From: an uncultured Candidatus Rokubacteria bacterium
GTDB lineage: Bacteria; Methylomirabilota; Methylomirabilia; Rokubacteriales; CSP1-6
Assembly (NCBI GenBank): GCA_963754315.1
Contig: CAVWFS010000005.1
Location: 190,384-254,383 of the forward strand
DNA length: 64,000 nt
Direction: 5' to 3'
Position numbers and translations under genes: made by a program. Positions 1 through 64,000 of this stretch are shown here, one piece after another. How positions within the stretch are numbered: position 1 is the stretch's first letter; each line of letters begins with the position of its first letter. The notes beneath the pieces were generated by a model that saw only the letters and a list, made by a program, of their open reading frames with translations, was not told the DNA's origin and did not search any database.

Positions 1-218
1 CGACGCGAGTTCCTGGCCACCGGCGCCGGTGCCCTTGCCGGCGTCGGCGTGGCCGGGGTACATCGACGCCACCCTGGAGGGGGTTGGTAAGGTCAACGGG
101 CCGTTGCCGGCGTGCCGACCGGGATCTACGTCGCAGTCTGGGACGGCGCCCTCAAGAACTACGGCCCCAATCTAGGCTTCGACTACGGCGGCCGCCTCGT
201 GGCCGCCTGGCTCGATCG

Positions 219-1151
219 TTAGGAATCGTCGCTCGCGGACAGCGGCCCTTTCGAAGGCTCACGAGCGCCCCCGCCCGCCGCGGCATCCTCGCAGGGGTTG
301 CCCACGCCGCCTACGATTCGGTGAGCGCCTGTATAGATGTTGAAGCCCCCGTTGCGCACGAAACCCACCAGGGTCATGTTTGCCGCCTGCGCCGTCTGCA
401 CGGCCATGCTGGAAGGAGCGGAGACCGCCGCCACCAGGGGAATTCGCGCAACCAGCGCTTTCTGCACGATCTCGAAGCTGGCGCGGCCGCTCACGAAGAG
501 GAGATGCCGGTCCAGCGGTGTCTTGCCGGTCAGCACCATGTGCCCGATGACCTTGTCCACCGCATTGTGGCGACCGATATCTTCGCGGAGCACGATCAGG
601 CGACCGTCGGCGTCGAAGAGCCCGGCCGCATGGAGACCGCCCGTCTTCTCGAAGATCGTCTGGGCCTGGCTCATCAGCGGAACGAGCCGATGAAGCCGCT
701 CGATCGGGATCGTCGTGTCGGACGAAACCGGTGGGAGCGTGGACCGGATCGCGTCGATCATGGCCTTGCCACAGAGCCCGCAGGAGGACGACGTCACGAA
801 GTTCCGCCGCAGCCGTTCCCGGGCGACGCGGGAGTCCCCCTTCAGCAAGACGTTCATCACATTGCCGAGGGTGGGATCGGTATCGGGCCCGCGATACCGC
901 GCGATCACGTCGAGATCCTCGGCGCTGGTGATCACGCCCTCGGCGAGGAGGAAGCCGGCGACGAGCTCCTCGTCGTCTCCCGGAGTGCGCATCGTGACGC
1001 TGAGCGGCAGACCGGCGAGTCGGATCTCGAGCGGTTCCTCGACGGCGACGTAGTCCTGGCACTGGGACGCGTCATGGCCGTCCACCTTGACGATCCAGTA
1101 GCCCACGGCCGGAACACCCCGCGGAATCTCGGACTCCGAGTCCAGAGTCAA
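219..1151 (-). CDS. fdhD: Formate dehydrogenase accessory sulfurtransferase FdhD
   Basis: The last ~295 aa of ORF 219..2030 carry FdhD hallmarks (SSCGLCGK, EDIGRHNAVDK). Start placed at in-frame TTG 1151, preceded by GGGGAG. Lies directly downstream of the FDH genes. Confidence 0.8.
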   Translation of the reverse strand: MTLDSESEIPRGVPAVGYWIVKVDGHDASQCQDYVAVEEPLEIRLAGLPLSVTMRTPGDDEELVAGFLLAEGVITSAEDLDVIARYRGPDTDPTLGNVMNVLLKGDSRVARERLRRNFVTSSSCGLCGKAMIDAIRSTLPPVSSDTTIPIERLHRLVPLMSQAQTIFEKTGGLHAAGLFDADGRLIVLREDIGRHNAVDKVIGHMVLTGKTPLDRHLLFVSGRASFEIVQKALVARIPLVAAVSAPSSMAVQTAQAANMTLVGFVRNGGFNIYTGAHRIVGGVGNPCEDAAAGGGAREPSKGPLSASDDS

Positions 1152-1183
1152 TGGACGCTCCCCACGCGGCGATTTCTCATGGG

Positions 1184-2176
1184 TCAAGCGCCGTCGTCCC
1201 CAGGCGACTCCACGAACGTGAACCCGAAGCGCCCTTTGATGCACAGATGGCCGTGGGTCACCGAGACGTCGGCCGGTGAGGTCACCTTCACGATGCGGTT
1301 GTCTTGCACATGCAGGGTGAGGGTACAGCCCACGCCACAATAGGGGCAGATCGTGTCTGTCGTCCGCTGCTTCGCCTCGTCCCAGACGCCGGCAGCTCGC
1401 ATGTCGTGCTCGCGCTTGAACATGAGGGCGCCCGTTGGGCACACTCCGATGCAGTTGCCGCAATACACACAGGCCGAGTCGGGCAGAGGCACGTCTGCCT
1501 CGGTGGAAATCCTGGTGTCGAAGCCTCGGCCCGCCACGGCGATGGCAAACGTGTTCTGGGCGTCGACGCCGCAGGCTTCGACGCACTTGTAGCAGAGAAT
1601 GCACTTGGTGTAATCGCGGACGTAGAGATCGTTGTCGATCTTCACGGGCTGGGCGACCGTCTCGGCGTGGGTACCATCGGGTGCCTCGTGGTGTCCAGGA
1701 TCGCGCGCGTCGCGCTCGCCCGCGCCCGTGGCCGGTTCCGCGGGCCCGTACCGATCCGGGTGGGCGTCGTAGCGCGCCATCAGGCGATCGATCCCTGGGG
1801 CGGTCGAGAGGTCGACGGAGGACGCCAGCAGCTCGAGGACCATCCGGCGCGATACGCGAACGCGATCGGACTCTGTGAGGATGGTCATCCCGGGCTCCAC
1901 CCGCCGTGAACAGGCAGGAACCAGCACGCGCGAGCCGGCCACCTCGACAACGCACACTCGGCAGACGTTGACCGGCGTCAAGGTCTCCAGAAAGCACAAC
2001 GTGGGGATATCGATGCCTCGTCCACGGCACGCCTCGAGGATCGTCGAACCCTCGGGAACGCTCGCCGGCTGGCCGTCGATGATGACACTGACCGGCGCCG
2101 GGACTGGCCCACGCGGTGCCGCGGGGGGACGGGTGGGCGGAGGGGGTGGGCGGAACCAGATCGGCTCGGGATTCAT
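1184..2176 (-). CDS. FDH alpha subunit, N-terminal iron-sulfur module (2Fe-2S, 2x 4Fe-4S ferredoxin, MopB N-terminal 4Fe-4S motif)
   Basis: Motifs seen: CFLETLTPVNVCRVC, CILCYKCVEAC, CVYCGNCIGVCP, then ICPYCGVGCTLTL...HLCIKGRFGF, which matches the first ~50 aa of FdhF-type catalytic subunits. ATG 2176 overlaps the upstream stop (ATGA). Confidence 0.8.
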   Translation of the reverse strand: MNPEPIWFRPPPPPTRPPAAPRGPVPAPVSVIIDGQPASVPEGSTILEACRGRGIDIPTLCFLETLTPVNVCRVCVVEVAGSRVLVPACSRRVEPGMTILTESDRVRVSRRMVLELLASSVDLSTAPGIDRLMARYDAHPDRYGPAEPATGAGERDARDPGHHEAPDGTHAETVAQPVKIDNDLYVRDYTKCILCYKCVEACGVDAQNTFAIAVAGRGFDTRISTEADVPLPDSACVYCGNCIGVCPTGALMFKREHDMRAAGVWDEAKQRTTDTICPYCGVGCTLTLHVQDNRIVKVTSPADVSVTHGHLCIKGRFGFTFVESPGDDGA

Positions 2177-3927
2177 GTCCGTTGGCCGGCGGCCGAGAGG
2201 CGAAAGATCGCTGACTCCACAGCGCTCGAGGCCGTGTGCCCGAGACCGCAGATGGAGGCGTCGCGCATGACCTGACCGAGATCCTTGAGCAGAGCCAGTT
2301 CTTGAGCGTCTGGACCGAGTGAACGTCGAGCCAGGAGGCGGGCCAGCAGCTCTTCCTGTCGAACCGTACCCACCCGACATGGCACGCACTGGCCGCACGA
2401 TTCGTCGCGGAAGAACTCGGCGATGCGCCGGACGACGTCGAGCAAATCCACCGTCTCGTCGAAGACCATGATCACGCCCGAGCCGAGCGTCGCTCCGATC
2501 GCCCGCGTGCCCTCGAACGTCAGCGCGACGTCGAGGTCGGCCGGTCCAACGAACACGCCGGCCGCCCCGCCCAGGAGCACGGCGCGGATGGGGCCGGCTC
2601 CGGCCAGTTGCAAGAGCTCGCGCAGGGTGATGCCGAACGGGGCCTCGTAGAGACCCGGGCGCGTCACATGACCCGAGACACAGAAGAGCTTCGGGCCGGT
2701 CGAGCCCGCGGTCCCGATGTTGCCGTACGCAAGCCCGCCCTCCCGAAGTAGCGCCGGCACGTTCACGAGCGTTTCGACATTGTTCACGACAGTGGGCCGT
2801 CCGAACAGTCCCACCTCGACGGGGAACGGTGGCTTGTTCCGTGGCTCTCCCCGCTTGCCCTCGATGGAATTGAACAGGGCCGTCTCCTCACCGCATATGT
2901 AGGCGCCCGCTCCCCTGCGTACCTCGATGTCGAACGTGAAGCCTGCGCCCATCACGTCGACGCCCAGCAATCCGGCCGCACGGGCGGCGGCGATGGCTCC
3001 GGCCATGCGCTCGGCGGCCAGCGGGTACTCGCCCCGCAGATAAAGGTAGCCGACCTCGCAGCCGGTCGCATAACCAGCAATGGTCATTCCCTCGACGAGG
3101 CTGAAGGGATCCTCCTCCATGAGGAGCCGATCCTTGAAGGTTCCGGGTTCCGACTCGTCCGCGTTGCACACGAGGTAGTGCGGCCGGGCGGGAGCCTTGG
3201 CCACCGCGTCCCACTTCCGGCCGGTGGGGAAGGCGGCTCCACCGCGGCCGACGAGTTTGGACGCAACGACCTCCTCGATGACCGTGGTCGGCCCAAGCTC
3301 GATCGCCCGTGCGAGCGCGCGGTAACCACCGCTTTCGTTGTAGGCGTTAAGACTCGTGGGATCGACTGTTCCCATCCGGCCCAGCAGCCGGAGGCCGGGC
3401 TGTCCAGCCTGGGGAACAGACTGCGCGACCACACGAAGCCGCGCCGCCGGGGCACCCGCCTCGACACGGACATCCACTGCATCGCCAAGGTTGGCGAGCG
3501 CGTGGAGGATGTCCCCGGCATCCTCCGCCACAGGGGCCACAGTGATCGAACGCGGCGCGGCGCCGGCGGCAGTGACGAGGGCAGCCGGGGCCCGTTCGCA
3601 CTGGCCGAGACACGGGCTTCGCATCCATGAGGCGGCGCCTCCATTGGACGTCCCCGCCGACGGTCCGAGCACCTGCTCCAGGGCTCCGCACAAAGCCTCG
3701 CCGCCTCGAATGCGGCAGGCGATGTCGTCGCACACGTGGACGACGATGGGTGAGCGTGGCTTCGTCGATAGCAGATGGTAGAACGTCACCACTCCCCAGG
3801 CCTCGGCCGGGGGCACCATCAGGCGTTCGCTGATATAGTTCAGCGCCCCGCGGCTCACCCAGCCGATCCTCGCCTGGACGGCGTGAAGAGCAGGGAGCAA
3901 GAGGTCTCGCCTCGAACCATCGGCCAC
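2173..3927 (-). CDS. NuoE-NuoF fusion protein, NAD(H)-binding diaphorase subunit of formate dehydrogenase (FdsG/FdsB-like)
   Basis: N-terminal NuoE 2Fe-2S motifs (VCDDIAC, SPCLGQC). NuoF region with FMN/NAD glycine-rich segments and ESCGQCVPCRVG. GTG start at 3927. Confidence 0.85.
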   Translation of the reverse strand: MADGSRRDLLLPALHAVQARIGWVSRGALNYISERLMVPPAEAWGVVTFYHLLSTKPRSPIVVHVCDDIACRIRGGEALCGALEQVLGPSAGTSNGGAASWMRSPCLGQCERAPAALVTAAGAAPRSITVAPVAEDAGDILHALANLGDAVDVRVEAGAPAARLRVVAQSVPQAGQPGLRLLGRMGTVDPTSLNAYNESGGYRALARAIELGPTTVIEEVVASKLVGRGGAAFPTGRKWDAVAKAPARPHYLVCNADESEPGTFKDRLLMEEDPFSLVEGMTIAGYATGCEVGYLYLRGEYPLAAERMAGAIAAARAAGLLGVDVMGAGFTFDIEVRRGAGAYICGEETALFNSIEGKRGEPRNKPPFPVEVGLFGRPTVVNNVETLVNVPALLREGGLAYGNIGTAGSTGPKLFCVSGHVTRPGLYEAPFGITLRELLQLAGAGPIRAVLLGGAAGVFVGPADLDVALTFEGTRAIGATLGSGVIMVFDETVDLLDVVRRIAEFFRDESCGQCVPCRVGTVRQEELLARLLARRSLGPDAQELALLKDLGQVMRDASICGLGHTASSAVESAIFRLSAAGQRT

Positions 3928-3994
3928 GACAGCATCGATCGCGGCGCGCTCGACAGCGGTGGCGACGGGGCCGACGATCTTGAGATCGATCGGT

Positions 3995-5893
3995 TCAGGT
4001 CTCCAGGCGCTCGATGCGGATCGCGGTGGCCTTGAACTCGGCCGTGCCGGACTTCGGATCGGTAGCGTCGATGGTGAGAAGGTTCGTTGCCACGTGGTCC
4101 TGGAAATGGAGGGTCATGAAGGTCAGCCCGGGCCGCAGACCTTCGTCTCGACGGATGGGGACCTCCACCGCTCCCCGCCGCGAGCGTACCCGCACGACCT
4201 CGCCGTCCCGCAGACCGTAGCGGTCGGCGTCCTCGGGTGACACGTCAAGGCTCTCCCCACGCCGGAGGGGCGACCGATAGGCGGACGTCTGCACACCCGT
4301 ATTGTACTCGTCGAGCCGCCGTCCTGTAGTCAGGCGCAGGGGGAACTCGGCGTCGAGCTTGTCGACCGGAGGATCATGCTCCACGGGTACGAACGCCACC
4401 CGTGGACCCCGCACCGGGCGCTCCCACAGGCGGCTGTGCAGAAATAGCTCGCCTGGATGCTCCTCGTCGTAACACGGCCACTGCAATCCCCCGTGTTTCT
4501 CGAGGCGAGCGTAGCTCATGCCCGCGTGCATCGGCGAGAGCCGGCGCAGCTCGTTCCAGATGCTCTCGGGATCGGGTCTGCCCCAGTCGCGCCCGAGACA
4601 CCGGGCCAGGTCGAAGAGGATGGCCACGTCGTCGCGAGTGCCAGCGGGCCCGTCAAGCGCCTTCCGTACGCGCTGCACACGGCGCTCGCTGTTGGTCACC
4701 GTGCCCTCGGACTCACACCAGGCGGCGCTGGCGGGAAGGACGACGTGCGCCAACTCGGCGGTCTTGGTGAGGAACAGGTCCTGCACGAGCAGAAAGTCGA
4801 GGGACTCTAGGAGATGTCGCGCGTGGTGCTGGTCCGCCTCGGATTGGAGGGGGTTCTCGCCGATGACGTAGAGCGCCCGCAGATCACCGCGCTCCATCGC
4901 CTCGAACATCTGCGATAGGTGCCACCCCTTGACGGGAGGAACGGGAACGCCCCACGCCTGGTCGAACTTCGCGCGGAACTCCGCGTTTTCCACGTGCTGG
5001 AAGCCGGGCAGACGATCCGGGAGCGCGCCCATGTCGCCCCCGCCCTGGACGTTGTTCTGCCCGCGCAGCGGATTGAGCCCCGAGCCGTAGCGGCCGACGT
5101 GACCGGTCAGCAGGGCCAGGTTGACGAGCGCCAGGACGTTGTCGACGGCGTTGTGATGCTCGGTGATGCCGAGTGTCCAGCAGATCATGGCGCGGCCGGC
5201 GCCGGCATACGCGTGGGCCATGGTGCGAATGACGTCCGCCGACACTCCCGTCTCGCCTTCCGCATACGCGAGCGTGTACGGCTCGACAGCGGCCCGGTAC
5301 TCCTCGAATCCCGTGGTGGCATTCTCGATGAACTCGCGATGCTCGAGTCCCGCCGCGATGATCTCGCGGCCCATGGCGTTGGCCAGGGCGATGTCGGAGC
5401 CGACGTCCAATCCCGCCCATGCTTCCGCCCATCGCGCGGAACTGGTGCGGCGCGGGTCGATGGCGAAGAGGCGGGCACCGTGGTGGAGGCCCTTGAGCAT
5501 GTGGTGGAAAAAGATCGGGTGCGTCTCCCGCGCGTTCGAGCCCCACAGGAGAATGACGTCCGTCTCCTCGGCCTCCTGGTACGAGCTCGTGCCCCCGCCC
5601 GCTCCGAATACCGTCGCCAGTCCGGCGACGCTGGGAGCGTGTCACGTGCGGTTGCAACTGTCGATGTTATTGCTGCCGATGATGCTGCGTGCGAACTTCT
5701 GCGCGATGAAGTTCGTTTCGTTCGTGCTTTTCGAGCAGCTGAACAGACCGAAGGCCCGGGGACCATGGCTGGCCACCACCTGCCGCAGTCCCGTGGCGGC
5801 GCGGTCGAGCGCCTCGTCCCATGTGGCCGGGCGGAGCCCGTGGTGCCCCTCGCGAACGAGCGGCTGACTCAGTCTGCGGTAAGTCCGGGACAT
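3995..5893 (-). CDS. fdhA: Selenocysteine-containing formate dehydrogenase catalytic (molybdopterin) subunit, lacking its own N-terminal 4Fe-4S motif
   Basis: ORFs 5642..5983 and 3995..5500 join in one frame across TGA 5642..5644: SNNIDSCNRT-U-HAPSVAGLATVFG, equivalent to the FdhF VDCCARV-U-HGPSVAG site. ATG 5893 is preceded by GAGGAGGAGAG. Confidence 0.85.
5601..5638 (-). promoter_or_regulatory. SECIS-like hairpin immediately 3' of the in-frame UGA
   Basis: On the minus strand: GCUCC..CGUCGCC-GGACU-GGCGACG..GGAGC. Perfect 7-bp upper stem (5612..5630) plus a 5-bp lower stem, starting 3 nt after the UGA. Confidence 0.55.
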
Positions 5894-6107
5894 GCTGCTC
5901 TCCTCCTCTGGGGTCCATGTGGCGTGACCAGGGCTGGCCGAGGCTGCCTGCCCGCGGACATGACGCATGCCACGATTGGACACTACTATGCTCTCTAAGA
6001 TACCGTCAATCCAACGTTCCGTCCCAGCCGTCGACGAACGCCATGCCGCTCAAAGAATACAAGCCGGGGAGCCACCTTCCCCGGCCGCCTGGAGGAGGAT
6101 CCAGACA

Positions 6108-6986
6108 ATGCAGAGAGTTGGCGAGTTCGAAATTCGCCGCGTGGTCGAGAGTGAGGTGCCCTTCATCGAGCCAAACGTGTTCCTGCCGGACTTCACCCCG
6201 GACGCGTTCGAGGCCAACGAGGACTGGTTGCTGCCCCGCTACGCCGACGCCGCCACCGGCAAGCTCATCTTCGCCTTCCAGTCATATCTCGTGCGCACGC
6301 CACGGCACACCATCCTGGTGGATACGTGCGTTGGCAACGACAAGCCGCGGCCGCACCGGCCGAGCTGGCACCTGCAGAACTGGCCGTACCTCGCCGACCT
6401 CGCCCGGGCCGGGGTGAAGCCCGAGCAGGTCGACTTCGTCATGTGCACCCACCTGCACATCGACCACGTCGGCTGGAACACCCGCCTGAAGGACGGGCGC
6501 TGGGTGCCGACCTTCCCCAAGGCCAAATACATCTTCGCGCGCCGGGAATACGAATTCTGGGAGGAGCGTGACCGCTCAGGTACCCAGGGTCCGGTGGTCA
6601 ACGTGTTCGACGACAGCGTGCGGCCCGTGATGGAGGCGGGACAGGTCGAGCTAGTCGGGATGGACTACGAATTCGACAAGGGTCTCTGGTTCGAGCCGGC
6701 CCCCGGCCACACCGCCGGCAACGTGGTGATTCACCTGAAATCCGGCGACGCGGCCGCGGTACTGAGCGGCGACGTCCTCCATCATCCCCTGCAGCTCGTT
6801 CGTCCGGAGTGGTCGAGTCGGGCCTGCGAGGACAAGGCCATGTCCGCCACGACGCGACGGGCGCTGATCGAGCGCTACGCCGATACCGCAACCTTGATGG
6901 CGCCGGCGCACTTTGCCTCGCCCTCCATCGGACGAATCGTCAGCCACCGAGGCGCCTTCGCCTATCGCCTCGCCGAGAATGCTTGA
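6108..6986 (+). CDS. MBL-fold metallo-hydrolase (lactonase-like)
   Basis: HLHIDHVGW (HxHxDH) motif and MBL-like length. ATG 6108 is preceded by GGAGGAGGA. Confidence 0.8.
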   Translation: MQRVGEFEIRRVVESEVPFIEPNVFLPDFTPDAFEANEDWLLPRYADAATGKLIFAFQSYLVRTPRHTILVDTCVGNDKPRPHRPSWHLQNWPYLADLARAGVKPEQVDFVMCTHLHIDHVGWNTRLKDGRWVPTFPKAKYIFARREYEFWEERDRSGTQGPVVNVFDDSVRPVMEAGQVELVGMDYEFDKGLWFEPAPGHTAGNVVIHLKSGDAAAVLSGDVLHHPLQLVRPEWSSRACEDKAMSATTRRALIERYADTATLMAPAHFASPSIGRIVSHRGAFAYRLAENA

Positions 6987-7120
6987 GAGCTCGTGCGTCA
7001 GCGTGGAGGCAGACCTGCCGCCGCGGCGTATGCCTGTTTGATCTCGTTGGCATCGCACGTGCACCTCGAGTGTCCTGAGGCCGCTCTACTTCCCTCAGAC
7101 TTGGGGAGCGTCCCATCGAG

Positions 7121-8599
7121 ATGATCAATCACTGGGACGCACAACCGCCGGAGCGCGCCGAACTGAGGGGCGCTCAGGAACGTAAGAACGATCCACGCCG
7201 ATGGGCGTGGATCGTGGCTGGGTTTCTCGCCGTACAGATCTCCCTCATCGCGCTCGCCGCCAACGGTCCCTTCGTCGACGAAGGTCTCTACACGGTCGCC
7301 GGCCTTCGCGTCCTCGAGGGCAATGGTCTGTCTGATGGGTACGTCAGGTGGTTCAACGGCAGTCCCTTTGTCTGGCCGGTCATGGCGGCGCTGGGTCATC
7401 GCCTCGGGGGCCTCCCCGGGGCCCGCTTGATGGCTACCATTCTTTGCACGATCGCCCTGATCGCCTTCTTCAAGACCGCGGAAACCCTGTTTGGCCAGCC
7501 GACAGCCACGTGGGGAACGCTCGCCCTCGCCACCAACGGTCTGTTCATGGCGCTCGCGCACTTTGCGGTATACGACGTCGCCGCCCTGGCGGGTCTCGGC
7601 ATGTCGATGTGGTGCGTGACTCGCTCGTCGTCGCGTAACGGCGCCATGTGGGCCGTGGCGGCGGCGATCGCCTTTGCCGCCGCCGTCATTGCCAAGTACG
7701 GCACCTTGCTCATGGTCGTCCCACTCCTGGCGCTCATGCTCTCTGTGCGAGGCCTCCGGCCCGGTGGTCGGGTACTGGCGGTCTTCATCCCGGTGGCCGG
7801 GATCATTCTGGCCGCCTATTTCTTCCTGTTCTTCGGATCGCTCGTTCCTGCCTCGTCAGCAGCCTATCTTGAGCAAACGTTTGGCCGGAGTCGCGGGCAC
7901 ATCGCCACGTTGCAGCTGGTCTTCGCCCTGGCGCCTGGAGCGCTGGCGAGCGCTGGCGCCTACCTCGCCTGGCGCAGACGCCAGCGCGGGCTGGCCCTCA
8001 CGTGTCTGCTCGCGCTCGTCGTGTATCCGCTTTTCCATCTGTGGTCTGCGAATTTTGTCAGCGGACAGAAGCACGTCGTCGCTGGATTCCTGTTTGCCTA
8101 TCTGCTGGCCGGCGTCGCGCTGGAACGACTGTGGGTGACGCGGGCCTGGAGGACGCTGGCCGCCGTCCTGGCGGGATTGGCGGTCTGGGGTGGTCTCCAG
8201 TGCTATTGGCAGGATCGCTCGTGGAGCGACAGCCGCCCGCTCGCTCGTCACCTCGCTCTGCATATGAAGCGTGGTGAACGGGTCGTCGCGGAGTCTTCAT
8301 GGAACTACACCCTCTACCTGTACCCGAAGGGGCTCATCGACTCTCCGGCGTCTGTGATCGACGCCAACTACCCATCCCATGGCGATCTGCTCGACGCCTG
8401 CCAGATCCCTTGGATGGTGGGCAATCTGGACAGCGCGGCCATGGTCCGGGCCGCCGTTGAGCGCTGCCGACACGAGAACGTGCTCTCATCGACAACGCAC
8501 CAGTATTACTTCGATTCGACGCGCCTACGCCTTGCCGCCGCCCCCGCGGTCATCGGTCTGTATCGCCTGCCGCAATCGGGGGTCGCCACATCGCCATGA
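7121..8599 (+). CDS. GT-C family (PMT/ArnT-like) polyprenol-phosphate-sugar dependent glycosyltransferase, membrane protein
   Basis: Multi-TM protein with a DE motif in the first loop (GPFVDEGLY). Translationally coupled (ATGA) to a polyprenol-P-mannose synthase gene. Confidence 0.7.
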   Translation: MINHWDAQPPERAELRGAQERKNDPRRWAWIVAGFLAVQISLIALAANGPFVDEGLYTVAGLRVLEGNGLSDGYVRWFNGSPFVWPVMAALGHRLGGLPGARLMATILCTIALIAFFKTAETLFGQPTATWGTLALATNGLFMALAHFAVYDVAALAGLGMSMWCVTRSSSRNGAMWAVAAAIAFAAAVIAKYGTLLMVVPLLALMLSVRGLRPGGRVLAVFIPVAGIILAAYFFLFFGSLVPASSAAYLEQTFGRSRGHIATLQLVFALAPGALASAGAYLAWRRRQRGLALTCLLALVVYPLFHLWSANFVSGQKHVVAGFLFAYLLAGVALERLWVTRAWRTLAAVLAGLAVWGGLQCYWQDRSWSDSRPLARHLALHMKRGERVVAESSWNYTLYLYPKGLIDSPASVIDANYPSHGDLLDACQIPWMVGNLDSAAMVRAAVERCRHENVLSSTTHQYYFDSTRLRLAAAPAVIGLYRLPQSGVATSP

Positions 8600-9372
8600 A
8601 GGCACTGGTCGTCCTTCCGACCTACAACGAGGCGGACAACATCTCCGAAGTGCTTCGGCGCTTACGCACGGCGGCCCCGGCGGCCGACATCCTCGTCGTC
8701 GACGATGCCAGCCCCGACGGCACCGCCGATATCGCGCGGTCAGCGGCAGCCTCACTCGGAGGCATCGACGTTCTGGGGCGGCCTGGCAAGTCAGGCCTGG
8801 GCTCGGCCTATTGCGCGGGGTTCGGCGAAGGCCTCCGGCGTGGGTACCACATACTGGTGGAGATGGACAGCGATCTCTCCCACGACCCGGCCGCTGTCCC
8901 AGCTCTGCTCCGGGCCGTCGAAGGCGGAGCCGACCTGGCCGTAGGATCTCGCTACGTAGGGGGAGGCTCGATCCCCCAGTGGCCACGTTTCCGCCGTGCC
9001 CTCTCGCGCTGGGGCAACCGATATGCACGCATGGCCTTGGCTCTACCGGTGGCCGACGCCACGTCGGGGTTCCGTGCCTACTGGGCGGGCCTCGTGGCCC
9101 GGCTCGATCTCTCGTCCGTGCAGTCTGACGGGTACGGATTCCAAATCGAGATGGTGTACCGGGCAGCCCGAGCGGGGGCCCGAATCGTCGAAGTCCCTAT
9201 CACGTTTCGCGATCGTGAGCACGGCGTGTCCAAGATGTCGTTGCGGATCATCCTCGAAGCCTTCATGCGTGTGACGTCGTGGGCAATGCGCGAATTCCCG
9301 CGCCGCCGCCGCTCCTGGTCCCCCGTCGGGCCGATCATCCCAGGGGTCAAGACACGGCCGAGCACGCCGTGA
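8596..9372 (+). CDS. Polyprenol monophosphomannose synthase (GT2, Ppm1/DPM1-like)
   Basis: VVLPTYNE, VVDDASPDGT, EMDSDLSHDP and GSRY motifs typical of dolichol/polyprenol-P-mannose synthases. Confidence 0.85.
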   Translation: MKALVVLPTYNEADNISEVLRRLRTAAPAADILVVDDASPDGTADIARSAAASLGGIDVLGRPGKSGLGSAYCAGFGEGLRRGYHILVEMDSDLSHDPAAVPALLRAVEGGADLAVGSRYVGGGSIPQWPRFRRALSRWGNRYARMALALPVADATSGFRAYWAGLVARLDLSSVQSDGYGFQIEMVYRAARAGARIVEVPITFRDREHGVSKMSLRIILEAFMRVTSWAMREFPRRRRSWSPVGPIIPGVKTRPSTP

Positions 9373-9440
9373 GCCCAGAGGCGCACGCGACTCGGCTACA
9401 ATTCCTGGGCGCGGGAGTGCCGCATGAAGGAGGGTATCCG

Positions 9441-9833
9441 ATGGTCACCAAGATCGATCACATCGAGCTGGTCGTGCACCGCTTTGACGAGTACGTCGCC
9501 CTGTTCCGGGCGCTCGGCTTTCGAGAGCTGACCAGAACCAAGCACCACGGCGATTCGATCGAGCTTCAACTACCCGGCGAGAATCAGCCGATCTTCGAGA
9601 TACACCGGGTGAGTGGCGAGGAAAACATCGGCGTCAACCACATCGCCTTCCAGGTTCCCGACGTCCAGGCGGCACAGCGCGAGCTGGCCACGCGCGGGAT
9701 CGCGGCCGGTCTCGAGCCACGGTTCGTGCCCTCGACCGGGCGAACGAATCTCAACTTCCGAGACCCGGATGGCTGGCGACTTCAACTCGTCGACGCCACC
9801 CGCGCCACCCCGGATCCGCAGGCGACACACTGA
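9441..9833 (+). CDS. VOC family (glyoxalase/bleomycin-resistance/dioxygenase) protein
   Basis: IDHIELVV and NHIAFQVPD VOC signatures. ATG 9441 is preceded by GAAGGAGGG. Confidence 0.8.
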   Translation: MVTKIDHIELVVHRFDEYVALFRALGFRELTRTKHHGDSIELQLPGENQPIFEIHRVSGEENIGVNHIAFQVPDVQAAQRELATRGIAAGLEPRFVPSTGRTNLNFRDPDGWRLQLVDATRATPDPQATH

Positions 9834-9875
9834 GGGCCTTGCCGCGTCCCGGTCCGCAACTCGTCCTCCGCAGGA

Positions 9876-10094
9876 CTATCCTGGCCGGCCAATCGGGATC
9901 ACGCGGGCAACTTCCAAAGCGAGGTCATAATCCGTGCCCCACACCACAGGGATGCGGAGCGCACGCAAGAAGACCAGACTGGAGACGTCGACGTACGTCA
10001 GTTTCCGGCCCCGCAGACGCTCGAGTCGATCCACGACGGCGGCGTGATGCCTCTGATCGAGGCCGAGGAGTTCGAGATGCGGCAGCTCGGCCAC
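9876..10094 (-). pseudogene. PIN-domain (VapC-like) toxin remnant, C-terminal part only
   Basis: The 72-aa ORF ends LTYVDVSSLVFLRALRIPVVWGTDYDLA, resembling the C-terminal third of PIN toxins. No N-terminal acidic residues and no antitoxin partner. Confidence 0.35.
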
Positions 10095-10156
10095 GGCGAT
10101 CCGCTCGCTGAGCGCGCGCCGAGGCTAGGTGGGGCCCCGTCGGGCGACGATCTCAA

Positions 10157-11200
10157 TTAGAACGTGACTTGCTTGCCCACCGCTGCGGGCACGACGGTGG
10201 CCTCGCCGAAGGCCGCAATGAGCGCGATGACGGCGCGCCAGCCCGTACAGTGCGCGGGCACGATGCGCCGCAGTCCGAAGTCTGCCAGATCCCGTACGGT
10301 CTCGCCGATGATCCTCTCGGGCCCCGCGCCCGAGAGGTGTAGCCCTCCCATGACGGCGTACAGGGGAACGCCGGGCACCTGCGACCGCGCATGGGTCAAG
10401 ACGTTGATGACGCCGGCGTGGGAGCAGCCCGTGAACACCACCAGGCCTTTGCCGCGCACGTGCGCGGCGATGAAGCGCTCGTCGATGATCAGGGGATCGG
10501 CCTCCCAGGTCGTACCGTTCTCGCCCTGACGGACGTGATCGCGCAGTCCCTGCTCGTACGCCGTCACCCGAGGAATCTCGCCGCTGAGGTAGAAGACGTC
10601 GTCCGGCAGCGTCTGCGGCGCCGTCGTGAGAACCACGCGGGCGCCCGCATCTTCCATCTCGGGCGGGGTTGGAATCGGCTTGAACGGAATAATCTCGCCG
10701 TCCGGCATGCGCCGACCGCGGGGGTGAAACATCCCCGGATGGCCGTAGACGGCGACCTCGGACCCCCTGCCCCGGCGGCCGAGCAACGCCAGGGCCATGA
10801 GGGTGCCGCCACAGTGGTCCCAGTGGCCGTGTGATAGCACGAGGCCGCCGACACCGCCGAAATCGGCGCCAAGCAGGGCGCCATTCCGCCGGATGGCGTA
10901 TCCTTCCGGCCCCGTGTCGAGGAGCAGCGAGTGCCGGCGGCCGTCCCCGTGGGCGGTGATCAGTAGCGACAGCCCATGGTGGGCGCAGCAGATCGTCTCG
11001 CCGGCGATCGTCGTGAGCCCGGCGCCCCGCAGGGCTGCGAACTCCGACTGCACCCCTTCGGGGTTGGTCGAGAGTTGGTCGGTGACATTGTCCACGAGGA
11101 CCAGGACGTCCACCCGATCGACCGGCCGCAAACCCGGACGGCCGGCAGTCATGCCGAGGACGACCTTGTCGCGCCGATGGCCACGGTTCACCTCCGGCAC
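10157..11200 (-). CDS. MBL-fold metallo-hydrolase
   Basis: SHGHWDHCGG motif, later GCSHAG and PAHCTG. Start uncertain: GTG 11200 or ATG 11152. Confidence 0.75.
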   Translation of the reverse strand: MPEVNRGHRRDKVVLGMTAGRPGLRPVDRVDVLVLVDNVTDQLSTNPEGVQSEFAALRGAGLTTIAGETICCAHHGLSLLITAHGDGRRHSLLLDTGPEGYAIRRNGALLGADFGGVGGLVLSHGHWDHCGGTLMALALLGRRGRGSEVAVYGHPGMFHPRGRRMPDGEIIPFKPIPTPPEMEDAGARVVLTTAPQTLPDDVFYLSGEIPRVTAYEQGLRDHVRQGENGTTWEADPLIIDERFIAAHVRGKGLVVFTGCSHAGVINVLTHARSQVPGVPLYAVMGGLHLSGAGPERIIGETVRDLADFGLRRIVPAHCTGWRAVIALIAAFGEATVVPAAVGKQVTF

Positions 11201-11358
11201 GACGCCCTGTCGGATCCAACACGCGGTGCCGTGCTACCATCGTACGCGTTCCCTCGACATGCTGGAAGGAGGTCACTGCTCGCCACTGGCAGGACGGTAT
11301 CTGTGTGGGCGCGACCCTCGCTGCTCTCCCTGCTTCCGGCGCTTGAAGTGACCGCGGG

Positions 11359-12408
11359 ATGAAGGTCGTTCTGATCGCCCCGATGGCGGCCGAGTTCATC
11401 GCCGCGATCGCCGCCAGTGACAGGCGGCTCCAGATCGAGGACGCCTGGGAGCTATTCGGGCCGGAGCTGGTGGCCGAGTGGCCGACTCAGACCACCGAGT
11501 CGTATCTGCCGCGCCGCTTCTGGACCATGCCCGACAGCCCCACGCTGCGCCAGCGCCGAGACGCCCTGCTCTCCGAGGCCGAGGTGGTCTGCATCACCTT
11601 CCCTCCCCCGTTGCGGCTGGCCGGGCGGGCACCGCGCCTGCGCTTCGTGCATCAGTTCCCGGCGGGGGTGTCTAACCTGTCTCGAGGAGATCTCTGGAAA
11701 GGCCGCGTGCCCGTCACCAGCGGGCGCGGGGCCGGCAACACCCTGCCCATCGCGGAGTGGGCGATCGCGGTCAGCCTGGCCCTCTGCAAGGAGCTACCGC
11801 GCGCCTTTGCCCAGCGGGCGGCCGGCACACTCGATCGTCGGGCGTTCAACGCGCGTCAGCTCGCTGGCAAGACGCTGGCCGTCGTCGGGCTGGGCGGCAT
11901 CGGGCAGCAGGTCGCTCGGCTGGGCCGGGCGCTGGGGATGCGGGTCATCGGCACCCGCCGCTCTTCGGAGCCGGTCGAGCACATCGACCATCTCTACTCG
12001 CCGTCCGAGCTGAAGGCCGTCCTGGCGCAGAGCGATCTCGTGGTGGTCGCCTCACAGCTCACCGCCGAGACCCGCCACCTGTTCGACGCCGCCGCCTTCG
12101 CCGCCCTGAAGCCGGGCGCGTTCCTGGTCAACGTGGCGAGAGGCGAGCTGATTGACGAGGCGGCGTTGATCGATGCGCTACGCTCGGGTCGGGTCGGTGG
12201 GTTCGCAGCCGACGTCTACGCGGGCGAGTTCGATCATCCGCCACCAGCGGAGCTGCTCGCCTTCGAGAACGTGATCCTGACGCCGCACACCTCGAGTCAA
12301 ACCGAGCACCCGTCGACTGGCGCGCTGGAGATCTTCCGCGAGAACCTGCGGCGCTGCCTGGATGGGGAGCCGCTCCTGAATCAGGTCGACTGGGACCGCG
12401 GCTACTAG
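11359..12408 (+). CDS. D-isomer specific 2-hydroxyacid dehydrogenase, NAD-binding
   Basis: GKTLAVVGLGGIGQQVARLGRALGMRV Rossmann motif, NVARGELID and TPHTSS motifs. Confidence 0.85.
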   Translation: MKVVLIAPMAAEFIAAIAASDRRLQIEDAWELFGPELVAEWPTQTTESYLPRRFWTMPDSPTLRQRRDALLSEAEVVCITFPPPLRLAGRAPRLRFVHQFPAGVSNLSRGDLWKGRVPVTSGRGAGNTLPIAEWAIAVSLALCKELPRAFAQRAAGTLDRRAFNARQLAGKTLAVVGLGGIGQQVARLGRALGMRVIGTRRSSEPVEHIDHLYSPSELKAVLAQSDLVVVASQLTAETRHLFDAAAFAALKPGAFLVNVARGELIDEAALIDALRSGRVGGFAADVYAGEFDHPPPAELLAFENVILTPHTSSQTEHPSTGALEIFRENLRRCLDGEPLLNQVDWDRGY

Positions 12409-12478
12409 GGTGCCCAATCGGTGGCGGTGCCGAAGCTCATCACCTCGCAGAGTGTGAGGTGGGGCCAGCTGCAGTCCC

Positions 12479-13432
12479 TCAGGGAGAGGGCTGGTGGCTG
12501 CGCTCGGCGTGCCGAGTGACAGTCCGCGGGCTCGACCCCGCCGCCGCGAGGCGGCGCTTCGCTTCGGCGTACACCTCGGGCGGCAACGGCCCCTGCCGCA
12601 ACACGTCGACGTTGTGCCGAAGGTGATCGGGGTTGATCGTCCCCACGATATTCGTGTGCAGAGCCGGATGGGTGAAGGTAAAGCGCAGGACAAATTCCAT
12701 GGGCGACATCCCGGCCAGGAGGTCGCGGATGTCCGTCTGCTGCCATCGATCCCACTGCACACCCTCGTGCTTGCCCTCGGTGGGCGCGCCTTTGGCCGCG
12801 CCACCCCGGATGACGATGCCGGCCCCGGCCTCGGCGGCGGCGGCGATGATTGCCTCGTGCTCTCGCTCTACGGCCGAGTACGGAATCTGAAAGACGTCGA
12901 ACACGCCCATGGCGATGTGATCCGCGAGATGTGGCAACGTCCCCGACATGCCGACGAACCGGACCGTGCCCGCGCGCTTGAGCTCCAGGACGGTCGCGAG
13001 AGCACCGTGCTCCTCCAAGGTGTGCCGGGACGGCGAGATGTGGAACTGGAGGACGTCGAGGTAGTCGGTCCGCATGCGCGCGAGGCTCTGTTCCACCCCC
13101 GCCAGGATATTGTCGCGGGTGAAGACGTGGGGGCTCGTCTGGCCGCGCGGCGCGGGCGGGGCCCCCACCAGGCAGCCGCACTTGCTGGCGAGATAGTACT
13201 CCGAGCGACGATTCCCGATGAAGCGCCCGATGCGTTCCTCACTCAGACCATAGTCGATCGAGGTATCGATGTAGTTGATGCCCGCGTCGAGGGCCGCATG
13301 GAGAATGGTCTCTGCCTGAGCGTCCGTGACATCACGGCCACGCGGAGCCCCTCGCAGTTCCATGGCTCCGTAGCCCAGCATCGTAACCTGCAGTCCGGTC
13401 CGTCCTAGTTGCCGCTTCGGTAGCTCACCCAT
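12479..13432 (-). CDS. Aldo/keto reductase
   Basis: LGRTGLQVTMLGYGAMELRG start, YIDTSIDYG, and AKR-typical length. ATG 13432. Confidence 0.85.
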   Translation of the reverse strand: MGELPKRQLGRTGLQVTMLGYGAMELRGAPRGRDVTDAQAETILHAALDAGINYIDTSIDYGLSEERIGRFIGNRRSEYYLASKCGCLVGAPPAPRGQTSPHVFTRDNILAGVEQSLARMRTDYLDVLQFHISPSRHTLEEHGALATVLELKRAGTVRFVGMSGTLPHLADHIAMGVFDVFQIPYSAVEREHEAIIAAAAEAGAGIVIRGGAAKGAPTEGKHEGVQWDRWQQTDIRDLLAGMSPMEFVLRFTFTHPALHTNIVGTINPDHLRHNVDVLRQGPLPPEVYAEAKRRLAAAGSSPRTVTRHAERSHQPSP

Positions 13433-13551
13433 CTCGCTCTTCCCGCCGCCGAGGATCGGACCCTCGGCGGCCGCCACGGGGGGATCACTCCTGCCCCGAC
13501 CCGTCCATCGAGGCTAGCGCATGTTCAGGGCGAGCGCGATCCGTTCTGTCG

Positions 13552-13884
13552 TCAGCCTTCTTCGGAGCCAGGAGGCGGGCTCGATCCGCTACCAGCGCCC
13601 TCCGGACCGCCCCCCCCACCCCCACGTCCCACGGCTCCCGTGGGGTTGGCGCGCTGGACGGTGAGGATTCGACCATCCACATCCTGACCGTTGAACTTCG
13701 ACATCGCGGCCTCCGCCTCGGGGGCGGTGGCCATCTCGACAAAGCCAAAGCCCCGCGAGCGTCCGGTGTCGCGGTCCATCACGACCGTGGCGGACTCGAC
13801 GGTGCCCGCCTGGGTGAAAAGCTCCCGAAGACGTTCGTTCGACGTAGAAAAGGACAGACCACCGACGAAGAGCTTGTGCGCCAT
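13552..13884 (-). CDS. RRM-type RNA-binding protein with Gly-rich tail
   Basis: RNP2 (KLFVGGLSF) and RNP1 (RGFGFVEM) motifs. ATG 13884 is preceded by GGAGGTGGGAG. Confidence 0.85.
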   Translation of the reverse strand: MAHKLFVGGLSFSTSNERLRELFTQAGTVESATVVMDRDTGRSRGFGFVEMATAPEAEAAMSKFNGQDVDGRILTVQRANPTGAVGRGGGGGGPEGAGSGSSPPPGSEEG

Positions 13885-14031
13885 CTCCCACCTCCACGGC
13901 AGGTCTCCCGCTGTTCGGGAACACACCCTGGAACGCGGAAGAAGGCGCCAGAGCCATGGTCTGGGGAAGGAGGAGGTCCACGATGGGCCGCGACCGGTCC
14001 CAGGCGCCGGCATCATCGCATCGGCCGGCCT

Positions 14032-14135
14032 GCGCGTCAATATTTGATAGACAATATATAAAATATAGATCCACGAGCTTCGATGGCACTTGATATATAT
14101 CAAGTATTGACATATATAAGTAGGACTCTTCACAC
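14032..14135. promoter_or_regulatory. AT-rich divergent promoter/operator region with palindrome
   Basis: A ~100-nt AT-rich block in a GC-rich genome. Contains the perfect palindrome CTTGATATATATCAAG (14089..14104), repeated TTGATA/TTGACA hexamers and TATATA tracts. Sits between the divergent rbp and small-ORF operon. Confidence 0.4.
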
Positions 14136-14187
14136 GTCGGCAGGGGCGGCGCGTCCGGCCCACGGACGGTCCGAGGCGGGAGGTGCG

Positions 14188-14505
14188 ATGCTCACGAACA
14201 AGACGCGAGTGCTTCTCATTCTTCCCCAGGACGTCCTGGATGGGGCCAGGGTCCTGGCCGGAAAGGCGACAACGACCTTCAAACTCCCCGTGAGCCTCCA
14301 GATCGTTCTGCGCGCCCTGGTCGAGGAAGGATTGCGGCGTGACAACGATCGCCGGCTTCACACCAACATCGGGGAGCAAGCGAAGGCGGTCAGACAGCTT
14401 CGCTCGGGCGGGCGCCATGCCCGGCGAGTCGGGGAGGCCCGTGAGAATCCATCGTCGAGCAAGCGTCGAGGGAGCGGTCGTGCACGACAGAAGCGCGGGA
14501 AGTAA
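14188..14505 (+). CDS. Hypothetical small protein, ribbon-helix-helix-like N-terminus
   Basis: ATG 14188 is preceded by GGGAGG. The beta-strand/helix pattern TRVLLILPQDVLDGARVLA resembles RHH regulators. Basic C-terminal tail. No firm family assignment. Confidence 0.4.
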   Translation: MLTNKTRVLLILPQDVLDGARVLAGKATTTFKLPVSLQIVLRALVEEGLRRDNDRRLHTNIGEQAKAVRQLRSGGRHARRVGEARENPSSSKRRGSGRARQKRGK

Positions 14506-14584
14506 AGGCGCGGCCGGGACTGGAACCCCACGGGAGGCCCGTGCCCCGGGCGTTCACTCGGTGCTCCACCGAGGCCCGACCGTG

Positions 14585-14860
14585 ATGAAGGATCGCAGCG
14601 ACTGGAAGATGTTCGCTCCGCTGCGGCGCGGCGAACCCCTTTCTCCGCACGGCAAGGTGATGGCCGTTCTGAAGACCCACGTGGTCGGAGCCAGCGCCGC
14701 CGTGCTTGCCGACGAATTGCTCCAGACCGGATCGGTGCTCGGCACGAAAGCGGCGGTGGCCAAGCGGGTTGGCGAGTTGCTCGTCGAGCTCGTCCAGGCC
14801 GCCCATGTCGAGCAAATTCCCGACGGCCGGTACCGCGTGGTCAAGGGGCTGACCCGATGA
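14585..14860 (+). CDS. Hypothetical small protein (possible winged-helix)
   Basis: Internal ATG of ORF 14339..14860. The ending ...IPDGRYRVV resembles a wHTH wing. Coupled (ATGA) to the next ORF. Confidence 0.4.
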   Translation: MKDRSDWKMFAPLRRGEPLSPHGKVMAVLKTHVVGASAAVLADELLQTGSVLGTKAAVAKRVGELLVELVQAAHVEQIPDGRYRVVKGLTR

Positions 14861-15114
14861 AGCTCAGCGACCGGCAGCGCGATGTGCTCTCGCGAATGGC
14901 GCAGGGGGGCGTGCTCTTCGTCAGGTTCGAATCGAGCGAGGAGGGTCCCCAACCGAAGTGCTGGATCGGCACCATGGAACTCCTCGGCATGACCGTCAAC
15001 GCCCTCATTGTCGCTCGCCTCATCGAGCGGGACCGGACGTACAAAACAGGCGGGGGGCTCACGACGTCGTACGTCATGAGCTTAGCCGGGCGGGCCGCCC
15101 TGGAAGCCTCCTGA
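14857..15114 (+). CDS. Hypothetical small protein (possible HTH)
   Basis: 85-aa ORF beginning MKLSDRQRDVLSRMAQGG. ATGA overlap with the previous ORF. Confidence 0.45.
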   Translation: MKLSDRQRDVLSRMAQGGVLFVRFESSEEGPQPKCWIGTMELLGMTVNALIVARLIERDRTYKTGGGLTTSYVMSLAGRAALEAS

Positions 15115-15158
15115 GGTCGGACTGCGCCACCGGCTTTCACCGGGTGCCGTCTGACTTG

Positions 15159-15808
15159 CTACGTGCTATCGCGCCACTCCCAACCGGCCGCCTCCAGGTC
15201 CAGCCAGGCTGCGAAGCGTCCTTGGCTGGTAACCAGCGCCGCCGGTGTACCTTCTTCCACGATGCGTCCCTTCTCGAGGACAACCACGCGATCAGCGTCG
15301 AGGGCGGTGGTCAGCCGGTGCGCTACCGTCACCACGGCGCAGCCTCGCGGGAGCACCCGGTCTCGGAGGGCCGCACGGAACGCCGCGTCGCTCGCGTTGT
15401 CGACCGCCGCGGTTGCCTCATCCAGGAGCAATACGGCGGGGCGATGCACCAGCGCGCGGGCGAGCGCCAGGAGTTGTTCCTGCCCGGCCGAGAGGCGTGC
15501 GCCCGCACCCCCTCCGCTGCCGCTGAGCATGGTCCGGTATCCGTCCGGGAGCATTCGAATGAACGCATCGGCACCCGCGATGGTGGCCGCGTCGATCACG
15601 TCGTCTTCGGCGACTGAAGGATCGCCCAGGAGAGATACTCATGGCGCCAAATGCCGGGTGCGTGCCCACGATCGATGGCCCGTCCCAGTAGAATCGCCGG
15701 CAGGACGACCGTCGTGTTCATCAGGATGCCGGCCACCGACCCGAGCGAGAGCTGGCCCGCCACCTGTCGGAAGTACGGCCGCATCTCCCAGAGGAACACC
15801 GATCTCAT
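15159..15808 (-). pseudogene. ABC exporter (MsbA-like permease/ATPase) remnant with large internal deletion
   Basis: ORF 15596..15808 encodes only the first ~45 aa of a TMD (MRPYFRQVAGQLSLGS...AIDR). ORF 15159..15599 encodes only the distal NBD (LSAGQEQ signature, LLLDEATAAVD Walker B, H-loop). About 400 aa in between are missing. Confidence 0.7.
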
Positions 15809-15841
15809 CTCTTCCGTGTCGTCATGGGCGCCGCTTCGCGC

Positions 15842-16255
15842 CTACCTCGAGCGGCTGTTCAGGAGCACCGGGAGCCTGGCCACGATGGCGTCGCGCGCCG
15901 CACGGTAGTTCTCGCTCACCGCCGGCACGTCGTCCCAACGCTCGATGGGGACACCCGGGGCCAGCGTGCCAAGCTCGCAGCCAAAGGAAACGACCCGCGA
16001 GGCATTCCGGATGTCGTCGCCGGTGACGCGCCGTGGACGCTGGTCCCGGACGTCAATGCCCTCGGCCTCGAGCCCGGCCACGGCTGCCGGCGTGAGGTCG
16101 GGGTCGGGTTCCGTGCCAGCGAACGTCGCCCGCACGCTCATCCCGCGTTGCTTCGCGAGGCGCTCCAGATGGCACGCCGCGATCAGGCTCTTGGCGGCGC
16201 CATGCAGACACACGAACAGGATCGTCTGTTCACTCATCACGATCTCCATGGTCAT
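15842..16255 (-). CDS. LMW phosphotyrosine-phosphatase/ArsC-fold protein with atypical CX5K loop
   Basis: ILFVCLHGAAKS occupies the position of the CX5R(S/T) P-loop. Size and layout resemble LMW-PTP/ArsC. ATGA coupling to the upstream gene. Confidence 0.65.
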   Translation of the reverse strand: MTMEIVMSEQTILFVCLHGAAKSLIAACHLERLAKQRGMSVRATFAGTEPDPDLTPAAVAGLEAEGIDVRDQRPRRVTGDDIRNASRVVSFGCELGTLAPGVPIERWDDVPAVSENYRAARDAIVARLPVLLNSRSR

Positions 16256-17175
16256 GGGCGATCCTGGTAGACCGCCGCCCGATGCGTGCCGGGCAAGAAG
16301 ACATAGAGCGTTTCGCTCGCAGGCGCGAACGCGGTGGTGTGGGCCCCGGGCTCGGTGGTGACCACCTGCCGCCGGCCAAGTGGTGCCGTCTCCAGCACCT
16401 CGATCACACCAGGGTCGCCGATGGCGACGTACAAGCGCTGCCGTCGGGCGTTGAAGAACACCACATCCGGTACGCCCACGATCCCGACCTCATCCATCAC
16501 GACTCCCGTGCGACAGTCGACGGTGATCACGTGCTGGCCGTCGCAGGCGCAAAACAGACGACCGCCGGGCGAGTCGAGATCGAGGCCGTGGGGACCCGCC
16601 GCCGGGACCAAGATGGTCCTGGCCACCTTGACGGGCGTCTGGGCCTCGATGACGGCGATGTGGGGCGGGTCAGCGATGTTGACGTAGAACGAATCGGTCG
16701 CAGGGTCGTACATGGCCCAGCGTGTGCGGCCGGCGACGGGCACGTCGGCGACCATGGTGCGCCGCCCAACATCGACCATCGAGACGGTGAACGATCCGGC
16801 TCGCGCAGGATCGCCGACGTTGGCCGCCAGCAGCAATCGTCGTGCAGGATCGTAGGCGAGGCCGTTTGGTCGGATCCCGACCTCGACCTTCGCAATGATC
16901 TCATCGCGGTCCGGGGAAACGATGCCGATCGCGTCCTCGCCTCGATTGGACGTGAACACCAGGTCGTGCTCTTCCGACACGAGGGCGCCGGCGATGCCCG
17001 TCAAACCCGGGATGGAGCCCAGGTACCGCTGCGTTCCACAGTCGATCACATCGAGAGTGTCGTTGGCGGTATGCGCGACATAGAGGCGCCCACGGCCGCC
17101 ATGGACGGCAGCATGGTCGAAGCCGCCGGCCTTGGCATGCGCGGGGAGATCGACATAGCCGAGCAAGTCGAGCAT
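16252..17175 (-). CDS. YVTN/YncE-like beta-propeller repeat protein
   Basis: Repeating ~40-aa units with the pattern G..P.G.A.D......L.V.N. Confidence 0.7.
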   Translation of the reverse strand: MLDLLGYVDLPAHAKAGGFDHAAVHGGRGRLYVAHTANDTLDVIDCGTQRYLGSIPGLTGIAGALVSEEHDLVFTSNRGEDAIGIVSPDRDEIIAKVEVGIRPNGLAYDPARRLLLAANVGDPARAGSFTVSMVDVGRRTMVADVPVAGRTRWAMYDPATDSFYVNIADPPHIAVIEAQTPVKVARTILVPAAGPHGLDLDSPGGRLFCACDGQHVITVDCRTGVVMDEVGIVGVPDVVFFNARRQRLYVAIGDPGVIEVLETAPLGRRQVVTTEPGAHTTAFAPASETLYVFLPGTHRAAVYQDRP

Positions 17176-17193
17176 GGCGAACCGACCTCCCGT

Positions 17194-17619
17194 CTACCGC
17201 ACGACCGAGCGGCAGTAGGCGTACAGCGCGTCGTACATGGGAAACTGCCGGGCCATGTTGTCGAAGTCGTCCCGGGTGATCGCCTGAAACCCTGTCGCCG
17301 CCGCGTACAGCCCGGACGATTCCGGCGTCAACGTGCGGGCGTCGGTGTCGGCTCCTCTCACGATAGGGGCCAGGGCCTGGAGCGCCGGATCGTCCAGCTT
17401 GTATTCATCCAGGAACGCGTCGAACGAGCAGCGCTCGCCGTGATGTCCGAGCCGGACGCCAGGGACGTCATACGGGGTGGCCCCTTCCCGCTCGGCCACC
17501 GCCATCACTTGCGGAGCCGGGACGAACAGGAACGTCGGATCCGTGTCGATGAAGCGTGTGATCAGCCAGGGGCAGGCGATGCGATCGACACGGGCTCGCT
17601 CACGAGTGACCCACTTCAT
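17194..17619 (-). CDS. Chromate resistance ChrB C-terminal-domain protein (stand-alone)
   Basis: MKWVTRERARVDRIACPWLITRFID parallels WATRRAPWVDRLACAWLIKRHID in the C-terminal half of the full ChrB two genes upstream. ATG 17619 is preceded by AGGAGGA. Confidence 0.8.
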   Translation of the reverse strand: MKWVTRERARVDRIACPWLITRFIDTDPTFLFVPAPQVMAVAEREGATPYDVPGVRLGHHGERCSFDAFLDEYKLDDPALQALAPIVRGADTDARTLTPESSGLYAAATGFQAITRDDFDNMARQFPMYDALYAYCRSVVR

Positions 17620-17630
17620 ACGTTTTCCTC

Positions 17631-18776
17631 CTATCCTCTGATCGAGAAGATCAACAGGCCCACGGCGGCGCCGGCGGCGATGAGCACCGGCTCCGGCACT
17701 TTGAACCGCCACACGATCCCGAGGGCGACCACGGCGATGAGCACGGTGGGGAGGTCGGTGATCGCCCGTCGCGCCAGCACGTAGCACGCCCCCGCGATGG
17801 CTCCCGAGGCGGCGGCGGTGACGCCGCCCACGAAGGCCTTCACCTTCGGGTTCTCGCTGAATCGGTCAAACCACGGAAACGGAATCACGACAAACAGATA
17901 CACGGGCAGGAACACGCCGATCGCCGCCGCCACCGCCCCCGGGAAGCTCGCCACCAGGTAGCCGACGAAGGCCACGGTGATGACAATCGGCCCCGGGGTC
18001 AGCATGGCCACCGCCACCGCGTCCAGAAACTGCTTGTCGTTCAGCCAGCCGTACTGCTGCACCACCCCGCCGTAGAGAAAGGGCACGATGGCCAGCCCGC
18101 TCCCGAACACGAAGGCCCCCGCCTTCGTGAAAAACCACAGGATCTGGCCGAGGATCTCGGGGGTGACAACCACCGCCAGGCATGCCGCGCGGGGCCGACG
18201 CAGGAACGCCGGCGGCGCCTGCGCGACCAGGGCCACCACCCCGCACAGGATGAACAGCCAGCCGATCTCCGATTCGGTCCACGCCGTCGTCACCGCCATG
18301 ACGGCGAAGATCGTCCACTGCAGGCGGTCCTTCGCCATCGTCAGCTTGGCGAGCTTGTAGGCGGCGATGGTGATGATGCCAATGACCGTCGCCCCGACGC
18401 CGTAGAACGCCGCCTGCATCCAGGCCAGCCCGCCGAAGCGCACGTAGAGCCAGCTGATGGCGAGGGTCATCACGAACGATGGCAAGATAAAGGCCAGCGC
18501 GACCAAGGTCGCGCCCCGCACCTTCGAGTGCACGTATCCGAGGCAGATCGCGAGCTGGGCCGCCAGCGGGCCAGGGGCGAGCTGGGACAGGGCGAGGGAC
18601 TTCGTGTACTCGTCCTTGGTGAACCACCCGCGGCGCTCCACCAGATCGCGCTGCATGTAGCCCACCAGAGCGACCGGGCCGCCGAACCCAAGGCTGCCCA
18701 GGTACAGGAAATAGCGCAGCAGATCGGCGGTGCTCGGACGCCCCGGTGTCTTCATCGATGCCTCCCGCAGCATCAT
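17631..18776 (-). CDS. chrA: Chromate transporter ChrA
   Basis: Duplicated CHR domains (LGSLGFGGP..., FTKAGAFVFGSGLAIVP). Multi-TM protein. ATG 18776 overlaps the chrB stop (ATGA); alternative ATG at 18755. Confidence 0.9.
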   Translation of the reverse strand: MMLREASMKTPGRPSTADLLRYFLYLGSLGFGGPVALVGYMQRDLVERRGWFTKDEYTKSLALSQLAPGPLAAQLAICLGYVHSKVRGATLVALAFILPSFVMTLAISWLYVRFGGLAWMQAAFYGVGATVIGIITIAAYKLAKLTMAKDRLQWTIFAVMAVTTAWTESEIGWLFILCGVVALVAQAPPAFLRRPRAACLAVVVTPEILGQILWFFTKAGAFVFGSGLAIVPFLYGGVVQQYGWLNDKQFLDAVAVAMLTPGPIVITVAFVGYLVASFPGAVAAAIGVFLPVYLFVVIPFPWFDRFSENPKVKAFVGGVTAAASGAIAGACYVLARRAITDLPTVLIAVVALGIVWRFKVPEPVLIAAGAAVGLLIFSIRG

Positions 18777-19735
18777 CGGGACTCGCCCTCGGCGTACGCC
18801 GTATAGACCAGATCGAAGAGGGTGATGGCTTGCTTGAGGAGGTGGTCGTCGTCCCGGCTCCGCTGCCGAGCGCCAGCCAGCAGCGTCCCCAGGCCCGGGG
18901 CGTCGCTCACCGGGAGTCCACCCACGTCGAGATAGTGCACCGCCTCGGCCAGTTTCAGGAGGGCCGCGTCCCCCTCCAGCCCGAAACTCCTCAGCATCAC
19001 CTCGAAGGTCACGCGCGTGTCGACGTGCGTGAACGGGGCCCCGTCGAAGTCGAACCCCACTGCCCGCTTCGGCAGGTCCGCCGGCTTCTCGAGCCAGACG
19101 AACGACGCCCCAGGGTCGATGTGCCGCTTGATGAGCCAGGCGCAAGCGAGGCGGTCCACCCACGGGGCCCTGCGCGTCGCCCACACGCGGTTGCGGTACC
19201 GGGCCCGGTCCAGCCGTGGAATCGGGCCCTGCGCGGCGCGGGGCTCGCCGGGTTCCAGGATCTCCTCCGCAGCCGCCTCGGCCTCGTTGAGCGCCGATTC
19301 CACCTGAACCTTGGCTTCGCCGGGGAAAAAGTCGATGGCGGCGAGCGCCTCGAACTGTCGCCGGAGCGTCCTCATCTGCCGGCGAAGAGCGGCCGGGTCC
19401 TGCGTGGATGCAACCTTGCGGGCGTTCGCGATCTCACCGGCAAGGTCGGCGTATTCCTTGGTCCGATCGAACAAGCCGCGCAGCGCGTCTGCCTGCTCCG
19501 CGTCGCGCGCCACGATCCGGAGCACGTGGGCGCTGCCGCCGGCTGCGTCGATCTCGGCGGCCAGTCGCGCCAGAACCTCTTCCAGGTCGGGTCGGTCCGG
19601 AATCACGTAGACGCCATCGCGGAGCACCACGGCCCCCGTCGTTTTCAGGGCCCGCCACACGCGCATCCGCTCCGTGGCGTTCTCCGTGGGAAGGCTGATG
19701 ACCAGCTCCAGCCAGTTGGCGGCAGTCTCTGTCAT
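18773..19735 (-). CDS. chrB: Chromate resistance regulator/sensor ChrB
   Basis: N-terminal ChrB domain (WLELVISLPTENATERMRVWRALK) plus a ChrB_C domain. Immediately upstream of chrA. Confidence 0.85.
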   Translation of the reverse strand: MTETAANWLELVISLPTENATERMRVWRALKTTGAVVLRDGVYVIPDRPDLEEVLARLAAEIDAAGGSAHVLRIVARDAEQADALRGLFDRTKEYADLAGEIANARKVASTQDPAALRRQMRTLRRQFEALAAIDFFPGEAKVQVESALNEAEAAAEEILEPGEPRAAQGPIPRLDRARYRNRVWATRRAPWVDRLACAWLIKRHIDPGASFVWLEKPADLPKRAVGFDFDGAPFTHVDTRVTFEVMLRSFGLEGDAALLKLAEAVHYLDVGGLPVSDAPGLGTLLAGARQRSRDDDHLLKQAITLFDLVYTAYAEGESR

Positions 19736-19745
19736 GTAGTGATTT

Positions 19746-19759
19746 CTACACTAGTGTAG
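19746..19759. promoter_or_regulatory. Candidate operator upstream of chrB
   Basis: Perfect 14-bp palindrome CTACACTAGTGTAG starting 11 nt upstream of the chrB ATG, flanked by direct GTAGTGAT repeats. Confidence 0.35.
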
Positions 19760-19926
19760 TGATCATGTCAATACTAAAGTTAGGCCCGTCGCCCGTCTCG
19801 CTGGTCCCCGGGCTTAAGGGCGGCGAATCCGCGGCGGCGACCTTGCCGCCTCTCACGGACCGGCCGCGCGCTTCCAATCCCTTTGAGCGCTTTGACGCGG
19901 CCGGAGTGCCCTGCTAGGCTGCGCCA

Positions 19927-21090
19927 TTGACCAGCCCTTTCGTTCCCGGTTCGTCGCTTCGGATCGTGGGTGCACCGGGGGGACCTCTTGCCAGCCTGAC
20001 GTTTGCCGCCAAGGATCTCTTCGACGTGGCCGGGCATCCGACCGGCGGTGGCAACCCGGACTGGGCCCGGCAGTATCCCCTTCCGTCGCGTCACGCGTGG
20101 GCGGTGCAGCGCCTGCTCGATGCGGGGGCGACCTTGATCGGCAAGACCGTCACCGACGAGGTCTCCCTCGGCATCCTCGGCGAGAACCCCTTCCACGGTA
20201 CGCCGTTCAATCCGAGGGCGCCTGAGCGCACGCCCGGCGGATCCTCGTCGGGCTCTGCCTCGGCGGTGGCCCAGGGTCTCTGCGATGCTGCCTTGGGGAC
20301 CGACACCGGCGGATCGGTACGCGTGCCAGCGAGTTTTTGCGGACTTTACGGCATCCGACCTACCCACGGCCGGCTCGACCTCGCCGGCATGATGCCGCAG
20401 GCGCCCAGCTCCGACACGACCGGATGGTTCGCGCGCGATGCCCACACCTTCACCAAGGTTTCGGAGGTGTTGCTCTCGGAATCCATCCCGACCGGCTTGC
20501 CGACCAAGCTCGTGGTGGCTGTCGATGCCTTCGGTTTCGCGGATGGCGAGACAGCGGCGGCGCTAGAACCAATGGTGGGCAAGCTCTCCGCGCTGGTGCG
20601 GGAGGTCCGCGAGGATCTCCTGGCGCCGCCGGGCCTGTCGGTGTGGTCGCGCGCGCAGCGCACCTTGCAGTCCCACGAGGCCTGGCTCACCTTCAGGGAT
20701 TGGCTCGATCGCGATAACCCGCGCTTGCAGTTCAGCGTGGCACGCGGCCTGGCCCTCGCCAGCACCATTCCCGAGAGTGAGCGGCAATGGGCGGCGTTGA
20801 TGCGAGACGAGGCGCGCGCTCGGCTCGCCTGGCTGCTTCCGCCCGGAACCATCCTGTGTCTGCCGACTACGCCCTTCCCCGCCCCCGCGAAGGGACTCCC
20901 GCTCGGGACGCTCGACCCCCTGCGCGCGCGAATCAGCTGCCTGACGTCCCACGGAGGTCTGACCGGTGTGCCGCAGGTGAGCCTCCCGGGCGCGACTGTT
21001 GACGGGCTGCCCGTGGGGCTTTCCATCCTCGGTGCGCGCGGCAGCGACGCCGCGCTGGTGGCGGTGGCGAACGCGATGGCGGCCAGCTAA
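19927..21090 (+). CDS. Amidase (amidase-signature family)
   Basis: GGSSSGSASAV amidase signature and KDLFDVAG. TTG start at 19927. Confidence 0.85.
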   Translation: MTSPFVPGSSLRIVGAPGGPLASLTFAAKDLFDVAGHPTGGGNPDWARQYPLPSRHAWAVQRLLDAGATLIGKTVTDEVSLGILGENPFHGTPFNPRAPERTPGGSSSGSASAVAQGLCDAALGTDTGGSVRVPASFCGLYGIRPTHGRLDLAGMMPQAPSSDTTGWFARDAHTFTKVSEVLLSESIPTGLPTKLVVAVDAFGFADGETAAALEPMVGKLSALVREVREDLLAPPGLSVWSRAQRTLQSHEAWLTFRDWLDRDNPRLQFSVARGLALASTIPESERQWAALMRDEARARLAWLLPPGTILCLPTTPFPAPAKGLPLGTLDPLRARISCLTSHGGLTGVPQVSLPGATVDGLPVGLSILGARGSDAALVAVANAMAAS

Positions 21091-21142
21091 CCAACCCGAA
21101 GTGGCCCTCGGACGGCGCTGCCTTGTTGGGCGCGCTTTCTAT

Positions 21143-21171
21143 TTGACGATCGAGATGTTGAGGTTCAATAT
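21143..21171 (+). promoter_or_regulatory. Possible sigma70-like promoter of vapBC
   Basis: TTGACG, 17-nt spacer, CAATAT, in an AT-rich stretch ~40 nt upstream of vapB. Confidence 0.3.
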
Positions 21172-21209
21172 ACCTGAAAGGTAGACAGATTTCTAGCACG
21201 TGAAGAAAG

Positions 21210-21449
21210 ATGCTGAGTATAAAGGATAAAGAGGTTTATACCCTCGCGCGGAGCTTGGCCCGGGAGACCGGTGAGAACATGACCGCAGCGGTCAGGCAGG
21301 CCCTCCGGGAGCGCCTTGAGCGCGTGCGGCGGCGACGACCGAAGACCGATGAACTGCTAGCGATCGGTCGCAGGTGCACGGCGGCGCTCAAGGCTCCTCC
21401 GGTGGACCATGGTGAACTCCTCTACGATGAGCGTGGCCTGCCGCGATGA
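21210..21449 (+). CDS. vapB: Type II antitoxin, VapB/FitA-like
   Basis: 79-aa protein overlapping a PIN toxin gene by ATGA. The sequence ...ERLERVRRRR...LYDERGLP is typical of this antitoxin class. Confidence 0.75.
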   Translation: MLSIKDKEVYTLARSLARETGENMTAAVRQALRERLERVRRRRPKTDELLAIGRRCTAALKAPPVDHGELLYDERGLPR

Positions 21450-21835
21450 TCGTGGATAGCTCTGCGCTGCTGGCGATCCTCTTCAGCGAGGACGATGCGG
21501 ATCGCTACGCCGGCGCGATCACCGAGGCGGAGTCTTGCCGCATCTCGGCCGCGACGTTCGTCGAGTCGGCGGTCGTGGTCGATATGCAGACGGCGGAGAC
21601 TGGAGGCCGGCAACTCGATACCCTTCTGCGCCGGGCCGGGATCCTGATCGAGCCGCTCACCGAGGAGCAAGCCCATGTGGCTCGCCAGGCCTACGCTGAT
21701 TTCGGCAAGGGCCGGCATCCAGCGGGCTTGAACCTCGGGGACTGTTTCTCCTACGCGCTCGCCAAGGTCAGCGGCGAGCCACTGCTCTTCAAGGGCCAAG
21801 ACTTCAGCCAGACCGACATCACCTCGGCCCTGTGA
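21446..21835 (+). CDS. vapC: Type II toxin VapC (PIN domain ribonuclease)
   Basis: MIVDSSALLAIL start (first acidic residue), later LNLGDCFSYALA, 129 aa. Confidence 0.85.
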   Translation: MIVDSSALLAILFSEDDADRYAGAITEAESCRISAATFVESAVVVDMQTAETGGRQLDTLLRRAGILIEPLTEEQAHVARQAYADFGKGRHPAGLNLGDCFSYALAKVSGEPLLFKGQDFSQTDITSAL

Positions 21836-21991
21836 GACGCAACGAGAAGCGTCGCGGCATCACGACGGCCTCGAAGGACCGTCGCGGATCCGAATCGGGG
21901 CGCAAAGGCTAGCTCACGCTTCCACTGACGCCAGCTCAAGGACACACGGTGGTATTCTCGGTCCGACAGTGCTGAGCGGGAGGGAACCTTC

Positions 21992-23041
21992 ATGAGCCAT
22001 CGGATCTTGTTCGTGGGCGCAGGCGCGGTGGGAAGCTATCTGGCGTCGTTCTTTGCTCGGGCCGGGCACGACGTGACCGTCATCGACTCCTGGCCCGAAC
22101 AGGTGGAGACCATTCGCCAGCGCGGAGTCTCCGTCACCGGGCCGCACGAGCCGTTCACCGCGCGCTTCAAGACATTGCACGTGCACGAGGCCCAGCAACT
22201 CGGCGCGGACTTCGACATCGGCGTCGTCGCCATGAAGTCCTACGACACCGCCTGGGCCGCTCACCTCCTCGCGCCGCACGTGAAGCCCTCGGGCATCGTG
22301 ATCTGCGCGCAGAACTGCTGGAACGATCCTCTGGTGGCGTCGATTGCCGGGCCGGAGCGCACGGTGGGGCTCATCATGTCGGGCATCTCGGTGGCGATGT
22401 GGAAGCCGGGCGAGGTCGAGCGCGGGGCAGAGCGCGGCGCCGGCCATGTCGTGTTCCGGGCGGGCTCGCCTGATGGCCAGAGCACGCCGCATCTGCAGGC
22501 GGTCGCCGATCTCCTCTCGGTGGTCGATGCCGCGCAGACTACCGACAACCTGTGGGGCGAGCGCTGGGGCAAGCTCTGCATCAATGCCATGGGCAACCCC
22601 GTGCAGTCCATGACCGGTCTCGGCGGTCGCGACATTGCTTCGGAGCCCCGTGGCCGCGAAATCACCATCCGGCTGGGCTCGGAGTCGGCGCGCGTGGGCC
22701 TGGCCCTCGGCCATCGCGTCGTGAAATTCGGGGCCGCCCCGGCGGAGCAATGGGCCGAGGCCGGGACGAACCGCGACACCTACCGGGCCATCGACGCCGC
22801 CATCGTCCCCAAGGCCAGCTCCACCCGAAACTGGCGTTCATCCATGGCCCAGGACGTGATCAAGGGCCGCCGCACGGAGATCGAGTTCATGAACGGCTTC
22901 GTGGTGGCGCAGGGCAAGGAAGTCGGGGTGGAGGCCCCGGTGTCGAAGGCGGTGGTCGAGATCGTGCGCGAGATCGACTCCAAGCGCCGGAAACCGTCGC
23001 CCGATCACATCGAGGACGCGCTGAAGAAGGCCGGGCACTAA
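21992..23041 (+). CDS. panE: 2-dehydropantoate 2-reductase (ketopantoate reductase family)
   Basis: ILFVGAGAVGSYLA Rossmann motif, ApbA/PanE-like length and C-terminal domain. ATG is preceded by GGGAGGGA. Confidence 0.8.
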   Translation: MSHRILFVGAGAVGSYLASFFARAGHDVTVIDSWPEQVETIRQRGVSVTGPHEPFTARFKTLHVHEAQQLGADFDIGVVAMKSYDTAWAAHLLAPHVKPSGIVICAQNCWNDPLVASIAGPERTVGLIMSGISVAMWKPGEVERGAERGAGHVVFRAGSPDGQSTPHLQAVADLLSVVDAAQTTDNLWGERWGKLCINAMGNPVQSMTGLGGRDIASEPRGREITIRLGSESARVGLALGHRVVKFGAAPAEQWAEAGTNRDTYRAIDAAIVPKASSTRNWRSSMAQDVIKGRRTEIEFMNGFVVAQGKEVGVEAPVSKAVVEIVREIDSKRRKPSPDHIEDALKKAGH

Positions 23042-23128
23042 CCTGGAGGAGCCCCTGAAGCGGCTGCTCCAATTGGTGTTCTGATCTCGGCGTCCGCGGC
23101 TCGAGCTGTGTCCATCGTCGCTGCGCCA

Positions 23129-24595
23129 TCAGCGGCTGGGCGCCGGGCGTGCGGGGCCGTCCAGGAATTCGAGAATGTCGGCACGCTGCTGCTCCAGCAC
23201 CTTGGTGGCGGCGGTGGCCAGCAACTCGCGGTCGCATTTGGAGGGGATGTAAAAGCGCGTCGGGATCTGGGCGACGCGCTCTACCACGTCGGCGGGGGTC
23301 CTCAGCGGCGGCGACTCGCCACGGCACGCCTCGGGCAGATCGGAGAGATCGGCCCGCCACTCTGCGTCGATATGGCGGAGCAGGATGACCCGCGCCGTGT
23401 CGCGATTAGGGAACACCTCCTCGAACTGCAGGGTGTTGAAGAACAGGGCCTGATAGGTGGTGGCTCGCTCTTCCATGATGCTGGGAATCCGCGAAAGGTC
23501 GAAGGTCAACAGCGAGAACGGCTCCGCCCGACGGTTGAGCCGCCGGTCCCCCACCGAGAACGGAAATGAGCTGTCGAAGGCCAGGATGAGCATCCGCCGC
23601 GCCTTCTTCTCTTGGAGTTGGTTCAGGAACACGAACAGGAGCGACTCGATGCCCTGGTTTTCATAGAGCCCGCCGTCCCCGGCGTGCCAGTAGGTCTCCT
23701 CGCCTCGGACCCGCAAGGTGATGGGGCCGACCAGCGGCGGGAATGAGGCCGACGCGGTAACCATCGCGGCCAGGCGCATCGGGCACGGGTCCATGTTGAT
23801 CTCGAGCGGCGTCATGGGACGCAGTAACTCCCAGCGTTTGATCAGCATCGGCGGGATCTCTGCCCGGCGCCCCTGTCGCGCCAGCGACTCCCGTAGCGCC
23901 TGGGAGAAGTCGTAGCTAAATGCTTCCGACGGCAAGCTGGTCGCCGCCATGCGGCGCCCGTTGTTGTAGAGCGTGGTGTTGACGACCAGCCCCGGCGTGT
24001 CCCCGGCTGCCTGCCGCTGGCTCAAGTCCCCCTGGGTCACTCCGCCCAGCAGGCGCTCGGTGAGAATCTCGAACAGCGAGGTGGCGGCAAGGGATGAGTT
24101 CAGCCAGCGGAACGAGCCGAGCTGGCGCCAGATCAGCGCGCTCTCGAAGTCCTGGCTCAGCTTGACTCGATACTCGTCGAAGAACGCGCGGTAGGGGTCT
24201 GACAGGCCAGCGGCGGACGTGAGCACCGGTACGTCCTTCGGAGGCTTGTTGATGGCGTAGTAGCTGGCGGCCAGACTGCCCCCCGAGACGCTCGACAGGA
24301 GCGAGACCTGCTCGAGCAGTGACGATCCGGCCGCCGTCCGGACACTGCTCAGCGCCTCGAGGCCGGCCGCCCCGTAGAGCGCGGCGCGACTGCCACCACC
24401 GGAGAGGGCCACTCCCACCAGCACGTCGCGCTCCGGCATGGGCACCAGACAGGGCGTCTCAGAGGTCGCGCGCGCCACCTCGTAGACCCGCGCCGTCGCG
24501 CATCCGGTCAGGAGCAGCGCGCCGATCAGCCAGCCAGTGGCGCGCGCCATTGAGAAGAGTAGCTTCGTCAGTTCCATGGGTCGTGTCCTGGTCAT
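23129..24595 (-). CDS. Patatin-like phospholipase, predicted lipoprotein
   Basis: GVALSGGGSRA oxyanion motif, SVSGGS (GxSxG) and AGDGGLYEN (DGG). Lipobox LLLTGC after ATG 24595. Confidence 0.85.
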   Translation of the reverse strand: MTRTRPMELTKLLFSMARATGWLIGALLLTGCATARVYEVARATSETPCLVPMPERDVLVGVALSGGGSRAALYGAAGLEALSSVRTAAGSSLLEQVSLLSSVSGGSLAASYYAINKPPKDVPVLTSAAGLSDPYRAFFDEYRVKLSQDFESALIWRQLGSFRWLNSSLAATSLFEILTERLLGGVTQGDLSQRQAAGDTPGLVVNTTLYNNGRRMAATSLPSEAFSYDFSQALRESLARQGRRAEIPPMLIKRWELLRPMTPLEINMDPCPMRLAAMVTASASFPPLVGPITLRVRGEETYWHAGDGGLYENQGIESLLFVFLNQLQEKKARRMLILAFDSSFPFSVGDRRLNRRAEPFSLLTFDLSRIPSIMEERATTYQALFFNTLQFEEVFPNRDTARVILLRHIDAEWRADLSDLPEACRGESPPLRTPADVVERVAQIPTRFYIPSKCDRELLATAATKVLEQQRADILEFLDGPARPAPSR

Positions 24596-24691
24596 CGGAA
24601 TCTCCTCAGAGATCGAGCGTCCGGCGTGGCGGAGCGCCATATCGTACCGCACCACATCCGACACTCGCCACGCCCAGCGGGGGCTGCCTAA

Positions 24692-24790
24692 CCTCCGAAG
24701 TTCGAACTGACGATCAACCTCAAGACCGCGAAAGCTCTCGGCATGATGCTGCCGCCCTCCGTGCTCGCGAGAGCGGATCAGGTCGTACTA
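24692..24790 (+). pseudogene. C-terminal remnant of an ABC-transporter substrate-binding protein
   Basis: Translates to [31 protein letters not shown] directly after a stop codon. This is the conserved C-terminal tail of a widespread SBP family. No upstream body is present. Confidence 0.45.
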
Positions 24791-25061
24791 GCGACCGACC
24801 GCCGGTTGACGGTGGTCGTTGGGCAGCCCTCGTGACGGGCGACGGAGCAACATGAAGCGAGCCCTGACCAGACTGGCGGCGGGCGTCGTGCCCCTTTGCC
24901 GTGTCCCTTGGCGCATAGGCGCAGCGACCGACCGATGTCCCACGCATAGGGTTTCGCAGCGTCGCCGCTCCGAAATCTGCACAGTACCGGCAAGGGCTAC
25001 GCGAGCACGGATACGTTGAAGGCGCGAATTAGAGCTCCGGGTGAAGACGAAAGGCACTCCC

Positions 25062-27054
25062 CTACTGATACAGGACAATGGTGTCGCTGCGCACGGCCGA
25101 TGTCACGCCGGCGTCGTTGCGCAACTGGAGGTAGACACGCTTGGTTGCGGTGCCGGGGCTCAAGGTAAAGGTCGGTACGGGGGTATACAGCAGCCAGACA
25201 GCGCCCGCGAACGTCGATGACTCGCTCGCCCGGTACGCGGTGGGCGCCGTGTCGCCGGTGGCGACGTGGTTGAGGGTGACGGTCGGGCTCGTGGTGCTCC
25301 CGGCTCCCCCGTTGATGGCGAAGGTGCCCAACACGGGGGCCGGCTCCAGGAGGTTGATGGTGTCGCTGCGGGCCGTGGAGGGTCCGGCCTGGTTACGCGC
25401 CTGGAAGTACACGCGTTTCGTCGCGTTGCCCTGACTCAGCAGGAAGGTCGGCGCCGAGGAGTACGGCAGCCAGACAGCGTCCGCGAACGTCGCCGACTCG
25501 CTCGCCCGGTACTCGCGACGGGTTGTTCGAGGCGGTATGGTTCAAGGTGATCGTGCGGTCGGTGGTCGTGTTCGCGCCGCCATTGAGGGCGTACGCAGTG
25601 ACGTTCGGCGCGGGCTCACTGAGCGTAATGGTGTCACTGACCACCGTGGACTCGTCCAGGGAGGCGTTGCGCACCTGGAAGTACACCAGCTTGCTCCCGT
25701 TGGCTCCAGTCATCGAGAAGGTCGGCGCCGCGGAGTACGGTGCCCAGGCCGCGCCGGCGAAGTTGGCCGCCTCACTGGCCCGGTATTCGGTCGGGGTGCC
25801 GCTGACGGCGTTGCTCAGGGTGACGACGCGATTCGCGGTGCTGGTCGCCCCAGAGTTCAGCGCAAAGCTGAGGATCGTCGGCGGCGTGTCCGGCGGCGGC
25901 GGGCCGCCGGCGCCGCTCAGCCCGGCGAACTGATAGATCTGCACGCCGAGCCGCCCGGCCGCGAAGTACGCCAGGTCCCCCTCGATTCTCACGCCCATGA
26001 TCTGGCCCACCACCACGCCATGGGGGTCCACGGGGTCCACGGGGAGCGTCGCCACGTTCGTCATGGCAAGGGGATTCCTGACGTCAACGACGTTGAACTC
26101 GCCGGTGTTCCGGCCGCCGCCGTAGACCAGATAGTCGCCGCCCGCGCCGAGCGCGAGCCCCCCCTGGTCGATGCCGACGAACGGGATCGTCGACGGTATG
26201 TAGCCGCACGCGGGGCAGGTCGCGTGGGCCGTTGACACGTCCGGGCTCAGGGACAAGATGGGCACCGTGTAGATGCCGGAGGCGGGCCCGTACGCGCTCA
26301 GCATGAAGATGACGGCGCGATCGGGGTCGACGTCGACCTTGACGTCGACCTTGAGGACGTACGGCGCGTAGTGCGTTCCCCGGAAGACCGGCGAGCGCGC
26401 ATTGGAAACGTCGTGGTAATAGATCCGGCCATAGGCCCAGTCGGTCGTGATCAGGATGCTGCCCTTCACTGTGGCGCCCGAGGCCTTGGCGTTGCCCGCG
26501 GTGACGTAGGTGTTGAGGTTGTGCAGCCCTGTCGCGTCGGGGCCCGGTGTCCTCCACGCCGGAAGCCCGAGGACAGCGTGCCGCACGGGGTTGGTGGGAT
26601 GTTCGATGTCGAACACGTAGAGCTCGCCCGCGAAGCTCGGCACGAACGCGACGTTGTCCTTGAGCGCGACGTCGTAGGCGTACGGCGCGGGCCTCGTGGC
26701 CACCAGGACCAGCGCGTCGGGATCACTGATATCGACTACGCGGAATCCGCCCGTGACCCCGGCCAGATAGGCGTACTGCCCCCGGACCTTGATGCCCATG
26801 TTGGCGCTGGTGGTGGGCAGCGAGCCCCGCGGCTGCATCGTCGAGAGGTCGACCACGGTCAGTCCCGCGTCGGTGGCCACGTACATGAAGCCGTCTTTGA
26901 GGTCGAGGTCGTGCGCCACCGAGCCGATGGGAACCGTCGTCAATCGATTCAACGGCCCATCCGCGGACGCCGGGACCACCCCCGCGACCACGATGGCGGC
27001 GAGCGCGAACATCGTCTGAAAAAAAGCTCTCTTCGGCGTGTCACCTGTCGACAT
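25062..27054 (-). CDS. Secreted LVIVD-repeat beta-propeller protein with three C-terminal ~90-aa tandem domains (apparent 1-nt frameshift near 25512)
   Basis: Signal peptide (MFALAAIVVAGVVPASA). Repeated YVA../VVDIS-type propeller units. ORFs 25393..27309 and 25062..25412 join when the frame is shifted inside repeat 2 (NNPSR/YRASES). Confidence 0.7.
25065..25884 (-). repeat. Three tandem coding repeats of ~270-279 nt
   Basis: The units are roughly 25884-25615, 25614-25344 and 25343-25065. Each encodes P.P....FA(L/I)N.GA..T....VTL.....G.P..YRASE...F..A.W..Y...PTF.L....G.K.VY.Q.RN......V.SDTI.L. Confidence 0.8.
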
Positions 27055-27346
27055 TCTGGTCTCACTCACTCTCGGGGTATGGGCAGATAGGCTCGGATGC
27101 GAACACGTTCGCGCAGAGTATCGCAATGGGTAACCCGGGTGGTGTAGCAACCGCAGCGCCAGCACTGGCAAGCAGGAGAATTGGGGGGTTCCTGCGCTGG
27201 CCGCCAAAAACAAGCCCACGGAGCTACCGTTTATGGGTGAGGCACAGGAGATTTTGGGAGGTGGGTCGCAGCGCCGAGTCAGTTCGCGTCTGGTCGTCGA
27301 GGGAGCCAAAGTCAGAGGTGCTTCAGAATTTCGCGGATCGATCGAG

Positions 27347-27369
27347 TTGACAGATCAAGAAGACTTGAT
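27347..27369 (+). promoter_or_regulatory. Candidate arsR promoter and operator
   Basis: TTGACA (27347..27352) followed by the palindrome ATCAAG-AAGA-CTTGAT (27354..27369), abutting the arsR start. Confidence 0.45.
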
Positions 27370-27711
27370 ATGATGGTGCTTGGGATGTCACTCTCGCTCG
27401 GCAGGGACCTCGAGCAGGCTCAGCGCTGGTTTCACGCGCTGAGCGACGAGACCCGACTTCAGCTACTGGAGCTGCTGCGTGGCGGTGAGCAATGCGTGTG
27501 CGACCTCACCGACGCGCTCGACGCCGCCCAGTCCCGTCTCTCATTCCATCTCAAGACGCTGAAGGACGCCGGCTTGGTCACCGACCGGAAGCAAGGCCGG
27601 TGGGTGTATTACGCGCTGAATCCCCAGGTGTTCGACGAGATCACTGAGTTCATGACCGAGTTGCGCCCGAAGCCGACCAGCTTCCGGCTCGCGCCACGTC
27701 GATGCGACTGA
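27370..27711 (+). CDS. arsR: ArsR/SmtB family metalloregulator
   Basis: LSDETRLQLLELL...EQCVCDLTDAL (CVC As(III) site in the HTH), wHTH, HLKTLKDAGLV. Confidence 0.9.
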   Translation: MMVLGMSLSLGRDLEQAQRWFHALSDETRLQLLELLRGGEQCVCDLTDALDAAQSRLSFHLKTLKDAGLVTDRKQGRWVYYALNPQVFDEITEFMTELRPKPTSFRLAPRRCD

Positions 27712-27732
27712 TCCCTTTTTTTGCGCTGAGAT

Positions 27733-27748
27733 ATCAAGAACTCTTGAT
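27733..27748 (+). promoter_or_regulatory. Second ArsR-type operator-like palindrome
   Basis: ATCAAGA-AC-TCTTGAT sits between arsR and arsC and shares half-sites with the palindrome at 27354..27369. Confidence 0.4.
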
Positions 27749-27778
27749 GAGATGGCGGCCCACCGGATGGGTTGCTCT

Positions 27779-28220
27779 ATGAAGCCACGAGTGCTCTTCC
27801 TCTGCACCCACAACTCGGCCCGAAGCCAGATGGCCGAGGGGTACTTGCGTCACCTGGCCGGCGATCGGTTCGAGGTGGCCAGCGCCGGCACTGAGGCGCG
27901 CGGGGTGCACCCGTCGGCTGTGCGCGTCATGGCGGAGGATGGCATCGATATCTCCGGGCAACGCGCCAAGACGCTGGACCGATTTGTCAAAGAGACCTGG
28001 GATTACGTGGTGACAGTCTGCGACAGCGCGAACGAGGCCTGCCCGCTCTTTCCGAGAGCGGCGACGCGGCTGCACTGGAGCTTTGACGATCCGTCCCGGG
28101 CGCGCGGGAGTGATGAGGAGCAACATGACGGTGTTCCGCCGCGTGCGTGACGAGATCAAGACCGCGATAACGACGTGGCTGCAGCAATCCGCGATCCGCG
28201 TCGAGGCGGGGTCGTCATGA
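27779..28220 (+). CDS. arsC: Thioredoxin-coupled arsenate reductase (LMW-PTP type), apparent 1-nt frameshift near 28122
   Basis: VLFLCTHNSARSQMAEGY P-loop and VCDSANEAC cysteine pair. The conserved C-terminal helix MTVFRRVRDEIKTAITTWL lies in the +1 frame and ends in an ATGA overlap with the next gene. Confidence 0.8.
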
Positions 28221-28981
28221 CATCGGCCGCCGTCGATCCTCGAAACTTGAGCCGCCGTCTGGTGGCGGAAGGCGCGGGCACGGCGTTGCTGCTGGCCGCC
28301 GTCGTCGGATCGGGGATCATGGGTGAGCGGTTGGCCGGCGGCAACGTCGCCGTCGCCCTGCTCGCCAACACGCTCGCCACTGGCGCGGCGCTCGTCGCTC
28401 TCATCCTGACCTTCGGACCAATCTCCGGAGCCCACTTCAACCCCGCGGTGACCTTGGCCGACGCCTCCCAGGGAGGCCTGCCGTGGCGCGATGTCCCACC
28501 CTATCTCGCCGCCCAGGTGCTCGGAGCCTTCGCCGGGGTGGCCGCGGCCCACCTCATGTTCGGCGAGCCACTGTACTTCGCGTCTCGCCATGCGCGCGCG
28601 GGAGCGGCCCAGGCGTTCAGTGAGTTCGTGGCGACCTTCGGCCTGCTGGCCGTGATCTGGGGCTGCGTACGATCACGGGCTTCCGTGGTGGCATTCGCCG
28701 TCGCCGCGTACATCACCGCGGCGTACTGGTTCACGGCGTCCACCTCCTTCGCAAACCCGGCGGTCACGCTGGCCCGCTCGGCGAGCGACACCTTCGCGGG
28801 GATCCGCCCGGCAGATGCGCCGCTCTTCATCGTGGCTCAGCTCGCCGGCGCGGGGGCGGCCACCGCGCTGTTCCGCTGGCTGGTGCCGGCGCTGCCGACA
28901 GTCGCGTCAGCGGTGACCGTGCCGCCCGCTCTGGCCGACGACCGCGACGTACCCGCGGCACGGGCCAACCGTACGCGATGA
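28217..28981 (+). CDS. MIP-family aquaglyceroporin (AqpS/GlpF-like arsenite channel)
   Basis: Two NPA boxes (HFNPAVT, FANPAVT), six TM segments, located in the ars operon. Confidence 0.85.
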   Translation: MTSAAVDPRNLSRRLVAEGAGTALLLAAVVGSGIMGERLAGGNVAVALLANTLATGAALVALILTFGPISGAHFNPAVTLADASQGGLPWRDVPPYLAAQVLGAFAGVAAAHLMFGEPLYFASRHARAGAAQAFSEFVATFGLLAVIWGCVRSRASVVAFAVAAYITAAYWFTASTSFANPAVTLARSASDTFAGIRPADAPLFIVAQLAGAGAATALFRWLVPALPTVASAVTVPPALADDRDVPAARANRTR

Positions 28982-29015
28982 CTCTCCCAGGCCCATCGGC
29001 TCGATTCAGGAGGCT

Positions 29016-31319
29016 ATGGCGATGAACATTCGACGCAACACGACAGAGAACCCAGGGCTGCCCATCGCCGTCATCGGCGCGGGACCGATCGGGCTGGCCG
29101 CCGCCGCACACCTTGCGTCCCGGGGCCTGCCCTTCGTTGTCCTCGAGGCTGGTCAGTCGGTCGGCGCCCATGTGAGCGCGTGGAGCCACGTGCAGGTCTT
29201 CTCCCCCTGGCGGTACAACATCGATGCAGCGGCCGGAGCCATGCTCAAGGCAGCCGGCTGGAAGGAGCCGGATCGCGACGTGCTGCCCACTGGCGGCGAG
29301 CTAGTGGCGGAATACCTCCGCCCCCTCGGAGAGCTTCCCCAGATTGCTCCGCACGTGCGCCTGGGCACACGTGTCCTCGCCGTCGCTCGCGCCGGCTACG
29401 ACAAGATGAAGACAGCAGGGCGCGACCAGGCGCCCTTCGAGCTGCGCGTCCACTCCTTCGCCGGTGAGGAGAGGCAGCTCGCGCGGGCCGTCATCGATGC
29501 GTCGGGCACGTATGCGGTCCCCAATCCGCTGGGCGCCAACGGCCTGCCTGCGATCGGCGAGTCAGAATCCGGCTCACGCGTGTTTTACGGAATCCCCGAC
29601 GTTGGCGGGGTCCACCGTGGCCGCTATGCTCGGCGCGCTATCGTGGTCGTTGGCAGTGGGCACTCCGCGTTCAACACCTTGCTCGACCTGCACGATCTCG
29701 CCCTGGCCGAAGTGGGGACAACGATCACCTGGGCCGTGCGTCGGAGCGACATCGGTGCGATGTACGGCGGCGGCGATGCCGACACGCTCCCGGCCCGAGG
29801 CAGCCTGGGCGCCCGCCTGCGCCAGCTCGTCGAGTCGGGGCGGCTGCGCCTGGTGACCGGCTTTCTGACACGCGAGCTCCGGCGTGACGCAAAGCGGGTG
29901 AGCCTTGTCGACACGCAAGGCCGGACGCTCGGCCCATTCGACGAGATCATCGCCGTGACGGGATTTCGACCGGACCTGGCCATGCTGGGCGAGCTGCGTC
30001 TTGATCTCGATCCCGCCGTGGAGAGTCCACGGGCGCTCGCGCCGCTGATCGATCCTAACGTCCACAGCTGTGGCACCGTACCGCCGCACGGTGTCGAGGA
30101 GCTGCGCCAGCCCGAGACGAACTTCTTCGTGGTGGGGATGAAGAGCTACGGACGGGCGCCGACCTTTCTCATGCTCACCGGGTACGAGCAGGTGCGCTCG
30201 GTCGTGGCCGCCCTCGCCGGCGACTGGGAGTCGGCCCGGCGCATGGAGCTGACCTTGCCGCCCACAGGCGTGTGCTCATCGACGCCAATCGCCGGGACCC
30301 TGGCCACCGCATGCTGTGACACCACGGTGGCGGCGGAGGTCGCGACAGCCGCCGCCGCGACCGGCTGCTGTACGCCCTCTCCGGCGGACGACACGTCCGG
30401 CGCATGCTGTGCACCAGCTCCGGACGCGGCCGCAAGCGCATGCTGTGCCCCCGCACCAACACTCATCCCGAGCCTAGATCAGCCGAAAGCCAAGGAGACC
30501 ACCATGGAACGGACGGACGCGATCAAGGATGTCGTCAAGGCCAAGTACGGCGCCGCCGCCCTTCGCGTGGCAAGCGGAAGCACGTCCTGCTGCGGTGGCA
30601 CCACCTCCCGCTCAACTGCGGATCCCATCACCTCCAACCTCTATGGTGAGGAGACAGCGGAGGTTCCGCCCGAGGCGCTCGCCGCCTCGCTCGGATGCGG
30701 CAATCCAACCGCGCTCGCCGAATTGCGGGCGGGCGAAGTGGTGCTGGATCTCGGCTCGGGCGGTGGCATCGACGTCTTGCTCTCCGCCAGGCGGGTCGGG
30801 CCCGAGGGCAAGGCGTACGGGCTTGACATGACCGACGAGATGCTCGCTCTGGCGCGGGAGAACCAGCGCAAAGCGGGGGTCACCAACGTCGAGTTCCTCA
30901 AGGGGGAGATCGAGCACATGCCGCTGCCGAACGAAGCCGTGGACGTGATCATCTCCAACTGCGTGATCAACCTCTCGCCGGACAAGGACGCCGTCCTGGC
31001 CGAGGCCTTCCGGGTTCTGAAGCCCGGCGGCCGGGTGGCGGTTTCCGACGTGGTAGTCCGCGGAGAGGTGCCGGCCGCCGTGCGCAAGAGCGTCGAACTC
31101 TGGATCGGCTGTGTGGCCGGCGCCCTGGAGGAATCGGAGTACCGCGCGAAGCTGCAGAAGGCGGGCTTCGAGGCGATCGACATCGAGCCGACGCGCGTCT
31201 ACAGCGGCGAGAGCGCGCGGGAGCGCTTGTCTGCCGCGGGGCTGGATGCCGAGACGATCGCGAGCGTGGAGGGCAGGTTCATCAGCGCGTTCATCCGCGC
31301 GCGCAAGCCACAGCCATGA
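29016..31319 (+). CDS. arsM: Fusion protein: FAD/NAD(P)-binding flavoprotein (ArsO/FMO-like), Cys-pair-rich linker, then As(III) S-adenosylmethionine methyltransferase ArsM
   Basis: N-terminal part has AVIGAGPIGLAAA and VVVGSGHSAFN dinucleotide folds. The linker has four CC dyads. The C-terminal part has the four conserved ArsM cysteine contexts (SCCGG, LGCGNP, ISNCVINL, WIGCVAGA) and the SAM motif VLDLGSGGG. Confidence 0.8.
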   Translation: MAMNIRRNTTENPGLPIAVIGAGPIGLAAAAHLASRGLPFVVLEAGQSVGAHVSAWSHVQVFSPWRYNIDAAAGAMLKAAGWKEPDRDVLPTGGELVAEYLRPLGELPQIAPHVRLGTRVLAVARAGYDKMKTAGRDQAPFELRVHSFAGEERQLARAVIDASGTYAVPNPLGANGLPAIGESESGSRVFYGIPDVGGVHRGRYARRAIVVVGSGHSAFNTLLDLHDLALAEVGTTITWAVRRSDIGAMYGGGDADTLPARGSLGARLRQLVESGRLRLVTGFLTRELRRDAKRVSLVDTQGRTLGPFDEIIAVTGFRPDLAMLGELRLDLDPAVESPRALAPLIDPNVHSCGTVPPHGVEELRQPETNFFVVGMKSYGRAPTFLMLTGYEQVRSVVAALAGDWESARRMELTLPPTGVCSSTPIAGTLATACCDTTVAAEVATAAAATGCCTPSPADDTSGACCAPAPDAAASACCAPAPTLIPSLDQPKAKETTMERTDAIKDVVKAKYGAAALRVASGSTSCCGGTTSRSTADPITSNLYGEETAEVPPEALAASLGCGNPTALAELRAGEVVLDLGSGGGIDVLLSARRVGPEGKAYGLDMTDEMLALARENQRKAGVTNVEFLKGEIEHMPLPNEAVDVIISNCVINLSPDKDAVLAEAFRVLKPGGRVAVSDVVVRGEVPAAVRKSVELWIGCVAGALEESEYRAKLQKAGFEAIDIEPTRVYSGESARERLSAAGLDAETIASVEGRFISAFIRARKPQP

Positions 31320-31371
31320 CGGGTGCCTGGGAAGGTCTAGCGTAGGGGGCCTTGGCGACGGCACCGACGCG

Positions 31372-31902
31372 ATGACCCGCCCCCCAATCACCACGCGGCT
31401 GGCGACGACGGCCGATGCCGCGCCCATCGCCGGGATCTACAACGAAGGCATCGCCGATCGCATCGCCACGTTCGAGACGGAGCCGCGAACGGCAGACCAG
31501 ATCGCGGCGCAGCTGGTCGACAAGGGCGATCGGTTCCCGACCGTGGTCGCGGAGCGAGAAGGCCGAATCGTGGCCTGGGCCAGCGCGGGGCCATACCGGA
31601 ATCGCCCCGCGTATGCCGGTGTGGCCGAGCACTCGGTCTACGTGGCCCGCGGCGACCGTGGCACCGGAGCTGGGCGGGCCGCCCTGGATGCACTCTGCCG
31701 CGCATACGACGAGCGCGGGTTCTGGAAGGTTGTCTCGCGCATCTTCCCCGAGAACACCGCGAGCCTCGCCCTCCATGAGCGCTGTGGGTTCCGTGTGGTT
31801 GGCGTTTATCGCCGCCACGGCCAGCTGGACGGCACGTTGCGCGACTGCGTCATCGTCGAGAAGCTCCTCGGCGACGACTCCCAGACTCAGACGTCGGCCT
31901 GA
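31372..31902 (+). CDS. arsN: GNAT acetyltransferase of the phosphinothricin/arsinothricin N-acetyltransferase type (ArsN1-like)
   Basis: PAT-family pattern IAGIYNEGI...ATFE...PYRNRPAYAGVAEHSVYV...ASLALHERCGF. Located inside the ars cluster. Confidence 0.7.
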   Translation: MTRPPITTRLATTADAAPIAGIYNEGIADRIATFETEPRTADQIAAQLVDKGDRFPTVVAEREGRIVAWASAGPYRNRPAYAGVAEHSVYVARGDRGTGAGRAALDALCRAYDERGFWKVVSRIFPENTASLALHERCGFRVVGVYRRHGQLDGTLRDCVIVEKLLGDDSQTQTSA

Positions 31903-31918
31903 TGGCAACGCCGATGCC

Positions 31919-33175
31919 ATGACGTGGAACCGCGGCGTACTGGCGATGTGCGCGGCGCAAGCCTCTGCCCAAATCGGCGCTTTCAGCGTCGCGGCGCTCC
32001 TTCCAACCCTCATTCCTGCCTGGTCACTCACCAACACGGAGGCGGGTTGGATCGGAGGCATCTACTACGCCGCCTACACGCTGGTCGTACCCGTGCTCTC
32101 CTCCCTCGCCGATCGCGTGGATCCGAAGCGCATCTATCTTGTCTCCGTGGCACTGACCGCCGTCGCGTTCGCCGGATTCGCCTGGGCCGCCACAGGATTC
32201 TGGTCAGCTTTGGCGTTTCGCGCCCTGATGGGTGCCGGCTGGGCCGGCAGCTACATGCCGGGGCTCAAGGCGCTGAGTGACTGCGCCGAAGGTCCGCAGC
32301 TGTCGCGCGCCGTCGCTGCCCACGCCGCGGCGGTCGGCGTCAGCGGCGCCCTCTCGTTCGGCGTGGCCGGGGCGGTCAACGCGTGGCTCGGCTGGCAGTG
32401 GGCCCTCGTGCCGGGCGCTCTGGGAGCTGGTCTGGCATTCGTACTCGTGCTGGTCGGCCTGCCCGCTCAGCCTCCGCGCGCCTCAGCGGGGCAGCGCGGT
32501 GCACTGCTCGACTTTCGCCCGATCTTTCGCAACCGGTCGGCACTGGCCTACTCCGTCGCGTACGCCGTGCACACGTGGGAAATGTCGGCACTCAGGGCGT
32601 GGGTGGTCACGTTTCTCACGTTTGCAGCCGCGCACAGCGCCGGCACATGGACACCCCTGGCGCCCGCAACCGTTGCCAGCATCATGGGGCTCCTCGGCGT
32701 ATGGGCCAGCATATGGGGTAACGAGCTGGCCATCCGGTTCGGACGCCGCCGGTTCATTCTCAGCACGATGCTCGCCTCGGCCGCGATGGCCGGCATGGTC
32801 GGCTTCAGCGCAGCGCTCCCGTATGCCGTTGCGGCGGCGCTGGTGCTCGTCTACGCCATGCTGATCTGGTCGGATTCCTCTTCACTGACGGCGGGGAGTG
32901 CCGGCAGCGCCGAGCCTGGCCGCCGCGGCGCGACGCTGGCCGTCCATTCAACGCTTGGCTACGCGGGTGGCTTTCTGGGGCCGCTGGCGCTGGGCGCGAC
33001 GCTCGACCTCGTCGGTGGCACAAGCGTAATCGGTTGGGGCATCGCGTTCGCCCATGTCACCGTCGCGGTGCTCGCCGGGTGGATCGCGTTCGTGTGGTTG
33101 CGGCCGGCCGACCTCGCCGGCGATCGCCCGGCGATCGTGCCGCCCTATGCGGCTGGCAACGCGCCACCGGCGTGA
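31919..33175 (+). CDS. MFS transporter (possible organoarsenical/metalloid efflux)
   Basis: About 12 TM segments and the MFS loop motif SLADRVDPKRIY. Last gene of the ars cluster. Substrate is inferred only from context. Confidence 0.75.
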   Translation: MTWNRGVLAMCAAQASAQIGAFSVAALLPTLIPAWSLTNTEAGWIGGIYYAAYTLVVPVLSSLADRVDPKRIYLVSVALTAVAFAGFAWAATGFWSALAFRALMGAGWAGSYMPGLKALSDCAEGPQLSRAVAAHAAAVGVSGALSFGVAGAVNAWLGWQWALVPGALGAGLAFVLVLVGLPAQPPRASAGQRGALLDFRPIFRNRSALAYSVAYAVHTWEMSALRAWVVTFLTFAAAHSAGTWTPLAPATVASIMGLLGVWASIWGNELAIRFGRRRFILSTMLASAAMAGMVGFSAALPYAVAAALVLVYAMLIWSDSSSLTAGSAGSAEPGRRGATLAVHSTLGYAGGFLGPLALGATLDLVGGTSVIGWGIAFAHVTVAVLAGWIAFVWLRPADLAGDRPAIVPPYAAGNAPPA

Positions 33176-33309
33176 GGCGTACACGGGACCGGCAAAGGGA
33201 GTATTCTGAAGCTGCCTTCCACCGAGTCGCCTGGGTGACGCGCAGGGCGTCGGGCTCCTTGGCATGTGGCTTTGATTCTCACGGCCCAAGATCCAACGGA
33301 GCCGCCACC

Positions 33310-33579
33310 ATGCCCGACGAGTCTGCCCTTCGAGAGAAAGCTCGAGAAGCAATCCGGAGCGGTAAGCTGCCGATGCGCCCGCCCGATCGGACGTGGGGAG
33401 GTCCAGGTGTCGGGATCCCGTGCACGGTCTGCGGCCTGCCCGTGACGAAGCAGCAGATGGCGATCGAGATTCAGTTCAGCTACGACGGCGCGAGCCCACG
33501 ATTGGACAAGTTTGATGTCCACGTGCGGTGCTTCGCGGCGTGGGAGTTTGAGCGGGTCACGCTCGGGGGCGAGCGCTAA
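33310..33579 (+). CDS. Hypothetical small protein with CxxC motif
   Basis: 89-aa ORF (PCTVCGLP...). No recognised family. Confidence 0.35.
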   Translation: MPDESALREKAREAIRSGKLPMRPPDRTWGGPGVGIPCTVCGLPVTKQQMAIEIQFSYDGASPRLDKFDVHVRCFAAWEFERVTLGGER

Positions 33580-33630
33580 CCTGCCGACGATGTTGCCGCG
33601 GCCCTTCTGAGCCTCCTGCCGGGCTCGGTC

Positions 33631-34392
33631 ATGCCTCGCAGCGCGACCGGACGACGGTTCTCACCTACGCTGCGCTCCTCGTCATCGCCGCCGCGGCCTG
33701 GGGCCAGGTTCTCTGGTCAGCCTCGGCCCACGATGACATGAGCGGCATGGACATGCCGCCGACCGTTGCTGACGGTCTCCTCTACGTGGCGAACTGGACG
33801 GTCATGATGACGGCCATGATGCTGCCGAGCGCGATGCCCATGATCGCGCTCTACGCCGCCACGCAGCGGGCTGAGCCAAGTGCGGTGGCGAGGGCAGCGG
33901 CGGTGGCGCGGTTCACGCTCGTGTATCTCGGGCTCTGGGCCCTGACGGGCATACCGATCTACATCGGCAGCGTGACCCTCGGGCGCTTCTCCAGGGCGCT
34001 TCCCTATGGAGTCGCGCTCGCGCTCGTCGCCGCCGGCGTCTTTCAGCTCACACCGCTCAAGCAGATCTGTCTGCGCAACTGCCGCAGCTCCGCTCGGATT
34101 CCTCCTCGGCCACTGGCGGCCGGGCCTACGGGGTAGCCTCGCGATGGGTTGGGCGCACGCGGTATACTGCTTGGGCTGCTGCTGGGCGTTGATGGTCGTC
34201 CTGGTCGCCGCCGGAGCCATGGGTCTTCCCTGGGTCCTGCTCATTGCAGCGGTGGTCGCGGCGGAGAAGCTGGCGCCGCGCGGAGAGTGGGTTGCGCGAG
34301 CTACCGGGCTCGCGCTGATACTCCTGGGCGTGGCCGTCGCCCTGCGGCCAGACCTGGCGATGGTCCTGCGGGCGAGCGGCCATTCCATGTAA
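33631..34392 (+). pseudogene. DUF2182 family metal-binding membrane protein, two apparent frameshifts (~33645 and ~34089)
   Basis: Family-typical segments lie in three frames: MPRSATGRR; then VLTYAALLVIAAAAW...MDMPP...LTPLKQICLRNCRS; then PLGFLLGHWRPG...YCLGCCWALM. Confidence 0.7.
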
Positions 34393-34417
34393 CAGAGTGA
34401 GGCAACGGAGAGACGTC

Positions 34418-35071
34418 ATGGCGAATGTTCAGTGGCGGATCAACGGGGACTACTTTGAGGCGTGCAGTTGTGACTTCGTGTGTCCCTGCCCGACCTCGGG
34501 GCTGGCCGCATCGCCGACCAAGGGGGCCTGCGACGCGGGCCTCGTGTTCCAGGTGAGCCGGGGCCAGTACGGTAGCACCACGCTCGACGGCCTGAGCTTT
34601 GCCGTCCTGCTGCACACGCCCGGCCCGATGATCGCGGGCAACTGGACCGTTGGTCTCGTCTTGGACGAGCGCGGCTCACACGAGCAGCGCGAGGCGCTCA
34701 CTGCGATCGCCAGCGGTCAGGCGGGCGGGCCCATGGCCGCCCTCGCTCCGTTGATCGGCCGTTTCGGCGGCGCCGAGCCAAAGCCGATAACCATCACCAA
34801 GGACGGCATGCGCCGATCGGTCTCGATCCCGGGCATGCTCGATATCGCCATCGAGGGCGTCGCCGGCGCCAACCCGGGCGAGCCGGTCTACTTCGACAAT
34901 GTCGGCCACCCGGCCGCCTCCCGACTGGCGCTGGCCAAGGCATCCCGCGGCGACATGCACGGCTTCGGGATCGCGTGGGACGAAATGTCGGGCCGCAACG
35001 CGGTTACTCGAGCCGCGTCAAGGTCACGTCGAGGACACGCACGTCGCCGTCGGCCCGTCGCCACTGAATGA
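34418..35071 (+). CDS. DUF1326 domain protein
   Basis: WRINGDYFEACSCDFVCPCPTSG and SGQAGGPMAALAPLIG match the DUF1326 pattern. This is the usual partner of DUF2182. The C-terminal tail overlaps the convergent gene and may be extended artificially. Confidence 0.75.
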   Translation: MANVQWRINGDYFEACSCDFVCPCPTSGLAASPTKGACDAGLVFQVSRGQYGSTTLDGLSFAVLLHTPGPMIAGNWTVGLVLDERGSHEQREALTAIASGQAGGPMAALAPLIGRFGGAEPKPITITKDGMRRSVSIPGMLDIAIEGVAGANPGEPVYFDNVGHPAASRLALAKASRGDMHGFGIAWDEMSGRNAVTRAASRSRRGHARRRRPVATE

Positions 35072-36066
35072 GGATGGGACTCTGGTACGTGCCTTCCACG
35101 GGCCTGGCCGGGGCGTCCCCGCGCTCGGCCACGAGAACGCTGATGGCCCGCCGGATCCGAAGCATGTGGGCGACCGGCACGGCCACCGTGCGTGCGAGAA
35201 GCCGCTCCACGAGTGAATCCTGAAGGCCGAGCGTATCCAGGCCCGAGTTCAGCATCCGCACGAGGTCGTAGCGGGCGTAGCCGAGCGCCTTGGCCGGGAC
35301 GGCGCGGGGATTGGCGAGGAGGTGGCGGTACTCCTCGGCCATGAACCGCAGTGGGTCGCGCAGCACGGCGGCGAGATCGTACTTCATGAGGAGAGTCTCG
35401 AATTCGTTGATGGTCAGCGCCGCATCACGCTCCCCTCCCTCGAGGGCAATGCGGAGGCGGCCCCTCTCGATGCCCGCCTGGGCCACGAAGTCGGTGAGCT
35501 GGTCGTACAGTCCGAGCTTGGTGTCTTTGAGATTGACGGAATCGATGGGATGTCCCGACATGGGCACCCGCAGTCGCGTTCGCGCCACCGTCATTTCGCG
35601 ATGGAATCCGATCAGGCGCGTCAGCCGCTGACGCGGCCGCCCACGGGTGATCCCGTCCAGATCGACGAAGCAGACGACCTCGCCGGTCCGATTCGGATGC
35701 GTCACGCAGGGCCGGAGCCCGCCCGCGATGAAGGCCAGATGAGAATCCCCGTTGCGGGGCTCCACCGCCCGCTGAGCCGCGTCGAGATCCTGCCGGAATT
35801 CCAGCCAGTCGTGCGCATAGCCGGCGTCTTCGGGGAAGATCCGGCGCAAGGCCTCGACGTAGGCTGAGACCTGCCCCGGCCCGAGACGCGTCAGCAAGCC
35901 GACGGTCGAGGAAGCCGGCCGTCGTGTGCGGCGACCAGTAGAGGCAGCGCGGATACTCGGCCAGGGCCTCACGCTGGTCCGCTCCCAGCCGCGATCTCAA
36001 CTCGACCACGTCGAAACGGGCGCGGGCAGAGACGGCGAGGGTCAGGTCGAGGAGATCGGAAGCCAC
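35004..36066 (-). CDS. Hypothetical protein with YjbQ/UPF0047-like segments, apparent frameshift near 35902
   Basis: The N-terminus of ORF 35425..36066 (..LYWSPHTTAGFLDR) continues in ORF 35004..35972 (LLTRLGPGQVSAYVEAL...). GTG 36066 is preceded by GGGGAGGG. Confidence 0.5.
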
Positions 36067-36109
36067 CGCCCTCCCCGTATGGCCTCGCGCATCACGAGGC
36101 GGCGACCGC

Positions 36110-36850
36110 CTACGGCGTCGGACGCTGGCCGAGCGGCGTTCCCACGACCACCACCAGGCGCAGAAACGCCAACACCTTGATGGCGAGCCACGACGGATCC
36201 AGCTCCGATCGGCGCAGACTGAACTTGGGGGAACGCGGAAAGGCGTGGTGGTTATTGTGCAGGCTCTCGCCCCCCGTCAGCCAGGCCAGGACGCGGGAAT
36301 TGTACGCGGTGTTGCCGAAATTCTGGGCGCCACGCCAATGACCCAGCCCGTTAATCAATGGCGCCAGCACAAACATGTAGAGGATTCCGTGCCCGATCAT
36401 GGCCACCGGGCCCTGCCACCAGCCGATGGCCAGGCTCACGAGCGCAGTGCCGAGGAAGAGTCCCGTCCACCCCCAGGAAAAGATGCGCCGCTCCCACCAG
36501 TCAGCTCCGATATCCGGGGCGAACTTTCCAACGGTCTCGCCGTTGCGTGCCTCTCGAACGTAGTAGTACACGTTCCAGAGTTGCACCTTCCAGAAGCCCA
36601 GCAGGAGCGGGCTGTGAGGATCACCCTCGCGATCGGTAAAGGTGTGATGCTTGCGATGCACGGCCACCCACTGTTGCCGGGTCTGGCCGGTGAGGAGCCA
36701 CAGGACCACGCGGAAAAAGGCAGCGGCCGCCGGGCGCAGGATGAGGGAGCGGTGGGCCAGCGCACGGTGCAGGTAGATCGACGTGGCCACCGTGGCCAGC
36801 TGGGCGAGGATGAAGGCAGCAATAGCGATGATCAAGATCTGGAGACTCAA
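36110..36850 (-). CDS. Membrane acyl-CoA/acyl-lipid desaturase
   Basis: Three histidine boxes (HRALAH, HRKHH, HNNHH) and an N-terminal TM segment. Confidence 0.85.
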   Translation of the reverse strand: MSLQILIIAIAAFILAQLATVATSIYLHRALAHRSLILRPAAAAFFRVVLWLLTGQTRQQWVAVHRKHHTFTDREGDPHSPLLLGFWKVQLWNVYYYVREARNGETVGKFAPDIGADWWERRIFSWGWTGLFLGTALVSLAIGWWQGPVAMIGHGILYMFVLAPLINGLGHWRGAQNFGNTAYNSRVLAWLTGGESLHNNHHAFPRSPKFSLRRSELDPSWLAIKVLAFLRLVVVVGTPLGQRPTP

Positions 36851-36877
36851 CGGTTCACGGTCCTTTCACAGTCGCCC

Positions 36878-37780
36878 TCAGCGGGGCTCTCGCTGGTACA
36901 CGTGTTCCCGGGTACGCGGCGCATAGCCACCGTGCCCGTCACCGTGCTTGCGATTCAACACCTGGTAGAGCCCGATGGATCCCGCCTCGAAGGCGACCGC
37001 CGAGCACGTTAGGTAGAGAAGCCAGGTCCGGTATGTGCGTTCCCCGGCCACGGCCCGGGCTTCGGCGGCCCGCGCCCGCAGTCGCTCCACCCACTGCCGG
37101 CACGTGCGGGCGTAGTGCAGGCGCAGTCCCTCGACGTCGAGGATCTCCAGGCCCGCCCGCTCGATCTCGGTCAGCGTCTCGGTCAGGCCCGCCAGGTCGC
37201 CGTTTGGGAACACGTGCCGGTACAGGAACTCGGTCTGGCTGGAGGGCTTCCAGTGGTGCTCGTGGACGATCCCGTGGTTGAGATAGAGACCGCCGTCATT
37301 CAGCCGGGCCCGCACTCCCTTGAAGAAGGCCGGATAGTTTGGGATCCCGACGTGCTCGATCATGCCAACGGCGGCGATCTTGTCGTAGGTGATGTGGGCA
37401 GGCAGATCACGGTAGTCCAGAAACTCCACCCGGCAGCGACCAGCCAGGCCCTCGCGGAGAATTCGCGAGGCGGCATAGTCAGCCTGCGCCTTGGACAGGG
37501 TCACCCCGTGGGCTCTCACCTGGTAGTGCTGGGCTGCCCAGATGGCCAGGCTGCCCCAGCCACAGCCGATGTCGAGCAGGGTCTCGTCCGGCTTGAGCTC
37601 GAGCTTGCGGCAGACGAGATCGAGCTTGTCCTGCTGCGCTTGCTCGAGCTTGCCGTCGGGCTCGCGATAGTACGCGCAGGTGTAGACCATCAGCGGATCC
37701 AGGAAGAGTTCGTAGAACTCGGTGGACACGTCGTAGTGGTGAGCAATCGCGGTGGCGTCCGCGTCCCGACTTGCGTATCC
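36878..37780 (-). CDS. Cyclopropane-fatty-acyl-phospholipid synthase family SAM methyltransferase, catalytic domain only
   Basis: IAHHYDVSTEFYELFLDPLMVYTCAYY and LLDIGCGWGSLA are CMAS hallmarks. The frame is open from the upstream TGA (37781..37783). The first canonical start (GTG 37729) lies after the conserved HHYD. Confidence 0.75.
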   Translation of the reverse strand, partial: GYASRDADATAIAHHYDVSTEFYELFLDPLMVYTCAYYREPDGKLEQAQQDKLDLVCRKLELKPDETLLDIGCGWGSLAIWAAQHYQVRAHGVTLSKAQADYAASRILREGLAGRCRVEFLDYRDLPAHITYDKIAAVGMIEHVGIPNYPAFFKGVRARLNDGGLYLNHGIVHEHHWKPSSQTEFLYRHVFPNGDLAGLTETLTEIERAGLEILDVEGLRLHYARTCRQWVERLRARAAEARAVAGERTYRTWLLYLTCSAVAFEAGSIGLYQVLNRKHGDGHGGYAPRTREHVYQREPR

Positions 37781-38908
37781 TCACGACGTCGCCGCCCGCA
37801 TGCCGAAGACGTGGCCGAGCACCAGGTGCCGACGGGCGGCAGGAGTTCTCAACACGGTATGAACCAGGGCCCGCGCCATGGCGTCAGGCGTCCGGGAGAG
37901 CTGGCGGCCCAGCCAGCCGACCTCGCCCGATCCATATCGCCGAACGATCTCGCGCCCGTACCCTTCGAGCGCGGTGCCGTGCCGGAGGTGCGCTTCGACC
38001 GCCTCGGCCGCCAGCCGTCCGCTTCGAATGGCCGGCCCGATGCCCTCACCGCTCAGATCCCGCGCCAGGCCAGCGGCATCGCCGACCAGGCAGAAGCGGT
38101 CGCCGACGAGGCGCCGCGGGGCTCGGCGTCGCACGACGTAGGCGTGACCGCGAAACGGCTCGAGGCGAAGATCGTCGGGCAGGCGACCGGAGGCGCGGAG
38201 GCTTTCGACGAGGACCTGGCGCCGCCGCCGCAGATCCACCCCCGGGCCGACGACGCATCCGACTCCGACGTTCAGCACGTCGCCCTTCGGGAAGTACCAG
38301 CCGTAGCCTCTCAGGTCTCGCTCGACATAGAGCTCAGGAGCGTGCCAGGTAGCCCCGAGAGCCGCGATGCGATGCGCGCAGAGGCGCGTCTCGCTCTCTT
38401 GCGCGACGATCACCTCTTCCTCGGAGGAGACGCTGCCCAGGGCCAGGGCGACCGGACAACGGTGGCCGCCAGCCCCGATGACGATGGGAGCGGTGAAGAG
38501 ACCGGCCTCGCTCAGAATCTGGACCTCCGTCTTCGTGGCCGTCACGGAGGTCACGCGGGCGCCTTCACGCACGTCGACCCCAGCCCCCCGGGCGCGCTCG
38601 AGCAAGTGGTGGTCGAACTCGCGCCGGAGGATTCCATAGCTGGCCGGTCCTCCCCAGCGGGTCTCGTGTCGCGCTCCGTCGAACTCGAACCGACAGGCCG
38701 CGAAGGCCTGGATGGTGGCCGGATATGTCGCCGGGTTGACCTCGGCATCCGCGAGCGCCTCGAGCGTGACCCAACCCGCACAGACCTTGGGGCGCGGAAA
38801 ATGGGCGGCGTCGAGGAGGAGTAGCCGCAGTCCCGCCCCGGCAAGCGTCCAGGCGGCCGTGCTCCCGCCCGGTCCGCCGCCGACGATGATGACGTCGTAG
38901 CGCGTCAC
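37781..38908 (-). CDS. Geranylgeranyl-reductase family FAD-dependent oxidoreductase
   Basis: YDVIIVGGGPGGSTAA, KVCAGWV and LVGDAAGL motifs. GTG start lies 1 nt after the upstream stop. Confidence 0.8.
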   Translation of the reverse strand: MTRYDVIIVGGGPGGSTAAWTLAGAGLRLLLLDAAHFPRPKVCAGWVTLEALADAEVNPATYPATIQAFAACRFEFDGARHETRWGGPASYGILRREFDHHLLERARGAGVDVREGARVTSVTATKTEVQILSEAGLFTAPIVIGAGGHRCPVALALGSVSSEEEVIVAQESETRLCAHRIAALGATWHAPELYVERDLRGYGWYFPKGDVLNVGVGCVVGPGVDLRRRRQVLVESLRASGRLPDDLRLEPFRGHAYVVRRRAPRRLVGDRFCLVGDAAGLARDLSGEGIGPAIRSGRLAAEAVEAHLRHGTALEGYGREIVRRYGSGEVGWLGRQLSRTPDAMARALVHTVLRTPAARRHLVLGHVFGMRAATS

Positions 38909-38909
38909 C

Positions 38910-39311
38910 TCAGCCTCGCCAAAGGGTCAGGAGGATTCGCAGGCGGTCGCCGACGGACAGGCGAATCTCTTCCATCGCGTCGGCAATGTTCATGACGTGA
39001 AACAAGTCCCCTTCGAGGTCGATCGCGCCCTCGACGTAGGCCTCGGCGAAGTTGAGCGGCGTGGGGTCGCGAATGAGACGTATGAATGCTTCCGAGCTAT
39101 GGACGACAGCCGTGCACACGGGATCGCCATGGCCCAGCACGACGCACGTGCCGTCCCACAGACGGAACGCGCAGCCTGTCGTCACGCGACCGAAGATGTG
39201 GCGCAGGACCTCGGCGGCTCGTCGCGAGGTGGTGCGCCGTGGTAGAGGCATCATCGCGGCGCACCCGGGGCCCAATCGGACAGCCAATGAGCCGAACAGG
39301 GGCGAGCGCAT
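38910..39311 (-). CDS. N-terminal domain of a cyclopropane-fatty-acid-synthase-like protein, encoded as a separate ORF
   Basis: FRLWDGTCVVLG...AFIRLIRDPTPLNFAEAYVEGAIDLEGDLFHVM parallels the non-catalytic N-terminal region of Cfa (..GESYMDGWWECDRLDMFF..). Confidence 0.6.
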   Translation of the reverse strand: MRSPLFGSLAVRLGPGCAAMMPLPRRTTSRRAAEVLRHIFGRVTTGCAFRLWDGTCVVLGHGDPVCTAVVHSSEAFIRLIRDPTPLNFAEAYVEGAIDLEGDLFHVMNIADAMEEIRLSVGDRLRILLTLWRG

Positions 39312-39330
39312 TGGCCACGCGCGGCCCCAG

Positions 39331-39396
39331 CTACCGGGTGAACGACAGCGGATCGAAAACGGCGTAGACGAACCTGGCGAACGGACGAGCCGTCAT
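39331..39396 (-). CDS. Possible 21-aa leader ORF downstream of the riboswitch
   Basis: ATG 39396 follows a G-rich SD-like tract (GAGGGGGGACCAGGG). Encodes MTARPFARFVYAVFDPLSFTR. No homology evidence. Confidence 0.2.
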   Translation of the reverse strand: MTARPFARFVYAVFDPLSFTR

Positions 39397-39430
39397 CCCT
39401 GGTCCCCCCTCGAAGACCGGTTCAGCTGAT

Positions 39431-39587
39431 GCGCTCGGGTCGGTCTCCTGGCTTCCGGATCGTCCTACTCCCCGTGCCTTCCCAGCCCAACGCCAGTGGC
39501 ACTCTCGGGTTTCGTGCCCGGTTACAGTGACGGGGTCGCGGCGGATTCGCACCGCCTTCCCTGGGCCCTCATGGGCACCTCGAGCGC
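39431..39587 (-). promoter_or_regulatory. Cobalamin (B12) riboswitch
   Basis: The minus strand reads GCGCTCGAGGTGCCC..CAGGGAAGGCGGTGCGAATCCGCCGCGACCCCGTCACTGTAACCGGG..GCCACTGGCG..GGGAAGGC..GGAAGCCAGGAGACCGACCCGAGCGC. It has the conserved core, a B12 box (AAGCCAGGAGACCGACC) and closing P1 pairing GCGCTCG/CGAGCGC. Confidence 0.8.
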
Positions 39588-39672
39588 GACAACGCGATGA
39601 CACTAGCAGAGCCCTCGGGGTCCTCGCAACATGAATGCGTCACTCCGGTCTCGCGGTGGTGTCGGGAGAAGT

Positions 39673-39771
39673 TCAAAAGGCGCGGTTCAGTTCACCCGGC
39701 TTGCGCATCATCTTCTCGACCTCGGCGATCCTTGAGCGCGAAACGTTTCTGGCCGAGGACAGATGGTCCAT
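39673..39771 (-). CDS. Small ORF (32 aa) resembling a fragment of an HTH antitoxin/regulator
   Basis: ATG is preceded by GAGGAG. Encodes MDHLSSARNVSRSRIAEVEKMMRKPGELNRAF (the VSRSRI.E.E pattern of XRE-type helices). Too short for a full domain. Confidence 0.2.
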   Translation of the reverse strand: MDHLSSARNVSRSRIAEVEKMMRKPGELNRAF

Positions 39772-40130
39772 GTGCTGCTCCTCAAGGCGGATCTACTCGC
39801 GGGCGCTACTCCTCCAGCCACACCCCATTTGTCCGCAACGAGCGCGAGCAGGTCGTATCGATTCCATGCGAGCGTGGCGCGTTCGTGCTCCGGGGCCTCG
39901 TGGAGAACTGGGTAATTTCATGCTTGTGAGATTCGACCAACTTGCCGATGCTTCAGCGATGGATGGCCACCGAGCGAGATGACGTGCTCGCCGGCCATCG
40001 CGGCGTAGATTCATGCCCTCGTGGCCTGGCTGCCCATCCCCTGGGCATCGCGGCCGACTGTGTTGCGATTCCTACATTAGCTTCAGGCCTCAGGGCGTGC
40101 GTGGACCGTCAATGAGGCCAAAGGCGCTCG

Positions 40131-40448
40131 TCAAGAGCCGCCGCCCTCGGTGGTGCCCGCCGCGCGAGGCCGCCCTCCCTGACGCTCTGCGGCCGGTCGC
40201 CGACCCGCCGTTCGTACCAAAAGGCCTCCGGTTTGGTGCTTCCCGGCATCACAGGCGCCGCCGCGCTTCGCCTCAGGGTCGGTGCCGGCCAGAAATGATC
40301 GCGCTAAGGCCGCGAGACGTTGCTCGTCTTCAGGCGATGTGAGGTCAGCGGCCTGAGCCCAGCACGACACGCAGTGCCACTTGCCACCTCGGCCGTCGAG
40401 TGCGGTCAAGGCGCGGTCATGAAATTTGTTGGCATCCACGGATCTCAC
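40131..40448 (-). CDS. Hypothetical protein
   Basis: The N-terminal ~65 aa look protein-like (GKWHCVSCWAQ...), while the tail is Arg/Gly/Ala-rich. An alternative frame continues to 40109, so a frameshift is possible. Confidence 0.25.
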   Translation of the reverse strand: MRSVDANKFHDRALTALDGRGGKWHCVSCWAQAADLTSPEDEQRLAALARSFLAGTDPEAKRGGACDAGKHQTGGLLVRTAGRRPAAERQGGRPRAAGTTEGGGS

Positions 40449-40539
40449 TCTAGCAGTTCCTCACCGGCACGTTGGCCAGCTTCGCGAGAGTGATGAGAAA
40501 CACCTGCCTTCTTCGCTCAGACAGGCTGCGTCCAACCTC

Positions 40540-41388
40540 TCACGACGGTGGCGCCTGAGTCCCCTGGGGTTGGAGGTCGGCGCCGACCTCGGACGGGTTC
40601 GGGGGTTCGACGAGCTGGATGGTCTCTTCCTGGGGCGACTGCGGCTGGCCACCGCCTTGGCGGGCGCGGAAGCGGATTTGAGGCAGGCGCGCGACGGCTT
40701 GGCGGAGGGCTTGCTCCCAACGGACGCCGATCTTCACGAGGTCAGGGTCGCCCGCCGGGAACCGGCGCTGCCGGGTGATCTCGAGCTCGTCCGCCCCGTA
40801 GGCCAGGAGATCGATTGGTGGTCCCACCGTCACATTCGAGCGCATGGTGGAATCGAGGGAGAGCAGCGCGTACTTCGAGGCCTCCTCCAGGGTCGTCCTC
40901 TCGAAGCGGATTCCGCGATCGAGGATCGGGCGGCCGTACTTGGTCTCACCGATCTGCAGATACGGCGAGTCTTCGCTGGCCTGCAGCGGATTCCCCTGCG
41001 GGTAGATGATGAAGAGCCCGGGAGTCTCTCCGCGCACTTGCCCTCCCAGGATCAGATTCACGTTGAACTTGAACTCGTCGCGCTCGAGCGCGTCCCTGTC
41101 CATGGCGGAGACGCGCCGAACCTGCTCGCCGATCACGCGCGCCGCGTCGTAGAGGGACGGGGCCTGGGCCAGGCCCTTGGCCTGGTCGAAGTCGCGCCGC
41201 AAGAGCGTGATGATCGACTGGGTGCAGGAGAGGCTTCCACTACTCAGCAGGACGAAGACTCGCTCCCCTGGCTGGACGAAGATGTGCATCTTCCGGGAGA
41301 CGTTCACTTGATCGTGACCAGAATTGGTACGCGAATCGGAGGCCATGACCAGCCCGTGGCGCGTCCAGATGCCCACACAGTAGGTCAT
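40540..41388 (-). CDS. Anbu-type bacterial proteasome homologue (peptidase T1 family)
   Basis: MTYCVGI (Thr directly after Met), GLVMASDSRTNSG, and GETKYGRPILDR. Confidence 0.8.
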   Translation of the reverse strand: MTYCVGIWTRHGLVMASDSRTNSGHDQVNVSRKMHIFVQPGERVFVLLSSGSLSCTQSIITLLRRDFDQAKGLAQAPSLYDAARVIGEQVRRVSAMDRDALERDEFKFNVNLILGGQVRGETPGLFIIYPQGNPLQASEDSPYLQIGETKYGRPILDRGIRFERTTLEEASKYALLSLDSTMRSNVTVGPPIDLLAYGADELEITRQRRFPAGDPDLVKIGVRWEQALRQAVARLPQIRFRARQGGGQPQSPQEETIQLVEPPNPSEVGADLQPQGTQAPPS

Positions 41389-41507
41389 GGTGCGTCCATT
41401 CCTGCACATTCGGCGGCGGCGATCCTGACCACGAGCGGCATCTTACCAGAGGCCTCGGACCGATCTCGGCAATTGACGCGAACGCGCACCGGGCATACGG
41501 TGCCCCC

Positions 41508-42329
41508 ATGCGAATCCGCATCGGCTACGAGCTCCTCTTCGAGATGCCAGAGCCGACCGCGATGCTCATGCTGCTCTATCTACACCCGGACACGGCGCCG
41601 GCCCTCCAGAGACCGGAGCACATCCTCGTCGAGCCCCAGACGCCAGTGGAGGATTTCATCGACTGGTTCGGCAACCGGGCCGCACGCATCCTGGCGCCCG
41701 CCGGCCAGATGCGGATCAGCTACGACAACGTGGTCGAGAACCATGGGGAGCCCGAGCCACCGATCGACGGACGCCGGCTGAGCCCTGTGCAACAGCTTCC
41801 GCCAGCGTGTTGGCAGTTCCTCCTCGCGAGCCGGTACTGTGAGGTGGATCGCATGTCCCAGATCGCGTGGGATCTCTTCGGGAAGACCCCGCAGTCCTGG
41901 GAGCGGGTGAAAGCGGTACTGGACTGGGTACACACGAACGTCACCTTCGGATACGAATTCGCGCGACCGACGAAGACCGCATTCGATGTCTACACGGAAC
42001 GACAGGGTGTGTGCCGGGACTTTCAGCACCTCGCCATCACCTTCCTGCGGGCCCTCAATATCCCGGCGCGCTATGCGACCGGCTACCTGGGCGACATTGG
42101 CGTGGTGGCCAGTCCCTCCCCGATGGACTTCGCGGCGTGGCTCGAAGTGTACGTGGGCGACGCCTGGCACACCCTCGACGCCCGCCACAACCAGCCCCGC
42201 ATTGGTCGCCTGCTCATCGCCCGCGGCCGCGACGCAGTCGACGTGGCGCTCACGACCTCCTTCGGTACCGCGAACCTCACGCAGTTTTCCGTCACGACCG
42301 ACGAGGTCCCCGATCCTCCTCTGCGCTGA
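41508..42329 (+). CDS. Transglutaminase-like family protein with Bact_transglu_N-type N-terminus
   Basis: MRIRIGYELLFEMPEPT start and catalytic GVCRDFQHL...ARYATGY...HAWLEVY-like core (FAAWLEVYVG). Confidence 0.85.
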   Translation: MRIRIGYELLFEMPEPTAMLMLLYLHPDTAPALQRPEHILVEPQTPVEDFIDWFGNRAARILAPAGQMRISYDNVVENHGEPEPPIDGRRLSPVQQLPPACWQFLLASRYCEVDRMSQIAWDLFGKTPQSWERVKAVLDWVHTNVTFGYEFARPTKTAFDVYTERQGVCRDFQHLAITFLRALNIPARYATGYLGDIGVVASPSPMDFAAWLEVYVGDAWHTLDARHNQPRIGRLLIARGRDAVDVALTTSFGTANLTQFSVTTDEVPDPPLR

Positions 42330-42411
42330 GCGACGTCGAACCACTGTGACGCCGGGAAGGCTCTCGACCCATCGGCCAGCAGGTTGGACTTGCCCTAAGA
42401 CCATGATGGCC

Positions 42412-42422
42412 TCACAATGTGA
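42412..42422. promoter_or_regulatory. Possible antitoxin operator
   Basis: Palindrome TCACA-A-TGTGA immediately upstream of the Phd-like gene start. Confidence 0.25.
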
Positions 42423-42424
42423 CC

Positions 42425-42715
42425 ATGAAGGCCATCAACGTCACCGAGCTCAAGGCTCACCTGAGCAAGTACCTCCGGATGGCATCGCGTGGGGCCCGGA
42501 TACTCGTGAAGGACCGGGACGAGCCGATCGCCCAGCTCGGCCCACCCCAAGCGGCGGCGCGGTCATGGTCCGACCGCCTGGCCCAAGCCGGTCGGCTGCG
42601 GCTGGGCACGCAAGACTGGCGCAGGTTCGAGATCTCCAGGCTCGATCGGCACGTCGACATCCAGGCGTCGCTTCGTGCGGTGCGTGAGGATCCGAGTGAA
42701 GTACGTCGACGCTAG
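42425..42715 (+). CDS. Type II antitoxin, Phd/YefM family
   Basis: MKAINVTELKAHLSKYL... is the typical Phd/YefM N-terminus. The gene overlaps the downstream PIN toxin gene. Confidence 0.75.
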   Translation: MKAINVTELKAHLSKYLRMASRGARILVKDRDEPIAQLGPPQAAARSWSDRLAQAGRLRLGTQDWRRFEISRLDRHVDIQASLRAVREDPSEVRRR

Positions 42716-43112
42716 CGCCGTGCTCCGGGTCCTGTTCGCCGAGCCGGGACCCGAGGTACCGCTCGCCGCCGGCGACCGCGTTGTGTCGTCGCAACTCGTC
42801 GAGGTCGAGACGTTCCGGGCCGTCGATCGCGAGCGGCTACTCGGCAACCTCGACGATAAGCAGACAGCGACCAAACGCAAGGAGCTGGTCGACTTTCTCG
42901 CCAGGCTCGATCTGGCTCCGATCGATGGCGCGGTGATCGATCGCGCCAAGAGCTCCTTCGCCGTGAACCTCCGCGCGCTCGACGCGATTCACGTGGCAAC
43001 GGCCGAGATCCTGGCCGCCGAAGCCGAGGGCGAGCCGCTGGAATTCTGGACGCACGACGATCGTCAGGCCATCGCCGCGCTCTCGCGCGGGCTCACCGTG
43101 CGCGGAACGTGA
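42696..43112 (+). CDS. vapC: PIN-domain toxin (VapC family)
   Basis: VKYVDASAVLRVL start (GTG 42696), later LRALDAIHVATA and FWTHDDRQ. Confidence 0.8.
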   Translation: MKYVDASAVLRVLFAEPGPEVPLAAGDRVVSSQLVEVETFRAVDRERLLGNLDDKQTATKRKELVDFLARLDLAPIDGAVIDRAKSSFAVNLRALDAIHVATAEILAAEAEGEPLEFWTHDDRQAIAALSRGLTVRGT

Positions 43113-43210
43113 GCGTCTGAGAAGTCGCCAAGGCACCGGTGGGGCCGACCCCTGTCGCAGCACTGAACGCGCGCTTCGCCGGAGGGGTACGGCACGAGCG
43201 CGTCCTCGCG

Positions 43211-44113
43211 CTACGGCTTCGAGAGCAACGCCGGCAAGTGGTAGCCGATGCTGAGCCTGAGCTCATAGTCGTTGGACGGTGGTGACGTCCATCGGGGATA
43301 CACCGTCGCCTGCGCGTTGACGTGCCACCGGCCCGCGAACAGCTTGCCGACGACGAGATTGAGCGGGACACTGCTCGTCCCCTTGGCGAAGTCCAGGGTG
43401 ATGATCGGCTGGGTCTGCACGTACCACGAGTCGGGCAGGAGCTTGGTGATGAAGGGCTGCAGGGTGAGCTGATTCACGCGCGAGCGCTGAGGGTCGCCAG
43501 CAAACGAGAAGTACTGCTGGAGGAGAAACGCGAACTGCCAGCCCGGCACCCCATCGTTCACATAGCCGAGCGCCGGACCGAGCTGATACTTGCCTTGCCC
43601 CATCTCCGAGTGCGACGCCGTGGGGAAGACGAAGACCGGACCCATCCCGAGCGTTCCCCACGCCTTCCGGTCCCCCACGACGAACAGCGTGAGCCACGTG
43701 AGGTCGCCGATCCCGGCGTTCGTGGGGCCATTCTCGTCGTCGACCTCGGGGATCGGCCACTCGATGCGCGAGAAGAGGGGGAGCCCGGACTCGACGACCA
43801 GGATGCCCTTGAGCTTCACGTATGCGTCGAAGGTGCCGTTCGCGCGCTGCTCATAGGTCGGCTCCGCGGTCACCGACGAGGTCAGCGGGATGGGACCGAT
43901 GACCTCCTCGACGGTGAACCGTCTGCGTTCCCCGCCCTCACGGGAAGAAGAGCCGCCGAGGTCGGGCGCGGTGATGCCATCGGCTCGTGCCCCGCCGAGC
44001 GACAGGTTCGGGGCCAGCTCCACGAGGGCACCCGTACCTTGCGCCTCGACGGCGACCGGCATGACCAGGAGGCAGAGAAGCAGGCAGAGCGAAACGACAA
44101 CCTGGCTCAGCAA
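43211..44113 (-). CDS. Outer-membrane beta-barrel protein (MetA-pathway/transporter-like)
   Basis: Signal peptide (VVVSLCLLLCLLVMPVAVEAQG), alternating beta-strand pattern, and aromatic terminus (SIGYHLPALL). Start TTG 44113 is tentative. Confidence 0.55.
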   Translation of the reverse strand: MLSQVVVSLCLLLCLLVMPVAVEAQGTGALVELAPNLSLGGARADGITAPDLGGSSSREGGERRRFTVEEVIGPIPLTSSVTAEPTYEQRANGTFDAYVKLKGILVVESGLPLFSRIEWPIPEVDDENGPTNAGIGDLTWLTLFVVGDRKAWGTLGMGPVFVFPTASHSEMGQGKYQLGPALGYVNDGVPGWQFAFLLQQYFSFAGDPQRSRVNQLTLQPFITKLLPDSWYVQTQPIITLDFAKGTSSVPLNLVVGKLFAGRWHVNAQATVYPRWTSPPSNDYELRLSIGYHLPALLSKP

Positions 44114-44129
44114 GCCTCCACGATCCGGA

Positions 44130-46295
44130 TCACCGCCGGAATCCGCCGAACCGCTCTCCGAACCCACCCCCGGAGCCGTAGGAGGAGTAGCGATCCTGGC
44201 CAGCGGACCGTGACCACGCGGAGTCGTTGAGCTCACCAGCATGCTGTTGCCATCCGCCTCCGACGCCACGAGCGGGTTCCTGCCAGCCGCCCGCGCCTGC
44301 AAGATACTGGCTGCGGGCCTGCTGCGCCCAGATCGATGACTGATACTCGCGCTGCGCCTGCTGGGCTCGCTGCTGGGCCGGCGCCGTGTTCATGCGGTTC
44401 CAGCCATTGGTGGTGGAATTGTAGTGTTCCCAGCCACCACCCGTGTTCCGGTAGACGTTGCCATCGCGCGTAGCGTAGATGTTGTTGCCCTGGCGGGCGA
44501 GGGCGGTGTTCTGGGTGCGGGCGAATTGCGTGTTGCCGACGCTTCCGGTGGCCGCACGGTAGTACTTGTTGCCGTAGCGAGTGTAGATGTTCACGTTGGC
44601 ATAGCCGCCGTGCCAGCCGCCCCAGCAACAGCCGCCGTGCCAGCCCCACGGCGCCGAGGCGGCGATGGCGCCGAATGGCATGCCGAAGGCGAATCCGGTA
44701 AAGACCCCTGCGCCATAGCCGGCCGCGTACGCCCCGTAGGTTGCGGGCAGCGGATACCAGACGGTGCCGGCCCAGGCGGGGTACACGTAGCCAGTGCCAT
44801 AGACCACGAGGTTGCTCGGCGTCACGACCATGCCGTAATACCCGGGGGTGTAGCCCGTGTAGACCACCTGCGCCGTCGCGCCGTACACGTAGACGTGCGT
44901 GACGTGGTAGAGCGGCGAGGTCGGCGGGATCGTGTAGACCACCGGCGGCACGCTGGTGGCCACGAGCCAGTTTCGGACCGGGGAGGACGAGACGAACCAG
45001 ACGCCGTCCTGAAGCGCCATGTAGTAGGTGGGATCCACCTGGATCACCGGCAGCGGCGCGTTCCTCGCGTACGAGAGCCCGGTCCCCGTGATCGGGGTGA
45101 ACTGCGGTGACCCGTCATAGGTCACCGTGAGCTGTGCCGTCCGGGCGATGGTGGCGGTCTGGGGGATGCCGTTGGCGATGACGGCCTGCTTGGCCTCGGC
45201 CGTCCCCGGCACCGAGGCCAGCACGGCCCCCTTCGGATGATTGAGCGGGATCTGCGCAAAATCGCCGGGGAGCGTGCTCGGCTCCACGAAGGCCCAGGGG
45301 CCGCTCAGCGCCCGGGCCCGGAACCAGCGCCCCGAGATCAGGAGGTAGTACTGCTGGGTTGTTCGGTAGAAGAAGAGGCTGCTCGCCGTGTTGCTCACAT
45401 CGAAGATCTGGGTCGTGGCAATGGGCTGGAACTGCGCTGGGCCCTCGGTCTGGATGAGCTCGGCCGGCGCGGTGCTCGTGTAGATGACCGGGAGCTGGCC
45501 CTGCTCGAGGGCCCGCTTCACCGACGGCGTGAAATCATCGAGGCTCACCTGCTTGTCGGCGATGGCCTGCTGCTTGGCCGTCTCCAGTGCCGCGGGCGCA
45601 TTGGTCGCCGCCGTCCACGGGCCCTCGAAGGCCGGCGCCTGCACCCACCGGTTCAGGAGCCAGAGGTAGTAGGTGCCGCTCGAGGTGTCCAGGAGGAGCA
45701 GCGCGCGTGTGTTGATGGCCCGCATCAACGGCGTGCCCTGAACCTGCCGGAGCACCAGCTTGCCGTCGGTGAGTACCAGCACGGCCAGGCGCGGGCTGTA
45801 GACGATCCGTGGTGGGGTGTTCTTGACGGCCACCTGCGGTCGACGACCGATGACCTTGGTGACCTCGAGGTTGGCCTGCAGGCGATCCAATGCGATCTGG
45901 ATGGGCTGCAAGGGAAGCGCATCGTTGAGCGCGCTGGCGTAGTCGATGCCCTCATCCGGTGTCCCCGGAAAGTCGATCTTGAAGAGCGACATGTCGTGAA
46001 GTGTCACCATCCGGCTCTCCTTGTCGACGTTGGTGAGCGCGGAGAACCAGATGACCCCGAAGCGGGGCTGCGGAGAGGCCGCCGTCTCGAGGCCGACGGC
46101 GGCGCGGGCCTGGAGCTCGTTCCCCTGCCAGCGCTCAATCTGCGGCTGGTAGATCGAAAACGTGTTCTCGCCGCTGACGAACTGCTTGGGCCAGGCATCG
46201 TCGGCCGAGGAAGCGCCTGGGGCTTGCGCGTGTGCCCAGGGGAGCACACTCGGAGCAAGAAGCAGGGAGACGAGCAGCAGCGAGAGGATCTTCAT
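44130..46295 (-). CDS. Large secreted protein of unknown function with Gly/Tyr/Trp-rich C-terminal region
   Basis: Clear signal peptide (MKILSLLLVSLLLAPSVLPWAHA). 721-aa ORF with normal composition. The tail contains GWHGGCCWGGWHGG and Q/G-rich repeats. Confidence 0.7.
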   Translation of the reverse strand: MKILSLLLVSLLLAPSVLPWAHAQAPGASSADDAWPKQFVSGENTFSIYQPQIERWQGNELQARAAVGLETAASPQPRFGVIWFSALTNVDKESRMVTLHDMSLFKIDFPGTPDEGIDYASALNDALPLQPIQIALDRLQANLEVTKVIGRRPQVAVKNTPPRIVYSPRLAVLVLTDGKLVLRQVQGTPLMRAINTRALLLLDTSSGTYYLWLLNRWVQAPAFEGPWTAATNAPAALETAKQQAIADKQVSLDDFTPSVKRALEQGQLPVIYTSTAPAELIQTEGPAQFQPIATTQIFDVSNTASSLFFYRTTQQYYLLISGRWFRARALSGPWAFVEPSTLPGDFAQIPLNHPKGAVLASVPGTAEAKQAVIANGIPQTATIARTAQLTVTYDGSPQFTPITGTGLSYARNAPLPVIQVDPTYYMALQDGVWFVSSSPVRNWLVATSVPPVVYTIPPTSPLYHVTHVYVYGATAQVVYTGYTPGYYGMVVTPSNLVVYGTGYVYPAWAGTVWYPLPATYGAYAAGYGAGVFTGFAFGMPFGAIAASAPWGWHGGCCWGGWHGGYANVNIYTRYGNKYYRAATGSVGNTQFARTQNTALARQGNNIYATRDGNVYRNTGGGWEHYNSTTNGWNRMNTAPAQQRAQQAQREYQSSIWAQQARSQYLAGAGGWQEPARGVGGGWQQHAGELNDSAWSRSAGQDRYSSYGSGGGFGERFGGFRR

Positions 46296-46315
46296 GAGTC
46301 CGTGCGGAGGTTTGT

Positions 46316-47072
46316 CTAGCTCTTCGGCGCCATCGGTAAGGCCGGCACCTGGTTGGTGTCGTAGACGGCCACAATCCTGACGTTCTGGTAGCGCTGGTCC
46401 ACAGTCAGGTTCGCATCCTTGGGGCTGTACACATCACCGAGTCCGTAGACTTTGAAGAACTGGTGGGGGGACGTTGACAAGATACTGGTCGATGATGGGC
46501 TCGGGCGCCGCGGCACGCTCCCGGCTCAGCCGCTCGTTGGCCTCGGCACTGCCGGTGGCGGAGGCGCTCCCGACCAGCAGGAAGAGGACTTTCCGCCCTC
46601 GACTCTCGCGGGAGAGGTAGTCGAGGAAGGTGATGAGCCGCGTGTACTGGAGCGACCCCTGCTCGATCCGAGCCTCGCCGGTGGGGAAGAAAAGGGTGAT
46701 CTGACCGGTGCCCTGCTGATTCGAGAGCTGCTCGAGCATCCCGAGCGCCTGCTGGGACGTCTGGAGGTTCTTGGTCTCCGTGCCCTTCAGCTGCAGGAAA
46801 TCCTTACTCTGGGCTGCCTGGATTTGTTGATACTCCTTCATGTTGTTGTTGTTGGCGTCGACCACGATTTGGGCCAGGCTGCTGGCCTGCCGTCCTGAGG
46901 CCCCGCCGAAGACCGTGCCGTTTGGAAAGACCACCTGCTCAGGCTTCGCCACGGGCTGCCCGGCCCCGGTGGGGGGCGCGGTCTGCATGGTGAGTTGCTC
47001 GGTCTGCCCGGCACAACCGGACAGCATCGCGGCGGCGGCGATACCAACGAGAGCTCGCACACCGGTGTTCAT
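46316..47072 (-). CDS. OmpA-C-like lipoprotein, apparent frameshift in a G6/C6 run (46465..46470)
   Basis: Lipobox LSGC. VLFLLVGSASATGSAEANERLSRERAAA (OmpA_C core) continues in ORF 46316..46516 (...NVRIVAVYD). Confidence 0.65.
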
Positions 47073-47130
47073 CGCTGTCTCCTGTCTTTCAACGGCCAGT
47101 CCCCTTCGAGCGCAATGGGCTCGCTGTCGG

Positions 47131-47912
47131 TCAGTCGACGATCTGGTTGAGAAGCTTTTGAGAGTCGGCCTGGTACTGACTCTGAGTGATGAGCCCCTGG
47201 TTGAGCAGCGACTTGAGCTCCTTCAGCTTCGCCACCGCCGCGGCCTGGGTGCTGGTCAGGGCGGGGGCCGACGCTGCAGCCGGGGCGGCGGGCGGCGGCG
47301 CAGCAACTGTCTCCGGTGATCGTGGCGCCTGTGGAGGAGGGTAGCTATAGGGATAGGGATTGGATCGGGCCTCTCCCATCTGCATGCCACGCTCTTCCCC
47401 CACCGCCATTCCCATGGCGGCCATGCGCCAGCGCCCGAAGATGTCGATGAAGAGCGACGACTCTTTGAAGGACGCGGGAAGCTTGCCCGTGAGGACCTTG
47501 GCCGTATACGACAGGGTACTGCGTTCCAGGCGGGGGCGAGTCAGCTCCACCACCGCACTGGTGACGCCCTTCTCGCCGAGGATCGACAGCGTTGCATTCG
47601 GAGGGTTCTTGGCAAAGCTGTCCGAGCCCTTGTCCCAATGGCCGACGAATGCGGCGGTGCCGAGGTGTCCGGTCACGCGGTCCGGGCGATCGGAGAAGAA
47701 GAGAGGGTGGGGCCGACGCCCTTGAGCGTCAGCGTTTTGCCGTCGAAGCTGCCCGACAGCGCGTTCTGCACGAAGAGCAGTTCGACCTTGTGGGGCGCCG
47801 GCGCCGCGGCGGAGGCCGGCGGCGAGGCAGGCTGAGCCTGAAGGCTGCCCGTGGGACATAGGTGGAACGTGACGGCAATGAACGCAACGGCGACGACGAG
47901 TCCACGAACCAT
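47131..47912 (-). CDS. Secreted SHOCT-domain protein, apparent frameshift near 47700
   Basis: The signal peptide and N-terminus in ORF 47673..47954 continue in ORF 47131..47859. C-terminal SHOCT motif KLKELKSLLNQGLITQSQYQADSQKLL. ATG 47912 is preceded by GGGAGGAG. Confidence 0.6.
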
Positions 47913-48051
47913 ATTCTCAATCTCCTCCCTACGAGCTGAGCGATGACGAGGCATTATGCGCCCACGAGCTCAGTGATTCGAGACCACTATTCGCTCGCTT
48001 TCATGTTGCGAACCAGGAGCATACCGCCCACCAGTTCCGGGCGGTGCGGCC

Positions 48052-48477
48052 TCACTTGGGCTTGCTGAAGTCGAAGTTATAGAGACCCGCGTCGGCCCAA
48101 CCCGAGCCGACGAGGCCCCACGAGCTGCCCTGGTCCACGAGCGAGGCGGAGCCGGTCCGATTGTCAACCGCTATGCCGCCGCTCGTGTAACTGGTGACGA
48201 AATCCAGCTTCCCGTTTTTCAGCTGCGCCTTCCCTCGAGAGGTGAAGGCGCCGGCTTCCATCGCATAGGTTTCGTTGGGATAGACGATCAGGGTCGCCGG
48301 CAACCCTACTCCCGACGGAAGGATCATCGTGCCTTGCCAGGTCCCGGCCAGTTTGGAAATGTCACCCGGTTCCACGGGCACAACGCGTCCGCCCAGGCCA
48401 CCACCGGCGCATCCTGCGATCGTCAACGCCACCATCGCCGCCATCAGGAACCTCAGTGTTGGTCGCTCTGCTCTCAT
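48052..48477 (-). CDS. Hypothetical lipoprotein
   Basis: Lipobox LTIAGC. 141 aa with beta-rich composition. Confidence 0.6.
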   Translation of the reverse strand: MRAERPTLRFLMAAMVALTIAGCAGGGLGGRVVPVEPGDISKLAGTWQGTMILPSGVGLPATLIVYPNETYAMEAGAFTSRGKAQLKNGKLDFVTSYTSGGIAVDNRTGSASLVDQGSSWGLVGSGWADAGLYNFDFSKPK

Positions 48478-48499
48478 GACGGTCTCCTATCTCGAGCGC

Positions 48500-49549
48500 C
48501 TAGGGGTCGAACGCGAAGATGCGCTTCCAGTCGTTCTTCATGCTGATGACGTTCCAGCCGCGCTTCTTGGCTTCGTCGTAAAGGGCCTGCGTAAAGGCGC
48601 CGACCCTGGTGGCCGGCAGCCCTTGGGCGGGCCCGTACGCATACTCACGCTGCGCATCGTCGTGAAGCACCAGCATCATCAGCCGCGCGCCGTCGCCCGC
48701 CTGCGTGTACTCCAGCATCTGGCGATCGCCGGGGGAGTTGCCGAAGGCGGCGTAGGGCCGCCGTCCGATCATCAGGTGAATGCCTTCAGGCTTGCCGGCA
48801 TTGTTGTCGTTCAGCAGCAGCTTCGGCTCCTTGGTGAGGAACGGTCGTCCGTCCTTGGCATAGCCGTACTTCGTGCCCCCCGCGGTGCCCACCACCTGCT
48901 CGGGCGGGATGCCATAGACCTGCTCGGAGTACACGCGCACGAAATCCTGGCCGCCCCCGGTCACGATGTAGGTCTTGTAGCCGTTGTCGCGGAAGTAGCG
49001 CAGCACCTCCTGCATGGGCTGATACGTGAGCTCGGTGTAGGGCCGCTTCCAGCGCGGATGCGTGGCGGCGCCCAGCCACTTCTTCACTTCGGCGTTGAAC
49101 TCGTCCACGGTCATCCCGGTGAGGGTGGCGGCGAGAATCACCTCGAGGTCCTTCATCGAGAGCTTCGCCATCGCCTCCCGGTTGCCGGACAGTACGGTCT
49201 TGAAAGGCTCCACGTTCTTCAGCTCCGGCTTTTTCGCCACCACCGCTGGCACCCGCTCCAGGCAGTAGACCACCTGCGTGTACATGGGATGCGAGACCCA
49301 CAAGGTCCCGTCCTGGTCGAAGGTGGCGATACGCGCTTCGGGCGGGACGAACTTTGGACTCGCCTTGTCGGTGGTGGCCTGCACGAACTCGACGATCGCC
49401 TTCTTGGCCGGCCCTTCGTTCCATGACGGCAGCGGGTCAGTCTGGCCGAACGCCGGCGGGCTCGAGCCGAGCCAGATGGCAAGCACGAGCAGCAGGAGGC
49501 ATCGATGCACCGCGGCGATGGCCCTCATGACGAATGCTCCCCCTTTCAT
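48500..49549 (-). CDS. Secreted HAD-superfamily hydrolase
   Basis: Signal peptide, FDQDGTLW (DxDxT) motif, and later VTGGGQDF and GNSPGDRQML. Confidence 0.8.
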   Translation of the reverse strand: MKGGAFVMRAIAAVHRCLLLLVLAIWLGSSPPAFGQTDPLPSWNEGPAKKAIVEFVQATTDKASPKFVPPEARIATFDQDGTLWVSHPMYTQVVYCLERVPAVVAKKPELKNVEPFKTVLSGNREAMAKLSMKDLEVILAATLTGMTVDEFNAEVKKWLGAATHPRWKRPYTELTYQPMQEVLRYFRDNGYKTYIVTGGGQDFVRVYSEQVYGIPPEQVVGTAGGTKYGYAKDGRPFLTKEPKLLLNDNNAGKPEGIHLMIGRRPYAAFGNSPGDRQMLEYTQAGDGARLMMLVLHDDAQREYAYGPAQGLPATRVGAFTQALYDEAKKRGWNVISMKNDWKRIFAFDP

Positions 49550-49564
49550 GTCTGTCTCCGGTGT

Positions 49565-51161
49565 TCAGTTGCGAGGCGGCGACAGGCTCTCCAGCTCCTT
49601 CAGCCGCTTCAGGACCGCCGCCGCCTTCAGGGTGGTGTAGTTGATGTTGGCGGCGTTCAGGCTGCTCCCCTCCTGGAACGGAAACTCGGGGACGGTGACC
49701 AGAAAGTCCTTGCAGCTTCTGCTGCACGGGCACGAAGAGCCAGATGTTGTCGGCGTACCAGCGTATGTACATCCCCGATTCGTGGGGCGCCTTCTCGTAG
49801 GGATCGGCTCTGAGATTCACGATCGTCGGCCAGCCGGTGACTTCGCGCACGCTGGTCGCGATGTTGCCCCGCTGGACGGCGAAATGGACCTTCCAGTCGT
49901 TCCAGCGGACGGCGTTCAGCTCGCCGCCCTGGCCGAAGTAGTAGATCTCCTCGCGTGGGCCCTTTTTCACCTCGCCCTTGAAGTAGGGCAGGAAGTCGTA
50001 CCCGTCGAGATGGACCCGCCATGTCTTCCCGCCGGCCTGATAGCCCTGCTTGAGCTTGTCCTTGATGCCGGGCGCCCCCGCCGCGGCGAGCAAGGTAGGC
50101 AGCCAGTCCTCCTGGGAGATGATGTCGTTGTAGACGGTCCCGGGCTTGATGACCCCTGGCCAGCGGACCGCGAGCGGCACTCTGAAACCGCCCTCCCACG
50201 TCGTGCCCTTCTCGCCCCGGAACGGTGTGGTCCCGCCGTCCGGCCAGGTGACCGTCTCGGCCCCGTTGTCCGTCGAGTAGACGACGATGGTATTGCTCGC
50301 GATTCCGAGGTCGTCGAGCTTTTTGAGCAGCGCGCCGACCATGTCGTCGTGCTCGACCATGCCGTCCGGGTAGAGGCCGATCCCAGTGCGCCCCTGAGCC
50401 GACTTCCTGAGGTGGGTCCAGACATGCATCCGGGTCGTGTTGAACCAGACAAAGAACGGCTTCTTGTCGGCCACCGATTTATCGATGAACTTCTCGGCGG
50501 CGGCGAAGATCTCGCCGTCGACCGTCTCCATGCGCTGCCGGGTGAGGGGCCCGGTGTCGTCGATCTTCTGGCCGCCCTTGCCGTCGGCCCAGGTGTGAAG
50601 CACGCCCCGCGGCCCGAACTTCTTCCGGAACTCGGGATCCTTCGGGTAGTAGTAGGTCTCGGGTTCCTCCTCCGCGTTCAGGTGGTAGAGGTTGCCCAGG
50701 AACTCGTCGAAGCCGTGCATCGTCGGCAGGTGCGAATCGCGGTCGCCCAGGTGGTTCTTGCCGAACTGCCCGGTCGCGTACCCCTGCGGCTTCAGCAGGT
50801 CAGCGATGGTCGGCGCCCAGTCGGGAATGCCCTGGGCCGAGCCCGGCATGCCGATGGTCAGCAGGCCCGTGCGGAAGGGATGCTGGCCCAGGATGAACGA
50901 CGCGCGGCCGGCCGTGCAGCTCTGCTGGGCGTAGGCGTCGGTGAAGATCGCGCCTTCTCGCGCGATCCGGTCGATGTTCGGCGTCCGGTAGCCCATGATC
51001 GCGTGGGTGTAGGCGCTGACGTTGTGGACGCCGATGTCATCGCCCCAGATGACGAGGATGTTGGGTCTCGCTTGCTGCGCGTGGGCGACGCCTGCCCCCA
51101 GCGCGGACAGGGTTGCCACCAGTACCGTCGTGAGCGCGCACGACGTCAGTGCCTTCGACAT
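49565..51161 (-). CDS. Secreted arylsulfatase (Cys-type), apparent frameshift near 49709
   Basis: Signal peptide, [20 protein letters not shown] (formylglycine motif) and GKNHLGD. The conserved C-terminus (DFLVTVPEFPFQEG...) is in another frame, ending at TGA 49565. Paralogue of 56069..57622. Confidence 0.85.
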
Positions 51162-51190
51162 ATGGCCTCCACGGCTGAGGGGATTTCGCC

Positions 51191-51673
51191 TCACGGGTTC
51201 AGCGAAATGACGACGGCGTCGCCCCCGAGGCTCAGGATCAGCCCTTCACGCTTCGCCTTCAGGCGCAGGATCACGCCCGCCTCGTTCTGCATCCAGAGAT
51301 CGCCGGCGCTCGAGGAGCCGATGGCAAAGCCGTAGCGGGCCTGGCCATAGGTGCCGGGGAACTGGGAGAGGTCGCGGAGGTTGTACACCTCGCCCCTCGC
51401 GTCAATCGTGGAAAGGCCGATGCCGCCGATCCCGACCCCGCCGACCTGAAACGGGTGCTCCTTGCCGCGAAAGACCAGGACGCCGGTCCCCGCGCTGCCG
51501 CTGCCGATGTAGGCCGCCTGCACCTCTTTCATGTCGACGGTGCCGTCTACTGTCTTACCCTTGACCGCATCCGGTCCGAGCTCGACGTTCCCGGCACACC
51601 CGGCCAGATAGAGTCCACATGCACTCACGAGCGCAACGCGCGCCACGAACACCTTCATCGCTTGTGTGATCAT
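51191..51673 (-). CDS. Hypothetical lipoprotein
   Basis: Lipobox LAGC. Gly-rich, beta-type sequence. Confidence 0.55.
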   Translation of the reverse strand: MITQAMKVFVARVALVSACGLYLAGCAGNVELGPDAVKGKTVDGTVDMKEVQAAYIGSGSAGTGVLVFRGKEHPFQVGGVGIGGIGLSTIDARGEVYNLRDLSQFPGTYGQARYGFAIGSSSAGDLWMQNEAGVILRLKAKREGLILSLGGDAVVISLNP

Positions 51674-51783
51674 TCGGCGACCCCCCCGTGCCCAGCATGG
51701 GCTTGCGTTGTCATTCCTCTCCAGCGACGCATGCTCTGAGACGCTCGCTTGAGCAGCACTATCCTGCCAGTTGCAATGCGCAC

Positions 51784-51952
51784 TCAGTAGTCCCTCACGA
51801 ACTTGCCGGTGGTAGACATCGGCTGCATCCAGCCGATGTCCTCACCCATGATGAAGAGGATGTTGGGCTTCGGCTGCGCCGAGGGCCGGCATTGACGCCA
51901 GCCCCACGGCCGTGAACAGCGCGAGCAGCATAGGCCAGATCTTCCGAGTCAT
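51784..51952 (-). pseudogene. Arylsulfatase N-terminal remnant
   Basis: Signal peptide MTRKIWPMLLALFTAVGLA.., then in a shifted frame KPNILFIMGEDIGWMQP.., then termination. No catalytic core follows. Confidence 0.55.
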
Positions 51953-52076
51953 CACGTACCCTCTTACCCTCGTTGAGCCTCCTGGTTCTTGTGACCGTCA
52001 CGAACGCTTCACGGCGGCGCCCGCACGACGGACCGCCGCCCATCGGGATGCGGCTCCGCTCCCCCGCCCGCGATAC

Positions 52077-52475
52077 TCATCGGCGGCGGATGCTCGGCGA
52101 CACATACCGTTCGTCCCGCAGGGCGGCGCGGAGCGCCGGCACCAACTCGCGGGCGGCAGTGTGTTTCAACACGTAGCCGAGCGCGCCGGCCGCATACCCT
52201 CGCTCCGCCAGATCGGGATCGTCATGCACGGTGACGAGCACGACCCGCGCGGCGGGATGTCGCGCACGGAGCGCCACCGTGGCGGCGATCCCGTCGAGAC
52301 CAGGCATCACGATGTCGGTGACGATCACGTCGGGGTGGTAGTCGTCCACCGCCCGGAGAAGGGCATTTCCGTCGGCCACCGTGGCCACGACGTCGAACTG
52401 TGCGGCGAGCAGGCCGCGCAGCTCTTCGGCGACCCTCGCGTGATCTTCGGCGAGCAGCAGCCGCGGTCGATCCAC
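52077..52475 (-). CDS. Response regulator, receiver domain only
   Basis: LLLAEDH, VIVTDIVMPGLDG and KHTAARELV receiver motifs. GTG 52475. No output domain. Confidence 0.75.
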   Translation of the reverse strand: MDRPRLLLAEDHARVAEELRGLLAAQFDVVATVADGNALLRAVDDYHPDVIVTDIVMPGLDGIAATVALRARHPAARVVLVTVHDDPDLAERGYAAGALGYVLKHTAARELVPALRAALRDERYVSPSIRRR

Positions 52476-52608
52476 GCGCCGAATGTAGGGTCTGAGGACG
52501 CCGCGCACAATTCGGAGAATTACGGAAGGACTCCGGAGAACTCCGGAGGCGAGCGTCGGGGCCCCGTCCTGGGGGTCGGCCCTGGCTACCCTGCCGGGAT
52601 GGAGCACG

Positions 52609-52680
52609 CAGGCCGTGCTCGATGGCGTAGCGGATCAGCTCGGCGGTGGTCTGGAGTCGGTCGCCCAACGCTGACGAAGC
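52609..52680 (-). pseudogene. Remnant of a LuxR/FixJ-type HTH C-terminus
   Basis: LGDRLQTTAELIRYAIEHGL resembles the last helix of NarL/FixJ output domains. Nothing recognisable upstream. Confidence 0.3.
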
Positions 52681-52793
52681 TGCTGCCTCACGCCGAGGCG
52701 TAGTAACAGAACGCCCGGGAAGAGCAGTGAGGCTTTCCTTCCGGCGCCGTCGCGTGATATCTCTTCTTGTGGGGAAACCGCGGGGGACATCGT

Positions 52794-52922
52794 ATGCCGG
52801 ACGCGAAGAAGCCGAACATCCTCGTCATCTGGGGGGACGACATCGGGCAATCCAATCTCCGCTGCTACACGAAGGTGGTGATGGGGTACCGGACTCGCAA
52901 CATCGACCGGATCGAGAGCTGA
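52794..52922 (+). pseudogene. Arylsulfatase N-terminal remnant (42 aa)
   Basis: [41 protein letters not shown] matches the first ~40 aa of the two full sulfatases, then stops. The stop shares one nucleotide with the FGE start. Confidence 0.6.
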
Positions 52923-53911
52923 TGGTCGCCGACCGGAAGGCGGAATACCTGGCGGCGGCGCCGCCGCCAGGCCCCCCGCCGGCGCCCGACATGGTGTGGA
53001 TCCCGGGCGGCGCGTTCCGCATGGGATCCGACCACCACTACCCGGAGGAGGCGCCCGCCCACGAGGTTACCGTGGATGGGTTCTGGATGGATCGGTACAC
53101 GGTGACCAACCGCGAGTTCCGGCGATTCGTGGAGGCGACGGGACACGTGACGTTGGCGGAGCGCCCGCCAACGGCCGAGGACTACCCGGGCGCCAAGCCC
53201 GAGATGCTAGTGGCCGCGTCGATGCTGTTCAGGAAGTCCCTGCACCCGGTCGATCTCCGCAACCCCGTCAACTGGTGGGACTGGACCCCGGGGGTGGACT
53301 GGCGGCGCCCTCGAGGGCGGCAGAGCTCGCTCGGGGGACTCGCCAGGCACCCGGTGGTCCACGTGGCGTACGAGGACGCGGAGACCTATGCCCGGTGGGC
53401 GGGGAAGGCGCTCCCCACCGAGGCTGAGTGGGAGTTCGCCGCCCGCGGGGGCCTCGATGGCGCGGAGTTCTGCTGGGGCCACGAGTTCACCCCCCGCGGC
53501 AAGTCCATGTGCAACTCCTGGCAGGGCGACTTTCCTCACGAGAATCTCCTCACCGATGGGTACGAGTGGACGGCGCCCGTGGGGTCGTTCCCCCCGAACG
53601 GCTACGGCCTCCACGACATGGCCGGCAACGTGTGGGAGTTGACGATGGACTGGTACCAGCCGCACGCGGAGCTGGTGCATCCCTGCTGCGAGAGCGTGAA
53701 CCCGCTCGGGGGCCAGGCGGAGCGGAGCTACCACGCGGGGATGCGGGGCCTCCGGATCCCCCGTCGCGTCATGAAGGGCGGTTCCTACCTGTGCGCACCC
53801 AACTACTGCCGGCGCTACCGGCCCGCGGCCCGGATGGCCCAGCCGATCGACACCTCGACGTGCCACCTGGGCTTCCGGTGCGTCGTCCGGATGCCGAGCC
53901 AGCCGCGCTGA
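52922..53911 (+). CDS. Formylglycine-generating enzyme (SUMF1/FGE family)
   Basis: MVWIPGGAFRMGSD, RYTVTNREFRRFV, GLHDMAGNVWEL, KGGSYLC and RCV motifs. Confidence 0.85.
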   Translation: MVADRKAEYLAAAPPPGPPPAPDMVWIPGGAFRMGSDHHYPEEAPAHEVTVDGFWMDRYTVTNREFRRFVEATGHVTLAERPPTAEDYPGAKPEMLVAASMLFRKSLHPVDLRNPVNWWDWTPGVDWRRPRGRQSSLGGLARHPVVHVAYEDAETYARWAGKALPTEAEWEFAARGGLDGAEFCWGHEFTPRGKSMCNSWQGDFPHENLLTDGYEWTAPVGSFPPNGYGLHDMAGNVWELTMDWYQPHAELVHPCCESVNPLGGQAERSYHAGMRGLRIPRRVMKGGSYLCAPNYCRRYRPAARMAQPIDTSTCHLGFRCVVRMPSQPR

Positions 53912-53928
53912 CCGACGCGCATCTGGCG

Positions 53929-54567
53929 ATGGAATCAGCGATGGCGGAAGGTGATGTCCTGCTGGGGTTAGGGAAGGTCTTCACGCTGCTCTTCGTGACA
54001 CTCGGGCCCATCAAGATCGTCGGCCCGTTCCTGCAGCTGACGCGCGAGGCGGACGATTCGACGCTACGGCAGATTGCCGTGCGGGCATGCGTGCTCGGGG
54101 TGATCGCCGTGGTCGTCGGCGGCTTCGTCGGTTGGGCGCTACTCCAGAACTGGAACCTCTCGGTCTGGGCGATGACGCTCGCCGGGGGGATCATCTTCTT
54201 CCTTGTCGGTCTGAGTGTGGTCTTCGAGCAGTACCGGCCCGAGCCCGCGGCGCCCCCGCCGCTCCCGGCCGCACCGATGGCGGCCGCTTTCCGGCTTGCC
54301 TTTCCCACGGTCGTCACGCCCTATGGCATTGCGGCCGTCATCGCCCTCCTCGCCAACAGCCCTCACGCCGCGCGCACCGCGACCATCGTTGCCATGCTGA
54401 TGGGGGTGATGGCGCTCAACCTGCTGTCGATGCTGTCCGCGCGCCGGGTCATGGGCGGCGTCGCCGTCATGGTCCTGCGGATCTTCGGCGCGGTCCTGGG
54501 CGTGTTGCAGGTCGCCGTCGCGTTGGAGTTCATCCTCCGCGGGCTGCGCGGCATCGGAGTGGTCTAG
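53929..54567 (+). CDS. MarC family (UPF0056) integral membrane protein
   Basis: Six TM segments, TLGPIKIVGPF and FPTVVTPYGIAAVI patterns. Confidence 0.75.
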   Translation: MESAMAEGDVLLGLGKVFTLLFVTLGPIKIVGPFLQLTREADDSTLRQIAVRACVLGVIAVVVGGFVGWALLQNWNLSVWAMTLAGGIIFFLVGLSVVFEQYRPEPAAPPPLPAAPMAAAFRLAFPTVVTPYGIAAVIALLANSPHAARTATIVAMLMGVMALNLLSMLSARRVMGGVAVMVLRIFGAVLGVLQVAVALEFILRGLRGIGVV

Positions 54568-54721
54568 CCCCTGCGAAGCCGGGATCGGTGCCCTGCTGAA
54601 CGTGTTTCTCCGGGTCGGCCCCTCCTGATAGAGGCGAACGCTCAGTTATCCCGCTGGAACAGCGCGAGGGAGGCGTCGTTGATCGCAGAATCTACTTAAC
54701 ATGTCCTGAATCCCCGACACG

Positions 54722-55963
54722 TCAGCTCTCCGCTCTTCGTGCGTGGCACCGCGACGCGTCGAACACGACCTGATCGTACCACCAGAGCCGTTCAAAGAAG
54801 CTACGTGCCATATCGAGCTGCGATTCTGTTTGTGAGGATGGCAAGGTTCTTTCCACTATGCCGCCGATACTATCGTTCCCATCAATGGCATCGAACAAAC
54901 GCTTTTCCGTTGAATCTATTGGCATGAACAGATCCCGGTAGGCGTGTGTCTGGTTGATCAGCACACTCGCGGCCCCGGGCGGCAGCCGCTCCTGCACAGA
55001 GATCGTGTCTGGCATTCGAAGCGGCACATAGCCGAGCCAGGCGTCGCCGGCGAAATTGACCGGTTGCGGACCGCCAGGGCTGTCGTTTCGATAAACAACC
55101 GCGCTGTGGCGTACCATGGTGCCGCGAAATAGCTCGACAGCGGCATACTGCTCTGCGACGGAAAGGTCTTTCAGCCGGAAGGCCTGCGGGATCTTTGCTA
55201 CGACACCGCAATGAGGGCTGTAAGGTGCTTGTTTTACCCAGCGGCCAAATGTCAGTCCGGCCTTTTCGATGAAATCAAAGAATTGCGGCACTGAATAGCT
55301 GCGGTCCTGCGGGTTCAGCAGCGCGTCGGCGAGCGCCGCCTCCTCACGGAAATCCGGGGTCTCGCGCAGCAGATGTTCCAACGGATGGCCGGGCGGCAAC
55401 GCTGCCAGCACAGCGATGAGATCGCGGATCTCCTCATCGTTGGTCTGGATACCGATCCTTCTGCAGAACTCTTGCAGCATATAGATGCCGGCCCGCCCGT
55501 AAGGCGCATACACCATGAGATGCATCGCGCCGTCCGGTTTCAGCACGCCGCGCAGAGCGCTGAGCCCCGCATCGGGGTCCGCAAGATGATGGAGAACCCC
55601 GGTGCAGATAATCTGATCGAAGCTCATTTTCAAATCGCTCACGCGCTCGATCGGAATCTGGCGGACCTGGAGATTGCTTAACTCATATTTTCGTTTGAGC
55701 TCCTCGGTACAGCGCACGCTGATTGCGCTGAAGTCAATGCCGGTAACCTGAGCAGCCGGCCAACGCAACGCATGCTTGGCCGCCTGCGATGTCCCGCACC
55801 CGGCAATCAGGATGGATTGGTCTTCCCGATAGGGTCGTCCAGGCCAAAAGAGATGATAGTCCACCCGGCGTTTTTGCCGGTCCTGCCCGAGCCGTCGATA
55901 TTTCTCCAGGCTGTCGATCGGCCGGGGATACGGATACCGTTCGTAGAAGTCCTGGACTTCCAT
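54722..55963 (-). CDS. Class I SAM-dependent methyltransferase with long C-terminal extension
   Basis: ILIAGCGTSQAA (motif I), ICTGVLHHL and LKPDGAM. The gene lies on a visibly lower-GC stretch. Confidence 0.75.
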   Translation of the reverse strand: MEVQDFYERYPYPRPIDSLEKYRRLGQDRQKRRVDYHLFWPGRPYREDQSILIAGCGTSQAAKHALRWPAAQVTGIDFSAISVRCTEELKRKYELSNLQVRQIPIERVSDLKMSFDQIICTGVLHHLADPDAGLSALRGVLKPDGAMHLMVYAPYGRAGIYMLQEFCRRIGIQTNDEEIRDLIAVLAALPPGHPLEHLLRETPDFREEAALADALLNPQDRSYSVPQFFDFIEKAGLTFGRWVKQAPYSPHCGVVAKIPQAFRLKDLSVAEQYAAVELFRGTMVRHSAVVYRNDSPGGPQPVNFAGDAWLGYVPLRMPDTISVQERLPPGAASVLINQTHAYRDLFMPIDSTEKRLFDAIDGNDSIGGIVERTLPSSQTESQLDMARSFFERLWWYDQVVFDASRCHARRAES

Positions 55964-55973
55964 TGCTACCCCA

Positions 55974-56041
55974 GTTCAAGGTTCAAAGTTCAATGTTCCA
56001 GGTCGAACGAGTTACACGTTGAACCTGGAACATTGAACCTT
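55974..56041. repeat. Heptad-repeat inverted repeat / long hairpin
   Basis: GTTCAAG GTTCAAA GTTCAAT GTTCCAG units, mirrored by ..CCTGGAA CATTGAA CCTTAAA. Perfect 15-bp arms TTCAATGTTCCAGGT (55989..56003) and ACCTGGAACATTGAA (56023..56037). Located between the sulfatase stop and the methyltransferase start. Confidence 0.7.
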
Positions 56042-56068
56042 AAACAGCTTGTGTCTTCCCCTGAGCTC

Positions 56069-57622
56069 TTAGTGCCTCGCTCCGCTGGCAGCCTCGCTCA
56101 TCTTCGCCAATGCCTGATCAATGGTGAAGCTCGCCGCCTTCTGGCGGGGCGGGAACTCCTTGAACGTCTCCAGGAACGGGAGCACGATTGCCTGCGCCGC
56201 TAATACCTGGGGGATGTGGTCCAGTAACCAGTCGTAGTAGGTGTTCGAGGTGATGTCGGCTCGCTCGAACGGGTCGGTCCGCAGGTTAAAGAGCTTCGGG
56301 ACCCGCAGCGGCACGAACGGCTCGGCCCAGATCCGCAGCGTCCCCTCAGCGCGCTGCTCCATGAACACGATTTTCCAGTTGTCGAAGCGCAGGGCAACCA
56401 AGTTGCCGTCGTCGTCAAAGTAGACGAATCCCTGGCGCGGGCTTTTCTTCACCTCGCCGGTTAAATACGGCACCAAATTGTAGCCGTCGATATGCACTTT
56501 GAACGTTTTGCCTGCCGCCTGGTGTCCCTTCTTAAGCTTCTCGACGATGCCCGGCTCGCCGGCCATCGCGAGGAACGTCGGCAGCCAGTCGTGGTGCTGG
56601 ACGATCTCGTTGGACACAACGCCCGCCGGGATCTTGCCCGGCCAGCGCACCACCATTGGCACGCGGAAGGCGCCCTCCCAGTTGGTGTTCTTCTCGCTGC
56701 GGAAAGGCGTCATGGCGCCGTCGGGCCAGGTGTTCATGTGCGGCCCGTTGTCGGTGCTGTACATGACGAAGGTGTCGTTCGCGATGCCCAGCTCGTCCAG
56801 CAGGTTCAGTAACTCGCCCACGTTTTTGTCGTGGTCGATCATCGTGTCATGGTAGGGCGACTGCCACCGGCCAGCCTGTCCAATGCTCGAGGGTTTCGGA
56901 TGGGTCCGAAGGTGCATGTGGGTGGTGTTCACCCAGCAGAAAAAGGGTTTACCCGCTGCATGCTGGCGCTTGATCCAGTCCTTGGCGGCGCCGACGAACT
57001 CGTCGTCGCAGGTCTCCATGCGCTTCTTGGTGAGCGGGCCGGTGTCCTCGATCTTCTGCTTGCCTACCCGGCCCCAGCGCGGCTCTTCGGTGGGGTCGTC
57101 GGTATCGGTCGCCCAGCTGTGCATCACGCCGCGAGGGCCAAAGCGTTCGCGAAAGTGAGGAAAGTCCTTCGGATTCGGGTAGTCGGGTAGCTCCGGTTCC
57201 TCTTCGGCGTTCAGGTGATACAGGTTGCCGAAAAACTCGTCGAAGCCGTGGGCGGTCGGCAGGTACTTGTTCTGGTCTCCCAGGTGGTTCTTGCCGAACT
57301 GGGCGGTGGCGTACCCGAGCGGCTTTAGCAGCTCGGCAATGGTCGGGTCCTCGGCCTGGAGTCCAATTGGTGAGCCAGGCACGCCGACCTTGGAGAGGCC
57401 GGTGCGGTAGACGCTCTGCCCGGTGATAAACGCGGAGCGGCCCGCTGTGCAGCTCTGCTCGCCGTAGCAGTCCGTGAACCTCATCCCCTCCTTCGCGATG
57501 CGGTCAATGTTGGGCGTCTGGTAGCCCATCATCCCGCCGCTGTAGCATGATAAGTTCCAGATGCCGATGTCATCCCCCCAGATGACGAGGATATTTGGCT
57601 TCTTTTGCGCTTGGGTTGCCAT
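56069..57622 (-). CDS. Arylsulfatase (Cys-type) without recognisable signal peptide
   Basis: [36 protein letters not shown]. Full-length paralogue of 49565..51161. Confidence 0.9.
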   Translation of the reverse strand: MATQAQKKPNILVIWGDDIGIWNLSCYSGGMMGYQTPNIDRIAKEGMRFTDCYGEQSCTAGRSAFITGQSVYRTGLSKVGVPGSPIGLQAEDPTIAELLKPLGYATAQFGKNHLGDQNKYLPTAHGFDEFFGNLYHLNAEEEPELPDYPNPKDFPHFRERFGPRGVMHSWATDTDDPTEEPRWGRVGKQKIEDTGPLTKKRMETCDDEFVGAAKDWIKRQHAAGKPFFCWVNTTHMHLRTHPKPSSIGQAGRWQSPYHDTMIDHDKNVGELLNLLDELGIANDTFVMYSTDNGPHMNTWPDGAMTPFRSEKNTNWEGAFRVPMVVRWPGKIPAGVVSNEIVQHHDWLPTFLAMAGEPGIVEKLKKGHQAAGKTFKVHIDGYNLVPYLTGEVKKSPRQGFVYFDDDGNLVALRFDNWKIVFMEQRAEGTLRIWAEPFVPLRVPKLFNLRTDPFERADITSNTYYDWLLDHIPQVLAAQAIVLPFLETFKEFPPRQKAASFTIDQALAKMSEAASGARH

Positions 57623-57666
57623 TTCATTCTCCTTTCAATTTTTGATTCCCTCAGCCCATCGTCTCT

Positions 57667-58111
57667 TTACGGCTCTCGCAAGAGCACAGCAGCAAAAGCA
57701 AAGATTCCGATCAGGATCAATACGACTGATACCGCGACGACCGGTGTGTGGTGAGCAAATTCATCAACCCCGGCAATCGGTTTGAAATCCTTCTCCCAGA
57801 GATAGCGAACCAGCGACCGGTACTCCCATACTGCGATAGTCAGCGCAACGATACCGGTTCCGATGAGCGCCAAGCCTAGAACCCAGGGCGTCCACGGATC
57901 GATCGGCCGGCTTAATGCCCGGTGTCTGGTTGAACCTGTGCAGAAACTGAAAAATCGTAAAGCCAAAGCCGATTAACGCTGTGGCCGTTCGCACCCAGGA
58001 CATCAAGGTGCGCTCAATGCTCATACGCGTGCGCAGCCAGGCAAAATGCGACGACACGTCCCCCTTGACTTCGAATCTGCTCGTCTCTTCGTTGGCTCTC
58101 TCGTCTGGCAT
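57667..58111 (-). CDS. DUF202 (YidH-like) membrane protein, apparent frameshift near 57908
   Basis: FAWLRTRMSIERTLMSWVRTATALIGFGF (DUF202 core) in ORF 57764..58186 continues as PIDPWTPWVLGLALIGTG... in ORF 57667..57966. Confidence 0.65.
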
Positions 58112-58210
58112 CGAACTCACTTCTATTTCTTTTCGAACTTGGTGTGCCCTTCGACTTCGCTCAGACCTCCTTACACCCTTCTGCAACTCTCCTGCAAGCC
58201 CCCCTTCGCG

Positions 58211-58978
58211 TCAAAGACCGGGGCTCTGCTGCATCATGCCGCCGTCCACGATCAGCGTGGTCGAGGTCATGTAGCTCGACTGGTCGCTGGCCAGGAAGGC
58301 CACGACGCTCCCGATCTCCTCGGGCTTGGCCATGCGCCCGATCGGGATGGCGGCGTTGAGACGCTGCATCAGGGCGGGATCTTTCATCGTGACGAGGTTG
58401 ATCGGCGTGGCCACCGCTCCGGGAGCCACACCGACGACCAGGATGTTGTGCGGCGCCAGCTCCACGCCGGCGGTGCGCGTCAGCATGCGCATGCCGCCCT
58501 TGGAGAGGCAGTAGGCGATGTTGCCGGGCATCGGCCAGTCCTCGTGGATCGAGCTGATGTTGATGATTCGCCCGCCGCCGCCCTGCTTCACCATCTGCTT
58601 GGCGGCGAGCTGGGTGCCGAAGAAGGCGCTCCTCAGGTTGATGCCGAGCACCCTCTCGTACTGCGCCTCCGTCGTGTCGAGCACGGAGGTGCGCGTCTCC
58701 ACGCCGGCGTTGTTGACCATCACGTCGAGGCGGCCAAAGCGCTTGACGGTGGCGTCGACGAGGCGCTGCAGGTCGGCCACCTTGCTGACGTCGGCGTCGA
58801 CGCCGATGACCTGGTCGCCGAGCGCGGCGACCTGCTTCTCGAGGGCCTCTGTCGCCTCCGGGTGGGCGACGTAGTCGATGACGAGGCTGGCGCCCTGGCG
58901 GGCCAGCTCGAGCACGATGGCCATGCCGATCCCGCTGTTACCGCCGGTGACGATGGCGACCTTTCCCTTGACACTCAC
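58211..58978 (-). CDS. SDR family oxidoreductase (glucose 1-dehydrogenase-like)
   Basis: TGGNSGIG, NNAG, and YCLSK (YxxxK). Confidence 0.9.
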   Translation of the reverse strand: MSVKGKVAIVTGGNSGIGMAIVLELARQGASLVIDYVAHPEATEALEKQVAALGDQVIGVDADVSKVADLQRLVDATVKRFGRLDVMVNNAGVETRTSVLDTTEAQYERVLGINLRSAFFGTQLAAKQMVKQGGGGRIINISSIHEDWPMPGNIAYCLSKGGMRMLTRTAGVELAPHNILVVGVAPGAVATPINLVTMKDPALMQRLNAAIPIGRMAKPEEIGSVVAFLASDQSSYMTSTTLIVDGGMMQQSPGL

Positions 58979-59020
58979 GGCACGTCCTCCTTGGCAGGAT
59001 GCGGGACACGCACCCCGCGG

Positions 59021-60574
59021 TTACTTGATTCGCTGGAGCAGGTGGTCGCCGACGCGGAGCGCGTTGGCCATCGCCGTCAGCGCGGGGTTCACCGCGCCGA
59101 TGCTCGGGAAGAAGCTCGTGTCGACGACGTAGAGGTTGTCGAGCTCGTGCGCCTTGCAGTTGGAGTCGAGCACCGACGTCGTGGGATCGGTGCCGAATCG
59201 GCAGGTGCCCGCCTGGTGCGCCACGCCGCCGATGCCGATCTCGTTCTTCATGTAGAGGTTCCGCGGGATGAGGTGGTGGGGATCCATCCCGAGGCTGTTC
59301 AGCATCGACTTGAGCTTCGCGTAGAGCTGCTGCTTCGGGACCTGGTTGTTGAGCGTGTACGAGAGGTGGATGTTCCCGTCGCGGTCGACGGTGACGCGGT
59401 TGTCCGGCCTCGGCAGGTCCTCGGTGGACAGCCAGAAGTCCACGGCGTGGCGGGCGAGGGTGTCGAGCGACCACATCGGGGCGAGCCCCGCCTCGAGCGG
59501 CTTCTCCCCCTTGTACATCGGTCCCTGCGACTTGCCCACCATCTGGATATTGCCCATCGGGTACTCGAAGCCCTTCATGCCGAAGTAGAAGTCGTTCAGC
59601 CCGAGGGTCTTCTGGTACTTGGTCGGGTTCGGCTCGCGCGAGACGGCGAGGACGGCGGCGCTGTTGTGGAACATGTAGTTGCGCCCGACCTGGTCCGACC
59701 CGTTGGCGAGCCCGCGCGGGTGCTTGTCGTTCGCGGACTGGAGCAGCAGCTTGGCGGAGTTGGCCGCGCCGCACGAGACGACCACGATGCCGGCGGTGTA
59801 CGTCACCGGCTCGCCCTTGTGGCGCGCCACGACCTCCGTCACCGCGGTGCCGGCGGCGTTGGTCCGGAGCTCCGTCACCTGCGCGTCGGTGACCAGCGTG
59901 AGGTTCTTGTACTGGAGCGCCGGGCGGACGGCCAGCACCTCGGCGTCCGACTTCGCGTGCACGAGGCAGGGGAAGCCGTCGCAGTCCGCGCAGCGCACGC
60001 AGGGGCTCCACGGCATGTCGGCCTCGTTCAGCATGATGCCGCACGGCGAGTGAAACGGCCGGTAGCCGGCGCGCGCGAGATCGTCGTGGAGCTGCTGGAT
60101 GCGCGGCTCGTGGGACACCGCGGGGTAGGGATACGGCGCGCTGGACGGCGGCTCCGTCGGATCCTCGCCGCGGGCGCCGTGGACCTGGTACTGCTGCTCG
60201 GCCTTCGTGTAGTACGGCTCCATCGCCTCGTAGCTGATGGGCCACGCCGGCGAGAGGCCATCGTGGTGGCGCACCTCCCCGAAGTCCTCCCGGCGCAGCC
60301 GGTACAGGGCGGCGCCGTACAGCTTGGTCGCGCCGCCGACGTAGTAGTGCACGCCCGGCTGAAACGGCTTGCCGTCCCGGTCGTACCAGGTGTCCTTCGA
60401 GACATAGCGATTGTCGATGAACACCTGGGCGGAGTCCCAGTTCTCGGGCTCGCGAGGCAGCCAGCCGCCGCGCTCGATGAGCAGGATGCGCTTGCCCGAC
60501 GGGGCCAGGTGCCGGGCCAGGGTGCCGCCGCCGGCCCCGCTGCCGATGATGATGACGTCGTACGGTGTGGCCAT
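59021..60574 (-). CDS. GMC family oxidoreductase
   Basis: YDVIIIGSGAGGGTLA FAD fold, and GMC C-terminal HQAGTCRFG and NPALT motifs. Confidence 0.9.
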   Translation of the reverse strand: MATPYDVIIIGSGAGGGTLARHLAPSGKRILLIERGGWLPREPENWDSAQVFIDNRYVSKDTWYDRDGKPFQPGVHYYVGGATKLYGAALYRLRREDFGEVRHHDGLSPAWPISYEAMEPYYTKAEQQYQVHGARGEDPTEPPSSAPYPYPAVSHEPRIQQLHDDLARAGYRPFHSPCGIMLNEADMPWSPCVRCADCDGFPCLVHAKSDAEVLAVRPALQYKNLTLVTDAQVTELRTNAAGTAVTEVVARHKGEPVTYTAGIVVVSCGAANSAKLLLQSANDKHPRGLANGSDQVGRNYMFHNSAAVLAVSREPNPTKYQKTLGLNDFYFGMKGFEYPMGNIQMVGKSQGPMYKGEKPLEAGLAPMWSLDTLARHAVDFWLSTEDLPRPDNRVTVDRDGNIHLSYTLNNQVPKQQLYAKLKSMLNSLGMDPHHLIPRNLYMKNEIGIGGVAHQAGTCRFGTDPTTSVLDSNCKAHELDNLYVVDTSFFPSIGAVNPALTAMANALRVGDHLLQRIK

Positions 60575-60686
60575 CGTCGTGTCCTCCTCAGGCCCGGCCC
60601 GCGATCAGGATGACCGACGAGCGGGCTTCGAGCCGGTACTCATTATGATCCGGCGGCAGCGGTGATAGGAGCGCCCAGGGGCTGTC

Positions 60687-63529
60687 TCAGACACCGCGGC
60701 CGCGTCCTCCGTACTCGAACAGGAGCGCGGCGACCAGGGCCGTCCACCCCGTCTGATGGCTCGCCCCGAGGCCGGCGCCGGTATCGCCGTTGAAGTACTC
60801 GTGGAACGGCGTGCAGTCGCGCCAGTGCGGGTCGGTCTGGAAGTATGTGTTGTCTCCCCAGACGGGCCGCCGCCCGCCGCGCCCGGGATCGGGCAGGAAG
60901 ATCGAGACGAGGCGCCCGGCGATGTCGGCGCCGACCTGCTCGAGCGTGCGCCAGCGACCAGAGCCCGTGGGGCATTCCACCTTGAGGCGGTCTCCGTGGT
61001 AGCGGCCGAACTCGTGGAGCGACCGCACGATCACGTAGTTCACCGGGAACCAGATCGGGCCCCGCCAGTTCGAGTTGCCGCCGAAGAGGCGGTTGTCCGA
61101 TTCCGCCGGGAGGTACTTGACCTCGAACTGCTGGCCGGCCGCCGTGAACACGTACGGGTGCGCGAGGTGATGGCGCGATACCGACCGGATCCCGTAGTCG
61201 GACAAGAACTCCGCCGGGTCGAGCATCCGCCGGAGGACGGCCAGCAGCCGCTCGGCCCCGAGCACCGAGAGGAGCTGAGTCGCGCCATCTCCGGGCACGC
61301 CCACCGGCGCCACGTTCTTGAGCAGGCTCGGCCGCCTGTCGATGAAGTCCTTGGCGCGGGCGATGAAGCGATCGAGGCCCGCCGTCTCCGCGGGCAGGAG
61401 CACGTGCACGGCGAAGAGCGGCACCAGGCCCACCATCGAGCGCGTCTTGATCGGGATGTTCTTTCTCGACGTCAGGTGCACGACGTCGTAGAAGAACTGG
61501 TCCTCGTCGTCCCAGAGGTCGATCCCCGCGCCGTCCATGTTGGTCATGGCGTGGGCGATGTAGAGGAAGTGCTCGAAGAACCGGATGGACGAGTTCTGAT
61601 AGACCGGGTCGTGGCGGCCGAGCTCGTCGGCGATGCTGAGCATCGTGAGGCAGAAGCGCGCCATCCAGCTGGTGCCGTCGCTCTGCTCGAGCAGGCCGCC
61701 GTCGGGCAGCGGCTTGTCGCGGTCGAAGCACTCGATGTTGTCCATGCCGAGGAACCCGCCCCCGAACACGTCGCGGCCGCTCGCGTCCTTCCGGTTGACC
61801 CAGAAGTTGAAGCACAGGAGCTCGCAGTCGAACATCTGGCGCAGGAACTCGAGGTCGCCGCGGCCGGTGCGGTCGCGCTCGATGCGGTAGACCTGCCACG
61901 CCGCCCAGCCCAGGAGCGGCGGGTTCACGTCGTCGAAGTCCCACTCGTAGGCGGGGAACTGCCCGCTGACGTTCTGGTAGCCGGCGTCGCCCATGAGCAG
62001 GAGCTGCGCCTTGGCGAACGCCGGATCGATGTAGGCCATGGCCACGCAGTGAAAGGCGAGGTCCCACGAGGCGTACCACGGGTACTCCCACTTGTCGGGC
62101 ATGAGGATCACGTGGGAGTTGAGCAGGGCCTTCCACTTCCGGTTGCGCCCGTGCCAGCGCTCCGGCGGCGGCGCCGGCTGGGAGGGATCGCCGAGGAGCC
62201 ACTTGTACACGTCGTAGTGATAGAACTGCTTCGTCCAGAGGAGCCCCGCGAGGGCCTGGCGCTGGATCTTCCGCTCCTCGGCGTCGAGGCTTGGCGGATG
62301 GAGGGCGGCGTAGAAGGCGTCGGCCTCGGAGGCGCGGAGCGCCATCACCGCGGCGAAGTCGCCGAAGGGGTCGTCGTGCGGCTCGGCGCAGAAGCGGACC
62401 GCCACCGAGAACGAGGCCCCGGGGGCCAGCACGGTGTGGGCGTGGCCGGCGAGCTTGCTGCCCCGCTGCGAGGTCACGGCGCCGGCGTTGCCGTGGACCA
62501 CGGCCTGGTCGATCCCGTCCTTCACGTAGGGCTCCGGATTGGGCGCGCCGAAGAGCCGCTGGCGGTTGGTCTCGTTCTCGGTGAAGAGGAGCTCGACGGG
62601 GTTGCCGCCGGCGCGCGCGTACCACCAGCGCTCGCCGATCAGGTCGTGCGACGTGTGGGCCGCGCCGGGCCCGACGCGCTGGATCACCCGCCGCTCGCCG
62701 TCCAGCCGCCACGACCACGTGTTGCGGTACCAGAGATGGGGCAGGACGTGGATCGGCGCGGGCTGGGGACCGCGATTGACCACCGTGATGTGGCAGAGGA
62801 TGTCCTCGGGGTTCGCCTTGGCGTACTCGACGAACACGTCGAAGTACCGATTGGCGGTGAATACGTCGGGCATGGCATCGAACAGCTCGAACTCCGGCTG
62901 CCCCTGGCCTCGCGCTCGGTTGGTCTCGACGAGCGCCTCGTACGGGAAGGCGACCTGCGGATACTTGTAGACCATTTTCATGTAGGAGTGCGTCGGCGTG
63001 CCGTCGAGGTGGAAGTAGTACTCCTTCACGTCCTCGCCGTGGTTGCCCTCCTGATTGCTGAGCCCGAACGGGCGCTCCTTCAGGAACGCGTCCTTCTCGT
63101 TCCACAGCGCGACGGCGAGGCAGATGGTCTGCCGGTCGTCGCAGAATCCGGCGAGGCCGTCCTCGCTCCAGCGATACGCCCGGCTCCGCGCGTGGTCGTG
63201 CGGGAAATAGTTCCAGGCGTCTCCGCCCGCGCTGTAGTCCTCTCGCACGGTGCCCCACGCGCGATCGCTGACGTACGGTCCCCAGCGCCGCCATTCGCCC
63301 TTGCCCGCCGCCTGCTCCTCGAGACGCGCGTCCTCAGCGGTGCCGCTCCCGCCACCTGGGACCGCGGTGCTCGGGGGCGGAGCGGCGGAGCTGCGGCGGG
63401 CCGCCGCGCGCCGCTCCTCGGGCGCTTGGCCGCCGGCGGATCGGCCGAGCGCGGAGCCGGCGGGGCATCCGCAGGGCGCGCCGTGCGGCCATCGGGTCCA
63501 TTCGCGAGCGATGCGCGATCTGGAGTCAT
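60687..63529 (-). CDS. GH63-like glucosidase (MGH1/YgjK-type), apparent frameshift in the N-terminal low-complexity region
   Basis: WRRWGPYVSDRAWGTVREDYS..DAWNYFPHDHARSRAYRW is the family N-terminal block, but it has no in-frame ATG/GTG/TTG upstream of 63248. ATG 63529 lies in another frame. Confidence 0.75.
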
Positions 63530-63849
63530 CTCGAGCGAGAGCCTTTCACCTCCCGCGCGTGCGAAGACGGCGAGGGGATGGAGACGTGATTGGGTCCAGG
63601 GTCAAGCGAGCCGTCACCCCGCTGTCTTGGTGCTCGCCGGGAGTGGCGGACGCGAAAACTGCGCGCGAGATTCGGAGCCCAGAGCTCTTGAACACGAGCC
63701 AGAGCAGGACGAGGGCGAACGCCGCGGATCCCGGCACCCGCGCTCAGCAGGGCGCTGGTCCCGTCCGTCCCTGGTCCCCGTCAGTCGCATATAAGGGTTA
63801 GGCTTGGATCTTACTTGACACACAAGCTGGTTCATGGCATCCTCGGGGC

Positions 63850-64000
63850 ATGGACAAGACAGCCGCCGTGCCCGAGACCCTGGTAGAAGCGATCCGCTAC
63901 TTCTCCGACCCCGACAAGGCCTCGCCTTCATGGTCGAGCTGCGCTGGCCGGACGGCGTCACCTGCCCGACGTGCGGGAGCCGGCATGTCTCGTTCATCTC
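63850..64000 (+). mobile_element. IS1595-family transposase gene, 5' part (runs off the window), apparent frameshift near 63912
   Basis: MDKTAAVPETLVEAIRYFSDPDKA, then in a shifted frame AFMVELRWPDGVTCPTCGSRHVSFI (the zinc-ribbon N-terminus typical of IS1595 transposases). Confidence 0.6.

What the first reader, a model, noticed from the sequence alone, without database searches (positions are those of the whole stretch)
29016..31319. Flavoprotein::ArsM fusion joined by a linker carrying four vicinal cysteine pairs
One 767-aa ORF combines a two-dinucleotide-fold flavoprotein (ArsO/FMO-like, ~430 aa) with a complete ArsM that has all four catalytic cysteine contexts. The linker is ~65 aa and rich in A/T/P: ..ACCDTT..GCCTPS..GACCAPAP..SACCAPAP.. 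At the DNA level it contains a 13-nt direct repeat GCGCATGCTGTGC at 30400 and 30436. Vicinal CC pairs are classic As(III) ligands. Physically coupling methylation to a flavin oxidoreductase suggests channelling of toxic trivalent methylarsenicals to an oxidation step, or redox recycling of the ArsM disulfides.
Basis: partly seen in the sequence, partly recalled or inferred. Interest (0 to 1): 0.65.

Follow-up and report, generated by a model that had tools for sequence, protein, structure and literature searches.

The report
Arsenic methylase fused to ArsV-like flavoprotein
One gene in a soil bacterium's arsenic-resistance operon joins an arsenic-methylating enzyme to a flavin enzyme that most likely oxidises the toxic methylated product, through a flexible cysteine-pair tail that belongs to the flavin enzyme family itself.

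Summary
ORF 29016..31319 (+) encodes 767 aa: a two-Rossmann flavoprotein (aa 1-420), a disordered A/T/P-rich segment with four Cys-Cys dyads (aa 421-496), and a complete ArsM (aa 497-767). The frame is real. More than 50 protein clusters from independent assemblies share the architecture, and contigs from three other soil metagenomes cross the junction without indels.

Two corrections:
- The flavoprotein is not ArsO (41 bits against a cut-off of 425). It belongs to a large ars-operon family that is probably ArsV, the published NADPH flavin monooxygenase that detoxifies methylarsenite, roxarsone(III) and Sb(III).
- The CC "linker" is not a fusion linker. Stand-alone family members, including a 51%-identical Ensifer protein encoded between arsR and arsK, end in the same tail with usually 1-4 dyads at 12-13-aa spacing, often at the very C-terminus as in MerA or TrxR.

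Best reading (0.55): As(III) is methylated, and MAs(III) is passed by thiol exchange along the tail to Cys352/Cys420 and oxidised to MAs(V). The main rival is an NADPH-driven dithiol relay that re-reduces ArsM.

This is a new variant of known kinds, of moderate interest.

The parts
27347..27374 (+). Promoter-like site (TTGACA-16-TATGAT with TG) at the head of the ars operon
   Evidence: 11 of 12 matches, the only site in 6.6 kb (0.5 expected). This is a consensus match only.
27370..27711 (+). arsR (ArsR/SmtB metalloregulator)
   Evidence: HTH_5 at 63.8 bits. NF033788 at 101.5 bits (cut-off 55).
27752..28150 (+). arsC, thioredoxin-type LMW-PTP arsenate reductase, frameshifted in this window near 28122
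   Evidence: TIGR02691 at 135 bits, below its cut-off of 174 because the C-terminus is missing; the canonical C-terminus FRRVRDEIK reads in the next frame; contigs of runs X1 and X5 lack one base at 28122.
28175..28981 (+). MIP/aquaglyceroporin-type channel (probable As(III) channel)
   Evidence: PF00230 at 99 bits.
29016..31319 (+). Fusion ORF, 767 aa (the likelier start is ATG 29022)
29016..30275 (+). Flavoprotein catalytic part (aa 1-420). FAD motif GAGPIG is at aa 21-26 and NAD(P)H motif GSGHSA at aa 213-218. Invariant Cys352 (30069-30071, motif HSCGTVPPHG) and Cys420 (30273-30275, motif TGVCS).
30276..30503 (+). Disordered A/T/P-rich tail (aa 421-496). It carries four Cys-Cys dyads: 30312-30317, 30366-30371, 30405-30410 and 30441-30446.
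   Evidence: One search gives positions and composition (A21 T12 P9 C8 of 76); pLDDT below 50. Searches show conservation in fused and stand-alone homologues.
30385..30456 (+). Two tandem 36-nt (12-codon) units, 72% identical, that encode dyads 3 and 4. They contain the 13-nt repeat at 30400-30412 and 30436-30448.
   Evidence: TRF finds nothing at its threshold.
30492..30506 (+). AAGGAG, 6 nt, then ATG inside the ORF (read as K-E-T-T-M). This is a vestigial, or still used, ribosome-binding site and start codon of arsM.
   Evidence: sequence; the closest homologues keep KETTM, KEPAM or KETPM, while more distant fusions have lost it.
30504..31319 (+). ArsM domain (aa 497-767). SAM motif VLDLGSGGG. 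Catalytic Cys codons at 30588-30593 (C525/526), 30696-30698 (C561), 30960-30962 (C649) and 31110-31112 (C699).
   Evidence: NF008823 at 361 bits (cut-off 263); alignment to 5evj and 4fr0..
31372..31902 (+). arsN1 (arsinothricin-resistance N-acetyltransferase, family A)
   Evidence: NF040503 at 205.6 bits (cut-off 170).
31919..33175 (+). MFS transporter (not ArsK or ArsJ by the NCBIfam models); last gene of the cassette
   Evidence: The same position is conserved in related loci.

Best explanation
The gene encodes a bifunctional arsenic-detoxifying enzyme in an arsR-arsC-MIP-(flavoprotein::arsM)-arsN1-MFS operon of a soil bacterium, probably Methylomirabilota/Rokubacteria.

The C-terminal half is an ordinary short bacterial ArsM. 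It binds As(III) on Cys649/Cys699 and methylates it with SAM, producing the very toxic MAs(III).

The N-terminal half belongs to the ars-associated FAD/NAD(P)H flavoprotein family that is most probably ArsV. ArsV is an NADPH- and O2-dependent flavin monooxygenase that oxidises MAs(III), and also roxarsone(III) and Sb(III), to the much less toxic pentavalent form.

This family has its own substrate-handling apparatus. Two invariant inner cysteines (Cys352 in HSCGTVPPHG, Cys420 in TGVCS) are followed by a disordered tail that ends in one or more vicinal Cys-Cys dyads.

Inferred mechanism: the dyads capture trivalent arsenicals by thiol exchange and swing them to the inner pair next to the flavin. 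There the hydroperoxyflavin oxidises As(III) to As(V), and As(V) no longer binds thiols and leaves. In the fusion the tail lies between the two catalytic domains, so it can take MAs(III) straight from the ArsM site. The net reaction would be As(III) + SAM + NADPH + O2 giving MAs(V).

Shown: the architecture, its conservation, the operon context and the flexibility of the tail. Inferred: the ArsV identity (indirect evidence), binding of arsenicals by the dyads, and hand-off between the domains.
For: Architecture and reality:
- The ORF and domains are as described.
- More than 50 clusters at 90% identity, 62-88% identical and covering 96-100% of the query, come from JGI, ENA and NCBI assemblies.
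- A Rokubacteria MAG carries the same in-frame fusion.
- Independent contigs cross the junction without gaps.

The tail belongs to the flavoprotein:
- Stand-alone proteins of 440-485 aa end in TGVC plus 1-4 dyads at about 13-aa spacing.
- Among 50%-identity representatives, 45 of 62 full-length members keep TGVC. Many end in CCG or CCA at or near the C-terminus.
- The Ensifer homologue has the same tail.

Family is ars-linked:
- Stand-alone genes sit next to arsR, arsI, MIP, arsN, arsC and an ArsK-like MFS.
- Plasmid copies in Ensifer, Hydrogenophaga, Arthrobacter and Pseudomonas lie in arsR-X-arsK/MFS or marR-arsN1-X modules.

Link to ArsV:
- ArsV is described as a flavin monooxygenase conferring MAs(III), Rox(III) and Sb(III) resistance, placed next to marR and the aio/ars genes in Achromobacter As-55.
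- That gene, HLG70_07515, is annotated 'FAD-dependent oxidoreductase'. This is the same PGAP name and neighbourhood type as the homologues here.
- The fold is a two-dinucleotide-binding flavoprotein, with small FMOs and N-hydroxylases among the top matches.

Flexibility: pLDDT is below 50 for 415-495 and 415-544, with pTM 0.48.

Evolvability: P0002 has the tail and junction duplicated, giving 8 dyads.

An aerobic detoxification context fits an O2-dependent enzyme: co-occurrence with the dioxygenase-type ArsI and aerobic hosts.
Against: - No published ArsV sequence could be obtained, so membership rests on context and annotation, not on alignment to a characterised protein.
- Structure and sequence searches cannot tell a monooxygenase from a reductase. 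The best Foldseek match is the bacillithiol-disulfide reductase YpdA, and TrxR-like proteins rank alongside FMOs. The model is poor around Cys352.
- A C-terminal vicinal Cys arm is known from reductases (MerA, high-Mr TrxR; established knowledge), not from flavin monooxygenases.
- The same flavoprotein is also found fused to ArsC, ArsN-like GNAT, ArsR and an MFS. Fusion to an operon neighbour therefore need not mean substrate channelling.
- Rapid oxidation of MAs(III) would compete with further methylation by ArsM.
Confidence: 0.55

Rival explanations
1. Dedicated NAD(P)H-dependent dithiol relay. The flavoprotein is a TrxR/MerA-style reductase. The flavin reduces the inner Cys352/Cys420 pair, which reduces the vicinal disulfides of the tail. 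The tail then acts as a built-in thioredoxin that re-reduces the catalytic disulfide formed in ArsM at each turnover. In the ArsC fusion it would do the same for the Trx-type arsenate reductase.
For: - The best structural match is the disulfide reductase YpdA/Bdr, with TrxR-like proteins close behind. The best NCBIfam match is YpdA.
- JGI pipelines call the family 'thioredoxin reductase'.
- A terminal vicinal Cys pair on a flexible tail is the hallmark of high-Mr TrxR and MerA (established knowledge).
- Two fusion partners, ArsM and Trx-type ArsC, both form disulfides that need thioredoxin (established knowledge of ArsM and pI258-type ArsC).
Against: - There is no CxxC or CxxxxC redox motif. 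The only cysteines in the catalytic part are C352 and C420, 68 residues apart.
- The YpdA score is 48.7 bits against a cut-off of 339.9, and no TrxR model matches.
- An Arthrobacter plasmid encodes a normal trxB and a thioredoxin next to the flavoprotein.
- Many stand-alone loci have no ArsM.
- The family is also fused to ArsR and GNAT proteins, which need no reductant.
- The published phenotype of the probable family prototype is oxidation of MAs(III).
Confidence: 0.2
2. Neighbour fusion without channelling. Both halves work independently, as ArsM and as an ArsV-like enzyme with its own capture tail. The fusion only guarantees co-expression and arose by loss of a stop codon between adjacent genes. 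ArsM may even still be made separately from the internal AAGGAG-ATG.
For: - An internal ribosome-binding site and start codon are retained at 30492-30506 and kept in the closest homologues.
- The family fuses promiscuously with whichever ars gene is adjacent: ArsC, GNAT, ArsR or MFS.
- Fused and stand-alone forms are interleaved in a rough NJ tree, and P0072 is a derivative that has lost ArsM.
- A Nakamurella MAG has the two genes adjacent but separate.
- AlphaFold gives no confident inter-domain packing.
Against: - The fusion is maintained over 62-88% identity in more than 50 clusters.
- Fused forms mostly keep four dyads (39 of 49), while most stand-alone forms have one (39 of 69). This suggests the longer tail is selected for in the fused state.
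Confidence: 0.15
3. Artefact: two ordinary genes joined by a sequencing or assembly indel.
For: The same window does contain a 1-nt insertion that breaks arsC at 28122, so indel errors or mutations occur in this sequence.
Against: - Independent contigs from three other samples cross 30173-30594 with 0 gaps.
- More than 50 fused clusters come from unrelated assemblies.
- There is a fused gene in a GTDB Rokubacteria MAG.
- The other two frames are closed across the junction.
Confidence: 0.02

Closest known systems
[quoted passage not shown] 2022, Environ Microbiol 24:752; Chen et al. 2021, Environ Microbiol 23:7550; cited)
   Same: - Both are ars-operon FAD/NAD(P)H flavoproteins annotated 'FAD-dependent oxidoreductase'.
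- Both are found next to marR, arsR and arsK-type genes and near aio genes.
- The fold resembles small FMOs.
   Different: - Here the flavoprotein is covalently fused to ArsM.
- Identity to a characterised ArsV could not be measured, because those papers and sequences are not held.
- As far as I could find, the Cys-Cys tail and the invariant Cys352/Cys420 have not been described for ArsV.
ArsM / AS3MT (As(III) S-adenosylmethionine methyltransferase; structures 4fr0 and 5evj)
   Same: - It passes the NCBIfam cut-off.
- It has the SAM motif and all four catalytic cysteine positions.
   Different: - It is the short bacterial form, 271 aa, without the C-terminal domain of the algal enzymes.
- It carries a 496-aa N-terminal flavoprotein plus tail.
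Other ArsM fusions: ArsR-ArsM 'ArsRM' of Brevundimonas sp. M20 (PMC10190100); ArsM-SelD in Naegleria (PMC5552862); and the ArsM/AhpD and ArsM/DUF2284 selenoproteins (NCBIfam NF041537, NF041536)
   Same: ArsM recruited into a multidomain protein together with a functionally related partner.
   Different: The partner here is a flavin oxidoreductase. None of the listed fusions couples methylation to a redox flavoenzyme through a Cys-rich tether.
Mercuric reductase MerA (C-terminal Cys558-Cys559) and high-Mr thioredoxin reductase (C-terminal GCUG or SCCS); established knowledge
   Same: - A pyridine-nucleotide flavoprotein with a flexible C-terminal arm.
- The arm ends in a vicinal Cys pair that shuttles a soft metal or redox equivalents to an inner cysteine pair.
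- Many stand-alone family members end in ...CCG or ...CCA.
   Different: - It has a different fold subclass (TrxR-like/FMO-like two-domain protein, not the glutathione-reductase family).
- It has no CxxxxC next to the flavin.
- The arm is repeated up to 8 times.
- The probable chemistry is oxidation, not reduction.
ArsO (NF040505) and ArsH
   Same: ars-linked flavoproteins proposed or shown to act on organoarsenicals.
   Different: - ArsO model: 41 bits against a cut-off of 425.
- ArsH is an FMN flavodoxin-like protein, which is unrelated.
ArsD metallochaperone (vicinal pairs Cys12-13, Cys112-113, Cys119-120; established knowledge)
   Same: Vicinal cysteine pairs used to bind As(III) and hand it to a partner protein by thiol exchange.
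   Different: ArsD is a small folded thioredoxin-like protein serving the ArsA ATPase. Here the dyads sit in a disordered repeat attached to an enzyme.

Membership tests
ArsM (arsenite S-adenosylmethionine methyltransferase) | Score above the curated family cut-off | tested here: met
   NF008823 scores 361.1 bits against a cut-off of 263, over aa 499-766.
ArsM (arsenite S-adenosylmethionine methyltransferase) | Four conserved catalytic cysteines (CmArsM C44, C72, C174, C224) and the SAM-binding GxGxG motif | tested here: met
   C525/526, C561, C649 and C699 lie in SCCG, GCGNP, SNCVINL and GCVAGAL. VLDLGSGGG is present. All align to 5evj.
ArsM (arsenite S-adenosylmethionine methyltransferase) | As(III) methylation activity | not testable with these tools
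   Needs an enzyme assay.
ArsV (MAs(III)/Rox(III)/Sb(III)-oxidising flavin monooxygenase) | Sequence homology to an experimentally characterised ArsV | tested here: inconclusive
   No ArsV sequence or paper was obtainable, and no source names any cluster member ArsV. Indirect evidence:
- 51% identity over the full length to the Ensifer adhaerens protein encoded between arsR and arsK.
- Achromobacter arsV is a 'FAD-dependent oxidoreductase' beside marR and aio.
- A homologue lies in a marR-arsN1-X module.
ArsV (MAs(III)/Rox(III)/Sb(III)-oxidising flavin monooxygenase) | FAD and NAD(P)H dinucleotide-binding motifs | tested here: met
   GAGPIG at aa 21-26 and GSGHSA at aa 213-218 are invariant in 44 and 58 sequences. 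Pyr_redox_3 scores 55.9 bits.
ArsV (MAs(III)/Rox(III)/Sb(III)-oxidising flavin monooxygenase) | Location in ars operons or islands | tested here: met
   One stand-alone member (P0078) is outside an ars context.
ArsV (MAs(III)/Rox(III)/Sb(III)-oxidising flavin monooxygenase) | NADPH- and O2-dependent oxidation of trivalent organoarsenicals | not testable with these tools
   Needs biochemistry.
ArsO family flavin monooxygenase (NF040505) | Score above the curated cut-off | tested here: not met
   41.4 bits against a cut-off of 425. Only the N-terminal 213 residues match.
Low-Mr thioredoxin reductase / YpdA bacillithiol-disulfide reductase | Family model above cut-off, and for TrxR a redox-active CxxC in the NADPH domain | tested here: not met
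   TIGR04018 scores 48.7 bits against a cut-off of 339.9. There is no TrxR hit for the window protein. There is no CxxC: the only cysteines in aa 1-420 are C352 and C420.
MerA / high-Mr TrxR type (glutathione-reductase family with a C-terminal vicinal Cys arm) | CxxxxC redox pair beside the flavin, plus a C-terminal vicinal Cys (or Sec) pair | tested here: not met
   Vicinal pairs on a flexible tail are present, but CxxxxC is absent. No MerA or GR structures appear among the top 50 Foldseek matches. The resemblance is functional analogy only.

The most novel reading that the evidence does not exclude
The flavoprotein is not an oxidase. It would be a MerA/TrxR-style metalloid reductase that uses NADPH, the inner Cys352/Cys420 pair and the vicinal-Cys arm to reduce pentavalent methylarsenate to MAs(III). 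No gene for this activity had been identified when PMC4457076 was written in 2015.

Fused to ArsM, it would regenerate the trivalent substrate for successive methylations. Next to ArsI in the stand-alone loci, it would supply MAs(III) for demethylation.

The evidence does not exclude this: the fold cannot tell oxidase from reductase, C-terminal vicinal Cys arms are known only from reductases, and the ArsV identity is indirect.
Probability: 0.08. Interest if true: 0.85.

Novelty: new variant of a known kind. Interest (0 to 1): 0.55.

Why it matters
Methylation turns arsenite into methylarsenite, which is more toxic than the starting material. Whether ArsM serves aerobic bacteria as a detoxifier or as an antibiotic producer is debated.

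A natural, widely maintained fusion of ArsM to a probable methylarsenite oxidase would show that some soil lineages (Methylomirabilota/Rokubacteria-like) commit methylation directly to the harmless pentavalent product. It predicts that they release MAs(V) rather than MAs(III) or volatile arsines, which bears on arsenic speciation in soils and rice paddies.

The finding also points to a previously unremarked module of the flavoprotein family: two invariant inner cysteines plus a repeated vicinal-cysteine tail. That module gives a concrete, mutable handle on how these enzymes acquire thiol-bound arsenicals. It is also a possible natural example of a swinging arm that carries a metalloid between two active sites.

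Tried and rejected
- PDB sequence search with the flavoprotein half gave only weak FMO and YpdA matches. Foldseek on a pLDDT-70 model placed it in the TrxR-like/FMO/N-hydroxylase superfamily, with TM-scores normalised to query length of 0.22-0.32. Neither decides oxidase versus reductase.
- NCBIfam has no model for the family. ArsO and YpdA are both far below their cut-offs.
- The ArsV, ArsV/ArsW, ArsZ and ArsK papers are not held.
- Two literature searches returned mostly irrelevant hits: the bare word ArsV, and terms for an ArsM-oxidoreductase fusion. No paper on this fusion was found.
- Cluster look-up gave only generic names: 'FAD-dependent oxidoreductase', 'thioredoxin reductase', 'SAM-dependent methyltransferase'. 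The exact window protein is not in the collection.
- Tandem Repeats Finder reported nothing in the tail. The repeat is visible only as two 36-nt units 72% alike and at the peptide level.
- Full-length AlphaFold gave no confident inter-domain arrangement (pTM 0.48), so it says nothing about channelling geometry.
- A rough NJ tree could not resolve a single origin of the fusion from multiple origins.
- Rejected: the sequencing-artefact reading; ArsO membership; the 'linker evolved for the fusion' reading.
Full report
**1. The observation**

The window carries an open reading frame at 29016..31319 on the + strand, 767 aa.
- Pfam places a pyridine-nucleotide flavoprotein signature (Pyr_redox_3, 55.9 bits) on aa 17-331 and SAM-methyltransferase domains on aa 566-744.
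- NCBIfam places the arsenite methyltransferase model NF008823 on aa 499-766, at 361 bits against a cut-off of 263.
- Aligned to the solved ArsMs 5evj and 4fr0, the domain has the SAM motif and the four catalytic cysteine positions: C525/526, C561, C649 and C699.

Between the two domains, aa 421-496 are made of A21 T12 P9 C8 out of 76 residues. They hold four Cys-Cys dyads at 433/434, 451/452, 464/465 and 476/477.

The 13-nt repeat occurs only at 30400 and 30436 in the whole window. It is part of two tandem 12-codon units that are 72% identical. The protein has only 15 cysteines, and all are at positions conserved in homologues.

**2. Is the fusion real?**

Yes, on four grounds.
- The other two frames are closed across the junction, and GC3 stays high along the ORF.
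- A search of 5.8 billion proteins returned more than 50 clusters (90% identity level) of 700-860 aa. They cover 96-100% of the query at 62-88% identity and come from JGI, ENA and NCBI assemblies.
- A Rokubacteria MAG among the GTDB species representatives has the same in-frame gene.
- Contigs from three other soil metagenomes cover 30173-30594 with substitutions only and no gaps.

This check was worth making. The same window does contain a 1-nt insertion at 28122 that breaks the neighbouring arsC, and related reads lack that base.

**3. What the Cys-rich stretch really is**

The stretch is not a linker invented by the fusion.
- Stand-alone relatives of the flavoprotein (440-485 aa) end with the same conserved ...LTLPxTGVCS... 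motif. It is followed by a low-complexity tail that carries usually one to four dyads, mostly 12-13 residues apart. The last one typically reads CC(A/G)xP.PTL...GLGRK and then a stop.
- A scan of 1.84 billion 50%-identity representatives found 918 family members at E <= 1e-30. Among 62 full-length ones, 45 keep TGVC. Many terminate in ...CCG...CCA or ...CC.
- A proteobacterial homologue only 51% identical (Ensifer adhaerens plasmid) has the same tail.
- Within the catalytic part only two cysteines exist, and both are invariant: Cys352 in the almost invariant IDPNVHSCGTVPPHG, and Cys420 in TGVCS.
- AlphaFold predicts the tail as disordered, with pLDDT below 50 for 415-495 alone and 415-544 in the full-length model (pTM 0.48).

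The fusion therefore arose by read-through of the flavoprotein's stop codon into an adjacent arsM. The junction still carries AAGGAG, 6 nt and ATG (30492-30506), now read as K-E-T-T-M. The closest homologues keep this and more distant ones do not. Fused forms mostly have four dyads (39 of 49), while most stand-alone forms have one (39 of 69). One relative has the whole tail and junction duplicated, giving eight dyads.

**4. What the flavoprotein is**

It is not ArsO: NF040505 scores 41 bits against a cut-off of 425. It is not a YpdA or TrxR member either: TIGR04018 scores 48.7 bits against 339.9, and there is no CxxC. By fold it is a two-dinucleotide-binding-domain flavoprotein. YpdA, TrxR-like ferredoxin reductases, small FMOs and N-hydroxylating monooxygenases all match about equally.

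Its gene neighbourhood is consistent.
- Window: arsR-arsC-MIP-fusion-arsN1-MFS.
- A related fused locus: arsR-fusion-arsC-MIP-arsN-MFS.
- Stand-alone loci: (ArsK-like MFS, divergent) flavoprotein-arsR-arsI-MIP-(MFS)-arsN-arsC-MFS.
- Plasmids: arsR-X-arsK in Ensifer and arsR-X-MFS in Hydrogenophaga. Arthrobacter has arsC-trxB-X-arsC-LMWP-MFS, and Pseudomonas nitroreducens has marR-arsN1-X-arsD-arsA.

[quoted passage not shown] In Achromobacter As-55 it lies next to a MarR_ars repressor near the aio/ars genes, and MarR_ars genes lie upstream of arsV or arsN in many bacteria. The As-55 arsV (HLG70_07515) is annotated 'FAD-dependent oxidoreductase', as are the homologues found here.

From memory, which I could not check because the papers are not held, ArsV was first cloned from Ensifer adhaerens ST2. 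I therefore assign the domain to the ArsV family as probable, at roughly 70-75%, not as proven.

**5. Mechanism**

Best-supported reading (0.55):
- ArsM methylates As(III).
- The product MAs(III), a strong dithiol binder, is taken over by the neighbouring vicinal dyads through thiol exchange.
- It is carried to the inner Cys352/Cys420 site beside the flavin and oxidised by the NADPH/O2-generated hydroperoxyflavin.
- MAs(V) does not bind thiols and is released, and possibly exported by the downstream MFS.

The tail is thus the flavoprotein's own capture arm. It is analogous to the C-terminal Cys558/559 of MerA, which strips Hg(II) from cellular thiols (established knowledge). In the fusion it happens to sit between two active sites.

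What is shown: the architecture, its conservation, the operon context and the flexibility of the tail. What is inferred: arsenical binding by the dyads, the role of C352/C420, the direction of the redox chemistry, and any channelling.

**6. Rivals**

(a) An NADPH-driven dithiol relay that re-reduces ArsM, and ArsC in the P0109 fusion (0.2).
- For: the reductase-like top structural matches, and the fact that vicinal-Cys arms are otherwise known only from reductases.
- Against: there is no CxxC or CxxxxC motif. A normal trxB and thioredoxin are encoded next to the gene in Arthrobacter. Many loci have no ArsM. The family is also fused to ArsR and GNAT proteins. The published phenotype is oxidation.

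(b) A neutral neighbour fusion without channelling (0.15).
- For: the family fuses with whichever ars gene is adjacent. The RBS and start codon are retained. Fused and stand-alone forms are interleaved in a rough tree. A derivative has lost ArsM (P0072). The two genes are separate but adjacent in a Nakamurella MAG.

(c) Artefact (0.02). This is refuted.

The most novel reading not excluded is a MerA-style reductase of pentavalent methylarsenate (0.08).

**7. Comparison with what is known, and novelty**

Both halves belong to known kinds: ArsM certainly and ArsV probably. Fusions among ars genes are common, for example ArsR-ArsC, MIP-ArsC, ArsN-ArsC/D and Acr3-ArsC, and ArsRM. I found no description of a flavoprotein::ArsM fusion, nor of the TGVC plus vicinal-Cys tail as a family feature. 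Public pipelines only give generic double names such as 'SAM-dependent methyltransferase/thioredoxin reductase'.

I rate it a new variant of a known kind, with interest 0.55. A specialist would find it a neat and testable natural experiment on whether aerobic methylation is committed to detoxification, and a lead to how ArsV-type enzymes acquire substrate. It is not a new principle.

**8. Source organism**

The source is probably a soil Methylomirabilota/Rokubacteria-like bacterium.
- The window has 66.5% G+C.
- The closest fused gene in a species representative is in a Rokubacteria MAG, at 74% identity.
- The closest stand-alone ArsMs (77-80%) are in Methylomirabilota MAGs.
- The runs holding near-identical sequence are mostly soil metagenomes.

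Noticed in passing
window 27752-28210 (indel at 28122): arsC is frameshifted. The annotated frame ends ...GSDEEQHDGVPPRA*, while the next frame reads the canonical ...FRRVRDEIKTAITTWLQQ. Contigs of two independent soil runs lack one base at 28122, so relatives have an intact arsC. This is either an assembly indel or a strain-specific mutation.
   Followed up: yes
window 30492-30506: A perfect AAGGAG, 6-nt spacer and ATG lie inside the fusion ORF, just before the ArsM domain. This is a relic of the former arsM start, and free ArsM might still be translated from it. The closest homologues conserve it as KETTM, KEPAM or KETPM.
   Followed up: partly
window 29008-29024: AGGAGG is only 2 nt from ATG 29016 but 8 nt from ATG 29022. 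The real start of the fusion gene is probably 29022 (MNIRR...).
   Followed up: no
P0002 (859 aa), P0048 (838 aa), P0072 (474 aa): - P0002 has an exact tandem duplication of the tail plus junction (about 85 aa), giving eight dyads.
- P0048 has a stretched tail with five dyads at 23-32-aa spacing.
- P0072 is a flavoprotein plus tail joined directly to the last 10 residues of ArsM (...ISAFIRARKPVA), which is a deletion derivative of a fusion.
   Followed up: partly
L001 6001-7986 (P0109); P0137, P0139, P0151, P0154: The same flavoprotein family is fused to other ars-operon proteins:
- to a Trx-type ArsC at its C-terminus, after four dyads (P0109);
- to GNAT (ArsN-like) or ArsR at its N-terminus;
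- possibly to an MFS transporter.
   Followed up: partly
L026 6836-9708 (Nakamurella MAG): An actinobacterial homologue (52% identity) has no CC tail, ending ...TGACNATRAAV.... It is followed about 520 nt downstream by a separate arsM in another frame. This is the unfused state of the gene pair.
   Followed up: partly
L064 6842-7933 (Acidobacteriota MAG): A stand-alone ArsM has its own N-terminal extension carrying CCGPDCC motifs, repeated at the normal N-terminal Cys site. Cys-rich capture segments also occur on ArsM itself in other lineages.
   Followed up: no
L002-L007 (loci of stand-alone flavoproteins): Conserved cassette: a divergent ArsK-like MFS (265 bits, below the ArsK cut-off of 400), then flavoprotein, ArsR, ArsI/CadI-type glyoxalase (124 bits, cut-off 116), MIP, (MFS), ArsN, ArsC and MFS. 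It looks like an organoarsenical-resistance island without ArsM.
   Followed up: partly
window 39421-39598 (-): Cobalamin riboswitch, Rfam RF00174, 101 bits (gathering score 31.5). It is unrelated to the ars operon.
   Followed up: no
window 27347-27374 (+): A near-consensus sigma-70-like promoter (TTGACA-16-TATGAT with an extended -10 TG) overlaps the annotated arsR start. arsR may start further downstream or be leaderless.
   Followed up: no

What the first reader, a model, noticed from the sequence alone, without database searches (positions are those of the whole stretch)
36110..39311. CFA-synthase-like gene interrupted by a geranylgeranyl-reductase-family flavoprotein gene, next to a desaturase: candidate non-canonical methyl-branched lipid pathway
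Three consecutive minus-strand ORFs encode (a) the non-catalytic N-terminal domain of a Cfa-like protein (38910..39311), (b) a GGR-family FAD oxidoreductase (37781..38908), and (c) the Cfa SAM-methyltransferase domain (36878..37780). The flavoprotein therefore sits exactly at the Cfa inter-domain linker. Junction 1 is TGA, 1 nt, then GTG. Junction 2 is a single in-frame TGA. The conserved IAHHYD block of the methyltransferase lies between that TGA and the first canonical start (GTG 37729), so the catalytic domain has no obvious independent initiation. A three-His-box desaturase follows immediately. The combination of desaturase, Cfa-type methyltransferase and flavin reductase matches the known two-step logic for 10-methyl fatty acids (BfaB/UfaA1 methylenation, then BfaA FAD-dependent reduction). 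Here, however, the reductase belongs to a different family and the architecture is inserted or split.
Basis: partly seen in the sequence, partly recalled or inferred. Interest (0 to 1): 0.8.

Follow-up and report, generated by a model that had tools for sequence, protein, structure and literature searches.

The report
Split methyl-branched fatty-acid operon (tmpBA type)
This is a soil-bacterium (Rokubacteria) operon for making mid-chain methyl-branched membrane fatty acids, of a kind already described, in which the methyltransferase gene is naturally split in two around its partner reductase gene; the odd "in-frame stop, no start codon" comes from a single extra base found only in this assembly.

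Summary
The four minus-strand ORFs are real: DUF7884 (Cfa N-domain), a GGR-family flavoprotein, the CMAS methyltransferase domain and a DesA-type desaturase. The "single in-frame TGA with no start" is not biology. All relatives, including 98%-identical strains, start the methyltransferase at a GTG overlapping the reductase stop (GTGA). The window carries one extra base 4-5 codons later (37769/37770), at a site where relatives read AAG or AAT.

Pairing a GGR-type reductase with a Cfa-type methyltransferase is already published as the tmpBA "ten-methyl-palmitate" operon (PMC7791843). The window's reductase is 38-40% identical to TmpA over its full length.

Three things appear to be undescribed:
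- The order N-domain | tmpA | catalytic domain, as three separate coupled genes, recurs in 38 of 80 genome loci (Rokubacteria, Binatia, Nitrospinota, Tectomicrobia). These form one clade. The cut lies at the start of the E. coli Cfa linker (residue 100/101).
- A full cobalamin riboswitch (39421-39598) plus a short uORF precedes the operon here and in a 78%-identical relative.
- A desaturase plus a YjbQ-like gene is a subclade add-on.

Verdict: a new variant of a known kind. The lipid product and TmpA activity are inferred, not shown.

The parts
39421..39598 (-). Cobalamin (B12) riboswitch aptamer, about 110 nt upstream of the first gene of the operon, on the same strand
   Evidence: Rfam RF00174: 101.4 bits against a gathering score of 31.5, E 7.6e-26, model 1-189/189, canonical B12 box. 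Conserved in L001 (93.3 bits) and in L092-L094 (99% identity). It is the only Rfam hit in the 64-kb window.
39331..39396 (-). Short uORF (21 codons, MTARPFARFVYAVFDPLSFTR) with a GAGGGGGG Shine-Dalgarno-like run immediately after the aptamer; probable expression platform
   Evidence: Read from the sequence. L001 has the same layout with a 22-codon uORF (alignment). No intrinsic terminator was found. The function is inferred by analogy with the riboswitch-controlled uORF of M. tuberculosis ppe2 (PMC11260477).
38910..39311 (-). Stand-alone N-terminal (lipid-binding/dimer) domain of a Cfa/TmpB-type methyltransferase (DUF7884). Relatives are annotated at 113-114 aa, which suggests the ATG at 39254
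   Evidence: Pfam PF25371. NCBIfam CfaB profile positions 15-82 of 393. 293 protein clusters found; the best 120 are all 112-133 aa with this domain only. The C-terminus aligns to E. coli Cfa residue 100.
37781..38908 (-). tmpA-like geranylgeranyl-reductase-family FAD protein, the putative methylene/alkene reductase
   Evidence: TIGR02032 GG-red-SF: 184.5 bits against a cut-off of 158.8. 38.5% and 39.9% identity over the full length to Marinobacter and Thiohalospira TmpA (E 2e-67). Best PDB match is 3oz2, the Thermoplasma GGR. Motifs GxGxxG, FPRxKxCAGW, GYxWxFxK...GxG and GDAAG are invariant in the family alignment.
36878..37784 (-). tmpB/bfaB-like SAM methyltransferase catalytic (CMAS) domain gene. 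The true start is the GTG at 37784, overlapping the tmpA stop (GTGA). In this window it is frameshifted after codon 4-5
   Evidence: CMAS E 7e-88. CfaB profile 98-393 of 393. 45% identity to T. curvata BfaB, 39% to Marinobacter TmpB, 37% to E. coli Cfa. All five bicarbonate ligands of E. coli Cfa are conserved. Relatives have an intact 301-aa gene.
37769..37770 (-). Single extra base (G or T of CGCAAGTCGG) that creates the apparent 'in-frame TGA, no start'
   Evidence: Alignments. L092 reads AAG-CGG; L093 and L008 read AA-TCGG. The window looks like both alleles of a G/T polymorphism written in tandem.
36110..36850 (-). Three-His-box membrane fatty-acid desaturase, DesA (delta-9) family, short form (246 aa)
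   Evidence: PF00487 E 1e-17. NF049918 DesA family: 195.8 bits, below the cut-off of 400, matching profile 5-239 of 385. Present only in a Rokubacteria subclade.
35004..36066 (-). Fifth operon gene: a 353-aa protein of unknown function (named YjbQ/UPF0047-like by JGI), broken in the window by an extra G at about 35899
   Evidence: tblastn shows it split over two frames. It is intact in L089, L090, L001 and L004. It always follows the desaturase. No Pfam or NCBIfam hit. The AlphaFold model was unusable (pLDDT 49).

Best explanation
The locus is a tmpBA-type operon for mid-chain (most likely C10) methyl-branched fatty acids in a Rokubacteria/Methylomirabilota genome. It is an evolutionary variant in which the Cfa-like methyltransferase TmpB has been split at its inter-domain linker into two genes that flank the reductase gene tmpA.

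Proposed steps:
(1) The DesA-type desaturase makes a cis-monoene on a membrane acyl chain. This is inferred, and the gene is optional because it occurs only in this subclade.
(2) The catalytic CMAS subunit, held together non-covalently with the free N-domain subunit, transfers a methyl group from SAM to the double bond and releases a methylene (or methyl-alkene) intermediate. This is shown for the homologues TmpB and BfaB and inferred here.
(3) The GGR-family flavoprotein TmpA reduces that C=C to give the saturated methyl branch. This is inferred and has never been shown for any TmpA.

The genes are separate and translationally coupled (TGA-N-GTG and GTGA). In this sublineage the operon sits behind a cobalamin riboswitch plus a short uORF, so it is probably repressed when B12 is available.

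The in-frame TGA without a start codon is a single-base insertion peculiar to this assembly, most likely a consensus error. It is not recoding.
For: Domain identities.

Homology to the published tmp/bfa enzymes: using sequences from the supplement of PMC7791843. In that paper TmpB made 10-methylene-16:0 in E. coli for 4 of 5 operons, and TmpA is described as GGR-like.

The concatenated N-domain and MT are collinear with full-length Cfa, TmpB and BfaB. The cut falls at E. coli residue 100/101, and residues 100-120 are the disordered linker. Artificially split E. coli domains stay associated (PMC9851988; alignment).

Linkage of the GGR gene with a CMAS gene holds in 77 of 80 genome loci from many phyla: 38 split and 39 fused.

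The split clade is monophyletic: MT 98/100 bootstraps; GGR 94/100 once the three loci of undetermined layout are removed. In the MT tree it is sister to actinobacterial BfaB, and the fused TmpB clade is the next relative. Both of those groups contain proven 10-methylene formers.

All 46 split loci have stop codons at both junctions and their own ATG or GTG starts. No fused protein longer than 475 aa appears among the 150 best family representatives.

Frameshift as artefact.

Riboswitch.
Against: No lipid data exist for any Rokubacterium, and the organism is uncultured.

TmpA showed no activity in E. coli or yeast (PMC7791843), so the reductase step is a hypothesis even for the founding members.

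Archaeal GGRs reduce methyl-branched internal E-alkenes but left terminal alkenes untouched (PMC8457153). Reduction of an exomethylene by a GGR fold is therefore not a given. The true substrate could be an isomeric methyl-alkene.

The five bicarbonate ligands typical of cyclopropane synthases are all conserved. Sequence alone therefore cannot exclude a cyclopropane product.

The frameshift could be a real mutation in this strain. No reads are available, and the closest contigs are 98%, not 100%, identical.
Confidence: 0.72

Rival explanations
1. The operon is what is described above, but in this particular strain it is decaying. The insertions in the methyltransferase (37769/70) and in the fifth gene (~35899) are real mutations, so the strain no longer makes the product, or makes an 18-residue-shorter enzyme from the GTG at 37729.
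For: Two of the five operon genes are disrupted near their 5' ends. A 98.7%-identical strain (L093) has lost the desaturase and the fifth gene altogether, so the module is dispensable. The window contains many long intact ORFs of up to 953 aa, so indels are not evenly dense.
Against: The window has extra bases at several other places where Illumina contigs or all relatives lack them, including inside the riboswitch at 39580 and in an unrelated PpoB2 gene. The related long 'contig_N' assemblies L092 and L093 each have their own private frame breaks. The MT insertion sits exactly on a G/T polymorphic site and reads like both alleles merged.
Confidence: 0.15
2. The split Cfa is an ordinary cyclopropane fatty-acid synthase. 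The GGR-family protein is functionally unrelated (for example a quinone or polyprenyl reductase such as MenJ) and merely sits nearby.
For: All five bicarbonate ligands of E. coli Cfa are present. The best NCBIfam profile for both halves is a cyclopropane synthase (CfaB). TmpA has never shown activity. JGI annotates some relatives as menaquinone-9 beta-reductase.
Against: The GGR-CMAS pairing is kept in 77 of 80 loci across Gammaproteobacteria, Acidobacteria, Planctomycetes, Rokubacteria, Binatia, Nitrospinota and others, through a gene fission and with stop-start overlaps. MT and GGR trees give the same split clade. The nearest experimentally tested methyltransferases (BfaB, TmpB) make methylene, not cyclopropane, products and keep the same five ligands (PMC7791843). 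The MenJ profile scores only 72 bits against a cut-off of 700.
Confidence: 0.08
3. Programmed recoding: TGA readthrough, selenocysteine or ribosomal frameshifting yields a GGR-methyltransferase fusion polypeptide.
For: In the window as given, the TGA is in frame with the CMAS domain, and no canonical start precedes the IAHHYD block. An engineered BfaA-BfaB fusion improved flux in yeast (PMC7791843), so a fusion would make functional sense.
Against: In all relatives the two genes are in different frames with a GTGA or ATGA overlap, or are 10-60 nt apart with their own ATG. The in-frame arrangement exists only in this window and is explained by one extra base. There are no fused proteins among 3673 homologues and 150 distant representatives: all are about 375 aa, with a maximum of 475.
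Confidence: 0.02

Closest known systems
tmpBA (ten-methyl-palmitate) operon of Marinobacter, Thiohalospira and Desulfobacter (Blitzblau et al. 2021, PMC7791843)
   Same: The same two enzyme families sit side by side: a Cfa-like SAM methyltransferase and a GGR-like flavoprotein. The window's GGR is 38-40% identical to TmpA over its full length, and the MT is 39% identical to TmpB. 39 fused tmpBA-type loci were recovered with the same query.
   Different: TmpB is one polypeptide and the order is B then A. Here TmpB is two genes (N-domain, catalytic domain) with tmpA between them. There are also an added desaturase, a YjbQ-like gene and a B12 riboswitch. In the MT tree the window's enzyme is closer to BfaB than to TmpB.
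bfaAB (tuberculostearic acid) operon of Actinobacteria (Machida 2017, PMC5660069; Blitzblau 2021)
   Same: Two-step logic: methylenation of a delta-9 monoene followed by flavin-dependent reduction. BfaB is the closest characterised methyltransferase (44-45% identity, sister clade).
   Different: BfaA belongs to a different flavoprotein family. There is no BfaA homologue in the window or in any of the 94 loci. BfaB is unsplit.
[quoted passage not shown] 2018, 2022; PMC9851988)
   Same: Two-domain architecture. The natural cut falls at residue 100/101, the start of the disordered linker 100-120. Laboratory-split E. coli domains stay associated. The bicarbonate ligands C139, E239, H266, I268 and Y317 are conserved.
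   Different: Cfa is a single polypeptide, has no partner reductase and makes a cyclopropane product. Identity is 37%.
Archaeal geranylgeranyl reductases (Thermoplasma 3oz2, Sulfolobus 3atq)
   Same: FAD fold and family motifs. The window's protein passes the TIGR02032 cut-off. These enzymes reduce unactivated methyl-branched C=C bonds in lipid chains (PMC8457153).
   Different: The match is only E 2e-15 to 3oz2. The window's protein has a TmpA-specific C-terminal extension and a presumed fatty-acyl rather than isoprenoid substrate. Archaeal GGRs did not reduce terminal alkenes.
Cobalamin riboswitch upstream of an ole1/COG1398 desaturase in metagenomes (Kazanov et al. 2007, PMC2211319) and the riboswitch-controlled uORF of M. 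tuberculosis ppe2 (PMC11260477)
   Same: A B12 aptamer lies in front of an operon containing a delta-9-family desaturase, and the aptamer is followed directly by an SD and a short uORF.
   Different: Here the first regulated genes are the split methyltransferase and reductase. No B12-dependent counterpart has been identified.

Membership tests
tmpBA ten-methyl-palmitate pathway | Cfa-like (PF02353) methyltransferase homologous to TmpB | tested here: met
   CMAS E 7e-88. 39% identity to Marinobacter TmpB across the domain, and the concatenated N-domain plus MT is collinear with full-length TmpB.
tmpBA ten-methyl-palmitate pathway | Adjacent GGR-like flavoprotein homologous to TmpA | tested here: met
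   38.5% and 39.9% identity, residues 1-368 of 375, E 2e-67 and 1e-60. The family search recovers Marinobacter tmpA loci.
tmpBA ten-methyl-palmitate pathway | TmpB as one polypeptide, gene order tmpB then tmpA | tested here: not met
   Three genes in the order N-domain | tmpA | catalytic domain, with stop codons at both junctions in 46 of 46 loci of the clade.
tmpBA ten-methyl-palmitate pathway | Produces 10-methylene and 10-methyl C16 fatty acids | not testable with these tools
   Needs expression and GC-MS. The organism is uncultured.
bfaAB tuberculostearic-acid pathway | BfaA-type FAD oxidoreductase next to the methyltransferase | tested here: not met
   tblastn of M. smegmatis and T. curvata BfaA gave no hit in the window or in any fetched locus.
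Canonical cyclopropane fatty-acid synthase (Cfa) | Single N+C polypeptide; bicarbonate-binding C139/E239/H266/I268/Y317; no dedicated reductase | tested here: inconclusive
   The ligands are all conserved, but they are equally conserved in the methylene-forming BfaB and TmpB. The polypeptide is split and a reductase is tightly linked.
Geranylgeranyl reductase family (TIGR02032) | Score above the curated cut-off; FAD GxGxxG; conserved Cys in the FPRxKxCAGW stretch (window residues 37-46, Cys43); YxWxFP...GxG; GDAAG | tested here: met
   184.5 bits against 158.8. The motifs are invariant in the 40-sequence alignment. PDB 3oz2 matches at E 2e-15.
Cobalamin riboswitch (RF00174) | Covariance-model score above gathering, full-length aptamer with B12 box, located 5' of and co-oriented with the regulated gene | tested here: met
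   101.4 bits against 31.5, model 1-189 of 189, AGCCAGGAGACC box, 110 nt upstream on the same strand. Conserved in L001. Ligand binding and the direction of regulation were not tested.
Programmed stop-codon readthrough / recoding | In-frame stop conserved among orthologues, with the downstream domain lacking its own start | tested here: not met
   Orthologues have the two genes in different frames with their own start codons. The in-frame state is unique to the window.

The most novel reading that the evidence does not exclude
The conserved N-domain | reductase | catalytic-domain gene order reflects an obligate three-subunit membrane complex. In it the freed N-domain docks both the methyltransferase and the GGR-type reductase, so that the alkene intermediate is channelled. 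This would explain why TmpA alone was inactive in heterologous hosts. Cobalamin-riboswitch control would mark this SAM/O2-dependent route as the 'B12-independent' member of a pair, implying an undiscovered B12-dependent way of branching or fluidising membrane lipids in these bacteria. If so, abundant uncultured soil and marine phyla (Rokubacteria, Binatia, Nitrospinota, Vicinamibacterales) would be unrecognised sources of the 10-methyl PLFA biomarkers now assigned to sulfate reducers (PMC6487957).
Probability: 0.2. Interest if true: 0.7.

Novelty: new variant of a known kind. Interest (0 to 1): 0.5.

Why it matters
10-Methyl-branched fatty acids are used as biomarkers. 10MeC16:0 is used for sulfate reducers (PMC6487957) and for Ca. 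Methylomirabilis (PMC6581649). It made up 9% of the PLFA in a forest soil (PMC6487957). The genome scan shows tmp-type gene sets in many uncultured soil and marine phyla, which would undermine those assignments if the genes are active.

The reductase step of the tmp pathway has never been demonstrated. The naturally split, tightly coupled three-gene form, together with its co-transcribed partners, gives a fresh set of constructs to test.

A gene fission exactly at a known disordered linker, with the partner enzyme's gene inserted and kept across several phyla, is a clean example of operon-level protein-complex evolution.

A B12 riboswitch in front of a lipid-modification operon extends a 2007 metagenomic hint (a desaturase behind a B12 element) and poses a concrete question: what is the B12-dependent counterpart?

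For the scan itself, the result is a caution. The most eye-catching feature, the in-frame stop, was a single-base assembly error.

Tried and rejected
- Fusion or readthrough protein: looked for single-polypeptide N-domain/GGR/MT or GGR-MT proteins among 3673 homologues and 150 distant representatives. None found.
- Selenocysteine or alternative genetic code: not pursued once the relatives showed a different frame.
- Conserved extra partner, such as a ferredoxin for the reductase: all-against-all clustering of flanking ORFs from about 80 loci found only lineage-local synteny and nothing universal. The analysis is noisy because of shadow ORFs in high-GC DNA.
- Function of the fifth gene: no Pfam or NCBIfam hit even at E 5. 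JGI names it YjbQ/UPF0047-like. The AlphaFold model had mean pLDDT 49, so no fold search was run.
- Exact-sequence look-up of the window's GGR: not on record. The nearest Illumina contig covering the methyltransferase (L091) begins about 20 nt after the GTG and just misses the insertion site.
- Whether Ca. Methylomirabilis oxyfera itself carries the cluster: could not be tested.
- Intrinsic terminator or sigma-70 promoter around the riboswitch: none found. The fold of the expression platform is not better than shuffles (z -0.46).
- Literature: no paper in the library other than PMC7791843 discusses tmpA/tmpB. None links Methylomirabilis 10-methyl acids to genes.


Full report
**1. What is in the sequence**

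- 38910..39311 (133 aa)
- 37781..38908 (375 aa)
- an open frame 36878..37780, whose first canonical start is the GTG at 37729
- 36110..36850 (246 aa)

Pfam assigns them as follows:
- DUF7884, the N-terminal domain of Cfa-like enzymes.
- FAD_binding_3 with a weak GGR_cat hit.
- CMAS at E 7e-88. The match starts at profile position 3, only five residues after the TGA.
- FA_desaturase.

NCBIfam sharpens this:
- The small ORF matches positions 15-82 of a 393-position cyclopropane-synthase profile, and the methyltransferase ORF matches positions 98-393. They are two complementary halves of one enzyme.
- The flavoprotein passes the curated cut-off of the geranylgeranyl-reductase family (TIGR02032, 184.5 against 158.8 bits).
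- The desaturase is a short DesA-family (delta-9 type) protein.

Junction 1 is TGA-G-GTG. Junction 2 is a single TGA in frame with the CMAS domain. The description is therefore accurate for this sequence.

**2. The in-frame TGA is a one-base artefact**

The GGR protein has thousands of homologues. The best are all about 375 aa, stand-alone, and come from Rokubacteria/Methylomirabilota.

Their contigs carry the same gene row DUF7884 | GGR | CMAS | desaturase in unrelated flanking contexts. In every one of them the CMAS gene is a normal 301-aa gene. Its GTG overlaps the GGR stop codon (GTGA), so the two genes are in different frames.

Alignment of the junction shows one extra base in the window, 4-5 codons after that GTG (window 37784).

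Two syntenic contigs from 98.4-98.7%-identical strains (L092, L093) pin it down:
- L092 reads CGC AAG CGG.
- L093, and the 94%-identical L008, read CGC AAT CGG.
- The window reads CGCAAGTCGG, as if both alleles of a G/T polymorphism had been written one after the other.

The extra base throws the true reading frame out. It happens to place the downstream frame in register with the GGR frame, which creates the "in-frame TGA, no start" picture.

The window has further private single-base insertions:
- An extra G at about 35899 breaks the gene after the desaturase. That gene is an intact 353-aa ORF in Illumina contigs that encode the identical desaturase.
- An extra A at 39580 is absent from an Illumina contig.
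- A PpoB2/DUF2182 gene is divided between two frames at 33552-34392.

The related long "contig_N" assemblies each have their own private frame breaks. I therefore read the frameshift as a consensus error. A real inactivating mutation in this strain cannot be excluded without reads. Programmed readthrough or a fusion protein is excluded by the comparative data:
- All 46 loci with this gene order have stop codons at both junctions and their own start codons.
- No homologue longer than 475 aa exists among the 150 best family representatives.

**3. The enzyme pair is already known: tmpBA**

A full-text search led to Blitzblau et al. 2021 (PMC7791843). Besides the actinobacterial bfaAB genes for 10-methylstearate, the paper describes a second operon, tmpBA ("ten-methyl palmitate"), from Desulfobacter, Desulfobacula, Marinobacter and Thiohalospira.
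- TmpB is Cfa-like and made 10-methylene-palmitate in E. coli for four of five operons.
[quoted passage not shown] It is the presumed reductase but was inactive in E. coli and yeast.

I compared the window with the protein sequences in that paper's supplement:
- The window's flavoprotein is 38.5% and 39.9% identical to Marinobacter and Thiohalospira TmpA over residues 1-368 of 375 (E 2e-67 and 1e-60).
- The repaired methyltransferase is 45% identical to T. curvata BfaB, 44% to M. smegmatis BfaB, 39% to Marinobacter TmpB and 37% to E. coli Cfa.

No BfaA homologue exists in the window or in any fetched locus.

**4. What is new: a conserved split with the reductase gene in the gap**

I built a profile of 40 diverse family members, including TmpA, and scanned one genome per species of GTDB. 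tblastn on the 80 best loci gave two clean architectures:
- 39 loci are fused: N-domain and CMAS in one frame (TmpB), followed by TmpA. These are Marinobacter and other Gammaproteobacteria, Vicinamibacterales and other Acidobacteria, Planctomycetes and Thermodesulfobacteriota.
- 38 loci are split in the window's order N-domain | TmpA | CMAS. These are Rokubacteria/Methylomirabilota, Binatia, Nitrospinota, Tectomicrobia and several unclassified "delta" MAGs.
- 3 loci are cut off or unlinked.

Phylogeny supports a single origin of the split:
- In neighbour-joining trees the split clade is monophyletic for the methyltransferase (98/100 bootstraps).
- It is also monophyletic for the reductase (94/100 once the three undetermined loci are removed; 17/100 with them).
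- The split methyltransferases are sister to actinobacterial BfaB, with the fused Marinobacter-type TmpB clade next. The window's enzyme is therefore bracketed by two groups with experimentally shown 10-methylene-forming activity.

The free N-domain is a sizeable protein family of its own. It has 293 clusters, and the best 120 are all 112-133 aa with DUF7884 only.

In a structure-aware alignment the cut falls at E. coli Cfa residue 100/101. Residues 100-120 are the only disordered segment of that enzyme, and N- and C-domains expressed as separate polypeptides remain associated (Hari et al., cited in PMC9851988). A functional two-piece methyltransferase is therefore plausible.

The junctions are stop-start overlaps or gaps of a few nucleotides throughout the clade. 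This points to translational coupling and probably to fixed stoichiometry. I found no description of this split arrangement in the searchable literature.

**5. Accessory parts and regulation**

The desaturase and a following 353-aa gene occur only in one Rokubacteria subclade. Both are absent from the 98.7%-identical strain L093, which lacks window 33591-36853. They are an add-on, not a core part. The 353-aa gene has no Pfam or NCBIfam hit, is named YjbQ/UPF0047-like by JGI, and gave an unusable AlphaFold model.

The 1.2-kb gap upstream of the operon contains a full-length cobalamin riboswitch, which was unexpected:
- It lies at 39421-39598 on the operon strand. RF00174 scores 101.4 bits against a gathering score of 31.5 (E 7.6e-26), with a canonical B12 box. 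It is the only Rfam match in the 64-kb window.
- The same element precedes the operon in L001 (93.3 bits). That genome's GGR is only 78% identical and its upstream neighbours are different.
- It is also present in L092-L094. 5' remnants occur in L010 and L013.
- It was not found in the other split clades or in the 20 fused loci scanned (L049-L068). The other 19 fused loci (L069-L088) were not scanned.

In both lineages the aptamer is followed directly by a purine-rich Shine-Dalgarno-like run and a 21-22-codon uORF, and then by the N-domain gene. No intrinsic terminator is present, so translational control is likely.

Two precedents exist:
- A 2007 metagenome survey found a B12 element upstream of an ole1/COG1398 desaturase. 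It proposed a pair of B12-dependent and B12-independent isozymes (PMC2211319).
- The M. tuberculosis ppe2 riboswitch controls a translated uORF that is needed for expression of the downstream gene (PMC11260477).

Why B12 should govern this operon is unexplained.

**6. Mechanism, with shown and inferred steps marked**

Shown here: domain identities, homology, gene order, coupling, clade structure and the presence of the riboswitch.

Shown elsewhere, for homologues: TmpB and BfaB convert delta-9 monoenes in phospholipids to 10-methylene acids, and split Cfa domains associate.

Inferred:
- The free N-domain and the catalytic subunit form the active methyltransferase.
- The product is a methylene or methyl-alkene at C10. 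The position depends on the monoene available.
- TmpA reduces it to a methyl branch.
- The desaturase supplies the substrate.
- B12 represses the operon.

Caveats:
- TmpA has never been active in any assay.
- Archaeal GGRs reduce methyl-branched internal E-alkenes but not terminal alkenes (PMC8457153). The real substrate may therefore be an isomerised alkene, or the enzyme may need a specific reductant.
- The five bicarbonate ligands of cyclopropane synthases are conserved here, as they are in BfaB and TmpB. Sequence alone therefore cannot exclude a cyclopropane product.

**7. Verdict**

Its most striking element, the in-frame stop, is an assembly-level single-base insertion. The interpretation as a methyl-branched-lipid pathway is supported, but it is not non-canonical in the way proposed, because it is a member of the published tmpBA kind.

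What remains noteworthy:
- An apparently undescribed split-gene variant, conserved across several phyla.
- A B12 riboswitch in front of it.
- The wide distribution of tmp-type genes in uncultured soil and marine phyla. This bears on the use of 10-methyl fatty acids as biomarkers (PMC6487957, PMC6581649).

I rate it a new variant of a known kind, of moderate interest.

Noticed in passing
window 39421-39598 (-), uORF 39331-39396 (-): A full-length cobalamin riboswitch followed by an SD and a 21-codon uORF lies directly upstream of the operon. It is conserved in L001 and L092-L094, with remnants in L010 and L013. It is absent from other split clades and from the fused tmpBA loci tested. Why B12 should regulate this operon is unexplained.
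   Followed up: partly
window ~35899 (gene 35004-36066, -): The 353-aa YjbQ-like gene downstream of the desaturase is split over two frames by an extra G (GTCGGCTTG against GTCG-CTTG). It is intact in Illumina contigs L089 and L090 and in L001 and L004.
   Followed up: yes
window 33552-34392 (+): A PpoB2/DUF2182 copper-chaperone-like gene is divided between two overlapping frames (Pfam profile 2-107 in one ORF, 98-187 in the other). This is another probable single-base indel. A DUF1326-like ORF follows at 34397-35071.
   Followed up: partly
window 39580-40007: A cluster of about 13 single extra bases in the window relative to both L092 and L093, in the non-coding stretch upstream of the riboswitch. 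One of them (39580) lies inside the aptamer and is also absent from Illumina contig L094. It suggests insertion-type consensus errors, or a hypervariable spacer.
   Followed up: partly
L093 6459-6538 against window 36853-33591: A 98.7%-identical strain lacks a 3.2-kb block containing the desaturase, the YjbQ-like gene, DUF1326 and PpoB2. The block is therefore strain-variable.
   Followed up: no
window 28917-31319 (+): An 800-aa ORF combines an N-terminal FAD/NAD(P) oxidoreductase region (Pyr_redox_3/DAO, residues 50-364) with a C-terminal class-I SAM methyltransferase (Methyltransf_31/25/11, residues 600-750). This is a flavoprotein-methyltransferase fusion unrelated to Cfa, 5 kb from the operon.
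   Followed up: no
window 3998-5641 (-) and 2176-4113 (-): A formate-dehydrogenase-alpha-like ORF starts at Molybdopterin profile position 100 and lacks the usual N-terminal Fe-S domains. It sits next to a NuoF-like gene. It may be truncated or frame-broken.
   Followed up: no
window 58211-63545 (-): Three long ORFs (270, 528 and 953 aa) have third-position GC of 0.92-0.97, clearly above the 0.78-0.88 of the rest of the window.
   Followed up: no
L015, L024, L017 (record titles): Contigs carrying Rokubacteria-type split clusters (64-68% identity to the window's GGR) are deposited in MAGs labelled Nitrosotalea, Nitrosocosmicus (archaea) and Eisenbacteria. This is probably binning contamination.
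   Followed up: no
window ~42400-43110 (+); L092 212-899: A PIN-domain toxin and PhdYeFM-type antitoxin pair and a proteasome-like gene (40540-41409, -) lie upstream of the operon.
   Followed up: no

What the first reader, a model, noticed from the sequence alone, without database searches (positions are those of the whole stretch)
39331..39587. Cobalamin riboswitch placed in front of a lipid-modification operon
A well-formed B12 riboswitch (conserved core, B12 box, closing P1) lies on the minus strand. The next downstream minus-strand features are a 21-codon ORF and then the Cfa-N/GGR/Cfa-MT/desaturase genes, with no transporter, cob/cbi, metE or nrd gene nearby. Known B12 riboswitches mostly control B12 uptake or synthesis, or B12-independent isozymes. 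By analogy, this operon could be a B12-independent route that is repressed when a B12-dependent (for example radical-SAM) lipid methylase can operate. That idea is pure inference.
Basis: partly seen in the sequence, partly recalled or inferred. Interest (0 to 1): 0.75.

Follow-up and report, generated by a model that had tools for sequence, protein, structure and literature searches.

The report
B12 riboswitch controlling lipid-modification operon
A genuine vitamin-B12-sensing RNA switch, copied from this soil bacterium lineage's own B12-salvage operon, sits in front of genes that desaturate and probably methyl-branch membrane fatty acids, so B12 most likely shuts off a lipid-remodelling pathway for a reason nobody has yet explained.

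Summary
Rfam RF00174 matches window 39421..39598 (-) full-length at 101 bits. Its own conserved promoter lies upstream. A conserved SD-sequestering hairpin, an ATG and a 21-codon uORF lie downstream.

The operon has five genes, not four: Cfa N-domain, TmpA-like GGR flavoprotein, CMAS methyltransferase, a three-His-box desaturase, and a 353-aa UPF0047-like gene. The last is frameshifted in the window.

The same promoter-aptamer-platform cassette controls cobU-cobT (B12 salvage) in about 70-87 of 120 metagenome hits. By homology it is therefore an OFF switch.

The riboswitch is not a fixed feature of the methylation genes. About 50 triad-only loci lack it. It occurs intact before the five-gene operon (7 species), before the desaturase/353-aa pair alone (L153, L201-L205, next to a riboswitch-controlled nrdAB), and once before the triad alone (L023). 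At least four different deletions have destroyed it elsewhere. Where it is kept, it is under purifying selection.

A 2007 paper reported one soil fragment with a B12 riboswitch before a desaturase. That is the only precedent I found. No B12-dependent counterpart is known.

The parts
39624..39629 (-). -35 promoter element TTGCGA
   Evidence: Conserved TTGCG/TTGAC block upstream of an extended -10 (18-nt spacer in the window) in the full-length riboswitch copies aligned (108). Sequence upstream of it is unrelated between loci. The simple sigma-70 scan did not call it because the -10 matches only 3 of 6.
39600..39608 (-). Extended -10 element TGcTAGTGT. The predicted transcription start lies a few nt downstream, at the 5' edge of P1.
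   Evidence: TGnTAnnnT is conserved in the lipid-type, cobU-type and TonB-type copies. The function as a promoter is inferred.
39421..39598 (-). Cobalamin riboswitch aptamer (RF00174), with the P6 extension and the B12 box AGCCAGGAGACC
   Evidence: 101.4 bits, E 3.4e-24, model 1-189/189; 83-90% identical to seven orthologous copies (68% to L050), against 50-58% at third codon positions of the adjacent gene and 44-51% upstream of the promoter.
39398..39420 (-). Expression platform: P13-like hairpin CCGGUC/GACC(A)GG. Its G-rich loop and 3' arm contain the SD-like GAGGGGGG (39411..39404).
   Evidence: Part of the conserved block ACCGGTCTTCGAGGG(A/G)GGACC (L001 has ACCTG; L050 varies in the 3' arm). 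Hairpin MFE is -12.3 kcal/mol. The G-run is complementary to the L5 CCCC and to the anti-SD. The 5' arm can instead pair with the B12-box strand GGAGACCG (-15.0 kcal/mol; 0.5% of shuffles do as well). Essentially the same platform precedes cobU in 69-87 loci.
39331..39396 (-). 21-codon leader uORF (MTARPFARFVYAVFDPLSFTR, then TAG) starting at the riboswitch-controlled ATG
   Evidence: the same ATG position opens uORFs of 6-22 codons with unrelated sequences in the lipid-type copies (none in L008). Their stops overlap the first gene's start (ATGA/TTGA) in L003, L006, L023 and L201. In cobU-type copies this start codon is cobU's own.
38910..39311 (-). Stand-alone Cfa N-terminal (lipid-binding) domain protein, DUF7884. 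The conserved start is probably ATG 39254/39251 (MMPLPRR); ATG 39311 is an in-frame extension.
   Evidence: PF25371, 34 bits (cutoff 27). Matches CfaB positions 15-82. Relatives align only from residue ~20.
37781..38908 (-). GGR-family FAD flavoprotein, TmpA-like putative methylene reductase
   Evidence: TIGR02032, 184.5 bits (cutoff 158.8). 33% identity, 112 bits, E 7e-33 to D. curvatus TmpA, with the shared FPRPKVCAGWVT motif, against 59.8 bits to archaeal GGR 3oz2.
36878..37729 (-). CMAS-family SAM methyltransferase, catalytic domain only
   Evidence: PF02353, 275 bits. Matches CfaB positions 113-393. 33% identity to TmpB. 190 bits to CFA synthase 5z9o.
36110..36850 (-). Membrane di-iron fatty-acid desaturase (COG1398/DesA-like), 246 aa, with three His boxes: HRALAH, HRKHH, HNNHH
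   Evidence: PF00487, 64.9 bits. NF049918 DesA family, 195.8 bits (below the 400 cutoff; covers 5-239 of 385). His boxes read from the translation.
35004..36066 (-). UPF0047/YjbQ-like protein of ~353 aa with HTTAG and TINE motifs. Split in the window by a 1-nt insertion near 35902.
   Evidence: tblastn with the intact L153 protein gives two HSPs in frames -2 and -3 in the window, but one intact ORF in ~22 relatives. The extra base is visible in the DNA alignment. JGI name and weak Pfam hit.

Best explanation
This is a functional class-I (AdoCbl-type) cobalamin riboswitch that represses translation of a five-gene lipid-modification operon when B12 is available.

How the switch works. Transcription starts from a promoter that belongs to the same conserved cassette (-35 TTGCGA, extended -10 TGcTAGTGT). 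Without B12, the B12-box strand (GGAGACCG) can pair with the 5' arm of the platform (CGGUCUUC), which leaves the SD-like GAGGGGGG free. With B12 bound, the aptamer closes and the P13 hairpin forms. Its G-run is then held in the stem or docked onto the C-rich L5 loop, so the SD and the ATG at 39396 are hidden.

How repression reaches the genes. That ATG opens a 21-codon uORF with no conserved sequence. It is a leftover of, or relay from, the transplanted cassette. Its translation passes ribosomes on to the Cfa-N gene and the tightly packed genes behind it. Lack of translation would also expose the mRNA to polarity.

Where the cassette came from. It is a paralogue of the one that feedback-controls the lineage's cobU-cobT B12-salvage operon.

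What the operon does. It most likely makes a double bond in membrane acyl chains (desaturase), adds a methylene to it (split Cfa-N plus CMAS methyltransferase) and reduces it to a mid-chain methyl branch (TmpA-like flavoprotein), as in 10-methyl-palmitate synthesis. The 353-aa UPF0047-like protein is an obligate companion of the desaturase with unknown role.

What is shown and what is inferred. Shown: the RNA, its conservation, its paralogy and the gene content. Inferred: the OFF logic, the kissing-loop/SD mechanism, the uORF coupling and the lipid product. Unknown: why B12 should repress this operon. The most likely logic is a 'B12-independent, O2-dependent back-up set', as for nrdAB.
For: Aptamer and selection:
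- Aptamer at 101 bits, full length.
- Aptamer identity to 7 of 8 orthologous copies is 83-90% (68% in L050). That equals codon positions 1-2 of the neighbouring gene (80-88%) and far exceeds third positions (50-58%) and the sequence upstream of the promoter (44-51%).

Cassette and platform:
- Promoter motifs are conserved in 108 copies, with unrelated DNA upstream.
- Platform conserved.
- A pattern scan for the platform gave 120 metagenome loci, 118 of them with the aptamer adjacent.
- The first gene is CobU in 87 and reads in frame from the platform's start codon in 69. CobT follows, and a TonB receptor follows in others.

Leader:
- uORFs of 6-22 unrelated codons; their stops overlap the first gene's start in L003, L006, L023 and L201.
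- No intrinsic terminator or second sigma-70 promoter is predicted in the leader.

Recurrence in different architectures:
- Sister riboswitch copies sit before the five-gene operon (7 genome loci plus metagenome contigs), before the desaturase/353-aa pair alone (L153, L201-L205) and before the triad alone (L023).
- In L201 a second cobalamin riboswitch precedes nrdAB.

Operon function:
- Pfam/NCBIfam assignments.
- GGR is 33% identical to TmpA and the MT 33% identical to TmpB.
- TmpB makes 10-methylene-16:0 in E. coli, and TmpA is the proposed GGR-like reductase (PMC7791843).
Against: - No experiment: ligand binding, the OFF direction and uORF coupling are all inferred.
- In the window the uORF stop is 19 nt before ATG 39311 and 77 nt before the conserved ATG 39254, so coupling is less obvious here than in relatives with overlapping stop and start.
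- P13 is almost invariant, so there is no covariation support for it. RNAfold prefers a longer stem with a GAGG tetraloop, which would not leave the G-run free for a kissing loop.
- The riboswitch is absent or destroyed in most relatives of the operon (13 five-gene loci have none, and there are at least 4 kinds of deletion remnant). Its benefit must therefore be conditional.
- The MT is no closer to TmpB than to true cyclopropane synthases, and TmpA activity has never been demonstrated, so the methyl-branch product is a guess.
- The fifth gene is frameshifted in this window.
- No B12-dependent counterpart was found.
Confidence: 0.7

Rival explanations
1. The operon is a B12-independent way to methylate lipids. 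It is switched off when a B12-dependent radical-SAM lipid methylase can do the job (for example HpnP, or an unknown acyl-chain C-methylase).
For: - The OFF logic is shared with cobU copies.
- L023 keeps the riboswitch on the methylation triad alone.
- Rokubacteria are one of three phyla in which the B12-dependent hopanoid C-2 methylase HpnP is concentrated (PMC10697835).
- B12-dependent radical-SAM enzymes are known lipid methylators (PMC13459092).
Against: - About 50 triad-only loci have no riboswitch.
- Sister copies control the desaturase/353-aa pair with no methyltransferase at all.
- 2-methylhopanoids and mid-chain methyl or unsaturated acyl chains are not functionally equivalent (my own knowledge).
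- No B12-dependent fatty-acid methylase is known as of a 2026 review.
- No such gene lies in the window.
Confidence: 0.2
2. The real B12-controlled target is the O2-dependent di-iron desaturase with its UPF0047-like partner (the 2007 'desaturase isozyme' idea). The methylation genes are passengers that joined the unit in one subclade because they use its product.
For: - The riboswitch, intact or as a remnant, occurs in 11 of 24 genome loci that carry the desaturase/353-aa genes, against 1 of ~50 that lack them.
- Stand-alone riboswitch-uORF-desaturase-353-aa units occur in L153 and L201-L205, with sister riboswitch sequences.
- They lie next to a riboswitch-controlled nrdAB, another O2-dependent di-iron enzyme.
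- An independent precedent exists in a soil metagenome (PMC2211319).
Against: - The counts are confounded by phylogeny.
- L023 keeps the switch with the triad only.
- No B12-dependent desaturation or equivalent is known.
- The direction of the rearrangement (triad inserted or triad deleted) is not resolved.
Confidence: 0.35
3. The operon serves B12 acquisition rather than substitution. When B12 is scarce, the cell remodels membrane fluidity or permeability to help uptake, in the same regulon as the TonB receptor and the salvage genes.
For: - The same cassette controls TonB-dependent receptors and cobU-cobT.
- B12 uptake depends on envelope permeability in mycobacteria, judged only from the title and abstract of PMC11237697 as listed (paper not read).
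Against: There is no direct evidence. Unsaturated and methyl-branched lipids have no known role in cobalamin transport. The analogy comes from a very different envelope.
Confidence: 0.08
4. The regulation is real but nearly neutral. A mobile promoter-riboswitch cassette landed in front of the lipid genes, persists in some lineages and is decaying in others, with no specific B12-lipid logic.
For: - The cassette has clearly been copied between loci.
- At least four different destructive deletions are seen (L009, L011, L020/L021, L116, L206/L207).
- 13 five-gene loci have no trace of it.
Against: - Where it is retained, the aptamer is as conserved as codon positions 1-2 across species whose third positions are saturated.
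- It is retained in three different gene architectures.
- uORF stops have been tuned to overlap the downstream start in several lineages.
Confidence: 0.12
5. The operon product is not a 10-methyl (mid-chain methyl) fatty acid. It could be a cyclopropane acid, a furan or other oxidised acid, or a modified isoprenoid or quinone, with the GGR-like enzyme doing something else.
For: - The MT scores higher against true CFA synthases (190 bits) than against TmpB (132 bits).
- TmpA was inactive when tested.
- JGI pipelines name relatives 'menaquinone reductase'.
- The role of the 353-aa protein is unknown.
Against: - The invariant Cfa-N/GGR/MT adjacency in 80 loci mirrors the methyltransferase-plus-reductase pairs of tmpBA and bfaAB.
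- The GGR is closest to TmpA among characterised or named proteins tested.
- A DesA-like acyl desaturase in the same operon supplies the olefin substrate.
Confidence: 0.25

Closest known systems
Cobalamin riboswitch RF00174, class I, translational OFF switches of the btuB/env8 type (L5-L13 kissing loop hiding the RBS)
   Same: Full-length match to the family model with B12 box and P6 extension. A hairpin right after the aptamer carries the SD in a G-rich loop complementary to the C-rich L5. The same platform feedback-controls B12 salvage and uptake genes in the same lineage.
   Different: The regulated genes are lipid-modifying enzymes. The controlled start codon opens a vestigial uORF rather than the gene itself. 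Ligand binding and the kissing loop are not demonstrated here.
B12 riboswitch upstream of fatty-acid desaturase ole1/COG1398 (Kazanov, Vitreschak & Gelfand 2007, PMC2211319)
   Same: A cobalamin riboswitch in front of a Delta9-type membrane desaturase in a soil metagenome. The same 'B12-independent isozyme' hypothesis was proposed, and it is unresolved.
   Different: That was one short fragment, assigned to gamma-Proteobacteria, with no operon context. Here the link is seen in many Rokubacteria/Methylomirabilota contigs, always with a 353-aa UPF0047-like partner. In one subclade it is fused behind Cfa-N/GGR/MT genes, and the riboswitch's origin and decay can be traced.
tmpBA 'ten-methyl-palmitate' operon of Desulfobacteraceae, Marinobacter and Thiohalospira (Blitzblau et al. 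2021, PMC7791843)
   Same: A Cfa-like SAM methyltransferase sits beside a geranylgeranyl-reductase-like flavoprotein. The window's GGR is 33% identical to TmpA and shares the FPRPKVCAGWVT motif; the MT is 33% identical to TmpB.
   Different: The gene order is reversed and the Cfa N-domain is split off as a separate first gene (Cfa-N, GGR, MT). A desaturase and a UPF0047-like gene are appended. The reference I read reports no riboswitch. The product is untested.
bfaAB (tmsAB) 10-methylstearate / tuberculostearic acid pathway of actinomycetes (Machida 2017, PMC5660069; Blitzblau 2021)
   Same: The same two-step logic: methylenation of a Delta9 olefin by a Cfa-like enzyme, then flavoprotein reduction.
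   Different: BfaA is an unrelated FAD oxidase family. There is no split N-domain, no desaturase in the operon and no B12 control.
B12-riboswitch-controlled B12-independent isozymes (metE, nrdAB)
   Same: Repression by B12 of an enzyme set that does not need B12. A riboswitch-controlled nrdAB lies next to the riboswitch-controlled desaturase pair in L201-L204. Both NrdB and the desaturase are O2-dependent di-iron enzymes (established knowledge).
   Different: For metE and nrdAB the B12-dependent partner (MetH, NrdJ) is known. For the desaturase and methylation genes none is known.

Membership tests
Cobalamin riboswitch (Rfam RF00174) | Covariance-model score at or above the curated gathering score, over the whole model | tested here: met
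   101.4 bits against 31.5, model 1-189/189, E 3.4e-24. Orthologous and paralogous copies score 87-90 bits.
Cobalamin riboswitch (Rfam RF00174) | Conserved B12 box and core junction sequences | tested here: met
   GCCACUG and AGCCAGGAGACC are aligned to the consensus and invariant across nine orthologues.
Cobalamin riboswitch (Rfam RF00174) | Binds a cobalamin, and which form (AdoCbl or MeCbl/AqCbl) | not testable with these tools
   The presence of the P6 extension suggests class I/AdoCbl. This is an inference only.
Translational OFF platform (RBS sequestration with L5-L13 kissing loop) | A hairpin directly after the aptamer that contains the SD, with its loop complementary to L5 | tested here: inconclusive
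   The hairpin and complementarity are present. The stem is invariant, so there is no covariation, and the MFE prefers a longer stem that buries the G-run instead of presenting it.
Translational OFF platform (RBS sequestration with L5-L13 kissing loop) | Repression of downstream genes by B12 | not testable with these tools
   Indirect only: an essentially identical platform controls cobU-cobT and TonB receptor genes, which B12 riboswitches typically repress (established knowledge).
tmpBA ten-methyl-palmitate operon | Cfa-like SAM methyltransferase adjacent to a GGR-like flavoprotein homologous to TmpA | tested here: met
   Adjacency in all 80 loci. 33% identity, E 7e-33 to TmpA. 33% identity, E 1e-40 to TmpB.
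tmpBA ten-methyl-palmitate operon | Two-gene tmpB-tmpA order with a full-length (N-domain plus catalytic) TmpB | tested here: not met
   The order here is Cfa-N, GGR, MT, with the N-domain as a separate 114-133-aa protein. There is no pairwise similarity between Cfa-N and the TmpB N-terminus by BLASTP.
tmpBA ten-methyl-palmitate operon | Makes 10-methylene/10-methyl C16 acids | not testable with these tools
   Needs expression and GC-MS. Rokubacteria are uncultured.
Delta9-type membrane fatty-acid desaturase (COG1398 / DesA family) | Three histidine boxes HX4H, HX2HH, HX2HH with Delta9-like spacing, and a Pfam FA_desaturase match | tested here: met
   HRALAH, HRKHH and HNNHH in the translation. 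PF00487, 64.9 bits, above the 29.7 cutoff.
Delta9-type membrane fatty-acid desaturase (COG1398 / DesA family) | NCBIfam DesA-family equivalog score above cutoff | tested here: not met
   NF049918 scores 195.8 bits against a cutoff of 400. The 246-aa protein covers only positions 5-239 of the 385-position model, and relatives have the same short length.
B12-independent isozyme under a B12 riboswitch (metE/nrdAB logic) | A B12-dependent enzyme with the same function encoded in the same genome | not tested
   Only 64 kb of this genome and ~13-kb loci of relatives were available. None was found in the window. HpnP is common in the phylum according to PMC10697835, but it is not isofunctional.

The most novel reading that the evidence does not exclude
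Rokubacteria possess an unrecognised B12-dependent way of tuning membrane acyl chains. Candidates are O2-independent desaturation or direct C-H methylation by a B12-radical-SAM enzyme. This would make the O2-dependent desaturase / SAM-methylase / reductase route redundant when B12 is present. The riboswitch would then mark one half of a new B12-dependent / B12-independent enzyme pair in lipid metabolism, comparable to NrdJ/NrdAB and MetH/MetE.
Probability: 0.2. Interest if true: 0.85.

Novelty: new variant of a known kind. Interest (0 to 1): 0.6.

Why it matters
Cobalamin riboswitches are reliable pointers to B12-related biology. Almost every gene they control either makes or imports B12, or replaces a B12-dependent enzyme.

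A selectively maintained copy in front of fatty-acid desaturation and methyl-branching genes therefore predicts a link between B12 and membrane lipids that is currently unknown. It revives a hypothesis from 2007 that was never followed up.

The analysis also gives concrete material for testing that hypothesis:
- a compact, self-contained B12-repressible cassette (promoter, aptamer, platform);
- natural 'knock-out' alleles (deletion remnants);
- three gene architectures to compare.

Separately, the conserved split Cfa-N / TmpA-like / methyltransferase triad in Rokubacteria, Binatia and Thermodesulfobacteriota is a candidate source of mid-chain methyl-branched fatty-acid biomarkers in soils and sediments. 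The always-paired 353-aa UPF0047-like protein is a candidate new desaturase partner.

Tried and rejected
- Exact-sequence lookup of the window's GGR protein: not on record.
- Literature search for 'cobalamin riboswitch' plus 'cyclopropane fatty acid': no papers.
- Whole-leader MFE folding: uninformative, z = +1.6. Replaced by targeted folding.
- Simple promoter/terminator scan: no promoter and no leader terminator. The conserved promoter emerged only from comparing copies.
- Single-sequence nhmmer: under-detected copies. Replaced by a profile and by Rfam scans of 24 riboswitch-negative loci.
- AlphaFold2 of the 353-aa protein from a 26-sequence, >=71%-identity alignment: pLDDT 47.6, so not used for fold search. 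A profile search of the PDB found nothing at E <= 1.
- Strict motif search for the frameshift failed in relatives. Replaced by tblastn.
- The uORF as a conserved leader peptide: rejected, because the sequences are unrelated and lengths range from 0 to 22 codons.
- The riboswitch serving a divergent or upstream gene: rejected, because the promoter, orientation and platform all face the lipid operon.
- Cfa-N pairwise similarity to the TmpB N-terminus: none by BLASTP, although the Pfam and NCBIfam profiles do detect the domain.
Full report
**1. Observation.** An Rfam scan of the whole window gives exactly one hit: RF00174 (Cobalamin) at 39421..39598 on the minus strand. It scores 101.4 bits against a gathering score of 31.5 (E 3.4e-24), covers all 189 model positions and is not truncated. 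The B12 box and core junctions align to the consensus. That ORF exists (39396..39331). The downstream minus-strand genes are as described:
- a stand-alone Cfa N-domain (DUF7884, 38910..39311);
- a GGR-family flavoprotein (37781..38908; TIGR02032, 184 bits, above cutoff);
- a CMAS methyltransferase lacking its N-domain (36878..37729; 275 bits);
- a membrane desaturase (36110..36850) with three His boxes.

Pfam scans of about 50 ORFs across the window found no cob/cbi, btu, metE/H, nrd, mutase or B12-radical-SAM gene.

**2. A fifth gene.** The ORF I first called '322 aa' is the 3' part of a ~353-aa gene that starts at GTG 36066. Its N-terminal ~55 residues lie in another frame. tblastn with an intact orthologue gives two HSPs in frames -2 and -3 in the window, but a single ORF in ~22 relatives. 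A DNA alignment shows one extra base near 35902. JGI names the family 'YjbQ (UPF0047)'. Pfam gives only a weak UPF0047 match, although HTTAG and TINE-like motifs are visible. AlphaFold2 from a shallow alignment failed (pLDDT 47.6), and a profile search of the PDB found nothing.

**3. Lineage and conservation of the operon.** The closest GGR homologues (71-94% identity) come from Candidatus Rokuibacteriota / Methylomirabilota MAGs and soil metagenomes. In 80 species-representative loci the order Cfa-N, GGR, MT is invariant, including in Binatia and Thermodesulfobacteriota at ~52% identity. The desaturase and 353-aa genes follow in only 24 loci, the closest subgroup.

**4. Distribution of the riboswitch.** Profile nhmmer and Rfam find an intact riboswitch upstream of the operon in only 8 of 80 loci: L001, L003, L005, L006, L007, L008, L023 and L050. 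Twenty-four negative loci were re-checked with Rfam, and only a marginal 32-bit remnant turned up. Remnants show different destructive deletions:
- L116 lost 72 nt, including the B12 box, but kept the platform;
- L009 lost the 3' half and the platform;
- L020/L021 lost them at another breakpoint;
- L011 keeps ~60 nt;
- L206/L207 keep model positions 2-120.

Thirteen five-gene loci have no trace of a riboswitch. About 50 triad-only loci have none, with one exception: L023, where the riboswitch precedes the triad and a convergent ABC-F gene follows.

**5. The riboswitch seen from the RNA side.** The block ACCGGTCTTCGAGGG(A/G)GGACCAGGGATG just after the aptamer is conserved in all orthologues. 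The first downstream gene is:
- CobU (PF02283) in 87, followed by CobT (PF02277);
- a TonB-dependent receptor in 4;
- the Cfa-N operon in 6;
- in L153, the desaturase directly, followed by the 353-aa gene.

In 69 loci the start codon after the platform is cobU's own and reads into its P-loop. All copies share a sigma-70-like promoter (-35 TTGCG/TTGAC, 17-18 nt, extended -10 TGnTAnnnT), and the DNA upstream of it is unrelated between loci. The mobile unit is therefore a complete B12-responsive expression cassette. Because B12 riboswitches on cobU/cobT and btuB-type genes are typically feedback-repressing (established knowledge), the lipid-operon copy is inferred to be an OFF switch.

**6. Independent replication at the desaturase.** Context look-ups of 353-aa homologues gave stand-alone desaturase/351-aa pairs (L201-L205), convergent with nrdB-nrdA. 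Rfam finds a cobalamin riboswitch directly upstream of the desaturase (about 87 bits) and another upstream of nrdA (about 90 bits). L201 has the same platform. Its 10-codon uORF has a stop that overlaps the desaturase's TTG start. In a neighbour-joining ordering, the Cfa-N-type and desaturase-type riboswitches lie together (84-88% identical to the window's copy). They are flanked by cobU-type copies (~79%) and are far from the nrdA riboswitch (55%). I did not compute tree support, so 'sister' is provisional.

**7. Mechanism.** These energetics come:
- The platform folds as a hairpin (-12.3 kcal/mol) containing GAGGGGGG.
- That G-run is complementary to the anti-SD (-11.3) and to the CCCC of L5 (-11.5).
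- Alternatively, the 5' arm pairs with the B12-box strand GGAGACCG (8 bp, -15.0 kcal/mol; 0.5% of shuffles are as good). This would free the SD when the aptamer is empty.

This is the canonical btuB/env8-type arrangement, but P13 never varies, so covariation cannot support it. No intrinsic terminator is predicted in the leader, so control is most likely translational. It would be relayed by the uORF and by the tight gene spacing (1-51 nt between the first four genes, 43 nt to the fifth).

The uORF is 0-22 codons long and its sequence is not conserved. Its stop overlaps the next start in L003, L006, L023 and L201. I read it as a vestige of the transplanted start codon that now works as a relay. 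In the window the stop lies 19 nt before ATG 39311. The conserved start of the Cfa-N protein is more likely 39254.

**8. Selection.** Aptamer identity between the window and seven of the eight orthologous copies is 83-90% (68% for L050). That equals codon positions 1-2 of the adjacent GGR gene (80-88%). It is far above third positions (50-58%) and above the 99 nt upstream of the promoter (44-51%). So where the switch is kept, it is maintained by selection.

**9. What the operon makes.** Blitzblau et al. 2021 (PMC7791843) describe tmpBA. TmpB is a Cfa-like enzyme that makes 10-methylene-palmitate in E. coli. TmpA is a GGR-like putative methylene reductase that was inactive in their assay. Comparisons with the window's proteins:
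- The GGR is 33% identical to D. curvatus TmpA (112 bits, shared FPRPKVCAGWVT motif), against ~60 bits to an archaeal GGR structure.
- The MT is 33% identical to TmpB, but it scores at least as well against true cyclopropane synthases.

With a DesA-like desaturase in the same operon, the simplest reading is desaturation, then methylenation, then reduction to a mid-chain methyl branch. This is an inference. The architecture differs from tmpBA (reversed order, split N-domain), so I do not file it as a tmpBA member.

**10. Why B12?** This is unresolved. Kazanov et al. 2007 (PMC2211319) saw one soil fragment with a B12 riboswitch before a COG1398 desaturase and proposed a B12-independent/-dependent isozyme pair. 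I found no follow-up. A 2026 review of radical-SAM lipid enzymes lists B12-dependent GDGT enzymes, HpnP/HpnR and a ladderane candidate, but no acyl desaturase or mid-chain methylase. Rokubacteria are rich in HpnP (PMC10697835), which shows that B12 already affects lipids in this phylum, but HpnP is not isofunctional. The neighbouring riboswitch-controlled nrdAB suggests a common theme: O2-dependent di-iron enzymes used when B12 is lacking. Rival readings are listed with their tests: acquisition-related membrane remodelling, B12 as an environmental proxy, and near-neutral cassette capture.

**11. Verdict.**
- The riboswitch is ordinary in kind (RF00174, canonical platform, paralogue of the cobU switch) but unusual in target.
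The data shift the emphasis from methylation to the desaturase module and show that the link is evolutionarily labile.
- Novelty: a new variant of a known kind.
- Interest: 0.6.

Noticed in passing
window 35893..35915 (about 35902), minus strand: A single extra base relative to six orthologues splits the 353-aa UPF0047-like gene into two frames. It is either a real inactivating mutation or an assembly error. L001, from the MFD-series MAG MFD00962.bin.2.94, shows several such shifts.
   Followed up: yes
L009 5487..5612; L011 2105..2162; L020 and L021 ~5493..5604; L116 5829..5701 (-); L206 1670..1791: Truncated cobalamin riboswitch remnants sit in front of otherwise intact five-gene operons, produced by at least four different deletions. 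L116 is a clean 72-nt internal deletion that removes the B12 box and keeps the platform, which makes it a natural constitutive allele.
   Followed up: yes
L201 10719..10926 (-); L204 9112..9319 (-): A second, distantly related cobalamin riboswitch (about 90 bits) lies upstream of class-I ribonucleotide reductase nrdA-nrdB. These genes are convergent with the riboswitch-controlled desaturase pair.
   Followed up: partly
L083, L094, L142, L187 (just after the platform): Unlike the lipid-type uORFs, a 13-codon uORF with a conserved peptide (MG(T/S)STS(T/M)(S/P)(R/Q)V(E/D)V(A/S)) follows the same riboswitch platform in four loci. In L094 a periplasmic-binding-protein-like ORF lies further downstream. 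This may be a genuine leader peptide of another regulon member.
   Followed up: no
L118 (ORF 76..745 after the platform) and one similar locus: A 222-aa multi-pass membrane protein with no Pfam match is the first gene after the same riboswitch cassette. It is an uncharacterised member of the B12 regulon, possibly a transporter.
   Followed up: no
L206 3325..4230 compared with window 36878..37729: In some relatives the methyltransferase gene is called as 301 aa and overlaps the GGR stop by 4 nt. In the window, an in-frame stop limits it to 283 aa with a 51-nt gap. So the degree of translational coupling within the operon differs between lineages.
   Followed up: no
window 29016..31319 (+): A 767-aa fusion of an N-terminal flavin/pyridine-nucleotide oxidoreductase domain with a C-terminal class-I SAM methyltransferase, flanked by an aquaporin (28175..28981) and an MFS transporter (31415..33175).
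   Followed up: no
window 42419..43112 (+): A Phd/YefM-type antitoxin (98 aa) overlapping a PIN-domain protein (145 aa): a likely type II toxin-antitoxin pair.
   Followed up: no
window 49437..57622 and 58000..63300: Two sulfatases and an FGE-type sulfatase-modifying enzyme form a cluster. Total GC dips to 0.60-0.61 at 54-58 kb. Genes beyond 58 kb have third-position GC of 0.94-0.97, against about 0.82 elsewhere. This may be a compositional boundary.
   Followed up: partly
window 17631..19735 (-): A chromate transporter ChrA (tandem domains) with the ChrB regulator. An ArsR-family regulator lies at 27370..27711, and a DUF1326 / PpoB2 copper-chaperone pair at 33738..35071. Together they form a metal-stress neighbourhood around the lipid operon.
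   Followed up: no
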